A stretch of 63,717 nt of DNA, the filler included, from Craspedostauros australis (taxonomy: Eukaryota), in assembly GCA_030167865.1 (NCBI GenBank). It is 9 parts of 9 records of this genome, joined end to end, with 100 filler letters (N's around TTAATTAATTAA, not from the genome) between each part and the next. Parts side by side here need not be neighbours in the genome. Positions count along the whole stretch, not along the records: positions 7,640 to 15,898 come from JALAGF010006026.1; 8 more parts are not named here. One strand, 5' to 3'. The notes beneath the pieces were generated by a model that saw only the letters and a list, made by a program, of their open reading frames with translations, made no database searches and had not been told where the DNA came from. The translations under genes and the position numbers were made by a program. Below are positions 1 through 63,717 of this stretch, in pieces (position 1 is the first letter of the stretch; each line of letters begins with the position of its first letter).

Positions 1-21
1 GAAGATGCCGGCCTGAACGAG

Positions 22-1131
22 GTGAATGAGCAGCACGCGCAGATGTCGCACTGGCTGATGCAGCTCGCGAACGAGAGGCACGGACGAAACTGGGAGAAGA
101 TCGATCAGTTTGTGGAGAGCGTGCGTGCCATAGGTCCTCCTGTTGATGCAGCTCCTATTGATGTCGCACAACATGGCCAGGATGAAGGGAGTGCGCTGGA
201 TCTGATCGGATCGACCGATGGTGGCGACAATGTAACGCGGCAACGCATGATGCCAAAGAGGTTCGATGTCATCGGCGATGTCGCATACCTCCATTCCTTG
301 CCAGATGGCGACGACAACTCGCACACACCGGAAGAGATGGGCAAGGCCATAATGAAGAAGAACAAGGCGACCAAGATGGTCGTTGTGCGCGAGTCCAACA
401 TGGAATGCAGCGAACGGGCACCTGAATCGTTGCGGATCTTGGTAGGAGCACAGCGATCGCCACTCATCACGACGCATACCGAGTACGGTATCAAATGCGT
501 CGTGGATCTCGAGCAAACCTTCTTCACTCCGAGGATGGGACCGGAGCGGCTGCGGATCTGCCAGCAGGTGGCAAGAGGAGAACGCGCATTGGTGTTGTTT
601 GCTGGCGTCGCCATGGACGCACTCCAAATCGCTGGGCGGACGGAAGCATCTGCTGTCATCGCCGTTGAGCTGAACGAGGTGGCGGGGCGTTGTGCGCATC
701 TCGCTCATGCGATGCTGAAGCGGAACAAGGCGGTGAAGTGCACCGGTGCCTCCGAACGGCTAATCATTCTGCAAGGCGACATCATGGACATCGTCCCGTC
801 CTTCCCCAAGGATCAATCCCATCTCTTCCATCGCACCTTGGCACCGAGACCGAAGGAGGGCGTGATGGATGGTGATCTGGGTATGGGAGATGGTGGATCG
901 TCCTTCTTGGATGTGTTCCTGCCGTATTTGACGCCGAACGGAGGCGAGTGTCACTGGCACGACTTCGTCGCAGACCATGAATTTCCTTCGTGTGAGCGAA
1001 CGACATCATCGCCATCGGGAATGTGCGAAAAGCACGGACTGAAGATGACAGTCCTGCACGTCGCCAACGTCGGCAGCATCGCTAAGAGGCAGCTCAGGGT
1101 TTGCATCGACTTGAAGGTGTCGCCGATATGA
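22..1131 (+). CDS. SAM-dependent tRNA methyltransferase, Trm5/Tyw2 (Met-10+) family; probably 5'-truncated
   Basis: Motifs FDVIGDVAYL, THTEYGIKCVVDLEQTFFTPRMGPERLRI, the SAM-binding LVLFAGV and AVELNEVA. The frame is open back to the window start. Confidence 0.75.
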   Translation: MNEQHAQMSHWLMQLANERHGRNWEKIDQFVESVRAIGPPVDAAPIDVAQHGQDEGSALDLIGSTDGGDNVTRQRMMPKRFDVIGDVAYLHSLPDGDDNSHTPEEMGKAIMKKNKATKMVVVRESNMECSERAPESLRILVGAQRSPLITTHTEYGIKCVVDLEQTFFTPRMGPERLRICQQVARGERALVLFAGVAMDALQIAGRTEASAVIAVELNEVAGRCAHLAHAMLKRNKAVKCTGASERLIILQGDIMDIVPSFPKDQSHLFHRTLAPRPKEGVMDGDLGMGDGGSSFLDVFLPYLTPNGGECHWHDFVADHEFPSCERTTSSPSGMCEKHGLKMTVLHVANVGSIAKRQLRVCIDLKVSPI

Positions 1132-1381
1132 GCACCATCGTAGAGCTCTGCTTGCTACATTTGGGATTGATCAATTCACATCTTCTACTCCGCCCATGCT
1201 TACTCTACATGAAACTCAGCTCTGTCTTGCACTTATCAATTGCTTTACGGGTGTGCAGCGCAAGATGCTGTATGGTACTCGTACTGCGTCGATCCTCGCT
1301 TGGGCCCTCACTTGGAGCGCTTCTAGCGTTCGTTCGCACCTTGCTGGCCATCTTGGTGTCCTCTCCATTGGTGCTCCTTGA

Positions 1382-4300
1382 TCACTTGGATGATTTGGCG
1401 GACTTGCTCGTTTTGCTTTCTTTCGATGATTTTGACCCCTTCGCTCCCTTCGTGCTCCAGGCCAGGGTTGGTTGAACAGATGGTACGGACGAGGGCGGGA
1501 GCGGGAGCGATGGTGCGGAGGATGGTACGGACGAGGGCATGAACGATGGTCTGGATGACGTCGAAGGCGACGGTGCGGATGACGGTGTGGGAGAGGGCAT
1601 GAACGATGGTCTGGATGACGTCGAAGGCGACGGTGCGGATGATGGTGTGGGAGAGGGCATGGACGATGGTCTGGATGACGTCGAAGGCGACGGTGCGGAT
1701 GACGGTGTGGGAGAGGGCATGAACGATGGTCTGGATGACGTCGAAGGTGACGGTGCGGGTGATGGCAGAAGCGATGGCGTAGCGGATGCCATGTCCGATG
1801 GTGTACTCGAAGCCAACACTGTCAGAGAGTCGGTTTTGCAGAACTCCAACGATCCCATGAAGAAGTCGTAGTAACCTTCATAAGCGGCATCCGGATACTC
1901 TCCAACCTCTTCGCTTGACATCCCTGGGAACATGATGAACGGGCATTCCTCACATTCGAACCAGTCTGGTGGTGTAGGCTCGTAGTCCTGCGTGGCATCC
2001 AACAATGATTCTGTCTGTGTATCCACACGGATGGCGACCACGCCGTCGGCCTCCGAAACAGACAGTGGTGGATCAAATGTGATCACAGCTGTGAAATCTT
2101 CGNNNNNNNNNNNNNNNNNNNNNNNNNNNNNNNNNNNNNNNNNNNNNNNNNNTCCGATGGTGTACTCGAAGCCAACACTGTCAGAGAGTCGGTTTTGCAG
2201 AACTCCAACGATCCCATGAAGAAGTCGTAGTAACCTTCATAAGCGGCATCCGGATACTCTCCAACCTCTTCGCTTGACATCCCTGGGAACATGATGAACG
2301 GGCATTCCTCACATTCGAACCAGTCTGGTGGTGTAGGCTCGTAGTCCTGCGTGGCATCCAACAATGATTCTGTCTGTGTATCCACACGGATGGCGACCAC
2401 GCCGTCGGCCTCCGAAACAGACAGTGGTGGATCAAATGTGATCACAGCTGTGAAATCTTCGCTCCCTCTCGCCTCGATCGTTCCGGACGCGATTTCTGTC
2501 CAGTCACCAGGTGCGTCCCACGTGCTTGGACGGTAGAAGATGGTGTATGGTTGGCTCCCAGTCGATGGTAACACGAGCCTCATGCCCGTGATGTCGATGC
2601 CGCTCAATATCTCAATATCGTATCGTGTAGACGCAATCTCATCTCTATAGAATTCACGTGGGAGACCTGCCGTCTCTCCACTGAGACATGAAGTAGTCGG
2701 CGCCTGTGTGGGAACGATAGATGGTCGGGTCGTTGGTGATACTGTCGTTGAAGGAGAAGCCGATCCAGTTGGCATCTCGGTGTCCAGATCATCGCAGAAC
2801 TCGAGTGAACCAATGAAGTAGGGGGAGTAATTGGGGAAGAAGCTGGGCGCACTGTCTCCAATTTCAAAACTGGCTTGTCCAGAATACACATCAAATGGGC
2901 AAAATGGACATGAGAAAGTATCGGATGGTGCGATGCGTGCGGAGCTCTGGCTTGAGAATTGAATTTGATTGGCCATGTCGATGCGGAAGGAAACAGTGCC
3001 AGTATTCGCTGGCAGGAGCAGAGGTGAATCAAACGGAAGGGTGGCCGTATAGTCATCCGAATCTGTTTCTCCGTTGTTTCCCGATGCGATCTGAGTCCAG
3101 CTGCCATCCACCTCCCAGGTATCTGGTCGGAAGAAGATCGTGTACGGCATATTGGAAAAGCCAGGGGCCACGAAAAGCCGCATTCCGGTGATTTGAACGT
3201 CTCTAAGTGTACGCAAATCGAATCTGAAGGACTTTGTGATGTCATCAAACAAGCCTCGACGGGACCTTGTGTATTCCCACTCTCCGCACTGTTCTGTGGG
3301 AGCTTGGCTGGGGGGTGCGCTTGGTATGTTGGAAGGTGGTGCTGATACTGATGGCGCAACAGAAACGGATGGTACAATGGATGGCGATTGGCTGAACTCC
3401 CCTTTCACGCTCACCGTCGCACACATTGGAGTTGCTGATTCATCATCGATGTTGGAAACGGAAATGACGAGGCCATCCAAGATCTTTGTGTGTCCAATCC
3501 CAAGGGACCTGTACGACGGTTGGGTCATGTCCAGGATGGCCTCTAACTCGGATGTCCCCCCATCGCGTGGAGTCTGATCACGTGCCGATGTGACGAGCAC
3601 TTGGTTTCTGCCTAGTGACGAATCGGCATTGAAACCGATGGCTCGGTTAAACGCGACGTAGTAGTTGGAAATGCTCTCGGGATCATCGATTCGGATGATG
3701 ACATGGTAGCTTGTATCGGTGGGATCATAGTCTACCACACCACAGAGTCTCCCTTCGAAGTCGATGGGTTGGCTTGCCGTGAGTGTGACGGTCTGATCAG
3801 AATACCATCCCATTTCCCAACTCTTGGCCCCTTTGAGATGGGCGTGTTCGATTTCAGTTGGTTCCGTTTGGGACGTGAGTAGATGTGCGGAACATGGCAT
3901 GCCGTATGGTGAGTGCACGCGTTGTGGTTTTAGGTTTGGTGGGAGAGACAAAACAAACACGGCAAGGCAATTGCATTGGAGAGACGAGTCAGTGGCCACA
4001 CGAGTATGGCGGGAATAGCCCAACATGCCCCGGTCAATGAACGTCATAGATTGGGCGGCAATTTCGATCAGCAATTCCCGACAAGCGCATACAAACGGAT
4101 CAGTGAGAGCTCCACTGGTTGAGTCCCCAGATTCCGCCCGCTGCGTCATGCAGAGTGTTCTTTCGATGATGAAATTGGCTGTCTCAGGATAAGGCATCGA
4201 TCAGGCTCTGCATTGATGGACATGTGATCTGCCGCCATCAGATCTGAGGATGCTTACCGTTGTAACCCGAGAGCGCAGAAAGTGTTTCGTTGAAAAATTG

Positions 4301-5770
4301 AGTGTAATTCCTACCACCCATGGCCCCACTGCGCGATTCATTGCAGACATGTTGATCCGCCAAGGAGAAATGACAGAAACAAGCCCAGCAACAGTACAAA
4401 AGGAAAGAGAAAGCGAAAGAGCGGCAGAGAAAGTGAGTGTATGCGTGCATGCAGAGGTGGTGAAGTGGTTGTTAGAAGCTAACACCATGCAGCTTCGGCA
4501 GTTGTACGTGAGCTCCAGATCATCTTCGGGTTCTTACCTTCGGTCTTCGTACTCTATCCCAAATCGATTGGAATGGTGCAGGCCGAAGTTATGACCAAGT
4601 TCGTGGATGATAGTGTCCAATTGGAACCCCCGGTGTGCGTTTGGGTAGTCTTTAATACCGTTGTACACGCTGATTTCATCATGCAAGTATGCGTAAGCTG
4701 AGATTTGTCGTTGGGCATGAAGCACGTTATGGACGACATGTTGGATTCGCATGGAATGACATAATTGAATGGGTGAGTAGATTGCGGTGCTTGGAAACAG
4801 AGCAAACAAACCGATCATCTCAGTATCACACTCGTATAATACGGTGGATCCAATCATAACCGCAGTGTCTTGAGCAATGATCTCGCCGGCCTGTGGAGAT
4901 TTGGGTTCACGTCAAGGAGAATCATCTCAAACGATGCCCCGTCATCATCACTATTCATGCCGCAGAAGCGCACAAGACAGTTTGCCGCGCTGCATGGCGG
5001 TGCATGTGCCATTTCCCAAATGGGACGCCCGTTGCCGAAAATGGCACTGAAACTTACCAGCCCAGGCTAGGCCAGATGTACCACTACTGTCAGTCGAATA
5101 CGGCATCAAAATCATGAAATGATCGAAGTCGTCAAAGATCTTAGCCTCCAGCGCCAGGTATTTCTTGACGTAGTTTTCAACATCCGTGTTCTTGAGAGTG
5201 TAGGGATCAACTTCAGAAGGATAGTGAATTGTGAGGATCCCATCGTCGGTGCCATTCGTTGGCATTGTGGAAAGCGAAAGCTTGCCGAACGACATGGCCT
5301 CGAACTGGTCGGTGAAATTGGGCTGCGCATTGAACACGTTGTCCACAATGAGAGATTTTGGGACAGTGTAATTGTTCTGAAACACAACCTGAATCAGGAG
5401 GACCTTCTTGTCTCCAACGCCCAACACATCTGGAGTGTCCAGTGCGCGTCCATGCCCGTGTCCATCCGTATGTCCATCGGTATGATGCCCAAGCAGCATG
5501 TCATTGATGGTCATGCCATCCGGCAGCTTCAGCGTGAAGTTGCTGTCATCAACGATGACGTTCTCCATGAAGATGGTGTGCTGGATGGTGGCGCTGGGGA
5601 ACGCTTGGCGATCGATCGCCCACTGTTCCGTCAATCCATCGATCTTCATGTCGATGGGACCATGGGATGTGGCATCGGCTCCTCTGAGCCTGCAGAAAAG
5701 GTCGATTGCATCGGTTCCATCAGTGAAACCGGTGATGCGCGCGATGATGAGGCATGGTTCCTTCAGGATG

Positions 5771-5802
<32 letters not shown>

Positions 5803-6129
5803 GGTCTGATTGTCGTTCGGATTGAAATGGATTGAGTGAGATCGATTGGGTGAAGGTGTGGTGGTTGTGAAAAGGGTGAATATTTGTACCGTATGTAGAG
5901 TGGAGGGTGGAGGGAGACGGAGTTGAGCAGACGCGGAATGCAAGGTTGAGAATGGATGATGAGATGGTGTGACCGACCCATCCACGGTCACAAGAGAGAG
6001 AGAGGGAGAACAACCATCGCAAAGGGTCGTTTCACTCACCGTTTGAGCTGCAGCCGATGTTGCAGAGACTGCAATCACCGCAAGCAGCGCGGCAATGAGG
6101 GTTTGTCGATAGGAATGCGAGGCTTTCAT
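1382..6129 (-). CDS. Multi-exon secreted zinc metalloprotease (peptidase M11/gametolysin-like) with two repeated extracellular domains, Pro/Ser/Thr linkers and a KxxK tail
   Basis: N-terminal hydrophobic signal (ORF 4951..6129). Metzincin motif HELGHNFGLHHS then EYEDR (ORF 4534..4857), ending at a GTAAG donor near 4538. MLGYS and GAKSWEMGWY follow in ORF 2083..4197. ORFs 1382..2086 and 2083..4197 join once the artefactual overlap at the N gap is collapsed. Exon boundaries are only partly resolved. Confidence 0.75.
1533..1762. repeat. 60-bp coding tandem repeat, about 4 units (PSPTPSSAPSPSTSSRPSFM)
   Basis: The unit gagggcatgaacgatggtctggatgacgtcgaagg... recurs at 1533, 1593, 1653 and 1713. 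Confidence 0.95.
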
Positions 6130-7539
6130 GATGGACGAGGGATGGAATTATGATTGCAATTGGAGGGACAGGCACAGATAATAGCTCGCATAATACCTCC
6201 TGCAGCCATTCCTTCGCCAACCACCATCGTTGCGTTTTGGTGCCGACGAGCGTGGACATTGCTTTCGCTCGTTTGATTGGGCCGGCACAGACTTCGTACA
6301 ACACGCTGTTGGACTCTCATGAAGTACCGACAACGAGCGCAGCGCAGCACAGCACAGAGCACGGATGCGATGTGGCCCACAAGAGGAGATCAAGGAGAGT
6401 GAAGCTCCCCCGCCTGCGACGTTGCATGTTCATGGGTGGAGACTGCTCCTTCGTGGCCAGAGCGTGCAAGATGAGTTCAATAATGCTGCCTGTGCCAAAC
6501 AACCAAGTTCACTCGAGGTGAGAAGGGGCGCCCTTGCAGATCGTGGACATCACCGAATTCGGCGTTGTTCTGTCGCTCTCGGGCACTCTACACTTAAGAC
6601 AACCTCGAGAGTGACATGTCCCACACCCTGCAACCGACATGACACTCGTTGTCCGTCACTTGTAACATGTCACTTGTGTCTGGTTGATAAAATGCCACAG
6701 ACAAATTTGTTGTTCTTTGGTGGCCAACAATCGCGCGAAGGCTGTTTGCTGGAACCTCACAAGGCAAACATTGTATGAAAGGAGCGAAGCCAAACGAGAT
6801 GAGTTCCAGCCAGATGGATGCCTAGGCGTGAGGGCGACCAGAAGAACATGAACGCACGCGCACTGTGGCGGTGATGACGATGGTACGAACTACGAGCAGA
6901 CAACAATCGCGGCGATTCAGCAACGGAGGGATCCGCGAGTAGCGCAGCTATCCGTACGAGGCTATGGTCGAGGCTATGGTCGAGGAGGACGACCAATCGG
7001 AAGTGCTGACGTGAGAGGGAAACCGAAGCAGAAACAAGACCGTTCGGAACAGAACCAGGAAGTGGTAGAATGTTCATGGGAATCAAGGCATCAGATGACG
7101 CAAGAATGTTGTGGGGAGAGGGACGTTGCTTGTGTAGCTCACAGGATTGCACTTGACAAGTATAGTAGAATCGATAATATTAAAATACTCGCAGCCTTTC
7201 CGCGAAGGAGGAGGATGGACATTGCTGCTGATGATGATACCCAACACATGCATGCAGAGCTTGATGGAACACAAGTCGTGCGAAACCTGAATTGGAAGTA
7301 CCTACTATTCTATATATTAGTAGTAGGACTTCAGTGCCTTCGAGATCCATGCGGTGATGGTGCGGTGATGGTGCGTCGATTGGTTCCATGAACGGAGAAA
7401 GGAGGAAGATCTTGTGTCAGTCCTTGCTCAGGGTCTTGCAAGAAGAAGTCCGTCTCTTTCGCAGGTCGTAGACCGCAGATGAGAGTGGACTCTCTAGACC
7501 ACTGTAGACTATTCTCAGCGAATCGAGGATGCGAACAGC

Positions 7540-7639
7540 NNNNNNNNNNNNNNNNNNNNNNNNNNNNNNNNNNNNNNNNNNNNTTAATTAATTAANNNNN
7601 NNNNNNNNNNNNNNNNNNNNNNNNNNNNNNNNNNNNNNN
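7540..7639. other. Artificial scaffold linker N-TTAATTAATTAA-N (also 15899-15998, 34970-35069, 47457-47556, 50944-51043, 53293-53392, 58001-58100, 61936-62035)
   Basis: Identical 100-nt construct at eight positions, with a 12-mer that gives stop codons in all six frames. Confidence 0.97.
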
Positions 7640-9670
7640 CCGTCGTGTTGTTGTATGCTGTCATTGTGGTTGCTGTTATTGTTGTTGTTGTTGTGGTTTG
7701 TGGGGTGGATGGATTTGTATTTTTGTGAGAGGAAGGTTGATCCGCTTTGTGTTGCTTTGCTTCCCATAGACACCACAGAGAGGATGAAGAAGGTGCCAGC
7801 TTGCCGACCCAAGAGCGACAACCTCCGCAATCTGTCATACAGGTTTCAGTCATGGCGGAATACATGCGAGTGCAGAGGACACAACGCCCTGGAGCAGCCT
7901 CAGCCACACTTCCATCCCCAAGCATTGGTCTTGTTCGGCACACAGGAAATACACGTGAGGCCATGAGCGGCGAGTACTCGCAAAACACACGAAGTTGTGG
8001 TGTTGTGTGGTGAAAGTGAGCTTCGTGCAAACGTTTGGAAACATGAACACCGGTTTGTCATGAATTCGTTGCCACGTCCATCCTTGGCGGCCAATCAGAA
8101 GCCTCTATCAGTCTTCCGTCAACACAACTCCAATGATCTCACACCCGACCACGAACAACACGTTACGAAAGACAACATCCCTTCTCCCCACACAAAGAAC
8201 AACAACAACCCGAGATGCACAGTTGGGCGTGCTGGCCGTGGATGACTTATCCTGTCCATTCCAACTGTTAATTGGCTCTCGGAGAAAAGCCCATAAATCC
8301 GCAAACATCATCATCATTGNNNNNNNNNNNNNNNNNNNNNNNNNNNNNNNNNNNNNNNNNNNNNNNNNNAATTGGCTCTCGGAGAAAAGCCCATAAATCC
8401 GCAAACATCATCATCATTGCGCTACAAGTACTCAAGAGAACAAGAACAAGAACAACAAGACAACGGCCCTTCACGACCCAACCAGTTCACATTTTCACCA
8501 AACAAGATGGAGCAAACTGGTTGCAGAGCAACTGCAGAGAGGAGGATGGATCGCCTGCATGGTATGCATGGCGAAGATGGTATTGGTCCGTATGATTGGA
8601 TCCGTATCACCATGATGATGATGATCAGAAGCACGCGAGACGTCGCATTGCCAGCAGTCTATGACTGTGTGCGGGTCTGTGTTCTCGCATTTGCAGCTGC
8701 GGATGCTGCCGCGATCGCCCGCCACAACTGTACGTCATACTCAGACTCAAATAGCAAGGCACACAGAGTCGCTGGTCTTCAAGTGTCGCACGATTGGTGA
8801 CGGTGCTCAAGTTGATGTTCCCTGTCAATGCTCCATCATCATGAAAGCTGCTGGACTACTGGGTTGCATGTACATGCTTCGACCATGTGTAGGTCGTATG
8901 TGTGGGGATGATGAGACGTGCGCATCTATCCGAGTATGAATACCTGTTGAGAGAGAAGAGGAGGAAGGATGGCACGATCAGGAGGATGTCCATGGTTCGG
9001 ACTTGCAGCGCGCGAGTATCGTGCTGNTTTGTGTTGCTTGGCGTGACGGCATCCATGGACTGGTCTGCATGGTGAGAAGTTTTGCGTTGCCACTCTGCCG
9101 TTGCTTGGACCAAAGTATGTGGTATGTGATATGTGATTTGATTTGGGATTGGGATCACCACACAAGACCAACCTCTCCGCGTTCAATGGTGTTGTTGCAT
9201 CAGTACTCTTGCCTCGTTCGTAAGCGCATGTCGAGTGTTTGTGTGTGGGCACCAAATGTTCGCCGTTGGCGTGGACTGGTGAATGACGTGTTTCGACAAC
9301 CAACCAGATCGCTTCTTCACATTTCGGGATTGGTGATTGAGTCTCGTGGGGAGAACGGAGACGATAAGTAACGATTGGTCAAACTGGTGACGTTGCTGTG
9401 AATGGCGATTCTGCATGGAGCATCATGACTCCAACACCCACGTGTTGTTCTTCTCCCTCTGTACAATCTTCTCCATTGTGGTTGTGCTCGTGAATGTGCG
9501 CAACTGTGCGTTGGTGTGTATTCTTCCGATGTCCATCCTCTACTCTCAAAATCAAAAGCAACACAAACACAACAGCCACAACAACCACAACAACAACGAA
9601 GCAAAAGAGGACAATCAGACTCTACCCAATCAACAACAACAGCAATACACACAACACGCACAATACAATC

Positions 9671-10639
9671 ATGAACAGCAGCAACAACAGCAACAACAGC
9701 AAGCCAACCACATCCAGCGTCAAGCTCTCCCTCTTCCTTGGACTCGTCGTCCTCGCAGCACCATGCGCCAACAACCAAGCACAGGCATTCACCACAAGAC
9801 AGTCAACATCAACCAACACCCAGCTCTTCGCCACCATGTTCGAGTCCGAGCAACCATCGGCATCCCGTTTCGCATTCCTTCAGAACGCCAGACAAGCCAT
9901 CGCATCCAACGTGCCACAACAATCATTCCAGGATGCAGCCACACCTGCCGATCCTCTCTGGAGCACCACCGCCAACACTGACGCCACTCCATCCCTGCCA
10001 TCAACGTCGACATCCCGACGTGCATGGATGCATTCCATGGCTGCATTGGCCGTCGCTGCCACATGCACAACGGAACAGAAGCAGCTCAACCTGTCAGACG
10101 AGCAACTGGCACAGATCATCATCAGCGACATCGTCAACAAGNNNNNNNNNNNNNNNNNNNNNNNNNNNNNNNNNNNNNNNNNNNNNNNNNNCATCAGCGA
10201 CATCGTCAACAAGAAGTCGCTCGTCACCGCCGATGTCACCAAATCCATCTACGACGAGCAGGCCACCTTCAAGGATGGATCCGACCTCGACGGCAAGTAC
10301 TACCGCGAGCAATGGGTCCGCGGCTGTCGCATGCTCTTCGACGCAGCTGAATGCGAGTCGCGACTCATCGAGGACACCCTTTCGGTGACCAAGCACGCCG
10401 TGACCTTCCGCTTCGAGGAGGACTTGACATTCCGCGGTCCATTCTCGCCCAAGTGCTTCCTGAGCGGAACCGTCGTCATGAAGCGCTGCCCAGTGTCCGG
10501 ACTGATCAAGTCTTACGAGGAGATCTGGGACAAGGATGTGTCAAGCATCGTGAAGTCTGCGAAGCTTCAGGGTGGCAACCGCATGACTGACCTCTTCATG
10601 GCTCGTCTTCAGTCTTCGGATGACAGCGTCATGGCGTAA
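9671..10639 (+). CDS. Plastid-targeted DUF2358/NTF2-like protein, possibly thylakoid lumen
   Basis: From ATG 9671: hydrophobic signal, AQA-F cleavage motif, Ser/Thr-rich transit region, twin-Arg SRRAW plus a hydrophobic stretch. The core contains LVTADVTKSIYDEQATFKD and GLIKSYEEIWD. Confidence 0.6.
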   Translation: MNSSNNSNNSKPTTSSVKLSLFLGLVVLAAPCANNQAQAFTTRQSTSTNTQLFATMFESEQPSASRFAFLQNARQAIASNVPQQSFQDAATPADPLWSTTANTDATPSLPSTSTSRRAWMHSMAALAVAATCTTEQKQLNLSDEQLAQIIISDIVNKXXXXXXXXXXXXXXXXXISDIVNKKSLVTADVTKSIYDEQATFKDGSDLDGKYYREQWVRGCRMLFDAAECESRLIEDTLSVTKHAVTFRFEEDLTFRGPFSPKCFLSGTVVMKRCPVSGLIKSYEEIWDKDVSSIVKSAKLQGGNRMTDLFMARLQSSDDSVMA

Positions 10640-10994
10640 ACGAATGCGCTGCAGCACCACGAGGCTTGTTGTGAAGCCTCACGCATCCCCGTGCACATTC
10701 TCGCACATCTCCACACACAATTTTTCACGCAAGGAAGTGAATCTCCTCACGACCGAGCACCAACACCAATACAGCAACCATATACACAGCAACCATACAG
10801 CACCCCATACACCATAGAACATACAATAGAATACATGCAATAGAATACACCAAAGAATACAATACACAATCGACCACTCTACAAACATCATCTTGTGTTC
10901 GCAGAGCATTGAACAGTCTACTCTCTGACTTGATGTCAAATCCACAGCGACAAGAAGCGACAACCATCACCAACTCATCCCCAACCAAGTAACC

Positions 10995-11726
10995 ATGGAT
11001 CCGCTTCAGCTCATCAAGTCGGTGTATTCCACCGGACTCCTCATCTTCTCGATCACCATCGTCTGTGGACTCATCTTCAATGAGCTGACCAAGGTCTCGT
11101 CCGAGGTCCACCCAGTGGTGGCCGTCACCATCATGATCAACGCCCTTGTCTGGCTCAACATGGTTGAGGGAGGACAGGGTTCCCTCGTTGGTCTCCCACC
11201 AGTCGACCGCGACCTCTACGTCGAATCCCACCCAACCGCCCACCAGTGTACCTCCCTCGCCCACAAGGGTGACAACCTCGATCGCTACCTCATGGGACGT
11301 CAGTTCATGGTTCTCCTCATGGTCTTCACCATCAACCAGTGCGGTGCCCCGCTCGCCGATGCCGAGGTCTTCGGACTCCCAGACATCATCATCCAGATCT
11401 TCCTCGGATCCGGAGCCGCCATGATCCTCATGACCGCCATGGCCGGACAGCTCAACTCCCAAGTCAACGCCTCCCTCTGTATGCTTGACTACATCAACAA
11501 CTTCTTCGCCATCTTCACCCTCTATGTCGCCCTCGCCATCGAGTTCTCCGGACTTCTGCACTCGTGCTACCTCGTCCAGATGTTCTTCGTCTGGGCATCC
11601 AGCAAGGAAATCGAGTCAAAGGAACCACCACGTGACGGTGCCCAGAACCTCTTCTACTGGGGCCGCATCCTCATCTCCCTCGCCATCCTGTGCTATGCCG
11701 TGGCTGTCACCCTCGTCGCCCTCTAA
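10995..11726 (+). pseudogene. SIT: Silicon (silicic acid) transporter, N-terminal part (about TM1-6), terminated by an inserted element
   Basis: Motifs VEGGQG, GDNLDRYLMGRQF, GQLNSQVNASLCMLDYINN. The TAA stop at 11724-11726 is the first triplet of the insertion. Confidence 0.93.
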
Positions 11727-12251
11727 TAGAGCTAAACTAGTAACCACCTTAGCAAGAGAGACTACGAATCATCCGACTCGTCAGCATTCCAGTAGATCGG
11801 ACGGACACTTCGCCGAACCCCACGTTTGGAGACAGATCCAGAACCTTGAAGCGGATCTTCNNNNNNNNNNNNNNNNNNNNNNNNNNNNNNNNNNNNNNNN
11901 NNNNNNNNNNNNNNNNNNNNNNNNNNNNNNNNNNNNNNNNNNNNNNNNNNNNNNNNNNNGCATCATCGCCCATTGTCTCTCACAGAACCCAGACAACGGA
12001 TCTCGACCCACGGTACTTGGGCTACACAACCCACACGCATTGTCATACAGGACATCACAGGAGATTCCCCTCGAAGAGAAGAACCATAGCAATAATCTCA
12101 TAATCCGCACGTTTCTTCACCATCTACCAGTATTCTAAATTGACTACTTGTGGAACAGAAGACTCTCATCCGGATTGCTTGCCAGTCAAGCCTCTGCCTA
12201 CAGCTAAAGAACAGCCAACAAGACAACAGCCATTACGTTTGGGCTCTATTA
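11724..12251 (+). mobile_element. ~530-bp non-coding insertion element (solo LTR- or MITE-like), 5-bp TSD CCCTC
   Basis: Ends are TAATAGAGC and GCTCTATTA. CCCTC lies at 11719-11723 and 12252-12256. Removing the element restores GCC CTC TTT GAT GGA (ALFDG). A second copy is at 34172-34702. Confidence 0.93.
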
Positions 12252-12256
12252 CCCTC

Positions 12257-13174
12257 TTTGATGGAAAGACCACCATGTGGGCCAGAGTGCCAAATGGAGT
12301 CGCTGTCATCCTCTTCTTCCTCTTCATGTCCATCGTCGGTATGCTGGAGGGTATGCAGATTGCCTTCTTCGCTGTCGCCAAGCTTCCAAAGGAGGAGCGT
12401 GGAGACCACCCAATGGCACGCAAGACCTGCGAGCTCCTCTTCCAAGGTGACAGACGCAACCTTCCAGGATTCATGATCGGACGTCAGATCTGCGTGACCA
12501 TGTGCTTCTTCATCATTGCCCGTGTTACCACTCTTGATGTCGAGGTCGGAACTGGCAAGAACATCTTCGGAGTCTCCGACAGCACCCAGGAATTCTTCAA
12601 CACCGGACTTCTTGGAGCCCTCATCACCACCATCATCGCCTCCATCACATGGCAGCTGGTCGCATCCGTCTTCCCCATCGCCTTCCTCTCCAACCCAATC
12701 GTCTACATCTTCCTCCAGTTCTGTCTGTTGTTGGAAGCCACCGGTATCTGCTCCGGAGCCTGGGTCCTTGCCTCCATTCACAAGGCCGTCTCTGGCTTCC
12801 AGCTTGATGAGGTGTACATTGGCACCCCAGAGGAGCGCGCCGCCGGCATGAAGCCAGACCACCAGAGCAACCGCAACATGCACCTTGGAACCAACATGCT
12901 TGTCGGCGAGGCAGGTTCTACCGCCGTTCCACGCGAGTACCTCGAGCTCCAGAAGGCTTTGGCTGCACAGAACGAGTCTTACTCCGTCCGCCGTGAGCGC
13001 ATCCTGTCGAACATCAAGGGACTCCGCGAGAAGATCAACTCGTGCAGCAACGACGACGACTCCGCCGTCTTCGAGTCTGCCCTTCGCATGGAGACTGCTG
13101 CCATGAACAAGCTGAACCAGGAGGAGAACGACAGTGCCGCCGAGAGTGACGAGGAGAAGGGTGTGCAGAAGTAA
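12257..13174 (+). pseudogene. SIT: Silicon transporter, C-terminal part (about TM7-10 plus coiled-coil tail)
   Basis: Motifs FDGKTTMW, LEGMQIAFFAVAKL, FMIGRQICV, FPIAFLSNP, DEVYIGTPEER. The frame is intact, with an in-frame ATG at 12275. Confidence 0.93.
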
Positions 13175-13609
13175 GCACGTTGACACTTGGTGCATCGATG
13201 CGCAACCACAATGCGCCACAACAACACACCAACACACCCTCACATCTACACATACATCACGCCGCCATCGGTATCTTTGAGATGCATCGCGAATCTCAGA
13301 CCATGGCGCCGCTTGTTTCCAAGAGAGGAAAAGCGCAATCGCATGCCATACACGGAATCCGCCACAACACATCGCAACACATTACAATGCATGGATTAGA
13401 CAGAGGTGCCATGACCTTGCAACACGAAGTGACGTTGAGCACAGAACAGCATACCATCTTCTCATAGTGCAATATTTGTTGTTCACTGAACATTAATAAT
13501 AACGACTGATTTACGTCGACGATGGATGTGAAGCACTTGACAGCTGCGAAGCGAGATTCCATTGACGGGTGGGTGGTTGGTTCTTGTCCAATTTGAATCC
13601 ATGCTCTCA

Positions 13610-15784
13610 TCAAGCAAGAGTGGTCAAGTAGTCGACAACATCAGTGTGGCTCTGTTCTTTCGCAATGTCCAGCGCAGTGAAGCCATCGTAATCTTTGATG
13701 CTGATGTCTGCGTTGCACGATTCCACCAAGTACTTCACGACCTTCAATTCACCATTCCAACTTGCCCGACAAAGCGGAGTTCTGCAATAATTGTTTTGAA
13801 TGTTGACATTTGCGTTGCAGACTTCCACCAAATACTTCACGACCTCCAAGTTGCCATTTGCGCTCGCAAGGTGCAGTGGAGTGCCGCCATAATTGCTGGT
13901 GTTGATGTTGATATCTACCTTGCCTTGTTCAACCAACGACTTCACAACGTCGAGATTCCCAGCAATGCTTGCGCGATGGAGGACGGTGGAGCCATCCTCG
14001 TCTTTCACGTTCAAATCGACATTAGGTGTTCCGATGAGATACTTGACAATGTCGACGTGATTGTTATGATGTGCCTTGAAGATTGGAGTCTCGTGTTTGT
14101 CGTTCTCAGCGTTGATGTTGGCTTTGCCGGATTCAACCAGCCACTTCACAACATCGAGATGGCCATCGCCACTTGCGAGATGGAGCACGGTGTTACCATC
14201 CTCGTGTCGGGGGTTGGGATGTATGATCGATGTTCCGATGAGATACTCGACAACATCGAAGTGGCTGTGGCAATATGCCTTGTAGAGGGGAGTCTCGCAC
14301 TCATGATTCTCACCGTTGATGTTGGCTTCGCCTGATTCCAACAAATGCTTCACAACATCGAGATATCCATCCGCGGTTGCAAGATGGAGTGCAGTGTTGC
14401 CAGCCTTGTTCTCTGCGCTGACATCGATGATCGCGTTGCCCGAGTCCACCAAATGCTTCACCACATCCAGATGACCTCCGGCACTTGCGCAGTGAAGGGC
14501 AGTGTCGCCATCATTGTTCTTGGCGTTGCCATCCACCTTCAGATCGTCTGACTTCAACAAGTACTCCACCATACCTAGATGACCTCCAACACTTGCGCAG
14601 TGAAGGGCAGTGTTGCCATTCTCGTCCTTGATATTGATGTCCACCTGACCTGACTCCTCCAACCATTTCACAACATTCAGATGACCTTTGGAATATGCAG
14701 ACTGAAGAGCCGTGCCACCAGCATCATTCTCAACATGAACATCTGCCTTGCACGACTTCACCAGGTACTCTGCAACATCCAGATGGCCATTTCTGTACGC
14801 AACATGAAGCGCGGTATCGCCGTCATTGTTCTGGACGTCGATAGCCACAGCACGAGCCTCCATCACATACTGCAAGATATCAAGATGACCCTTCAGACAC
14901 GCATGGTGGACCGGAGTACAGCCAAATTCGTCTTGCACATTGATTTCCACTCCATGTGATCCAACGAGGTATTCCACAACATCCAAACGCCCACGAAGAC
15001 ACGCGGCATGGAGGGCATTCTCACCCTTCTCATCTTGCACGAGAGCGCTTGCAGAATGTGACTCGATCAGAGTCTTCACGATGGCCACATTTCCCTCGGT
15101 ACATGCGTCGTGGAGTGCAACCTTACCGCAGTTATCCTGGAGGTTGACATCTGCAGCATGTGACCCGGCCAGGTATTCCACAACCTCGACGTTGCCCTGT
15201 GCGCATGCATAGTGTAGCGCAGTCTCTCCATCCATGGATTGGGCATTGATGTTTGCTCCGCATGACTCCATCAACTGTTGGATCGTTTCAAGCTGGCCGT
15301 TGGAACATGCGAGGTGGAGTGAAGTCTTGTCGCGGTCATCCTTGATCGCGTCGATGGAGGTTTGTGGAAATTCCATCTTCCATGCGGTGAGGATGTCCAC
15401 ATCTCCTTGTTCTGCGGCGCGCAGAAGATCCTGGTCGGTGACGGTCGGGTTGGATGCATCACCAGGGGTCGACTTGAGCGAAAGGAGAGATGACCATTTT
15501 GCGGTTTGTGTTGACGAAGCCCGGAGGTTGCGCAATGGTGAGGTGGACAGTATAGCGAGTCGTGGAAGGATGAAGACCATGATGGAGCTGGCGTGTTTCG
15601 AGATGGAACGGCTTGTTGCTGAGATCAGATCAATGCGACGGTTTTTTCGATGTGATTTGAATGATTGTTTGGCTGGTCGTAGTCGCTTGATCGCATCTCT
15701 GTTTGCCTTTATGAGGCTGGTGGTCTGTTTCATGGTCATTGCTGGTGGTATCCCGTGCTCCGTTTCACCCAGCGTGCATGGCAT
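13610..15784 (-). CDS. Ankyrin repeat protein (many tandem repeats)
   Basis: Repeated G.TALH.A...GHLDVV.YL units of about 34 aa. The true start may be at 15580. Confidence 0.92.
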   Translation of the reverse strand: MPCTLGETEHGIPPAMTMKQTTSLIKANRDAIKRLRPAKQSFKSHRKNRRIDLISATSRSISKHASSIMVFILPRLAILSTSPLRNLRASSTQTAKWSSLLSLKSTPGDASNPTVTDQDLLRAAEQGDVDILTAWKMEFPQTSIDAIKDDRDKTSLHLACSNGQLETIQQLMESCGANINAQSMDGETALHYACAQGNVEVVEYLAGSHAADVNLQDNCGKVALHDACTEGNVAIVKTLIESHSASALVQDEKGENALHAACLRGRLDVVEYLVGSHGVEINVQDEFGCTPVHHACLKGHLDILQYVMEARAVAIDVQNNDGDTALHVAYRNGHLDVAEYLVKSCKADVHVENDAGGTALQSAYSKGHLNVVKWLEESGQVDINIKDENGNTALHCASVGGHLGMVEYLLKSDDLKVDGNAKNNDGDTALHCASAGGHLDVVKHLVDSGNAIIDVSAENKAGNTALHLATADGYLDVVKHLLESGEANINGENHECETPLYKAYCHSHFDVVEYLIGTSIIHPNPRHEDGNTVLHLASGDGHLDVVKWLVESGKANINAENDKHETPIFKAHHNNHVDIVKYLIGTPNVDLNVKDEDGSTVLHRASIAGNLDVVKSLVEQGKVDININTSNYGGTPLHLASANGNLEVVKYLVEVCNANVNIQNNYCRTPLCRASWNGELKVVKYLVESCNADISIKDYDGFTALDIAKEQSHTDVVDYLTTLA

Positions 15785-16869
15785 TCCGTTGATGACTGTT
15801 TCACGATGTTTTTCGTTTCACATTGTTACCGTGATGTCGCTGTGATCACCCGATCTACTTTGGCATCAACGTGAACATCAGCTTGAGCATTGGCTTGANN
15901 NNNNNNNNNNNNNNNNNNNNNNNNNNNNNNNNNNNNNNNNNNTTAATTAATTAANNNNNNNNNNNNNNNNNNNNNNNNNNNNNNNNNNNNNNNNNNNNAG
16001 AATAGGTACCTTCATGACCTCCTAACCCATCCAATATACGTTTTAAGAATGTAGTTCTTCTACATATATCTAAAGGAAGTATATGGTAAGGCCTCTTAAA
16101 GTTTATATCAGGATCGCAGATGCGACGCCGACTTTGGTGTACTATTTTGGCTCAGGCGGGTCATAAACACCTCGTTCTCTTCTCGTGTGGTGCCAGGAGA
16201 GATGATTGGGACGCGTCCACTTGAGTTGAATGCCGCGCTTTTGTTTGGACTGGCACAGACAATCGCTGCAGGTCTCGAGGACGGTGGTGCTCCCAGGCCA
16301 TACACATGTGCGGGAATGCACCATCGCCACTGTGTGCCGGTGTTCCGTGGGTGTGGTCGTGCGAATGAGGTCGTCCGCAATACATATACCGGACCTCGGT
16401 TAGTTGTATGGGATGTATATGTCCTTGGTTGGATGTGGGCTCGCGGCATCGAAGCAAACAGGACATCAAATGCAGCTGGTTTCGACAGCCACATCTTGGG
16501 TTCGTGTATGACGAAGCGCTGTGATCGATCGGCGAAAAAGTCCCAACACACAGTGCCCTGTTGTCGAAATGTCAGGCTTCGGTACCTGGACGCAGACCTC
16601 TTCGTCTGCGCGAGTCTGCGACGACGTGTCTCATCTTTTTGCCCGTCAATCCATGGCCACATCCATAAAGACTCGGAATGGGCTACTCCGCTCTGCCACG
16701 GCACGACAAAACACCATCCCATACGAGCTAATACCCTGGCACACCGTCCGATTATGATGCGTACCGTACCTACGATGTTGCTGTCTCTCTCTCTTTCTCT
16801 CTAGAGAGAGATTCTATGCTCTACTCGTGCAAAACTACTCTATGTATAATAGAAATGTCATGCCATCCA

Positions 16870-18867
16870 CTACTTTTGCCCAGCCCCGTACGTCGGGGCT
16901 ACGGAGGCTGCTTCCGTTGCTCTCGCTGCAGTTGGTTTTGTTTCCGTTTCCGTCATCGCGGCTGATGGAGATGCTGTTTGTCTTTGGCGCTGTGCTTGGA
17001 TCTGCATCGCCTGTCGTACACCGCGGAGAGCTTCAGTTTCGATCTTTGCTCTCGGTGACATATGAGGTTGTTCAACAGCACTTGTAGCGTGGGCATTCTC
17101 CGCATGAAATAGATCGTTGCGATCATGCTTGGTCAATGATTCCCATTCCTGAATATCTGGCAACGATCCATCATTGGATGCGAGTCGATCGTACTGTGAC
17201 GGGATGTGGCCGCTTGAACTCTCGCTGCTGGTTGGAAACGGTGAAGTGATTGGTGGAGAGGGAATGCCGTCGAAATTGCTGCTGCCTTCTAGTATTGGTT
17301 GGGATGCTGATTGGCGCGTTGCGATCCAACTGGTGGTTGAACCGAAGAGTTGCTTGGCATGAGGCACCGCCGAGGTGAGGATTCGACGATTGTCAGCGCT
17401 TCGTTTGCCATGCTTGTTGAATTCGGTGCTGTAGCTTGTCTGTAACCCGCGATGTGCTCCATCTTTGCCTGGTGGCAACTGGCCAAAGTTGCTCACCAAG
17501 TGTGCAAGTCCGCCTGTAGTCGTAGTAGTCCGGTCGCCGAGCAATGCTGTATGCCCTTGCGGCTGCTTTGGTTCCATCCCTGGTACCATCGCATGCTGCA
17601 GCTTGTGAATGTTGAACTGTTGCTGCAAGGGTAACTTGTCAGTGGAACTTCTCATCGCACTTTGTTGCTTCTGCTCTTCCATGGCACCAGTATCCCTTGG
17701 TGTGACGGAGTCTAGCCCTTGCAAGGTCGACATAGGATGCGTGTGGACGCTTGATTGAGACCTGCTGTGTTGCAGTCGAGCTAGAGCCATCTCTGTCCTC
17801 CCCGCAGCACCTTGAGTGCCACTATTCGCTTGCACTGCATCGGCTTGGATAGTCGTGACCCCTGCACGATCTCCCCCCGACAAAATTGATGCATTCCGTG
17901 TGGCCTCCTGTGATGTGAGGGATGAAAATGGATTCATAAGCTGGGTTGGCTGAGTCGATGCTGATGTTGGCATTGGGATTGACCCCGACAATGGTACTGG
18001 AAACGGTGCTGGCAGAGGCATGGCTCTGCCATTCCACACGGACGCTGATGGGATGGGATCGAACGTGGATTTCATGGCATCGATGCTCCCGCCCGCCACG
18101 TTCAGCTGTTGGGGGTCCAGGGCAGATGTATGAAAATGGTTTGGTAGACCATTGTTCACGTCTGCGCGGCCATTCGATGATTGAATCACCGACGATGATC
18201 CTCCTGCTGCTGTTCCAAAGTTGTACCCCGCTCCTCTGAAGCTGCTACCGCCAGTCGATGATAGGTGCGATTGTGACGTGCCAGAAGCCATCGGCATCAT
18301 CAAGGATGTTGTCGCTTGCCCCATGTCGAGACTCGATGCCAATGCATCGTTTTGGAGGTTCTGCGGAGGCAATGGCAGCGATGACGACGGTGGTGGAGAT
18401 ATCGACGTTAAATTCCGGCTCGACGTCGCGCTTGTCATGGACGTAAGACCATCGATGGATTGGGCAAAGGAAGGAACAATTGTGATGGAAGTATCCTGGG
18501 TAGGGAGGGCCCCGCCGAGGCCAGACTGCTTCGAGGTTGCCTGAGACGATTCGTTCTTGGTAACCTTTTTGGGCGTCATCTGCTTGCACAGCTCTCGGTC
18601 CCACTCCACGAACATGTCGTTGCGATACCCACCCTTGTCAGGCCCCTCCCGTATCCGATCGAAGGAGTAGATGTACAGCTGGCGTTGGAAGCTCTTGAAT
18701 TTGGATTGTCTGAAGTACCGTCTCATGATAGTCGCTTCGAATACTTTGGGTTGGTGCACACGAAACGACATGCCGTCGCTTGACCATGAGATGACATCGG
18801 TGATGTTCTCCTTCCTGGCCTGTTCCAGCATCATGTGCAGCTTCAGCGGGAATGGTGTGCGGTTCAT
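16870..18867 (-). CDS. Heat-shock factor (HSF) family transcription factor
   Basis: HSF DNA-binding domain PFPLKLHMML...VISWSSDGMSFRVH...YFRQSKFKSFQRQLYIYSF followed by a long disordered region. Start uncertain; the frame is open to 19149. Confidence 0.9.
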   Translation of the reverse strand: MNRTPFPLKLHMMLEQARKENITDVISWSSDGMSFRVHQPKVFEATIMRRYFRQSKFKSFQRQLYIYSFDRIREGPDKGGYRNDMFVEWDRELCKQMTPKKVTKNESSQATSKQSGLGGALPTQDTSITIVPSFAQSIDGLTSMTSATSSRNLTSISPPPSSSLPLPPQNLQNDALASSLDMGQATTSLMMPMASGTSQSHLSSTGGSSFRGAGYNFGTAAGGSSSVIQSSNGRADVNNGLPNHFHTSALDPQQLNVAGGSIDAMKSTFDPIPSASVWNGRAMPLPAPFPVPLSGSIPMPTSASTQPTQLMNPFSSLTSQEATRNASILSGGDRAGVTTIQADAVQANSGTQGAAGRTEMALARLQHSRSQSSVHTHPMSTLQGLDSVTPRDTGAMEEQKQQSAMRSSTDKLPLQQQFNIHKLQHAMVPGMEPKQPQGHTALLGDRTTTTTGGLAHLVSNFGQLPPGKDGAHRGLQTSYSTEFNKHGKRSADNRRILTSAVPHAKQLFGSTTSWIATRQSASQPILEGSSNFDGIPSPPITSPFPTSSESSSGHIPSQYDRLASNDGSLPDIQEWESLTKHDRNDLFHAENAHATSAVEQPHMSPRAKIETEALRGVRQAMQIQAQRQRQTASPSAAMTETETKPTAARATEAASVAPTYGAGQK

Positions 18868-21800
18868 TTGGTTGCTACGACACCGCACCGTCCCCGTCAA
18901 GTCTGGGACGCTGGAATGGTTGTTGAGTTGTGAGTTGTGAATGGCGGCTATCGTCGTCGTGGTTGGCGTCGTCTCGGTTGACGTTCGTGTGGGGGTTGGC
19001 TGTAGTAGCGATATCGTCGTTCGTGAGGTGAAGGTCCGACCGATGTGGAGATTCGATATGGAAGTCGGAATGAATGTGATCGTTGCAGAGTATTGGATTG
19101 TTGTGGACTGTCTTGGATCGTTCTCGATCGCTGTTACCACTGCAAACAATCCTCCCGCACTCGATCGGGGACTGCGATCAATGATGTGGGCGTATTCTTC
19201 AACGTGCTGATGTGCCCCTGGGATCAGTCAGAGAATGTACGAGCTGTGGTACGAGTACGCGTATGTCAGCTGCGGGCAAGGACCGAAGGTACGATACGTA
19301 CCACACACACGCACACAATAACGGCGCCCCTGCACGTTGAGACAGGACCAAATGCAAAAAGTCGAGTTGCGCGCACGAGAGTCGGCGGAAAGCGGCGACT
19401 GTCCGATTTGCGGGACGGTGAATGGATGTGGTGCTGATCTTTCTTGTTTGTCTGAGGGAGGTTTTGGGGATGTCCGTGCCCGAATGGAATCGCTGTTGTT
19501 GTTTGCTCTCTGTGGTGTGCCAGTTGACATTGGTGTTGATGTTGACGTTGATGTTGACGTGGCCTTTGGTTGTGCTGTGGCTGTGCCGTGGACACCTCGT
19601 ACATACGAGTATGCATCAAAAGTCGCTGATGGTCAAGATTCCTTCGTCGATGGATGACTTCTCTCTTGGTGTTGCCGTTGCGTGATTTTGGTGGCTTGGC
19701 TTTTTGTTGGCGGACGGGCAAGTGCCTCTCGCCACGCGCCCGCGGATGAACGGGTGAATGGACGGGTGAGTGAGTTTACGATGTATGGATGAATGGGCGG
19801 GGGTTCACGGTTGGTGACTTTGGTTGACATTGTTGACTTCACCGGCAGTCTTCTGCATCGTATGGTACGAGCTACGAGTATGCCGTCGGCGTGTACGAGG
19901 CACGGTACAGCACGGCACTCGTATGGAAAGTGTGCGTGGTGTGCAGCTGTTGACTTGTTCGTGGTTCTTGTCACTTTTGTGACTATTTGTACCTGCCTTC
20001 TCCTCCCAAGCCAAGGGGAGTGATCCTGGCTTCTTCGTTGTTCTCGCGCCGCCCTGCTCCGCCATTTCTTCTTCCTCTTTTTTCGCTCTTGTCCACGATT
20101 TGCGGACGCCCAAAAAGCAACAACAAACAACGGATGGGGACGGGGAAAGGGCACCGGCTGTTGGTGGAGCGTCGGTGTTGCGCACGTTGACTGACCACTC
20201 CTCAGCAGGTCAAAGCAGAAGGTCGTCTACGAGTAGAGTACGAGCTAATCCTATTGACACTGACATAGTCGTTCTATACGACTCCTGTGATGTTCTTCGT
20301 CATGTTTTCTTGTGTGCTCTATGTGCGTGCCCAGATGCTGAGATGATCTTGAAAGTAAATGCATAACTCAGACCTCTCTCGGCATCCCGCTTCGGATGCA
20401 ATGGCACGACGCTACAATGGCCATGCATATATAAAGCACTCGCACCGACTCTACTTTAATAGCTCGCATGATATTGTATTGATTGTATAATATTGTACAA
20501 TACTTTGCAATTTTATATAGAATAATTCTATTACATGTTACGCAACGAGCATGTATGGTACCATGCGAACATATAATATGTTGTGGCTTGTTGGTATGGC
20601 GAGAGCAATGAGCAAGTCCTTGGTGTCGCACGAACTGGGAGCACTCCCCCATCTGAGTGGTGCATTTGCTCGTATTGCACACCATGGCACCCGCATGCGC
20701 GCTGGTACGGAGAGGGCCGACACAGCAACTGGAGTCAGTTCGAACTCTTCTGACGATTCCTCTACATCGCGCTGTAGTCTCGCAACAATCACGCATAATA
20801 CAAGTGCAGTGGCTCGGATGTAGAGTGCTGCCACGGCGACCTCTCCTTTCCGACAAGAGAGGAGAGACAGAGTCTGGCCGCGCTGTGGGGGAGAAGAAAA
20901 TAAAGTGGACGACGAGCACAATCGGAGCGTGTGGTGAAACGTTTTTGCTGCCGCCATCGCCGGTTCCTCGGTGGCACTGTCGCTACTATGCCCAAACGTA
21001 CGCGACCAACTCCGAAGCGAACCACCGCATAACACCATCACAACAGGCCCCCAACACACCACCACAATGACAAAGTGCAATTGCCACGATATTTCTGTTG
21101 TTGAGGCATTATGCATTCTACTTTCTGTGAAGAGGAACAAAAAGTCTGATTGAAGCGCGCAGTTAACGAGGTGCCTGTGGCGCGGGTTCCTAAAGTACTA
21201 TTGTTGGAACGTGATGGCGTGAAGCCACACGAAACCACAAGGAAGAAACCAGAGAATCAGTGCCGCAACTTGATCAACATCAAACCGATAATTGAATGAT
21301 AGCAGGGCGTCGGATCCCGCTGCATTCATGTCCGCCTGAATACATATGCCATTGCGATGTGTGTTGATCTTCTCTGATGCATCGTCGATTCTAGTCCTGT
21401 CGACATGTCGGAGTAAGCGCATTGAATGTGTGTAATACACACGAGCGGTCTCCGGATTGGCTTCATGTTCCAATGAACCAGCCACAGGTTGTTCACTTCT
21501 CATCATCGCCTGTGCTGTCTAACGAGGACGAGTGGAGTCTGTACATCAGCAAACCACCCCCGACGAATACACCAATACAAGTGCATATCTTTTTTATTCT
21601 TCGTTGCGCAGCATCGATCACACATCACACCAGCCCGGCCAAAGGAGGCCTGTGATGCCGCACTCGCACACACAAATGAAATCAGACGCACTGCAAGTGT
21701 CCGAGGAGCGGCGCGGCATTTCGCACCATCGCCATTGTCAGTTCCAGGGGCGGATTTGGAGCACAACGGTCTGCACCTTTCGCGAACGATGTTGTTTCAG

Positions 21801-23280
21801 TCCATCAGAGGTCGAACGAGCGGGGTGGAGCAGGTCGTGCTATGGTAGGAGGAGGCGTCGATGTAACACTACGTCGCGAGAGAATCAAACATCCTTCTCT
21901 CATTGCCGCTACTGATCTATCCTTAGAATAGGAATGGGGAACCCAGGCAGCGGCAGTCTGCTCCACCAAAGAACACGCACAAACATGCCCTGAAATGCTA
22001 CCATGCAAACGAGTACTGTGCTGTGATCTGCGCTGCCTTGCCCATCACGCGAATTCAGTGTTCTCGACAGACAAACGTGCAATGACATCCATGAGTGACG
22101 CCAATTGACAGTGTTGCCCTTTTCGCGTGGAATTTGATTGATGGTGAATGAACACGATGAGAACATTTCAGCCTCCCAAGGTGCAGTTGCACCCGAGTCT
22201 TTGCCGGATGACTCGCGGGAGGAGATTAAGCTGAAACCTCTGGGGCTTAGAACTTACGGCAGGCTCCACCTCCCTGCCCATGACGTAACACAACACGACA
22301 CGACCAGAAGAGACCGCTAACTGGTGCGCTCTGGTGCACCCTACCAAACAAGGACCACGCCCGTCAAGCATCATAGCATGCGCTTTGTTCCACAAGAGCG
22401 CCAGATTGATTGGTGCCGTAATGGAGAGTCATACGATTACTGCCCAGGAAGAGTTGCGATGGTGTCCAATTGGAACAGAAGAGAACGGCACGCTCCACGC
22501 AGTTTCACATTGAAGCTCGCGGAGCACGCTCGCCAGATGAAACACAAGGTATGGTACAAGCACGAGCAACCATGCGACTACTCGAGAATACCATGCTCGA
22601 CGAATAGCCGTACATGCAAAGAGTTGAGGACTCCACACAAACTCGTGATAGATCACGATCTAAGTTCCTGTTGCTTCTGTGCAGCCGGTAGCATGAACAA
22701 CACGAGCACACATCCCACTCATCATGACCCAACAGGCTGTGTCTGTGTTTGGCGACGCACAAAGGAAGACAAGAGAGAGAACCCATGTGAGAAACCGTGC
22801 GTCGCGACACCGTCTTCTCCTTGAACCATCACTCGTCGAACATTTCGCGAGAGTGGTCCCTGGTTTCTTGTGTTTGCGTCGTGTTCGCGTTTCCGGATGA
22901 TACAACTCGATACATTCGACTGGTTCCTTCTTCTATATTCGTTCCACTAGTACAGGCGTTGATTGGTATCTCTTTCGTTTTCAGAGTATATCAATACAAT
23001 GGGTATCATGTGGGAAGTATATGTCTTCGAATTTCCTTGGGATCAAGTAATCCAGTTCCCGAACAGTTGTCACAGCAACACAAGAGAGCAGGAGTACCAC
23101 CGCCATGATCGCAACAGTCTCCGCATCACCGAGATCACACACTTAGCAACAGAAGACGCAAGAGGACTCCACTCTGCTCATAAGCGCATTGCGATCAACC
23201 CGAGGTGGTAAAGATAGCAACAACCAACTTCGACTGTGCCTGTGCCTGTGCCTGTGCCTGTGCTTGTGCCCGCTTCAATC

Positions 23281-24569
23281 ATGGCCACCATTGGGATTCA
23301 GGAGTTGCCGGATGTCTTCCACGATGTGACTCCGGTGCCTCAGAAGGACGGACCGGAGCCTGTGTGCGCGATCGCATACCCACAGGTCTTCACGACGGCA
23401 TATGACTACATGAGGGCCATGTGGCAAACGAAGGAACTCAGCGGTAAGGGTCGGTTGTTGTTCATCGGAGGGGAATCATTGGCTGTCACGTTGAATGCCA
23501 TGACGCACTCACGAACCGCCATGCTATGGAGATGGATGCCTCGTGCAATACGTACGAGTATGCGTGGTTTCATGCTGATATGCTGATATGCTGATGGCTG
23601 CATCACAGCATCATCATGCTCTTGCTCTGCTATCCTACCATTGTTCTAACTTTACTGCTTCTTGGTATTCTGTGACTTGCGTATGTATTACTTCACACTT
23701 CCAATGGTGTGCGTTTGTGTCTTTGGTGTTCAGAACGATCACTTCGGCTGACGGGGCTGTGCCTGCGGTTGAATCCTGCGAATTACACCGTCTGGCATTT
23801 CCGGAGACAATGCCTGTCCGCGCTTGGCCGCGCGGAGGACGGCGGCACGATCCAGCAGGACCTCGACCTCGCAGCGTCGTTGGGCGGGGACAATCCCAAG
23901 AATTACCAGATATGGTACCACCGACGCGCGCTGCTCGAGAAGTGCCCGTCGCTGAAGGATTTTGTGAAGAGCGAGCTGGAGTACATCGCGGACGTCCTCG
24001 ATGAGGATGGCAAGAACTACCACGCGTGGTCCCACCGCCAGTGGGTGGTGTCGGCAGCCAATGACGAGGAGCAATGGAAGAGCGAGATGGACTTCGCGAA
24101 GCGGCTCATCGATGACGACCCCAGAAACAATTCTGCCTGGAATCAGCGTTGGTTTTCGGTGCACCGTGGAAAGAAGGATGCGCTGACCTATGAGGTTGCG
24201 AGGGGAGAGTGCGATTTTGCCATCGGAGCCGGGGCCAACCTGGATCCCTTCAACGAAAGCCCGTGGAGATATTTGGTGGGCATCGTGAAGGAGCAATGGC
24301 GAGTCGACAAGACGACGGACCTGGTCGAGGAGTACGAGACGCAAGCGGCGGGGCTGCGTGCGATGTTGACGCAGGCCGACAAGTCACCAGACAGCTGCGT
24401 GAACCTGACTTCGGCGCGTATCGATTTATTGGAGATGAAGGGCGACAAGGCAGCGCTGGAGCTGGCAATGGCCCTATGCAAAGGGTTGATGGAGGAGCAC
24501 GATCAGATACGGTGCAAGTACTGGAACCTTCGAATCGATGAGATGGCGGCCAAGTGTCGTGCTCTGTGA
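23281..24569 (+). CDS. FNTA: Protein farnesyltransferase/geranylgeranyltransferase-I alpha subunit; exons 23281-23443 and 23734-24569
   Basis: Exon 1 contains DVTPVPQKDGPEPVCAIAY. The GTAAG...CAG intron at 23444-23733 splices in frame to give ELSERSLRLT. PPTA repeats: NPANYTVWHFR, PKNYQIWYHR, KNYHAWSHR, PRNNSAWNQR, PFNESPWRY. Confidence 0.95.
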
Positions 24570-24802
24570 GTGCTCTGTGTTACATCTTACGAGCGGAATC
24601 ACAAGTCAAGTGTGACAAATAACGTACTGCAAGCACTCCAGTACGTGTGTAATAACATGAGAGAAAGATGCAGAGAGCAAGGTCGCCCTCGCAGCCAGTA
24701 GAGTACTCTACTGTACCAGTCTGCTTAGATCAGCTTGTGAAGGTTACTGCTCTCTACCAGTAAAGGCAAACATCGAAGGCATCTCTCTCTCTCTCTCTCT
24801 AC

Positions 24803-26137
24803 CTACAGATAGGCTTTGAGAGAGCCCTCGATCATTAGGACAGCGATGAGTTTCCCATCACATGCGTACTGTCGAATCGCGGACTTGACTGCGCCAGATT
24901 CAGTGCACGCAGCGCCGGACACGAATACTTGATCACCCCCATTGCTGCTGCCATCGCTGTTACTGCTCCTACTGCTGCATGTGAGCAGTGATGTCACATG
25001 GCCATCGTCACCGTTGCTGGAGCAGACATAGCGCTTGGATATTTCCTGGATCGATTGGACCGCCGTCCACGCCACGAACGGGCGCTGCTTTGTTGCAGGT
25101 TCCTTGGATATTGGGCGTTCTGGTGTGTTGTCAGTAGGATCTGGCATTGCATTGGCGTCGCCACTATCGCCATCGTGATCACTGCACGTAAGAGAAGCAA
25201 TAGCGCTGCTCTGCTTCATGCGTTCCCACTTGACGCGCTGCAGCATCCATGGTTGGGAGAGGGATGGCATGGAACATTTGATCACCTTGTTCACCACCAC
25301 CGTTGGCACCAGCTGCGTACACTCATCGACCGCTGCCGGCACTGCTGCCGCTGTTTCTCCTGTCATTACCTCCACGGCGCTCAACTCTCGATCGCCACAA
25401 GCTGGTTTCTTGCATTGAATTGCGCTTGTGACCATGGTTTGAACGCCGACGCCGTTGCCGTCGCGTGAAGCGTCATTGCTCGTTTCGTTTGCGTCGCTCA
25501 CTGTGACTTCGCATGACACGACGACTCTGCACTTGCCGAAGGAATGGTTGGATTGGAATGCGCTCGTGCTCGCCGATTTGTCCTTGCCAGGTGTCCACAA
25601 TACCACCGGCCCCACAGTGTAGCTGCCATCGTCGGTGAACGCGAAGCCATCGTTGGCACGGTTCAGGTACGTCAGCTGTGCTGGTGCTGGTGCTGGTGGC
25701 GCTGTTGTAGCCTGTGGCTCATCGCCACCAGCAACTGTCTGCAACGGATCCAGATCCCGGATGCCCTGGACGGCACCGCCGCAGCTCCTCATCACTTCCT
25801 CGACCTTGAAGTGCTGAACGTCGAACGCATTTGGTGAACCATCGTCATCTTCCAATGTGGTATCTTCTGACGCAGCGGCGGAATTGGCTGTGCCACCACC
25901 ACCAACGCCGCCACGACCAACGATACCACCACCAACGATATCCAGAGCATAATCCCAACCCCCGACCAGTTCCTCGCTGAAGTGATCAAAGCGAGGCGGC
26001 GGATGAGGAGAGAACGCGAGTGCCTGGCATGGCTTGATGAGCGTCAATGACGGCGCCGCCAATAGCAAGGCCGACGTTGATGACAGTGATGCGAAGGAAG
26101 CCAGATGCAATGCGATTGCGTTGGCGAGACGGATCAT
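24803..26137 (-). CDS. Hypothetical protein with an N-terminal signal/plastid-like presequence
   Basis: Long ORF with a hydrophobic N-terminus ending ALA-F. Conserved-looking blocks VEEVMRSCGGAVQGIRD and YLNRANDGFAFTDDGSY. Confidence 0.6.
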   Translation of the reverse strand: MIRLANAIALHLASFASLSSTSALLLAAPSLTLIKPCQALAFSPHPPPRFDHFSEELVGGWDYALDIVGGGIVGRGGVGGGGTANSAAASEDTTLEDDDGSPNAFDVQHFKVEEVMRSCGGAVQGIRDLDPLQTVAGGDEPQATTAPPAPAPAQLTYLNRANDGFAFTDDGSYTVGPVVLWTPGKDKSASTSAFQSNHSFGKCRVVVSCEVTVSDANETSNDASRDGNGVGVQTMVTSAIQCKKPACGDRELSAVEVMTGETAAAVPAAVDECTQLVPTVVVNKVIKCSMPSLSQPWMLQRVKWERMKQSSAIASLTCSDHDGDSGDANAMPDPTDNTPERPISKEPATKQRPFVAWTAVQSIQEISKRYVCSSNGDDGHVTSLLTCSSRSSNSDGSSNGGDQVFVSGAACTESGAVKSAIRQYACDGKLIAVLMIEGSLKAYL

Positions 26138-28008
26138 ATGGTGCGTATGTACTACTCTTCGTGGGCGTGCGTCAGAGTCGAGAATCGATGATGGACTGAA
26201 CCGTGATGATGGTGGATCGATCGTCTCGTTGGAAAGTGGCGCGCATCCACATCTGCGGATCTTCGTTGGAGTTGTGTTGTCAAGCGTGTGCGTGCGTTGA
26301 CGAACACAATTCCAAACTTCAACCACGAAAGTCCGATTGCGTCCGTCAAAGTGTTCGTAAAATAGTCTGTAACCAAAATATCAAATTTTGCCGTTGATGT
26401 CCAATAGTTAAGCTGTAGGCCAATGGAATGTCTGTGAAGCGTTCTGTCCAAAATGACCATTAGTCACGGCATGGTGCAAGGGCTATTGCAGAACTGGAGG
26501 GAGCCAGATCATCCGAGTTTTCTCCCGATTTATCCGGTTGTCCAGATCTTGACATAGGCGGTAGCATTCATACGCTCATCTCGCGGTGGTCGCCGCATCG
26601 CGTTGAGGGAAAGAACACGAGCAAACACAAGCCACGAGCGGATGGCCATGACGTTGCGGGCTTGTGTGGATGAAGATAGCGACATGGATACGACATTTCA
26701 GAATTTCTGGCTTCGCCGAGAGGAGGGAATGCCAGTGTGAAAATGGCGCCAAGAGTTGGAGAGAGGATGATTTCGCAGAGTAAGACACGGACACAAGAAC
26801 GAAGCAAGAAAGGAGGAGGATGTTGGAGCCGGCAGTTCGAGTTGTCGTCCCAAAGTTGCGGTGGTGGCGCCAGCAATCGCGCGAGGCTCTGCAAGATAGG
26901 AATCGCTTTCGGCTGTGATGAACTATGAAGAGCATGGCGTAGTTCGTGGGGACAATAGTAGACTGCCGTACTCGTTGAGAGTAGTTGTACGACTATGCTG
27001 GCGAATAGAGGACCTTGTGACTCGGGCACCCTGCTCTATCATACCTCGGACTTCGTTCCTGCTCTGCTCTTCGACCCATGGTTGGGGACGACGTCAGCAG
27101 TAACCAATGATGATGCCCCTGTCGAGCGACTTCTTGTTGCGCCTGGTTTTGCTGCTGTTGTTGGTGTGGATATCCCTTGTTGCTATTGTTACTATTGCGG
27201 CTATTGGCTGCTGCCATGCTATAACACTCTAACACATTGTCCTTTGGTTGAAGATGATGCCGGCGGTGCTGCTGTTGTTGATGTCGATGCTAACGTTGAT
27301 GCTGGCGATGAGTGTTTGGTTCCAAGAGGAATTTAGGAAGCCATGAGGCGAAGAGATGGCAGAGCGACGGAATGAGGCATGTTCGCGAGGGGAGGCAACG
27401 CACGAGTCGTGATGATAGACATGACGAGACGATGGCGAAAAGGAAAACGAATTCGACAAGAAACTAGAGCAACTGAATCCGTGACGTCGACTAACTGGTT
27501 TGCCGAACCCTTTGGGTGATGTGTTGTCGCGGAGCACTTCGTCTACTATCTCGTAGTGGCACGCAGCCAGCTGTGTACGGTGGTTAGGTTGAATTCATGA
27601 TGCTAGTGTTTCTATTGTGTGGTGTATTAGTTCGTGATTTGCTGTATAGGACTCCTCTATGCTGTGCTCGTATTGGGATGGATGCGAGGCAGCCAAGATG
27701 CGGAGTATGGGTCGGAAGAGCGGAGCATGTATTTCCACTTGTGTACCATACTCTAGTCGTATCCCGTGTTGTTTGCATGCGATATGATACCGCAGATGGC
27801 CTTGGTTTGGTTGTGTGGTGAACCAATGTGGCCTTTCATCCCGGCACAAGAGTTGCCGTTGTTCACTGTCTGCTTTGCTCCACTGTGCTTGTCTTTGTCC
27901 TTGTGCTTATTTGTCTGTAGGTGTGTATTAGTATGTAGGGATAGATAGGTATGAGATTATGTGTGTGTGCGTGTGTGTGTCTGTGTGTACGTGCGTGAGG
28001 ATATGTCT

Positions 28009-28887
28009 CTAGGCACGACGTTCTGGCTGCGACGGTGCCTGGGCAGGCGATGAGCGACGCTGAGCCGCGCACAGCTGCGCGTTGGTTGCGGACTCGATGG
28101 CCTTCGCGATGCTAGTGCCGCCCGAATTGAACGCTTCGCCGGCATCGTGTGTGCCGGAAAGCATGGCGATGTTAGCGGACTCCGCGCTGAACTTCTGGGC
28201 TTCGCGAGCAATGAGGTCGGCGTTGCCCTTGTGTTCGCGGCAGACGTTGAGGATGTGCTTCATGTTGTGTCTGTGCGCACGTTCGCGGTCTGGGAAGTAG
28301 ATCTCGAGGCCACGGAGTGTGTCGTCCCATTCGTTGGTCCACGGCTTGCCCTTGAGCCTGGCCGTGACCTGTCGCTTGGCGTAGCGCTTGAACGACTTGA
28401 TCTCCGAGTGCCGGAACCAGATCTGCGACCGCTCTTCCTTGGGCATGTTGGCGCAATTCCGGACATGACCCAGCACTCTGGCTCCGCACACTCCGTGAGT
28501 CTTCGTGTTTGCAGCGGAGGAATCGAATCTCACCCGTCTCTTGCCTTCGCTCAGTCCCAGCTCCAATCCTTGCTGCTGCTGCTGTTGGTATTGATAGAAC
28601 TGCTGTTGGTACTGCTGCTGGTACTGCTGCTGGAGCTGGGGTGGCAGCTGGTTCAGGTCCAAGTTCATGTTCACGTTCGTGTACATCTGCGCATTCATGT
28701 TGTTCCACTGCTGCTGCTGTTGTTGTTGTTGCTGCTGCGTGTCGAAGTCCATTGGCATGGGCTGGCATGAGCTATCACCATGGTCGACGACGTCGTTTGC
28801 GCTGCTGAGGTTGTTCATGGCATCGAGCGAGAGCGCTGGGAGGTTCAGTGAGACGGCGTCAGCCATGGGTTCGGATGAATGGTCCAT
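28009..28887 (-). CDS. Hypothetical Gln-rich protein of a diatom-expanded family
   Basis: 292-aa ORF with strong codon bias and the pattern RRVRF...EERSQIWF...EIKSFK...LRGLE. Confidence 0.7.
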   Translation of the reverse strand: MDHSSEPMADAVSLNLPALSLDAMNNLSSANDVVDHGDSSCQPMPMDFDTQQQQQQQQQQWNNMNAQMYTNVNMNLDLNQLPPQLQQQYQQQYQQQFYQYQQQQQQGLELGLSEGKRRVRFDSSAANTKTHGVCGARVLGHVRNCANMPKEERSQIWFRHSEIKSFKRYAKRQVTARLKGKPWTNEWDDTLRGLEIYFPDRERAHRHNMKHILNVCREHKGNADLIAREAQKFSAESANIAMLSGTHDAGEAFNSGGTSIAKAIESATNAQLCAAQRRSSPAQAPSQPERRA

Positions 28888-31800
28888 TGATGCGGAGCGG
28901 AGTGCTTCCTCTGTTGATTAGGGTGTTTGAGTTGTTTGTTGGTTGCCTCTTGCGGATTGAGGCGAGGGAGATGTTTGAGGTGTGTGGAGGGGTGATGTTA
29001 TGGCTGTTTGGTTGCTTGTTGGCTGGGGGTGGCTCGTTCTTGGTTGCTGGTTGCTGGATGGTCTGTTTGTGATTGTGTTGGTTGGGTTGTGTGTCTCTCT
29101 CTCTCTCTCTTTCTTGCCACCCGTCCCCGCTTGCTTCTTTCCTTGGCGTTTTGGTTTGTTTGTCTCCTGTTCGTGCTTGTGTCTTGCTGTTCGTCGTGGT
29201 CCGACCTACGGGAACTGGACGATTCTCTCTCTCTCTTTTGTTTTTGTACCATGTTTTGCCCTGTTGTTTCGGGTGCCTCCTGCTCTGTTTCCCGCGCAGG
29301 AACCAGTACTGCGTTAAATCACGGACCCTTGCAAAGTACACGCGTGTGCCAGCGAAGTTCTGGCACGAACACGAAACTGAATACACAAGCCACAGGAGCT
29401 ACCTGACCACGAGCCACGCGTAGCCGGTTAACAGCCCCCGTGTCTTGTTTTGGTTTTGGTTGTGGGATTGTTTCGTCGCCACCGCGTATCGCGTGCTCTG
29501 TCTTGGTCTTGTCCAAGATGGTTGTGAGGTAGGAAGTGGGTTGTTGGTTGGTTCGGGAATTCCGTCGAGTTGGTAGTGTTCGACTTTTTTGTTTGCTTTG
29601 CCCTTATGTCCACGCTAGTCGTCCTTGTACCCGTTGATAATAAAGGGATTGCCGCATGCCAACGCCTACGATTTCGGTTGCAACTAAGACTTTGAAAATG
29701 TCACTCCAGCCAGTGCGCGAAAGAACAGACAAGGCGCGTCTCGTAGACACCACACAAGGAGGTGGCAAACGCTGCGTTATGAGTCGAAGGACACAACAGG
29801 ATGACCACGGAATCTTGGGGGTGGATAAATCGAAGCGCTGATCCTATCAAGGCGCCATCGCCTTTCAATCGTAGTCACGAATAACAATGACTACAGAAGG
29901 TTAACTCTCTTTCGCCGCGAGGAAGCTTTCAGCAAGGTGGAGGCATAAGTGCAGATCATCGATGGCATCGATTGCCGCCTTGGATCACTCGCCCGTGTTC
30001 CATTCAGTGCGACATGTCCATTCACGGGTTCATCGTCCGCAAGATGTCTATCGCTCACATTTTTTGCGCACATCTATGTGCACTGCAGTGCACAGACTAA
30101 CTCTCGATTACGGACTCCAAGATTTCCGGGATGATCTGATTGTTCGTTGCGTTCGTGTGTGTGCGTGTGTGTTGCCACATCTTCGTCCACTGGTTGGAAC
30201 TTGCGAACTATCTGGACCACGAGTCCATGAGTATGCACAGAGTCCCCTCAACTCGCACCCATGCCACGCTGACACACATCTCGCGCGTACCACAACAACA
30301 AAGTCGTCGTTGGATCTGCGCGGCGGTGGCCCTTGTTCGTGGTCGTTGGGCTTTGAGCGATCATGGTGAGAGACATTCTCAGAATCCTGGAGGCTAGTTG
30401 TTTGAATGCTGCAGGCCATGGCGGAAGAAAGTACCTGCCACATCAGGAAAGGGGACAGAATCTGGTCCAAACAGGATGCAGACGCTGTTGTCATCAACAC
30501 AACGCGACTCCCTCCCTCCCCAGTTCCGATCCACGGTGCGGATACGCAGCACAAGTATTCTGTCAGGGTGCTGCAGCATGACTGTCACAGGTATGCCGAT
30601 CAGGAGCGCCATGGTGGAATGCCGAGGTATAACTCGCTTCTCATTTTCTGCTCGCCAGGCACGAGCATGCGAAATGCATACATCCGTGTGTGGCTGTGCC
30701 TGGCGAGGGTGGTACGAGTACACGATAAGACCATACGGCTACTCGAACTGTAACTTGCATCACATGAGCGCCATCTCCGATCGGCGAGCGACGAACGACG
30801 AGTACAAAGGAGAGTCCCCTCGACCAGATGCAGCTGCACCACACGAAATGTGATCTCGACGACGGTGTCATGAAAGAGGCAGAAAGGGATGTTCGTCAAC
30901 AATTGTCTCTGGACTCCACTGTGATTCAAGGAAAAGTCTCAGTGCTTCTGTTCTGTCCTCACCCCTTCGTGGCCACCATGTCCATGTGGTGCTCATGTTG
31001 TCGTTTGACCGACGCTGTTGGCTACTTGTACTTCTGCGGAAGGATGTCATGTTTCTTGATAGTATCATCAGGTAGAGGCATCGTCGCGGCAGAATCAAGA
31101 ACACAACCTGCACCACCACAGTCATCCAATGCCGATTCTTTGTGCCACAACTCTGCCATGCGTATTAGAGGGGTTCGAGTGGCTATTTTTTGGCATGGCC
31201 GGCGACCCCAGCCAATCAAATGGCTTAGACTTTATCACTTCGACGAGCAAGCCATCCCATTGAAGGGTGAATTGAGGGGAGTTTGGGTCAATTTTCCCCA
31301 GCTTTGTTGCGCTTGGGGTTCTCATTTGGTACCGTGTGACGCAGACGATCTGTTCCGTGTCCGATTGATTCTCGTTGTGAACGCTGACAGAGGTGGCGGG
31401 ATTGCGTGGTTGGTTTCGCACGAGGAATTGTGGAACTTTGACACTTTCTCAGAAATCACGTATTGAGCAAATAAACTGCAANNNNNNNNNNNNNNNNNNN
31501 NNNNNNNNNNNNNNNNNNNNNNNNNNNNNNNACGTATTGAGCAAATAAACTGCAATTATTTACGTGCAGTATCTCCGTTTGAGTATCTCCAGGTGACAAA
31601 CTGCATTGTCGTAACTGAACGACGATTCCGACCGATACGTTCATGATATCGTTGCGATGGGACTATCGTATGCTCAGTATTGTTGTCGTTTAGTACTAGT
31701 ATTACCGCAATAGTACCAAGACATACGCAAAATTGACAAAATTGTTTTCTACAAAATCCCAACAAAACAAGGACAGAAGTGTTCCTTTGATGTGAACGGC

Positions 31801-32493
31801 GACACAGCAGTTGGCTGTTGAGATACTTCTGNCGGTAGTATCCGTTTTGGTATCATGTCGTCGGCTGTGACTTTGTGAACACAGTTGTGAGCGAGATTCT
31901 GGGTCTTTGTGTGACACCAGAAAACAACAACAACAACATTGGCATCAAGATCGACAATGGCATCGGTGCTGTTGCCGAGTACACGTACCCACAGGTCTGT
32001 GTTAGCTAGCAGGATGAGCTCACGCTACAAATGTACGCAATACTTGGCACACTGGTCATATGCAACACATGCGCACATCACAGCAAACCAATAACAAAAA
32101 TGACGATGATGATTACAATGGCATAAACATGCTGCTGTTGGTCACAGTCACCACTGTGGCCTGCAATATGGGTTGAATTCAAGATTGCAGCTTTGGCAAC
32201 TTCACTCATGGGGCATCTGCTTTGGTGGTGNNNNNNNNNNNNNNNNNNNNNNNNNNNNNNNNNNNNNNNNNNNNNNNNNNNNNNNNNNNNNNNNNNNNNN
32301 NNNNNNNNNNNCCAGTTCCGGCGTTGGCATCCAGGTTGGGATCTTTCCTCTACATTCAATGGGCAGAGATCCTTTGAGAAGTGTATGATTGTTGGCGTTG
32401 GAAAGAGTGTTGGAGCAATGTTGTGGTGGCCTCGCGCAAGCAACAGGAAGCCTTGACACCATTGGACTCCATTCAACCTCAAGCATCCAGCTG

Positions 32494-33288
32494 TGTCGAG
32501 ATGTACATGCGTGTATATGTCAAGATGTACGTGTATATGTCCATTGTTCACCTGTTATTCTCTTATTCATGTACGGACGGTACAACTACATTCGTGTCAA
32601 TTGTATACTGTGATTTGTCAGAATCACAGTGGAAATGGAATACATGAAAATGAGCAGAATTTCTGGAGGAAATTTGCAATCGACGATTTCTGAGAGAATT
32701 GGAAATATCGTCTGTCCATCCATCAATGGTACCGAGAGAATCTCGAGGTACTTCCCAACTAAACCTCAGATGACAATATCATCTGACAGACTGCTGCATC
32801 ACCAATGGAACGTGACATCTGGAGAGCAGAAGGACGCCTACTGACGTCAACAGGATGTCACCATGTCACCACGTTGACATCTGTCTCTATGTCAGAAGCA
32901 GAAGGTGAAGATTTGATGACCAAAGGGCATCAAGATCATGGATACACGAGATGGAGTTCAAGTGGCAAGCGCTCATGGAGTAGAAGTCAGTAGTGAACAA
33001 ATGGAGTGTCAAATGTGGAGTATGCATTGAACACGGAGTATCATGTAGCATGAACATGCAACATTGAGAAGAGAGAGAATACGAATAGCAGCAAGAGAGC
33101 ATCTCGCGTACCAACTCATAGTCGGAGACCAATCTACNAAACACAGAGACGCGCCAAGAGCATTGGGCAAGAGAACGGAGACACAAAGAGGATTGGAGTG
33201 CTCAAGGAATGAAATAGCAAACAGAACAACTATCAACCAACACCGTCTTCCACGATCGCAAGTTATCCGTCCACGGAACTTGCCAACA
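32494..33288. mobile_element. Solo LTR, family B (~800 bp), diverged copy
   Basis: Ends TGTCGAGATG...TTGCCAACA, colinear with 46390-47198. No clear TSD. Confidence 0.8.
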
Positions 33289-33870
33289 TGTGTGCTCTGT
33301 TCTCTGGATACTCTGGTGTTGCAGATTTGTAGCTTGTTGGTTGTTGCTGATTGCTGATTGCGGATTGCTTTGCAGTAGGTTTGATGTTCAATGCTTGATG
33401 CCTTGCCTGCTGCTGGTTGCTTTCTCCTGGATCCTTTCCATGGATTTGTTGTTTGTGGCTGCATGCTCAGCTCTCTNNNNNNNNNNNNNNNNNNNNNNNN
33501 NNNNNNNNNNNNNNNNNNNNNNNNNNNNNNNNNNNNNNNNNNNNNNNNNNNNNNNNNNNNNNNNNNNNNNNNNNNNNNNNNNNNNNNNNNNNNNNNNNNN
33601 NNNNNNNNNNNNNNNNNNNNCAATTCACTACTGCTTGCCAAATGACATCTGGCAAGGATCACTGCTGATGCATTGATAGTTGGTGGTGGCAGAATACTCT
33701 GATCAATGCTCAGCCGTGTGTGAAGTTGTTGGGTGTGATCAGAAGCTCTCCAGCTGCTGTCTGGAGCCGCCCACTCATTGTTGATCGTTGGCAGATGTTT
33801 CAGCTCCTGCCTCATGCTGTGTTCTGATTGGCAAGTTGTTTCAGAACACAGAATGCAGTCTGCATGTTGA
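33289..33870 (-). repeat. Old degenerate repeat, inverted homologue of about 55360-55780
   Basis: Shared blocks such as gcaaccagcagcag..atcaagcat, actgcaaag, caacaccagagta and catttggcaa.cagtagtgaa. Confidence 0.65.
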
Positions 33871-34171
33871 ATAATGCTGACGAATTCATTGTACATTGGT
33901 GTCTGGCAGATGCTTCGCTGGATGCTTTGCCTGCTGTTTTTGCATTGGCAATGTGTGGTCTGATGAGATGGTGAAGACAGAGCAAAGGAACAATGGATAC
34001 ACCATGCATGCCCACTTCGATTGTTGCAAAGGATGATGGTGTCATTGCTGAAATGATCAGTGACGTAAGCATAGCATGACAAGTCCATGACTTGGTGCAC
34101 CGCACATCTGCGACAGTCAGGAGGTTCTGCAATGAATGACAACTCTGTTGCTTTGCTACAGTGAGGAAATG

Positions 34172-34702
34172 TAATAGAGCCCAAACGTATTGGCTGTTGT
34201 CTTGTTGGCTGTTGATAGCTGTGGGCAGAGGCTTGATTGGCAAGCGGTCCAAACGTGAGTCTTCAGGATCACAAGTAGTCAATTGAGAATACTAATGATG
34301 GGTGAAGAAACGTGCAGATTATGAGATTAGTGCTAAAGTTCTTCCCTGCGGGGAGGATCTCCTGTGGTGTCCTGAGTGACAGTGTGTATGGGTCGTGTAG
34401 CCCAAGTACCATGGGTCGAGATCCCTTGGCTGAGTTCCGTGAGAGACAATGGGTGATGATGTGCGATGCCGGGGCACTGTTTCCATGTGTCGGCGTTTTG
34501 GCGATGGTGGGTGTCAGTGGCTTGGTTATCGGAACTCTTCTGGTTCCTTGACACGGGTTCCAAAAATCTTCTTCAATGTTCTGGATCTGTCCCCAAACGT
34601 GGGGGCCAGTGAAGTATTCGTTCGATCTACTGGAATGCTGACAGGTCAGACGATTTGTAGTCTCTCTCTCTCTCTAAGGTGGGTACTAGTTTAGCTCTAT
34701 TA
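34172..34702 (-). mobile_element. Second copy (531 bp, inverted) of the TA-ended element, 5-bp TSD AAATG
   Basis: TAATAGAGC at 34172 and GCTCTATTA ending at 34702. AAATG lies at 34167-34171 and 34703-34707. The reverse complement is colinear with 11724-12251. Confidence 0.93.
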
Positions 34703-35069
34703 AAATGTGTGACGGATCCCATCAGGTTGTCCACTACAGCTGGGACAGTCCTTGTTTGGTGTGATGTGAGACAGGATGGAGCATCCCCCAGGTGTCGATA
34801 CTATCTATCTCTAGAGGCACATTGGCATGGCATGGCATGGCAGGGATGGATAGATGGATGGGTGTTTGTTGAGTGCCAAGTCTGTCACGGCTGAGTATGA
34901 GAGGGTGGGAGACTGTTGTGTTGGAGTCTATTTGTTGTTGGGGATTGTTTGTTGGCATGGCTTGGGTTCNNNNNNNNNNNNNNNNNNNNNNNNNNNNNNN
35001 NNNNNNNNNNNNNTTAATTAATTAANNNNNNNNNNNNNNNNNNNNNNNNNNNNNNNNNNNNNNNNNNNN

Positions 35070-35160
35070 GCAATGGCGATGGAGCGATGGCGGTGAAGCA
35101 ATGGCGGCGAAGCAATGGCGATGGAGCGATGGCGGTGAAGCAATGGCGGCGAAAACGATG
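35070..35160. repeat. Short minisatellite (42-bp unit, about 2 copies, built of gcaatggcg subunits)
   Basis: gcaatggcgatggagcgatggcggtgaagcaatggcggcgaa is repeated. Confidence 0.8.
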
Positions 35161-35891
35161 CCGGCGAAGCGACAGCAGCGAAGCGACAGCAGCGACAGTA
35201 ACGGTAACAGTAACGGTAGCAACAATATCAAGGTTTGTAGTAGATCAACCTTGAACCATCAAACCAACTTGATTCTTGATGCTTATAGATATGTATACAA
35301 TAGACTGGTAAACAAGACAAGAAGAGAGNNNNNNNNNNNNNNNNNNNNNAGAATAACATAGACTGCCAAAATCACTCCAAATTGTTTGCTTCAACTGTTC
35401 ACAACTCTGATGGTATGCTTCTCCTGGGGCAGACCCATCAATGATTGTGCGATTGATTTCATCAAAGGAGACAGCTGCCTGTGCATTCAGTATAGTCGAA
35501 GCTCCATTTGTCAACTTTCTGCTCCACTGGTCCCAGTATCGAAAAATGTCGCAGATGACATGTTGCAGATGGTATGTTTGACGCTCGGTTTGTCTGGGAC
35601 AGCTGCTCATTTTGATGACGCCCACAGGGCACATCACTTTGGAAAATGCAGACATGTGTGCATACAAGTACTGGCCTCTCAGGTGTGCTGTGGGCTTTCC
35701 ACCATCATTGTCCTCCTCCTTCTCTTCGTTGTGTCTGTTGCAATCTCTCAGGCTGCGGTTCTTGGGGCTGTCCTGTTCCTCGTCACATGTCCAGAAACAC
35801 CCAGCAAGCACCGATTCCAACAGTATCTTCGATTGTATATATCAATCCACCCATCGCCCTCCTTCGTTTGCCCTGCCACCACCTTTGGATC

Positions 35892-38800
35892 ATGAGCCAC
35901 CCACGCCCAAAATCTCCCGCCAACACCCACCAGCCTTCGCCAAAGGTTCACCGTCCTCTCGAAGGTCGCGATGTCCACTCTCCTCGCCAGGGGCTCAACC
36001 CTTATGCTCTCCCCTTCGTACCATCGGTGTCTCATNACCAATCTAGGATGATTGCACCAGTGGCACGCTTTGTACCATCCCCACCCCNNGCCAACTACCC
36101 AACCATTCTCTACGGTCCAACCCCTGCNTNCCCTCCAACGCATGCCAACTACAACTATCCCACAGGAGGTGGGCACTACAACGCTGCGATGCCAACTGTT
36201 GGGTATGATGCAAACTTGCATTCTGCTTTCGTTGGCATCCCAAACTACCCCATGCCACCTATGGTTGCCACGCCTGCTCCATACGGTACCTCTCCAATGC
36301 CACCAATNNNNNNNNNNNNNNNNNNNNNNNNNNNNNNNNNNNNNNNNNNNNNNNNNNCGTCCTCTCGAAGGTCGCGATGTCCACTCTCCTCGCCAGGGGC
36401 TCAACCCTTATGCTCTCCCCTTCGTACCATCGGTGTCTCATGACCAATCTAGGATGATTGCACCAGTGGCACGCTTTGTACCATCCCCACCCCTCGCCAA
36501 CTACCCAACCATTCTCTACGGTCCAACCCCTGCGTCCCCTCCAACGCATGCCAACTACAACTATCCCACAGGAGGTGGGCACTACAACNCTGCGATGCCA
36601 ACTGTTGGGTATGATGCAAACTTGCATTCTGCNTTNGTTGGCATCCCAAACTACCCCATGCCACCTATGGTTGCCACGCCTGCTCCATACGGTACCTCTC
36701 CAATGCCACCAATCGCACACGGCATGCCAATCACCTGCTTTGGCAACTTGAAATGTCAAGATTGTGGTATCGTGTTCTGCGGTTGCTGCAATCCGGCATA
36801 TGCAAGACTCTCGTTCTGCCCGCAATGTGGAGCAAACCATGAAGGAGCTGGGTGGGTGGGCTTTGCCCCAGATGATCGCAATCAAAACCACTCCGAAACG
36901 GCACCTCGTCCGCATGTCCAAGCGAATCGCAGCGTTGTCATGTCTGCTCCAGTCCCAACCAGCATTGACAACAATTGCAATGGTGATACAATGATAGGTG
37001 ACACCATCATCAACAACGAAGCCTCAGCCCCTGGATGGCCAACCTGGACAAAGGATATGGCTGCAAAACAGAAGCTCCTATCCCTCTTCGGGATGGCTGG
37101 CAGAGATCCAGGCGTGCTGAGGAACTTCCCAAAGGGCGGATACCCAGGGATTTCGACCAAGGCCAACAGATATCATTGGGATTCCATGGAACAAGCATGG
37201 GAAGAGCATGTTTCCATCTTTTGGGATGCAGCTGCCCCCAACACCAAGGCTCCACCCCAACTGTGTGATGCCATCAAGTATGTCCAACATGACAAGGCTC
37301 TCCCTCCTGCAGGATTGTTGGAGACTGTCTGTCACTTTGCCTTCTTTGGAAATGACGACTTCTCTAAAGCTGCACGTGCAATGCTGGCATGCAAATGTGG
37401 TGCCATAGAATGCAAGCGCATCTTGCAATTTCACCATCATGCCCTGCCAGCAGAAGAACAAGCCAAGGTCGCCAACACTCGAATCACCATGCGCCGAGAA
37501 AAGCACAGTCAATTCAAGGATTTGGCGGACACGCTTCTATCTGGGAAGTCAATTCCAAAAATAAAGCGACCGTACCGTCCACCTGAAGACTCCCTCAAGA
37601 ATGCCATCTCATACATCACAACCATCGGGCACTACAAGGGTGGCAGATCGCGTACTGTGATGCTCGATGGCATTGTCTATGATAACTTGCCAATCTTTGT
37701 TCGCGACAGTACTCCTCCAAGGGAACTGTTCCGTGACTACATCAAGGGCAATGAGAATGCAGTCGGCTTTCCCACCTTCCACGACCTCCTCAAGCTGCTG
37801 ACAAGATGTGGCACTTCACACACCGCCTTGTCCTCCTACTACATGGACATGTCGAACGTCATTACTGAATTCAAACTCATGATGGAAAGGATCTTGGAAT
37901 TACTCCCTGACATCGACGCAACCACAGATCTTCGCGCTGAAGTTTCCATGCTGGTGGACGATGCTGATGCTACTTTCACCTTTGTGAGATGGGAGTATAC
38001 CAACTCCCATATGCAANNNNNNNNNNNNNNNNNNNNNNNNNNNNNNNNNNNNNNNNNNNNNNNNNNCTTTGTGAGATGGGAGTATACCAACTCCCATATG
38101 CAAGTTGAGTGTGATGATGACCATCTCCACTCTGCAACATTTGCTCTCACCGAATGTGATCGGCAGCCATCGAAGCACGTCTGCAAGAAGTGTGCTGCTG
38201 CCATGACATTTTTTCCGATCCGCGCCAAGAAAGCCGTCGAAGCTGCTAGGCAATGGATTACAGATGACAACGTTTTGGAGGAGGTGGAAACAATGCCACG
38301 TGCAGTCGACTTCTGCAGTGATCAGATGAGAATCTACATGGCTCATCGGATCAGGGCGATGGTGCAGTTCAAGCAAAGTGAGCGAAACAACCAATACTTG
38401 ATGACCCACCCACATGCATGTGTCGCCACGATTGACCACAAGTGCAAGCTCCTCCCCACCGCGAACAAAGAGACCCAAAGTGATTTCTTTGGAAAAGCAG
38501 GAATGTCACTTCTGGGTGTGATGACAGTCATCTTCGCGGATGGAAGATTTGAACATCGATTCATCGACCTGCTCATTGAGGGGCGTTCTACACAAGACAC
38601 TCTACAGGTTGCTGGTGCACTGAAGCTCCTCCTCAGAGACATTCTACCCAAACTACACAATGGTCTCGAGGAGGTCATCTTTCAGAGTGACAACGCCAGC
38701 TGCTTCGCAAGCCCGTCATCCATCCGACTNNNNNNNNNNNNNNNNNNNNGTGAGCATGGGGTTGCATTCGACATGAAGGGGTATGATAAGAAGCATCCCA

Positions 38801-40362
38801 TTGCTGCTATCAAGCTCAAATCCAAGTCCAAAATCGAAAGCAGCACGACAATCGCTGTCAATACCATCGACGCTGTCACAACTACCACATCTACAAGTAC
38901 AGCTGATGACACTGCTGCTACCGCAATAGCCACATCTGCAAGTACAGCTCGCGGTATCGAGGCAACCATGAGGACAACTGTTGGCATCATCACCAAGGTC
39001 AACAAGAGCACGAAACGCCCAATCAAGGCAAAATGCGGAAGAAAGGCGAAGAGGGCTGTGGGAAGGAAGCCTGTTGCGAAAACGCCAGAACAAAAAACAC
39101 GAGCGAAGAGAATGGCGCAGAGAGCAAAACACAGACGCATCAAATCCAACGCGTTTTTGTTCGCGAAGCGAAAAAGTGAGGACCAAGCCATCAAGAACCG
39201 CGGATCAACGCCACCATCAAAACTACCCAAAATCACGCAGTGGCTGTTCACAGAAGCCCAGACCGGCAAGAGTCCAGTGGATGGCCACTTTGGCATCGTG
39301 GGCAACGTTCTAAGACGAGCCATCAACCGCACAAAGGGCGCAAAGGGGTTGACAGAGAAAGGTATCTACACCAACCTCATCAAGCACAAGATCAAGGGGA
39401 CAATCATTGTGCTTGCGCATGCTGGCAAGTTGAAGGGCACCACCGTCATGCAATCCGATGGACTCGAAAACAAGCCATTTCGAACAGAAGAGATTCCCTG
39501 CCGAGGTGTGCATCAGGTGGACTTTCGCGATGGCAGCGCTGTACTCACATCATCCTCTGGTGTCACCGAGCCAGAGATCATCGATCAAGAAAAGCTGGAC
39601 AGCTACGACATCCAAGACCTGCAAATACACTTCGAAAGCGACGAAATCAAAGAGATCGAACCTGCCTTCGTGAAGACGCCAGGTGAAGCCAAGTCTCTGC
39701 CAACATACGCAACACGCACGTCACGCGCTCGCGGCAAGCCTGATACTCCAAAAAGTGCTGTTCTTCGCAATCTCGTCACAAATTGGGTCTTCGATTTCAT
39801 CTCACAGCCACGCCCTGGCGACGAAGCCAACACTGTCACAGTTGAGCAGAAGGTCGAGGCTCCTGACTTTGTCGAATCGGGTTGGGCAATCACGTATACC
39901 AAAAAGGCGAGTACGAAAGCGACCACGAAGACAGCAGCCACGAAATCAACTGCAAATTCATCGTCATCATCAGCAGCATCATCGGCGGCACCATCTGTAT
40001 CAGCATCGCCAACTGTGAAATCGTCATCGAAGCCACCTGCCAAATCAACCGTGATGCACCCCAATGTGTCGTCCTCTTCGGAATCCAAACCATTGTGGGC
40101 ATCCGAACAAAAAATCAGGATGATGTCACCCACGAAGAAGAAGAAGACGCCACAGCTATCTGAAAAGGTCCGAAAAGCTGCGTGCGAGGNAATCNAAGAA
40201 AGCAAAGACAGNACNGACAGGATCACNTCGTATGCTNTGTNTGAATGGTTGATGGAAAGGGTNATGAANTATGATTGGGAGCAGAGNGTGTCNATCCAAG
40301 CCTCCTTCTTCAAATCGTTTCTGAGAAGTGGCGAGAAGAACGCCGAGTCCTCCACAGAATAG
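35892..40362 (+). mobile_element. Large DDD transposase-like ORF, Sola (Sola3-like) superfamily
   Basis: Catalytic-type blocks TIDHKCKLLP..KETQSDFFGKAGMSLLG (D at 38434), FQSDNASCF (D at 38689) and EAQTGKSPVDGHFG (D at 39280). There is an N-terminal Cys cluster. The start is ATG 35892 once the gap overlap is collapsed. No TIRs were located. Confidence 0.65.
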
Positions 40363-43300
40363 AATAATGTCCAGAAACAAGGAATGTACCATTCGACTAT
40401 CGCATTCTGCTTGTAAACTTACTCCTGGTATACTCTGGTGGTGTGCTCTACTCGCATCGTAGTCGCTCCCTTCTCATATCATACCCATACTATAATCGCA
40501 CCATACTATATTCGCACTGTACTCGCAGCTCCATACTCGTGAACTTGTCGTGCGACATGGTCGTCGTCCGATCTCTCTACAACACTCCATTCTCCATCTG
40601 CGCACTTCTGGAACNGGAACAGGCACGAATCGCGAGCGTCTTCACGCCATACTACNTCGCCTCCGCCATCGCAAAGANAGTCGGTTGTNTCCACATTCAC
40701 ATCCATATCTAGATCACTTCTGCGCATAACAGATATTGCGGTGGCGCCGCCCATAGCATTCAAGCGAGGTACGCTCTTCTTGCCTTGCTTCCGACGCTAC
40801 GCTGATACTCCCTGCGCGCATGCAGCGACTCATCGTAAACATTGTCGAATCAACTTCATGATGGATAATCGGCGCAGACGTCGACGACAGCATGATGATG
40901 TTTGGCATCCGCTCGCGACCTTCGCAATACGCAAAGCTTGGATCCGTGCCTCCAAATAAACGAGAAGAAGATCCTGGGCTCGGCCACCTTCGCGTGCTGC
41001 TTCCTCAGTGGAGGATTCCATGATGGTGGCAGCCGATGTGTTGCCTGATGTGCAGCTGAGATATTCGTGGAGGCATGTCGACTACCTTTTCAGCATCGTN
41101 GTTGTTGTGATCTTCGTTGTTTGTTGTGGTGCGTGCGTTNATGTTGATTTGCGCAGCCCGTTCCTCCCTCCGCCGTGCNCGTTTGTGTTCTTGTGCCTTG
41201 TCTGATGGNTGCGCTTTGCATGCCCACCATTTAGTGATGAATGTCGTTTGTTGCCAATAGACAGACCCGACGCCATCGATACGACATGGCTCATTCATGA
41301 ATGCGATCACAAAGTGAGTAACAGAACAAGCACACCACAACGACAGAGGCAACGACGACAATGTTGGATCATGTATGCAGGCGAACCGAAGTTGTTTCTG
41401 ATANNNNNNNNNNNNNNNNNNNNNNNNNNNNNNNNNNNNNNNNNNNNNNNNNNCCATCTGCGCACTTCTGGAACAGGAACAGGCACGAATCGCGAGCGTC
41501 TTCACGCCATACTACGTCGCCTCCGCCATCGCAAAGAGAGTCGGTTGTGTCCACATTCACATCCATATCTAGATCACTTCTGCGCATAACAGATATTGCG
41601 GTGGCGCCGCCCATAGCATTCAAGCGAGGTACGCTCTTCTTGCCTTGCTTCCGACGCTACGCTGATACTCCCTGCGCGCATGCAGCGACTCATCGTAAAC
41701 ATTGTCGAATCAACTTCATGATGGATAATCGGCGCAGACGTCGACGACAGCATGATGATGTTTGGCATCCGCTNGCGACCTTCGCAATACGCAAAGCTTG
41801 GATCCNTGCCTCCAAANAAACGAGAAGAAGATCCTGGGCTCGGCCACCTTCGCGTGCTGCTTCCTCAGTGGAGGATTCCATGATGGTGGCAGCCGATGTG
41901 TTGCCTGATGTGCAGCTGAGATATTCGTGGAGGCATGTCGACTACCTTTTCAGCATCGTCGTTGTTGTGATCTTCGTTGTTTGTTGTGGTGCGTGCGTTA
42001 ATGTTGATTTGCGCAGCCCGTTCCTCCCTCCGCCGTGCGCGTTTGTGTTCTTGTGCCTTGTCTGATGGCTGCGCTTTGCATGCCCACCATTTAGTGATGA
42101 ATGTCGTTTGTTGCCAATAGACAGACCCGACGCCATCGATACGACATGGCTCATTCATGAATGCGATCACAAAGTGAGTAACAGAACAAGCACACCACAA
42201 CGACAGAGGCAACGACGACAATGTTGGATCATGTATGCAGGCGAACCGAAGTTGTTTCTGATATGTGATAAGTGTCCATGGTTGCTGTTGCGTTGTTCAC
42301 AAGCGGTCGCTGTGACATGCGTGATGCAAGAATGACGGTTGTACTTCCTTCACGTGACCACAAATACAGAGATTTCTCCGAAGTGGTGAACACAACACAC
42401 ACGCAACACACACTGCAACCATTGCCCATCTGTTCTCTGCCGATCAACCACGATGCAGACAATCAGGCATGGAACGCAGGGACGATGACAGTATTCGCTA
42501 TCGCACACAAAATGCTTGCAGCTATTGTATTCTTATAGTACTGTACTATTGTACGGTGATAATCGCCTCTGCTCCACTGTCCATTCTCAAGCCAGCAGCT
42601 CGCGACGATCCTCAGCCTATCGCTCTCACTGATTGTATTCCGTGTGGAAGGCAAGGATTGCAACACTCGAGCAAAACTGTCACATTCAACGCACCCACCC
42701 CACAGATCAACAGATGCAAGAAAGGTCCAGGGGACCACCCGATGTGATCGCGGCGGCCAAAAAGCTGTTGCGGCTAGCAGTTGTCCGCCCCTGACTTTAC
42801 CTCCCATGCAAAAGTAGGCACGAAAAAAAAATGCAACTGATTTGCGCCAGCACTGGTGGTTCGAGTCTCGGCGGAATGGTTCGGCAGTGGAGCCCATTCT
42901 CGTGTTGTTTGTCTCTGCTCGATCCCTCAAAATGACAAATTCAACGTCTGTCTCACCACCAGGATCGGAATCTCTGAAACGTCCTCTGACGCCAGATCAT
43001 GCAAACGGAACCATGGAATTGGAAAAAATGTGGTCATTTGGCACCTTCTTCCTGCCCAAATCGTGTTGCCATTTGCACAATGATGGCTGCCACAACAGGA
43101 AAGGTCAAAATCAACCGACAACGACACGAAACACAACACGAGAAACAACAAAGGAAACGACGCTGCCACCACCAGTCTCTTTCCGCGTCGAGCCATCAGC
43201 TCAGCAGATGAACATGACATCCCATGTTCAAGGGGAGCAACGCAGGTTGCGCAGGACTTTGTATTGACAAACTAAGCATCGCATTAAATAGTATTCTATA

Positions 43301-43848
43301 ATACAATGTTTTGCACACCACAGAATAAGTCATTGTGCTCCATTACATTATATAATACTGTGTTGTGTGGTATTCGCAAGTGTTGCTGTTGCAACTGATG
43401 CGCAGGGATGCCGCCGACGCTGTGCTGTTTGGCACGACACGCCCAAAGGAGGAAACCCCAAACCGAGCCAAATCACCAACAACGCGAGGAATCAACGTGT
43501 CACCAAACCTGCCGCAACGTCACCATCCACACCGTTGGGTGTCATCGCCGTCTGATATCGACCGTCAAAATCGTCATCATTTTCGTCCGCGGTGAAGACA
43601 AGTCGGCGAGGTATTTGTGTCGTAGAAGCTAGCTAAATATATCTAACCCTAATGGACAACACGAAAAATGATGTTCTAAAAATATCACGTGTTACGATGT
43701 CAAATCCGCAAAAACGTACGATTCTATCCTGAATGGGGCCCTAAGCCAATCAGATCACTCCATTTTGAACACAAGATACCTTCCGAACAGGGGGTGACCA
43801 AGACCGAAACGATCGTATAACGTCAATCGAAAATATTATGAAATCCTG

Positions 43849-43894
43849 GAGTTGAGTTATGAACGCCCCAAAAAGAGCGTTCATAACTCAACTC
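43849..43894. repeat. Perfect 18-bp inverted repeat with a 10-nt spacer
   Basis: GAGTTGAGTTATGAACGC-cccaaaaaga-GCGTTCATAACTCAACTC. Confidence 0.95.
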
Positions 43895-45059
43895 TCGCTT
43901 TTCATCCGGGTCTCGCCTCGTGCCTTCCTCTCAAATCGCTCCTCCAACGGCAATTTGGGAGTTTTTTATATTTCCTCCCTCGCATGCGGTGGCATCAGTT
44001 TTCAAAACCTCTGTTGTGCATGTATTGTCGTGCTACCCTCTACTTCCTCCCTTGTTTCTACCATCGACATGCGCTATTTGTCCATCTCCTTTCATGCATG
44101 TCGTGGCCTTCCATCATGTAGCTTGTTCCAAGAGCTTGGATTATGGTTAGCATTTCCTATATTATTGGCATGTGCTCTATCATCATGGATTGCTCCTCTT
44201 TCCTCCAACATTGCTGCAAGGTAGCCACCTCTACTGTCCTCATCATCGCTGAGCAACTCATGGCACAGCAGCGTCTTCTCACGTTCGCTGTTGCTGACTA
44301 CCTCCACAATGGCTTGCCTACTGCTTTGCACAGAGGCTGCTACAAGAGCTCAGGGTTTTCTCTCACGACATCAGTATCTTCTGGCATAACATTCTTGAAC
44401 ATGGTGATGTCATGGAGCTCTACAACTTTGTTGGTATGACTAGGGAGTCCTTCACCCAACTTGTTGCTGTCTTGAAGCCATCCATCAAGGCTCTTCCTGT
44501 CAATCAATGATCTGTGACCCCGTGTCAATGCAATCTGGCACGTCGCAGATACACGCATATTGATGTGGCTGCAATTGTCTTGAAGTATCTCCAACACATC
44601 CGCACTATGCATATTCAGGACGAAGAGCAATAATGCATGGAAGATGCAATGCATAGACGATCAAAAGCCACCCTGGTGTACATGGCATGCCACCAAGTCG
44701 GAAGCATATGAAGGAACATCCAAAGCAGTTAGGAAAGCACATCAAGAATCCAAGGCTGCAAAGCTGCAGAGAGCACGATTGCGCCAAGGGAGCAAGATCC
44801 AGATCGAAACGTGGATGGTACACACGACTCATATAGATCCATTGAGTCGATACCTTTAACGGGACTAGGACCGTGACTCGGGATAGGGGCGCGCCAGCCT
44901 CGCCAGTTATGAAATTATGAGCCACGCAAACACCTCCAGTATCTTCCTCTCGGTACCCCCTGTTTCTGTCGCAGGCGGCCGAAAAAGAGGGCCCCCCCCA
45001 AAATAGAAAGAAGTGAAAGAAAAAGAGGAACAACAAACGAAAAAGTGAGCGTCGTGCCG

Positions 45060-46389
45060 TCACATGTAAAGTGCGGTGATCCTGAGTCGGTCTGCGAGCG
45101 GCCACTGAAGGTATGCGGTTGGCATGTCCTCATTTGCGCGCTGCCGACGCCACCGCCCATGCTCGGAGACTTCGAGCTTGGTTGCTGCTCGCCGACACCC
45201 GGGACGTTGTCGGGAAACGTGTGTTCGTCCTCCCCGTTGGTACATGTGGAAGGAGTAGAATCTGGTAGGGATTGGCATCTCTTGCGCGCCGATGGCTGAC
45301 CGTAGGAAAGGATTGCCGCGGCCTTGTTGCTCCAGAAGGGACGGGTATACGAAAGTCGTACGGTAGAAATGAGACGTCCATGGTTGTCCGGAGGAATGAT
45401 GGACCACGAGGTCGGTCGGTACGCGATGGTCTTGGTCACGCTGAGCGCGTAGTAGCCAGTTGCCGAGGCTGAGATCGGAGGAGGAACGGAAGGCGATGAC
45501 GACGTTGGCTTGTTGGCTGCGATCGGACTTCGTCTGCATGGCCAGCCGGAGCAATACGGCGCCTGTGGCAGGTGGTAGGTTGTTGCTGTCGGCGTCGCGT
45601 GGTTCCAGAATGGTGACGTCTGCCCATGTGATGCCGAAAGCCTCTGAGGCTCTGAGCCAACCCAACCAGCCCACAAGGTTGATGATGCCTGCCATTGCGG
45701 CCGTTCGCCGCTGTTGCGGAGTGACAGCATGGTGGTATTGATGTAGGAAGCCTTGGTCCATGAAGTGGACATGTCGGGCGAGGAGAGCGGCTGACGGTCG
45801 TGAGTCTTCGCCGAGGCGGGTCCGCATGCCTTGGGTGAGCATGGAATAGCTGAGGTGGTCGGTGGGAAGGCGTTCATTCACAACGATTGGGCGTTGGTTG
45901 GCATCCACCATGGCGCGTTCTGGGTTGGCGAGACACATGTTCCAGGTCAGGAAGGCTGATGCGGCGCTACGCAGTCCTCGCACTGTGCTGAACTTGAGAG
46001 TCCGGTCGCCGAGTGGATTCTTGCGTGTGGGCGCTTGTGTCGCGTAGTGTTCTTGGGCCCACATGATGGGGATGGTTGCCAAGTGAGGTGGCGTCCGTAT
46101 ATTTGGTGGCTGTAGTGTTGGGATGCCGTAGGTTTCCCCGAACTTGCGCAGCACGTGGATCTTGCTCCCATACGTAGTTAGCATGCCCGCCACCCAGTTG
46201 TGCGCGAGATCGATGATCCGCATCCGTTCGAGTCGAAGTAGGTGGTGATCGGCCGGACTGGGGACCAGTTCGCGTTGGAGATGGACACGGACCGTGCATG
46301 CTTCGCACACGAACAGGCCCAAGATGCTGAGGTTGGGTGGCAGGATGAGACCCTTGTGGTTGCGTAGGCGTGTGTGGAAAGGGTGCCCC
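45060..46389 (-). mobile_element. Tyrosine recombinase ORF of a YR transposon (DIRS/Ngaro-like), 5' end interrupted by an LTR
   Basis: GWLRASE (Arg I), QTKSD (Lys), FHMYQRGG (HxxR box), HGRWR and AYL (Tyr). The frame stays open upstream of 46322 (GHPFHTRLRNHKGL...) up to the LTR edge at 46390. Confidence 0.85.
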
Positions 46390-47198
46390 TGTTGAGATGT
46401 ACATGCGTGTATATGTCAAGATGTACGTATGTGTATGTGCATCGCTCACCCGCTATTCTCGTATACTCACGTACGAACGGTACAACTACATTCGTGTCGT
46501 AGTGAACTGTAGTTTGACAAAATCACACCACAAATGGAACACACGAAAATGAGCAGGATTTCTGGAGGAAATCTGCAAACAACAATTTCTGAGAGTATCA
46601 GGAACATCGTCCGTCCATCCATCAATGGGAACATATGGTACCAAGCGCAACTTGGTATACTTCCCAACTAAACCTCAAATGACGATATCCGCACCGAGAC
46701 GTCGACATCATCGACGGCACGTGACATCTGGAGAGCAGAAGGACGACAACTGACATTGACAGGATGTCATCATGTCACCACGTCGACACCTGTCTCCAAG
46801 TCAGAACAGGAGGCGAAGATCCGATGACCGAAGAGGATCAGCATCATGGATACAGAAGGTGAAGTTCAAATGGTAAGTACTCATGGAGTAAGAGCCAGTA
46901 CTGAATGAACGGAGTGTCGAATGCGGAGTACGCATCGAACACGGAGTATCGTGTAGCACGAGCACACGATGTTGAGAAAGAGAGAATACAGAGAGGAGCG
47001 AGAGAGAGAGTCTCGCGTACCGACTCATAGTCGGAGACCGAATCTACGAAATAGATTGAAGCACCGAGAGCATCGGGCAAGAGAACGAACGGACACCGAG
47101 AGGATCGGAGTGCCAACGTAATGAAATAGCAAACGAACGACTATCAACCAACACCATCTTCCACGATCGTAGGTTACCATGAGTGGAACTTGCCAACA
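46390..47198. mobile_element. LTR, family B (809 bp)
   Basis: TGTTG...CAACA terminal inverted repeat, with homologues at 32494, 47204 and 62036. Confidence 0.85.
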
Positions 47199-47203
47199 TT
47201 CAT

Positions 47204-47456
47204 TGCATCACCAATGGAACATGACATCTGGAGAGCAGAAGGACACCTACTGACGTCGACAGGATGTCATCGTGTCACCACGTCGACATCTGTCTCCAAG
47301 TCAGAGCAGGAGGCGAAGATCCGATGACCCATGAAGATCATGGATACTGAAGGTGAACTTCAAATGGAAAGCACTCATGGAGTAGGAGCCAGTACTGAAT
47401 GAACGGAGTGTCGAATACGGAGTACGTATCGAACACGGAGTATCGTGTGCGACGAG
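47204..47456. mobile_element. Internal fragment of another family-B LTR
   Basis: A diverged repeat of about 46705-46963 (gacatctggagagcagaagg...gaacacggagtatcgtgt). Confidence 0.8.
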
Positions 47457-47556
47457 NNNNNNNNNNNNNNNNNNNNNNNNNNNNNNNNNNNNNNNNNNNN
47501 TTAATTAATTAANNNNNNNNNNNNNNNNNNNNNNNNNNNNNNNNNNNNNNNNNNNN

Positions 47557-50500
47557 GGCGTAGTCCATCCTCTTGGGCCTGCAACATCGCCTGCTTGCCG
47601 TCAAGTGCAATGGTAACCACACATGAGGCGTCCAGACCACGCATCCTGGCTATCACGGTAAGCGACGCCCAGATTCCCGCGAGTTCGCTTCTGTAAGCAC
47701 TTTGCGCTTCGGACGGGCCCGGGACGAACGTCTGGCANNNNNNNNNNNNNNNNNNNNNNNNNNNNNNNNNNNNNNNNNNNNNNNNNNNNNNNNNNNNNNN
47801 NNNNNNNNNNNNNNNNNNNNNNNNNNNNNNNNNNNNNNNNNNNNNNNNNNNNNNNNNNNNNNNNNNNNNNNNNNNNNNNNNNNNNNNNNNNNNNNNNNNN
47901 NNNNNNNNNNNNNNNNNNNNNNNNNNNNNNNNNNNNNNNNNNNNNNNNNNNNNNNNNNNNNNNNNNNNNNNNNNNNNNNAGACACGTTTGGCTCCTGTTG
48001 GGAGACTGTCTGCTGTCCCTCGCCAAGAGTAGAGCTGCCTGCGGGTTCTGCTGTTTCGACGAAGCGAATATTGCTGTGGGGGCTGTGTCCCTGTGTCGAA
48101 TATATCATGGCCGTAGGTATCCTTCCACCACCGCCAGGACCCATCGTCATGGTACCACCTACCGAGCGGCTCGTACAGGAGAAGGCCTCAAAAACACATG
48201 GACTTGCACCAGTGTTGCCATTCTTGCCACCATCCGCTTGGTAGTCGCTCCAGCTGGTTGGCCCAGCACTTGGGTATGCAAGACNCCATGGTGCCGTCGT
48301 GAGCCTCGCCGAGTATCCTTGTGCCGTTGGCCGATACAATGTCGGACAAGCGTAGCACTCCCAACTTCTGGCGCACCATGTTCAGGTGACAGAGCTGTGC
48401 TCCTTTGATGCTTTGTTCCAGCCAGATATCCGTGAGGAAGCTGTCTCCTTCCTGTTGGACCTTCGCTGTCGTCGTCGTCTTGTAAATCCGGATGATGGTG
48501 TCTTGGAGTTGTTGCCATAGCCCCGTCACCCAGCACTGTGTGGCACAGTGGCCCACACTGTCAAAGGGGTACTGGAAAATAGATCTGCCCGTTCCCAGCT
48601 CTTCCTTGAGTGCCAGAATAGAGCATTCGATCATCTTTCCTGTCTGGGTTCNNNNATGCACCTCATCAAATGCAAGCTGTATTTGTGAAATCAGCTGGGC
48701 GTTGGCCGGGTTAATGATTCCCAACCCGCCAAGCGAGGTTGTACCGTACACAAGGGCCCAAGGGAAGTTCCTGGACACTCCCATTTTTGGAAGTGACGCC
48801 AGCAGCGCCGGAGCCATGACTCGTCGCCATTGTTGTCTGGAAAGCTGTGTCATCGGCAGGGCATACTCAATCGTCTTCAGGAACCTCAGCGATAGCGCCG
48901 ACTTAGCGTCTTCCGGTGATATCTGTGCTGTCCGCATTCTGCCTCCGAAATCCTTGGCCTTCGCTCGCATCCTCTGCATCTGCTCTGTCTGGTCGCCGTC
49001 GAAATAAATGAACACTCCCAGTGTGAACAGGGGTTGGTCCATCGTCTTGTAGGGTATCTCTGGCCTGACACCGTTTCCGTCCTCAATTTGGATGGTGGTG
49101 CGGGTGTCGACGTCCTTCCAGCCCCACTCGCCTTTGACGAACTCGGGCTGGATGGCCCACCAAGCTGACTTAGCAGGAACCAACACCTCGCCTGTCACTC
49201 TCAACAGCCGACTCCAGTTGTGGACCATACTCTTGAATGCCTCCGTGTTGGCTCCTTCGCTGCCTGNAACCTCCAGTCGGACCNGATCCGTGTCGTCAAC
49301 AAACGCCGAGCCAAGGATCTCAATGACCTCTCCGTTGGGCGTCGTCACTTGGGATGCATGCCCCAACTTGAGCATAGCATTGAACATCACGGAGCTGATG
49401 ACGGCCCAAATCGCAGGACCCGCTCCGTTGCCTCGTCAATGCCATGCATTTCACAGTCTGGGCTTCGACGGTATGACCTATCTGACACCCCGTACGCTGT
49501 GCTGATGCGGTGGTCGGCGTCTCGAAGGGTCTTGAACATGCTCCGCNNNNNNNNNNNNNNNNNNNNNNNNNNNNNNNNNNNNNNNNNNNNNNNNNNNNNN
49601 NNNNNNNNNNNNNNNNNNNNNNNNNNNNNNTCATTCGAGCAGAACCCAATCGCCACCTTCTGTTGGAAACCCAGATCAACACTCAGCCTCTTGTTCAGGG
49701 CGGCACTCATGGCATATTTGCATTTCCTGCTGCCAAATTGAAACCCGGACAATCAGCCTGCCTCCTCAGCAGTCTTCATCATTTGCCTGCCCAATCTCTT
49801 ATTGTTCAGGTTGAACTGGGCGTCCATGAGTTGAATGGTCCTCATTTTCTCGATATTGAACACTTGGGCCTTCTTCAGGATCTCAACGTCTGTGATCCGT
49901 TGCCATGGTCGGGGCGAGTGTCCTGTCTGGTATGGGACATCACGCAACTGCGCGTCCGTTCTAGCCAAGCTATCCACCATCATTGCTGCCTTGTAGTGGC
50001 CAAAATGTGGGTTGCTTGGCTCCAAGTTGNTGAGCTCTGTTTGTCGCTTCCACGCTTTCTGGTGATCCTCGACTGTGAGTTCGGTCTCGTCCTGTGCTAT
50101 GGGCTCTAGTGCTGCGAGTAGGGCCCGGATCATGGAGTCGAGTTTGGCTGGAGACGTGCCTTCCTTGTTCACCAGTTGGGCTGCGAGTTCTGGTTGCCAG
50201 ATACGATCCATGACACGCTTGTCTCAACCTGTCATACAGGGAGTACCGTTTGCTTGTGAGAACCTTCGCTTGTTCTCCCGGATACACACGGTGACAATCT
50301 CATGTTGTTCGGTGCATTCATGAAGCCTGCCATCTTCGTCGGTGAACAGGACTTTGGTGGTCATTGACTTGTCCTGACCGAAGATCGCTTGAAGGTGGCC
50401 TGCTTGCTCCCTTTGTCTCTCACGGTTCAGCAGAAGATGTAGTGCAGCTTCGTATTCTTGATCATGAGCATCATGGCGTTGTCTTGCAATCTCCACCAGG

Positions 50501-50943
50501 TAGTGTTGTCGCGCTTGTGTGTGATGTTTTTTCTGTGTGAAATAGGCTGTGTATGCTTCAGACTGTTTCTGTTTCGCTTGCTCCAGCGTCGCCTCGCTGT
50601 CCAGCCCCACTGACTTCTTGGTGCGTTGTCGAAGGAACGAACTGACTTTGACATCGGACATGTGCTTCACTTCCAAGGACCAGAACTTGATCACGTTCCT
50701 CGCGTGTTGCAGGTCGGGAGACCACGCCACGGCACCCANNNNNNNNNNNNNNNNNNNNNNNNNNNNGTATCTTCTGATCTCATAGGTCTGCGCCAAGAGC
50801 TTGTCGTACTGGAGTTGTTGGGCAGGGGTCAGTCGCCATCCTTGAGATTTCGCCAGGCGCCATATCTCTTGCACCCGTTTGCATATGTTGTGCTTTCCGT
50901 ACTCTTCCAACAGTGCGTCATTGTACTTCTGGGTGACACGTGG
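47557..50943 (-). mobile_element. Degenerate non-LTR retrotransposon with RT and RNase H (Ambal-like)
   Basis: RT motifs EKMRTIQLMDAQFNLNNK, GNGAGPAIWAVIS and AFVDDTD. RNase H block VPGPSEAQSAYRSELAG...IALDG at 47590-47737. Several stops and frameshifts. Confidence 0.85.
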
Positions 50944-51043
50944 NNNNNNNNNNNNNNNNNNNNNNNNNNNNNNNNNNNNNNNNNNNNTTAATTAATTAAN
51001 NNNNNNNNNNNNNNNNNNNNNNNNNNNNNNNNNNNNNNNNNNN

Positions 51044-52961
51044 GTTGTTGAGCGTCACCTCGTGGATGATCGGTCCGTCGTTGAGCCACGCTGGGATGCT
51101 CACGTCGTCGTGGACCTCGTCCGTTCCTGGGAAGTGTTGAAAGGTATCAAAGAATGAATCATCGACGGCNNNNNNNNNNNNNNNNNNNNNNNNNNNNNNN
51201 NNNNNNNNNNNNNNNNNNNNNNNNNNNNNNNNNNNNNNNNNNNNNNNNNNNNNNNNNNNNNNNNNNNNNNNNNNNNNNNNNNNNNNNNNNNNNNNNNNNN
51301 NNNNNNNNNNNNNNNNNCCTGGGATGCCACAGTAATGGCACTTCCCACTGAAGCCGCTGCCACGACCTCTTCCTCTGTTGCCGCGGTTGCCTTGATTGCC
51401 GCGTTGATCTCCTCTTCTGTTGCCTCTGTTGTTGTAGCCTCCTCGTCGGCCGTTGTTGGATTGGTGGTTGTTGTTGTTGTCGGCCGCTTGCTTCCTGTCT
51501 GGACAATTCGCAGATCGATGGCCGTACTTTCCGCAGTTGTGGCAGTTGCCTTTGAATCCGCCTGTCGCAGCCATCGCCGCGTCGTCGCGCTTGCTGCCCN
51601 NNNNNNNNNNNNNNNNNNNNNNNNNNNNNNNNNNNNNNNNNNNNNNNNNCCGTACTTTCCGCAGTTGTGGCAGTTGCCTTTGAATCCGCCTGTCGCAGCC
51701 ATCGCCGCGTCGTCGCGCTTGCTGCCCGTATCCCCGAAGTCGTCCACGTATGCCTTTCCGCCTTGGAGTTTGGCGTATCTGTAGTTCAGCACGTTTTGGA
51801 TGGCTTTGATCGTCACCTTCTCTGGACCCATCTGCAGTTGGTATTCGAAGTTGCTCACTTCGTCGTCGTAGTCCTTGCTGAGACTGCTGAGTACTTGCAT
51901 GATCAGTTCTCTCTCGCTGATCTCGTACTTCACATCTTGGAGGCGAGTGCGGAGCAGCTCAAGCCGTGTGACGTAGATGTCGGGATCCGTATCCCTNNCC
52001 ATGCGCTCGGTGTTGAATTGGCGCTTCAGCCGCAGCACCGTGGATGCGTCGGTCGGCTGGTANTTCTCCTTCAGCATCTTCCATGCTGCCGCTGGGTTCC
52101 CCTCGGGGTTCTGCTCGTCGCAGCATTGATTGATCAGCTGGATCGCCTGCTTTCCAGTGCCTTGCTCTGCATCCATCATCAGGATCAGATCACTGAAGCA
52201 GTCCAGCGCCAGTTCGCGCGTCTCTTCGAGGGCCTCCCTCTTCTCTTCATCACTCTCTTTCTCGATGTCTTCTTTCNNNNNNNNNNNNNNNNNNNNNNNN
52301 NNNNNNNNNNNNNNNNNNNNNNNNNNCTCTCTTTCTCGATGTCTTCTTTCGTCGGGATGGGCTTCTCTCCCATCATGATGGCCTTGAATCGCTGCGTACG
52401 CGCGTACGCTTTTGCCTGCGACTCCCACGCGTTGTAGTCTTCCTTCTTCCCGCTGAAGAGTGGGGCCTTGCGCCTCTTGTACGTGTCCTTCGTCATCTTC
52501 TTTCTCGTTGTTGTCTGCTTGCTCGTGCCTTGTGTGCTGCCCGTCGATTGGCTCTCTTCTTTCTCTTCTTCTCTCTCTGACTCTTCGTTATCGTTGGATG
52601 CGAGGGGATCGATGCTGCTGTCTCTCTCTGACGCGCTACCCCTGCCTTCTGTTTCCGTCTGCTGTACTTCTGTCTCGTACGCTTCCACTTTGAACACTTG
52701 CTGTGATGGAGTCGATGTGGGTTGTCCTGTTGGTGCCGATGTCGGTCTCGGCTGGTCTCTCTGCCGCGTCTCTGCGCCGGCGCTTCGTGCAGCTTGCTCT
52801 GCTTCCGTTTCGGTGATGGCTCCTTGCTGAGCGCTTGGTTGTTGGATGGGCGCACCCGCTCCTTCTCGCGTGAGGTTCGGAGTCTCGTCCTCGTCTCCCT
52901 CGGTCTTGTCCTCGATCACTCGTGTGAGAGGGAATGCTGTTTCTTCAGTTTCTTCGCTCAT
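51044..52961 (-). mobile_element. Ty1/Copia LTR retrotransposon gag
   Basis: PLFSGKKEDYNAW, AWKMLKExYQP and DPDIYVTRLE, plus zinc knuckles CHNCGKYGHRSANC and CHYCGIP. Confidence 0.88.
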
Positions 52962-53100
52962 TCAGCGCTCGTCTCGCTTCTCGTCTCGTCCTCAATCACG
53001 CGTGTGAGAGGGTATTCTGCCACTTCAGTCTCTTCTGCTCATTCAGCGCCTCGCGCTCTTCGTTTCGTCCTCGATCACCGGTGTGAGAGGGTATGCTAGC
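52908..53100. repeat. ~80-bp imperfect tandem repeat (about 2.5 units) spanning the gag start
   Basis: gtcctc(g/a)atcac..gtgtgagaggg occurs at 52908, 52988 and 53067. Confidence 0.85.
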
Positions 53101-53463
53101 TCGTCTCTTGCTCGTCAATCTCTCCTTGCACAAGGCTTCCCTGGTGCTAACGTTTATAAACGTGTTGGAAGGCTCCGCGCACGGAGAATTGGTAGTCAAC
53201 ACTCTTTCTCAAAGTGTTTCTGTTACTGTTACTGTTGTTGCTATTGATTGTTGGTGAACAAGCGTGGGGAATGAGATGATCAAGATGCTCTCNNNNNNNN
53301 NNNNNNNNNNNNNNNNNNNNNNNNNNNNNNNNNNNNTTAATTAATTAANNNNNNNNNNNNNNNNNNNNNNNNNNNNNNNNNNNNNNNNNNNNAGAATCAG
53401 AACTTCTGAAGTTCTGAATCCGTTCTGACTCGATTATGTTGTCTGAATGCTCTTGCGGACGAG

Positions 53464-53491
53464 GGCCGGGTGGTTTGTAAACCACCCGGCC
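53464..53491. repeat. 13-bp perfect inverted repeat
   Basis: GGCCGGGTGGTTT-gt-AAACCACCCGGCC. Confidence 0.9.
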
Positions 53492-56400
53492 AATAGCGGT
53501 GCGGTCCAGGCAGGATTCTTTGATTTTGGTCCTTCGATTTCGATGAGACTTGGTGCACATACACTTTAGCATACTTATATTAATAATCCGAGACTGTAGC
53601 TTCAGAGAGGCCTTATCTTTATAGTTATGAGGTGATGAAGTTGGGCAGGCTACCTCTAATGGAGCCCACGATCTGTCGTGTTGTTTTTCTCGAGTTTGGG
53701 ACTATCTCATGACATTTTGGTTTGTTCACGAGTTCGAGAATCTGTTTTTCCTTGGTCGGAGGCAAAACTTGATGCCGATTTCCGCATAGACGGGCAGACG
53801 GTAAAATATTGGGTGCTCACAACATGGTCAACTCGCGGTGTCAACGTGTGCAGCTGCCCCAGCTGCTCTTCCCCTCCTCATTCTCGTTTCACTGCGTACA
53901 GGATTCTGATGGTGAAGGCGGTACTTCCAATGGACAGGGGGTAATCGAGTATAATAGCTTCTGAAAGAGCGAGGCGACAATGGAGAATTGGGTTGACATC
54001 CTCAGTCTCGTGCATCGCCGTGTTGTACTGTGGCGAATGTCCTTGTTCACATGTGTTCGATCTCAGTCGTCCAATTCAACCCTTGTCGAAGAAATCGTCC
54101 CAAGTCTTTGAAGGAAATAACTTATGAAGTATTGAAGTACATGTAGTCTTCTGGGTGGCAGTGAGTAAGCTGGAGAAGAAGCAATGGTGGAACCCCTTTA
54201 GTCACCATAAATTCAAAGCGGGAGAGGCCATTTTAAATATTGGCTCGCTTAACCCTCATTAATGTAATCATGTTGGATGGCAACGATCTACGCAATTTCG
54301 TCTACTGAGAAATGTGAACGTTTGAAATTAAAATTTGAAAATATCCGTTGGTACTCGTATTTTATCATTGACATTCGTCAAACGTCATCATCAGTATTCC
54401 TTGTCCAATCACTTCGTCTCATTATCATGACGTATGTATGCGGGTACACGGACAGACAGTATCTGGTTCTCGCAAAGCATTCGAACTCAACAAATTCACT
54501 CGCATCGTTCGGTGAGAGGCGTTGGGTGGACCAACAGATTCGTCCCACCGACACCGTCAACAATAGAAACTGAACAACAACGCAATTGCATCCAGCACAG
54601 CAAGTCAACCAGGGCCACAGGTCAACATGATCATCAACAACGACTCCATTGCGGCCGCCAAAGATATGGTCAGTGTGTGCTTAGCAGAATGACTCTGCGT
54701 AGTTCAGTATTGACAGCATCGTCGATGGCCATGAGACACCACCATCTCATGAACACACCGGCGGAGACACCTACCAAGCTACTCCACCAACGCCTACCGC
54801 AGCATCGTCAACGGATGCAGCAACCATCGTCAACACTTTGTACCAACACACAAGGAATACAAGTATGGTTGAAGGGCAATGGTGGATCTGGAGCTGCATC
54901 TCCTTGCGCTCCCACTGCAGGCCAAATTCTCATTCTACATGATGTCGCTGGGCAAAGGGCAGTGAAAAGCAGTTGGCAATGCACAACGAGCTGCAAATGC
55001 TGTGAATCAGGACAACAGCAGCCTCAACAACACTGACATCACAGNNNNCCTCAACAACACTGACATCACAGCGGCAAGGACAATGCTCAGTGAGTTGGTG
55101 CATTCAGAGCCTTGTGGATGGCTGAGCATTGAGCCTGTGGAATGAACATCACAGTAGTCTTCAGAAGTTGTATATTCGGCTGATGGTCAATAGCAGAGCA
55201 TCTGGCTGGAAGCAACTGATGGGCAGAGAGCACAGCATACAGTACAGATCTCATCAGTGTATGTCGCAACAGATGGAGAGCACCGCATCCTGTCAAAAGC
55301 ATGAAAGGCAACATCCGGCAAACACCAACACACATACTATTCACTGGCACCACACAGAATGCAGAGCGCAGACTGCCTCCTGAAACAACAAACTGATGAG
55401 AAGACTGCATTCAGCAAGATCCGGGAATATTGTTATTGATCAACAAGTAGTAGGCAGTTTCCAGAAGAAGCAAAAGGGCTTCCAACCACAGCCAATGAAT
55501 TCATACATGACTCAATATCGAGAAGAGTATCTGGCTTCAACCAGGTACTAGTGGGTTAGTAGTGAGCTCCACCACATGACATTTGGCAACCAGTAGTGAA
55601 GCAATGAAGAACATTCAGAACGAGGAGCATCCAACCACAACCAAATCCACAGAGAAGATCTAACAGGAGGCAACCAGCAGCAGAAAAGGATCAAGCATCA
55701 AATATACTGCAAAGTAATTGGCAACAATCAAGAAACTACAAATCCCCAACACCAGAGTACCCAACAAAGACCATAGTACATGCAGCAAAGTATCTCAAAA
55801 CGAGCAACAGATCACTCTGCATCATTTGGCAGAGAGCAGAGCCCACAGGTCACAGCTGCAGAGCCCGCAGGGTACATAACAGAGAACACCCGACTGAGTT
55901 CTGTTGGCTGCAACNNNNNNNNNNNNNNNNNNNNNNNNNNNNNNNNNNNNNNNNNNNNNNNNNNNNNNNNNNNNNNNNNNNNNNNNNNNNTACATCAATG
56001 CCACTCATTGATCATTGTGCTCTAATTGATGTTGCTCCTCTGGCATCCCATGGAATGCTGTCTGATGCGGATGCACGCCTGCACACACTACAGATTCTGC
56101 GTGGCTCAAATGTCAAACAGCATGAGCATCGTACGATCTACAATTCCATCCACAAAATTCATTCCAAACTGTCGCCGCTCGCCGCTCCCAAACGCACGAA
56201 CTAAACAACACAAACGAACGCAAATGAATGGGCAGACAAGTGATCACTCCGCACAACAAACAAAATCCACAATTCAGCAGCGCAAATCAACCAACAGACA
56301 AACGACCAAATCCACGAATGGCAGAACACACAGAATGGACAAACTGCTGCACCAATAGATGCCAACCAAACATATGATACCGCTCTTCGCATCCAAAGAT

Positions 56401-57913
56401 CTTTTGCAGCAATGGTCAACTACTGTGCTCATCGGCCAGTCCCCCACAGCTGTCAATGCCGTCAATGCCATCAATGCCATCAACAACCAACCAAATCCTC
56501 CTGCATGTCCAGCGAGAAATGGTGGAATGCATGGTACCATCAATGCGTCGAAGCCATCATGTCATACCAAAGGATGCCCACTGTGGCTAAATCACAAATA
56601 TCATCTGTGCCTGCATTGTCCTCGAGAGTCCGTACCATTCCTTCCACGCCACTGCCACTGTCGCACACATGAAAGGATTATCTGAGACCATGATCGTGGG
56701 ATGTGTGGAGTGTGCAGGGTACCTCCTCGAGGAGCTCTGCAATGGCCATGCCAACAAGCAGTTCATGAAGAATGTCGCCAAAGACCCAGGCATCCTTGTC
56801 TGCGTCATCAGGTTGATTTGCGCCAACCTGGATGCAGTTCTTGTCTTCTCATCCATCCAATCGTGGAGGTCATGCGCTTCCAGTACATGCGCTGGCTTGG
56901 AGGTAAGTGTTGACGCACAACCGCAGTCGCAGCAACCCATCGCCATCACTGTAGCAATTGCCCATCATGCATTTGTGTGCTGCACTTCAAACACTTGCAC
57001 ACCAACACAATCACACCCATTCTCTCCTTCTCCTTTTCTCTTCATCCATACTATTCATCCACTCCACATCATCCTGGTGGGACCAAATGCAATGCAATAC
57101 ACAATTGCAGGGCTTCCAGACAACCTCCAGTTCCTCGTTGCCACAGTCATGCAGCACACAACACACCACACTCTTCGCGCAGCACACAGTACACAGGCCT
57201 ACTCATAAGAACTACTTCGCCTCAATCAACACCAACTTCTGTCCATATGCTGGCATTGACCCAACTGTTGCTACAATCATGCGCAAGCCAGGCGTTGATA
57301 CCACCATGAACCTCATCGATTTCGCCCACTTTGCAGGAGCATCCTTTCAGAACATGGAAGAGCCACCAGATGCAGTGTTCCACATGCTGAGAGCAGAATG
57401 AAGTGAGCCGCTCCCAAGCGCAAAGAGAATCAGCAGAAGAAGATCGCCATCGCTGCCTTCTCCTTCCCATCCTGCAAGATCAACGTCGATACTGCCACCT
57501 CCTTCAACACCTTCAATGTGGCCAAGGCTATCCTGCAACAGCTCAAGAGCAAGGGATGCAATGTCAGTGGTGGCAACAGCATTGACAAAGCCACCAAGGA
57601 GGATATGCTGAAGGCCATCCTGAAGGATATCGTCAACAACATCATCAACACTCTGGAAGCAATGCTCTCCTTTCCAGAGCTCAATTTTCCCACCACAGGG
57701 ATCCAGGCAAGTACTATTCATGATGATGTTTCGAATACAAGCAAGATCCCAACTGCCTCCTCTTTGCCAATTCCGTCAACACTGCTAGCCTACATCACAG
57801 ACTCATGGCCTACACGTACCCATCACCCAATTCTCTGTTGAAATTCCCTGTTGTCCCAACAGTAACATGCTCCTGTATCGCTCAGGAGTGATCGATTCTA
57901 CACTTGCCATGTT

Positions 57914-58000
57914 GAAAGTGAGGGGGATTTTGTTATTTCTGTCCTCTGTTCTGGTTCAGTCCTGTACGATCAGGAATTTCTGATGTCACACATTTCGACA
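57914..58000 (+). mobile_element. Putative polypurine tract and start of the 3' LTR of a decayed LTR retrotransposon
   Basis: GAAAGTGAGGGGGA-ttt-TGTTA, preceded by CpG-poor broken ORF remnants (about 56600-57840). Confidence 0.45.
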
Positions 58001-58100
58001 NNNNNNNNNNNNNNNNNNNNNNNNNNNNNNNNNNNNNNNNNNNNTTAATTAATTAANNNNNNNNNNNNNNNNNNNNNNNNNNNNNNNNNNNNNNNNNNNN

Positions 58101-59394
58101 ACGTGGTCTTCTCAAGATGAAACGAGTGGCATCGAGATGGACTGTGGAGTCCTTCCGAAGCAAGCCATTGTGTGCGGATCCAACGCAAGTGGCTGTGATG
58201 GAGCTGCTGGACCAACTGGCTACCGTTGCATACTTCGTTCTTCCGGAATTGTTTCCTTTGGTCATCTTTGAGTGTGTGGAGAGGACTTTGAAACACGGCA
58301 TCCTCCCACATTCCTCTACCGCCTTCGCTAATCTCTCTGTGGTCATGGGGCCCATCATGGGAGATTTCAAAACCGCGGAAACGATTGGCAAGATCGCCAT
58401 GCAGATGACAGAACACGAATCAAACCGAAATTGCGAGAGTAAGGTCATTTGCGCTTTAAACACTGCCGTGATACATTGGATAAAGCCGATGGACGTTGCG
58501 TTGCAGGAACTGTGGAGAGGGCACGAGCTCGGCATGGCATGCGGTGATGTCAACACAGCCTTTCGAAATGTGTCCAGCCACCTACTAAACAGGTTCTTCG
58601 CGGGTGAACCGCTGGCCCAACTTGACGAAGACATGCTGAGGTGTTCACATTCTATTAATGATGTGCCGCACATCGAGCAACAAGACTTCTTCAACATGAG
58701 TTGGCAGTCCATTCACAATCTCCGAGGTCTCTCCAACAACGAAACGAAGCTGAAGGGAGACATGTACGATGAAGATGCCTTCTTCGGACAGCCAACTGAA
58801 CAGATAGACGAGGTCATCGCAATCGTTGCGATGTCGTACCAGCTGATCCTCACCACATTCTTTGGCGACTTCGAGCTCGGCGCGACCATTTCGATAGAAT
58901 CCTTCGACAAGCAGGTGAAGAAGATCCCAGGAGTCGCCTCCCTTCCAATCGGAGCAACGTACGGCAGCATCTGCTGTTATGCCGCTGGCTACGCGGCCTC
59001 AAGCAAATCGAAAGCAGCCACATACCGCAAGCAAGGAGACCGCTGCCGCAAGCAGCTCCGCAAGTGGGCCGACATGGGCAACCCAAACTGCCAACATAGC
59101 TACGCGTTGGTGCAAGCAGAACACAAGATGCTGCGATCCAAGTTNGNCTCNGCCGTCGTGAANTTCAAGGATGCGATCGATCTCGCCACNAGCTGCGGCT
59201 TCACGAACGATCAAGCGCTGGCGAATGAGCGCCTTTCGGAGTGCTTGACAAGGATGGGGATGGACGATGCGGCCGATCAGGCAATGGAAGAAGCCATTCG
59301 GCTGTATGGAGAATGGGGTGCAATGAGGAAGGTGGAGAAACTGAGATCGATGTCTGAGAAGACGAAGAAAGAACAGGCAAGCGAAATGAATTGA
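58101..59394 (+). CDS. C-terminal helical/TPR-like region of a STAND ATPase multi-sensor type protein (5'-truncated)
   Basis: HELGMACGD, GNPNCQH..LVQAE, DQALANERL and AIRLYGEWGAMRKVEKL resemble the COG3899-type region downstream of the ATPase. Confidence 0.7.
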
Positions 59395-60325
59395 TGCCTT
59401 GGGGATGGGCAAACAGCGCTGAGAACGAATAGATGAGTCATTATCCGTAGTCTGAAATCTACTCCCATTGTTCGCTCCGCACTTGAAAAGGGGTTTGGTT
59501 GTACCATATAATACAATCGTATACCACACGAGCTTGGTGCCAATAGTTCATTCTCGAGCGTCCAGGCCTCGACAGTCACAGGAACGTGTGTTCCGGGGGT
59601 CTTCTGGATGTTGTTAGGCATTGTCGAAATTACTGTTGAGGAAAATCGAAGGCACCGATCCAGCCGCTGCCATCGTGTGCGAGCGACGCGACAACAACAC
59701 TCATACTTACCTTAGACATGCTTGTTCTTGATCAACAAGGAGAATAGCAGAACGGAGGAGCTGGTCAATACACGGATGAAACACTCCAGACTGTACGTGA
59801 TCCCGTTCCACTTGGTGCACTAGTACCAAGTCTGTCTATAATTTTTGACTAGGTGTTTTTGCGCTTGTCGCAGAATGCCGCCCTCCCCCCACACACACCA
59901 ACACAACACCCCCAACCATCCACCACATCATTGTGGCAAGGTATGGTAGGTCGTATGGTATACTACGACCATGTACATGTATCACACTTCCACAACCCTT
60001 CTGTCTCATTCCAATACAACACACGTTGGTGAATACGTTTGCGCCTCATCAGGTTGGATGCGATGGATGTTGGAGTCCGCATCATGTGCCGAATCGGTGG
60101 TGATGATGGGACCGATTGTAATGATCGAGGATGTGATGGACGCAAACGGCATGCCCACTGCATGTACTCTCATACTCATCCACTGCTATACAATCATTAA
60201 TATAATATAATGTAATGTTCAACATTTGCAGTCTTGATACTAATACATTATTATATAGAATATATATGATCGAATGTTTGCAGAGTGCAAGCTTCCATGG
60301 GATGGATTGGAGGTGGTTGGCACCT

Positions 60326-60382
60326 CACTCATCCACTCATCCACTCATCCACTCATCCACTCATCCACTCACTCATCCACTC
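60326..60382. repeat. CACTCATC 8-mer microsatellite
   Basis: About 7 consecutive units, one of them partial. Confidence 0.9.
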
Positions 60383-60421
60383 CTGCATGTCCATCCGACA
60401 GTGGAATGGCAGAAGAACACT

Positions 60422-61935
60422 TCATTTGGATGGGCTGCCATCACCTCGCAGCTTGCGACGGGACGTCTTGAACGTTTGCCCCATGTCGTACAACGGAGCA
60501 CCGGCACGTTCCCGGTTCGGCATGCAGTAGTCGAGNNNNNNNNNNNNNNNNNNNNNNNNNNNNNNNNNNNNNNNNNNNNNNNNNNNNNNNNNNNNNNNNN
60601 NNGGAATCAACCGACCTCGGCCGATGTTGTACGGGCCACCGAGGGTCATGTCCTCGGGGTACTTGCCAAGAATCTGCCCTCCCTTCACGTCTCCACCCAT
60701 GGTGAAGTAGTTACCGCCCCACGCATGGTCGGATCCTTCTCCAGAGTTGGCGGTGAGAGTGCGAGCGAACTCAGATGTGAGCACCACGGTAACCTGATCC
60801 CACATCCCCTGCGCCTTCATCTCCTTCTGGAACGTATCCAGGGCGGCGTTCAGGCTTNNNNNNNNNNNNNNNNNNNNNNNNNNNNNNNNNNNNNNNNNNN
60901 NNNNNNNNNNNNNNNNCATGAAGAAGAGATCGCGGTCCGCCCCGCGACCTTCATGAGTCAAGATGAAGTTCGACACCGTCTCGAACTTGGTGCGGTAGTC
61001 GGAGTCTTGGATCGTGTTGAAGTCCTGAGTCAGCGGGACGTTACTGACGATGTTTTTCAGGGTTTCGACATCACTGATGGCCTTGTGCAAGCCACCTGAC
61101 CACAGCTCCCCGAACACGCTGCTGTGGACACCGGTCTGCTGGTTCATTCGAGCNNNNNNNNNNNNNNNNNNNNNNNNNNNNNNNNNNNNNNNNNNNNNNN
61201 NNNNNNNNNNNNNNNNNNNNNNNNNNNNNNNNNNNNNNNNNNNNNNNNNNNNNNNNNNNNNNNNNNNNTTCGACGGCCTGTCCAGGAACGCCGACGGTCG
61301 CCACGCTCGCATCCTGGATGGTGATTGGTTGCGGTTTGTAGCCCTTGGTGGCGAGCACGTCGCTCACTCGTCCCAGAATGCCAGTGGTCGGGGTCTTGTC
61401 CCAGGGATCGACGCGCTGCGTCTCTAGCTGCATCGTGTTGTGCGCAAATAGGTCGGTGTTGGAGAGTCGGTCGTAGTTCTCGGTCGTGACGGGCGTGTCC
61501 AACACCCCCATGTTGGCGAAGAAGGCCAAGTCGCCGCTCTTGTACAAGGATTCTACGACCGGGAGCTCTGGATGGATGGCGAATTCGGAGCATGGCTGCC
61601 CGCTGGCTTGGATGATGCGAGTGCGCTCTCCTTCTGTCAATGCGATCGTTGTTCGCTCCGAGTTGTACTGATCCAGCACCGTCAACCCATTGCTGTTGCG
61701 CTGGGTGCATGTGTGCGGAGCGAGCATGTTGTACGAGTCCATGCCACCATCCAGCAGCACGTGCACGACTGCCTTGTAGCCCCTTGGCGACGGGGAAACC
61801 GGTGGCTGTGGCGGTCGGTCCGTGCCGGTGGTGCGTACCAAGTTGGTGGCGTGGAACTCCGGTGCTGTCACGATGAGCTGCAGGCCCTTCTCCATGGCCT
61901 TGGTTGGATTGGACTCGGCTGCCATGATCTGCTTC
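60422..61935 (-). CDS. DUF1501-domain protein (5'-truncated, gapped)
   Basis: Motifs LLDGGMDSYNMLAP, LFAHNTMQ and TSEFARTLTANSGEGSDHAWGGNYFTMGGDVKGGQILGKYP. Confidence 0.88.
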
Positions 61936-62035
61936 NNNNNNNNNNNNNNNNNNNNNNNNNNNNNNNNNNNNNNNNNNNNTTAATTAATTAANNNNNNNNN
62001 NNNNNNNNNNNNNNNNNNNNNNNNNNNNNNNNNNN

Positions 62036-62220
62036 TCGCGTACCAACTCATAGTCGGAGACTGAATCTACAAAACAGATTGAAGCGCCGAGAGCATCGGG
62101 CAAGAGAACGGCGTACACCGAGAGCATCAGAGTAGCCAAGTAATGAAATAGCAAACAGACGACTATCAACCAACACCATCTTCCACGATCGTAGGTTACC
62201 GTGAGCGGAACTTGCCAACA
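62036..62220. mobile_element. Terminal fragment of a family-B LTR
   Basis: Matches about 47013-47198 and ends in TTGCCAACA. Confidence 0.85.
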
Positions 62221-62569
62221 GACCCAACGACGACGACACGGAAATCGCCATCTCCGTCGTCGTCCTCGATGATGCGCCGCTTGGTTGCATCTTGCAATGC
62301 AAGGCATTTGAAACGTGGCACGACTTGGCGCACTTCGTCTCGCGCCTCAAACCCAACAAGATCGTCATTGCGAATGGCGTGTGCAAGACCTGTGCGAGCG
62401 AGGATGATGACGATCTGCGCATGCTGAAGGAGCGGCTGGGCGGGTGGTCGTTGGATGTGAATGGCACGACAGATGAAGAAGCTCATGGATTTGCGTACAT
62501 TGGCATGGTGGATTGCAAGCCGTATCAACATCTAGATCGAAATTAGGTACCCATCTCCCAAGACTGAAA

Positions 62570-63469
62570 TGTGATTCAATATTTTCTGATTCGACTCGAT
62601 TTGAGAGTATAGTCGGATGAGTCTTGATACACGATTCAGATTCAGTCACTACAGTCATCGAACCTGACGTAGGCACTGACATCATCAATGACGTCAGAGG
62701 ATCGGTCATTGTGATCCTCGGAATCGAGATTATGTTTTAGTCATGGTACGCTGACCTGTCTAGCCATGCCGAGTGCATCATTGAGCACGTGGCAACAACA
62801 TTTAGGATCCAGAACAACATCGTCAGAGGTGATGCATGCACCTTGTCGACGTAGACGGATCGATCCATATGTGATCAAACAGAGACCAAGACCAGACAAG
62901 ATCAGACAGAGATGAAGAAAGACCAAAGGTGGAGATAACACGAGATNNNNNNNNNNNNNNNNNNNNNNNNNNNNNNNNNNNNNNNNNNNNNNNNNNCTAG
63001 CCATGCCGAGTGCATCATCGAGCACGTGGCAACAATACTTAGGATCCAGAACAACATCGTCAGAGGTGATGCATGCACCTCGCCGACGTAGACGGATCAA
63101 TCCATATGTGATCAAACAGAGATCAAGACCAGACAAGATCAGACAGAGATGAAGAAAGACCAAGGGTGGAGATAACACGAGATATCGTGTAGATCAACAT
63201 GCCATCTTGGGCAATGTTTTAGGAAAGACTGTGAGATACAACACGAGGTAATCGAACAGCACGTTAGCAACTGTGCAATAGGCACCATCATTAGAAATAG
63301 GAGATCATCATCTCATAATCCACACTCAATCATCAATTGACACACTAACTTAGCAACAACCAAATACACCAAACATCTCCAACTCCACCTGACGGATTGA
63401 TCACCCTGGCGGCGTAGTAAGTGCAGTGTTTGGTGCCCCTTTTCCTGTGTGTAATTGCTGATTATCACA
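62570..63469. mobile_element. Putative LTR of a further family
   Basis: Ends TGTGAT...ATCACA, non-coding, and its right edge truncates a retrotransposon ORF. No clean TSD (TGAAA vs TGGGA). Confidence 0.5.
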
Positions 63470-63717
63470 TGGGATAACGCTCAGACATGCGGTACCACTG
63501 GGTAGTACATGCAAGAGTGTCACGCACGCGGTCTGCTGGAATCCACCCGAAGTACGGCCGTAGCGCATGGAAGTTGGGCGCTTTACCCACGATGTTGCGT
63601 GGCCCGGCCTTGACTGCCTTCTCCCCATTCCCAAGCGTTGCAGCGGACTGAGTGTACTGAACGCACTTGGAGATGGTGATGTCGATGTCGTCGTCGTCGC
63701 CGCGTTCGGTTGCGGGA
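63470..63717 (-). mobile_element. Fragment of a diatom Copia-type polyprotein (pre-integrase region)
   Basis: Manual translation: KAPNFHALRPYFGWIPADRVRDTLACTTQWYRMSERYP. This frame is missing from the ORF track. Confidence 0.6.

Follow-up and report, generated by a model that had tools for sequence, protein, structure and literature searches.

A silicon transporter gene in two parts

The window, that is, the whole stretch of DNA analysed here, is 63.7 kb long and consists of nine Craspedostauros australis contigs (assembly GCA_030167865.1) chained via artificial linkers of the form N44-TTAATTAATTAA-N44. The contig at 7640-15898 (JALAGF010006026.1) carries a silicon transporter (SIT) locus, in which one SIT gene lies on the plus strand in two parts, at window positions 10995-11723 and 12257-13171. 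The 5' part (10995..11723, 243 codons), delimited by Pfam, alignments to 12 and 18 full-length SITs and hydropathy, encodes the N-terminus and TM1-TM6; its frame starts with the ATG at 10995, has ...LVAL as its last residues (up to 11723) and then meets a TAA stop at 11724-11726. The 3' part (12257..13174, 305 codons plus stop), delimited by Pfam and alignments, begins with FDGK at 12257, encodes TM7-TM10 and the C-terminal tail, and ends with the TAA stop at 13172-13174. These limits and contents are those that the original prediction had given for a split SIT, and its view that both halves are free of stops and frameshifts was borne out, none being present in either.

The two parts fit each other without any remainder. 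When compared with the Pfam Silic_transp profile (PF03842; cut-off 26.8 bits), the 5' part matches profile positions 3-245 (E 2.7e-114, 382.8 bits) and the 3' part positions 246-510 (E 2.7e-123, 412.4 bits), the two matches being exactly contiguous at 245 and 246; because they abut, the break has neither removed nor added anything. When the parts are aligned with 12 full-length single-domain SITs, no residue is missing or extra at ...LVAL / FDGK..., and together they make up 548 residues, a length within the range of single-domain relatives (547-571). All four motifs of the original prediction were located: EGGQ at 11166-11177 (residue 58) and GRQ at 11295-11303 (residue 101) in the 5' part, and EGMQ at 12347-12358 (residue 31) and GRQ at 12479-12487 (residue 75) in the 3' part, residues being counted within each part. 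Two EGXQ-GRQ motif pairs, one characteristic of the SIT family, are therefore found across the two parts taken together; a further characteristic, one uninterrupted coding sequence, is lacking, since the parts are kept separate by the 528-nt insert and the stop codon TAA (11724-11726). Judged from its sequence, this is a SIT of family PF03842 that has been disrupted. Diatom SITs, e.g., that of Cylindrotheca fusiformis (P0108), have the full PF03842 profile, the two EGXQ/GRQ pairs and a length like that found here, but the Craspedostauros locus carries a 528-nt element and a stop after residue 243, and none of 78 related loci is interrupted there.

A tblastn search of the 63.7-kb window with both parts as query found no other SIT copy. 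The closest full-length protein (P0074) is identical at 186 of 242 residues of the 5' part and at 224 of 304 residues of the 3' part. In the protein collection searched, we found neither a protein identical or near-identical to the 5' part (best 64%) nor a full-length relative of the 3' part above 73%, and no intact-allele protein or deposited gene model for the locus was present in it. Among solved structures, a sequence search gave no match to the SIT with an E value of 1 or less.

Two start codons near the beginning of the 3' part should be mentioned here. In an ATG scan, the in-frame start nearest to the element on its 3' side is at 12275..12277 (plus strand), within the CACC-ATG at 12271-12277 that had been pointed out before; a product begun there would have 299 residues. 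This start is preceded, at a distance of 14 nt, by an out-of-frame ATG (12261) that opens a frame of 71 codons and did not appear in the original prediction.

The inserted element and its possible class

The insert is a non-coding mobile element of 528 nt as assembled (11724..12251, plus strand), whose limits are given by homology to a second copy that ends exactly at both termini. It opens with a left terminal inverted repeat, TAATAGAGC (11724..11732), and closes with the exact reverse complement, GCTCTATTA (12243..12251), the 9-nt pair being 100% complementary. Immediately outside these ends, the target-site duplication CCCTC is found in two copies, as seen both in the sequence and in the alignment of the element copies: the left one (11719..11723) also belongs to the last codons of the SIT 5' part, and the right one occupies 12252..12256. 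Once the element is taken out together with one of the CCCTC copies, the SIT reading frame is whole again. The first three bases of the element are the TAA (11724-11726) that stops the upstream SIT frame, exactly as had been claimed.

The second copy, which is ungapped and 531 nt long (34172..34702, minus strand; identified by blastn, sequence and alignment), lies on another contig of the window, is 83-85% identical, has the same two termini, and is flanked by its own 5-nt target-site duplication, CATTT, at 34167-34171 and 34703-34707. When two mismatches were allowed, the 15-nt terminal motif occurred in the window only at the four ends of these two copies; shuffled sequences gave an expectation of 0.10 chance matches, and none of 100 shuffles reached 4. 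The insert is a real mobile element, beyond chance, and the earlier statement that a transposon had inserted is upheld by the perfect 9-nt repeats, the 5-nt duplication and the second copy with the same ends. The GC content of the element is 0.48 and that of the SIT gene 0.57-0.58. No ATG occurs in the assembled part of the element copy at the SIT locus; the only ORF of at least 110 codons wholly inside a copy (34272-34673) has no Pfam match. A 43-nt pattern from the right end of the element gave 0 matches in the metagenome contigs.

The element copy at the SIT locus contains an assembly gap of 99 N (11861..11959, from the listing of N runs), a feature that had not been described earlier. In the ungapped copy, the blocks matching the flanks of this gap are separated by 101 nt, so the gap size fits, and the insert should be short and not a hidden full-length element.

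With a gap inside the element, and with a fragmented draft in which contigs are joined by artificial linkers and gaps are numerous, several of them lying between duplicated sequences, it must be asked whether the insertion is an artefact of assembly or cloning, i.e., a repeat misplaced between the halves of an intact gene, or a host-derived clone insertion. Both gene-element junctions lie, however, in contiguous sequence, and the perfect 5-nt duplication restores the frame, which a chimera would not produce; the gap size also agrees with the ungapped copy. No match to the element was found in E. coli genomes, which argues against an insertion sequence of the cloning host, and the other copy differs by 15-17%, which points to an endogenous repeat family. 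Because the junctions are contiguous, the duplication restores the frame and the gap size agrees, we still think that the insertion itself is real, and we consider an artefact highly improbable.

Two classes of element may be considered for the insert, a solo LTR and a MITE. MITE-like DNA transposons with terminal inverted repeats agree with the present element in small size, absence of an ORF, perfect inverted repeats, a fixed-length duplication and the presence of more than one copy, a comparison that rests on two element copies. Both copies, of 528 and 531 nt, combine the inverted repeats and the duplication with small size and no coding capacity, as is usual in MITEs. A 5-nt target-site duplication is unusual among DNA transposon superfamilies, and no autonomous relative with the same ends and a transposase was found within the window.

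For the LTRs of diatom Ty1/copia-like (CoDi) elements, passages of PMC2806351 give lengths of 153-844 bp, short inverted repeats (8 nt at most) at the termini, and ACAAG as an example of a 5-nt target duplication. CoDi solo LTRs thus agree with the Craspedostauros element in the 5-nt duplication (CCCTC, CATTT), the length of about 530 nt, the non-coding nature and the short inverted repeats (PMC2806351). They usually have TG...CA ends, whereas the element found here has TA...TA ends; because TG/CA termini, present in 23 of the 26 diatom families listed in that source, are lacking in 3 of the 26 (PMC2806351), the TA...TA ends lower the probability of a solo LTR and do not exclude it. PMC3701649 mentions a family of plant LTRs beginning with TA, and solo LTRs predominate in Phaeodactylum tricornutum strains according to part of a 2025 preprint. 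No full-length element with two such repeats flanking gag-pol was found within the window. On balance, we slightly favour a solo LTR over a MITE.

The window also contains a copia-type gag fragment (51103-52587). The contig on which it lies (51044-53292) shows no similarity to the element, the score being 24 against 21.5 +/- 2.2 for shuffles, and a link between the element and this fragment was rejected because the similarity is at the shuffle level.

Conservation, empty site and the position of the break

To which state the locus had belonged before the insertion can be seen from related sequences. Contigs from metagenomes and metatranscriptomes yielded 80 related SIT loci; the nearest of them is 66% identical, a distance too great for dN/dS of the separate halves. 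All 78 loci with both parts reaching the junction are contiguous at the break with zero gap, and the other 2 of the 80 are incomplete. Contigs of a nearer relative, about 90% identical, were found in one sequencing run (X1), in which 18 of 19 aligned pieces are less than 95% identical. One contig of this run aligns from 12254 onward and has a 31-letter loose end, and this loose end matches window positions 11690-11719 at 25 of 30 letters by eye, in register with an uninterrupted gene; by this match, the relative reads across an empty site. Since the relatives are uninterrupted and the X1 contig crosses the site, the ancestral state was the empty site. That the X1 contigs give no cover over the element itself carries no weight, as they are those of a relative. 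In the comparison of the SIT with X1, 40 of 165 differences were classified; they affect 31 codons, of which 16 are changed synonymously and 15 nonsynonymously. As a partial sample in which X1 may represent a relative or a paralogue, this count was set aside as a measure of constraint.

Another check is to examine whether the two parts have begun to decay. From 18 full-length single-domain SITs we defined 176 invariant columns, of which 174 are unchanged in the SIT locus; it deviates by a change from G to S in the 5' part and one from G to R in the 3' part. In a leave-one-out control, the reference SITs themselves miss 0-11 invariant columns. Because 174 of 176 columns are kept and neither part shows decay, the insertion looks recent. 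The same intactness also fits a locus that is still functioning in some way or still under selection.

Where the break lies with respect to the internal repeat of SITs is important for judging such a remaining function. In PMC5100055, SITs are described as having 10 TMDs, with motif pairs at TMD2 and 3 and at TMD7 and 8, and SIT-Ls, in the passages concerned, as having 5 TMDs and one EGXQ-GRQ pair. A Kyte-Doolittle scan of the 5' part showed five clear segments and a weaker GRQ helix below the threshold used, and in the 3' part the hydrophobic stretch was read as four segments. Hydropathy thus gives about six hydrophobic segments before the break and four after it, in line with the earlier estimate of 6+4 TM. 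The 3' part from its first residue aligns to the 5' part from residue 28 (26% identity, E 1e-07), which indicates that the internal repeat starts after TM1 and again after TM6. The break lies after TM6, one helix past the 5+5 repeat boundary, and the 3' part is without the first helix of its repeat.

The fragments were also considered as equivalents of the half-size SIT-Ls, which they resemble in having one motif pair each (PMC5100055). This assignment was rejected: because SIT-Ls have 5 TMDs and the break yields 6 and 4 segments, the fragments should not be their equivalents, and both align as halves of ordinary diatom SITs. In the parts of PMC5100055 dealing with them, SIT-Ls form a native lineage of stand-alone genes, whereas the pieces found here are those of a typical diatom SIT and would have been made by insertion.

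The layout bears directly on the proposal that the locus works as a split gene, with TM1-6 expressed from the native promoter and TM7-10 plus the tail (299 residues) from a promoter in the element, the fragments either reassembling or acting each in a SIT-L-like manner. One EGXQ/GRQ pair is retained in each part without stops or frameshifts, an in-frame ATG is present 24 nt past the element, 5-TMD SIT-Ls with one motif pair do exist (described in sections of PMC5100055), and the element, if it is a solo LTR, could carry a promoter. But the intactness of the parts is equally expected after a recent insertion, the division is into 6+4 segments and not along the 5+5 pseudo-repeat, so that the 3' part starts without the first helix of its repeat, the out-of-frame ATG at 12261 comes before the in-frame one, and not one of the 78 relatives is split at the break. 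A simple scan of the complete element copy found no TATA-like or other recognisable promoter signal and no AATAAA, which also speaks against this proposal. We regard a functional split gene as extremely improbable, and the same holds for the specific case in which a solo LTR or another promoter-bearing repeat drives the 3' part and the TM1-6 and TM7-10 fragments reassemble into a working transporter, which is exceedingly doubtful.

A near-full-length SIT might also be made if the element were tolerated as a new intron and removed imprecisely or by non-canonical splicing. Intron-creating transposons are known in some marine protists, and in-frame GT...AG pairs do exist at the locus, e.g., a donor at 11715 with an acceptor ending at 12229, the use of which would swap 3 residues for 9. 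However, the 13 GT sites in 11500-11726 all lack an extended donor motif such as GTAAG, GTGAG or GTATG, GT-AG ends cannot remove exactly the element plus one copy of the duplication, and the ends of the element are without splice signals. Tolerance of the element as an intron is therefore, in our estimation, very unlikely. As for the class of intron-generating transposons ('introners'), the element was tried as a member and rejected, there being no GT/AG pair for its precise removal and all nearby donors being weak.

Probable insertional knockout of a SIT gene

We hold it to be probable that a non-autonomous element of about 530 nt has recently knocked out one SIT copy or allele by inserting into it. 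Of the two readings that had been offered originally, this one stands, with the precise insertion and its duplication, the 78 of 78 uninterrupted relatives and the 174 of 176 invariant columns; the other, a working split gene, could not be upheld, the break being off the 5+5 boundary, a promoter signal being absent from the scan and the out-of-frame ATG at 12261 preceding the in-frame start.

Under a knockout, the locus would have been a normal intronless diatom SIT gene of 548 codons. The element of about 530 nt would have entered it behind the Leu243 codon, where TM6 ends, with duplication of the target CCCTC. The TAA of the element would terminate translation, and for this reason at most a 243-residue N-terminal fragment (TM1-6) would be made, while the SIT 3' part would be left without a promoter of its own. 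Because only the TM1-6 fragment would be possible and the 3' part would have no promoter, the result would be a null or pseudogene SIT copy, or one such allele. Loss of function of this SIT, as well as the recency of the insertion in absolute terms, is what we infer from these observations, and the loss would presumably be tolerated, with an intact allele or further SIT copies making up for it.

Such a loss would be in keeping with what is described of the family. Most species have 3-5 SIT copies, and in Thalassiosirales 62 duplications and 72 losses of SITs were inferred, according to passages of PMC10700740 on the turnover of this family. A possible SIT pseudogene of P. tricornutum was suggested from its divergence and low expression (in a portion of PMC2758714). 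The process behind the disruption reported here is an ordinary one, of which this locus offers a clean example that looks datable. As regards the element, a heterozygous insertion of the retrotransposon Blackbeard in Phaeodactylum tricornutum (described in part of PMC2806351) is a comparable case of a mobile element in a diatom genome, and by analogy an empty-site haplotype may exist also in Craspedostauros; unlike the Blackbeard case as presented in that source, the Craspedostauros insertion sits inside a SIT coding sequence. Within the open-access full-text literature searched, we found no description of a SIT gene that a mobile element had broken.

If the knockout is true, the locus would provide a snapshot of SIT gene loss under way, in which the mechanism is still visible. 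It would also mean that a mobile element family of Craspedostauros australis has moved recently enough that the disrupted SIT shows no decay, and the insertion shows that this family can land in coding sequence. Should the split-gene proposal be true after all, a transposon would have split, in nature, a transporter that arose by fusing two half-size units, and we would have a direct handle on the cooperation of the SIT halves. Annotations should list the locus neither among the intact transporters nor as a pair of SIT-L genes. As what would be a natural SIT mutant allele, it could be typed by PCR across the insertion site in cultures or populations.

Silicon transporter units among relatives

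Many of the best longer matches among the proteins recovered in the protein-collection search with the 3' part of the SIT gene (P0001-P0073) are SIT proteins of 1100-1660 residues, which carry several transporter units per chain; their sources are pennate diatoms and environmental contigs. SIT units are commonly found fused, whereas fission such as that at 10995-13174 is not common.

The second copy of the element and the retrotransposon fragment

When the second copy of the mobile element was excised in silico together with one copy of its 5-nt duplication (34167-34707, minus strand), one frame read through the junction without a stop for 419 codons, with about 34 codons lying upstream of the junction and 385 downstream. 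The downstream ORF (33012-34262) gave no Pfam match. This site may represent a second gene or 5' region struck by the same element family as the SIT insert. The ORF at 51103-52587 (minus strand), on a short contig of 2.2 kb, matches the gag domain of copia-type elements (PF14223, E 2.2e-13); it is a retrotransposon fragment whose sequence is not related to that of the SIT insert.

Other genes and open frames

Directly downstream of the SIT gene is a large ankyrin-repeat protein (13613-15817, minus strand), and the window also holds an HSF-type DNA-binding protein (16873-19227, minus), a protein prenyltransferase alpha-subunit repeat protein (23676-24566, plus) and a TRM5/TYW2 methyltransferase (1-1128, plus). 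A very long open frame of 1436 codons with scattered N (36052-40359, plus) had no Pfam match.

Linkers, gaps and a possible foreign gene

The nine contigs are chained by eight artificial linkers, each composed of 44 N, TTAATTAATTAA and 44 N (7540-7639, 15899-15998, 34970-35069, 47457-47556, 50944-51043, 53293-53392, 58001-58100 and 61936-62035), and genes on either side of a linker need not be adjacent in the genome. An identical flank of 10-25 nt stands on both sides of several N gaps, of which five are 50 N long (10142-10191, which lies inside an ORF, 8320-8369, 31482-31531, 38017-38066 and 52277-52326) and one is 4 N long (55045-55048). These look like unclosed overlaps with a few codons doubled, and therefore assembly artefacts rather than biology. 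An ORF matching DUF1501 (60425-61363, minus strand; PF07394, E 8.5e-18), a mostly bacterial family, is located on a contig of 3.8 kb that contains several gaps, and may stem from contamination or from gene transfer.
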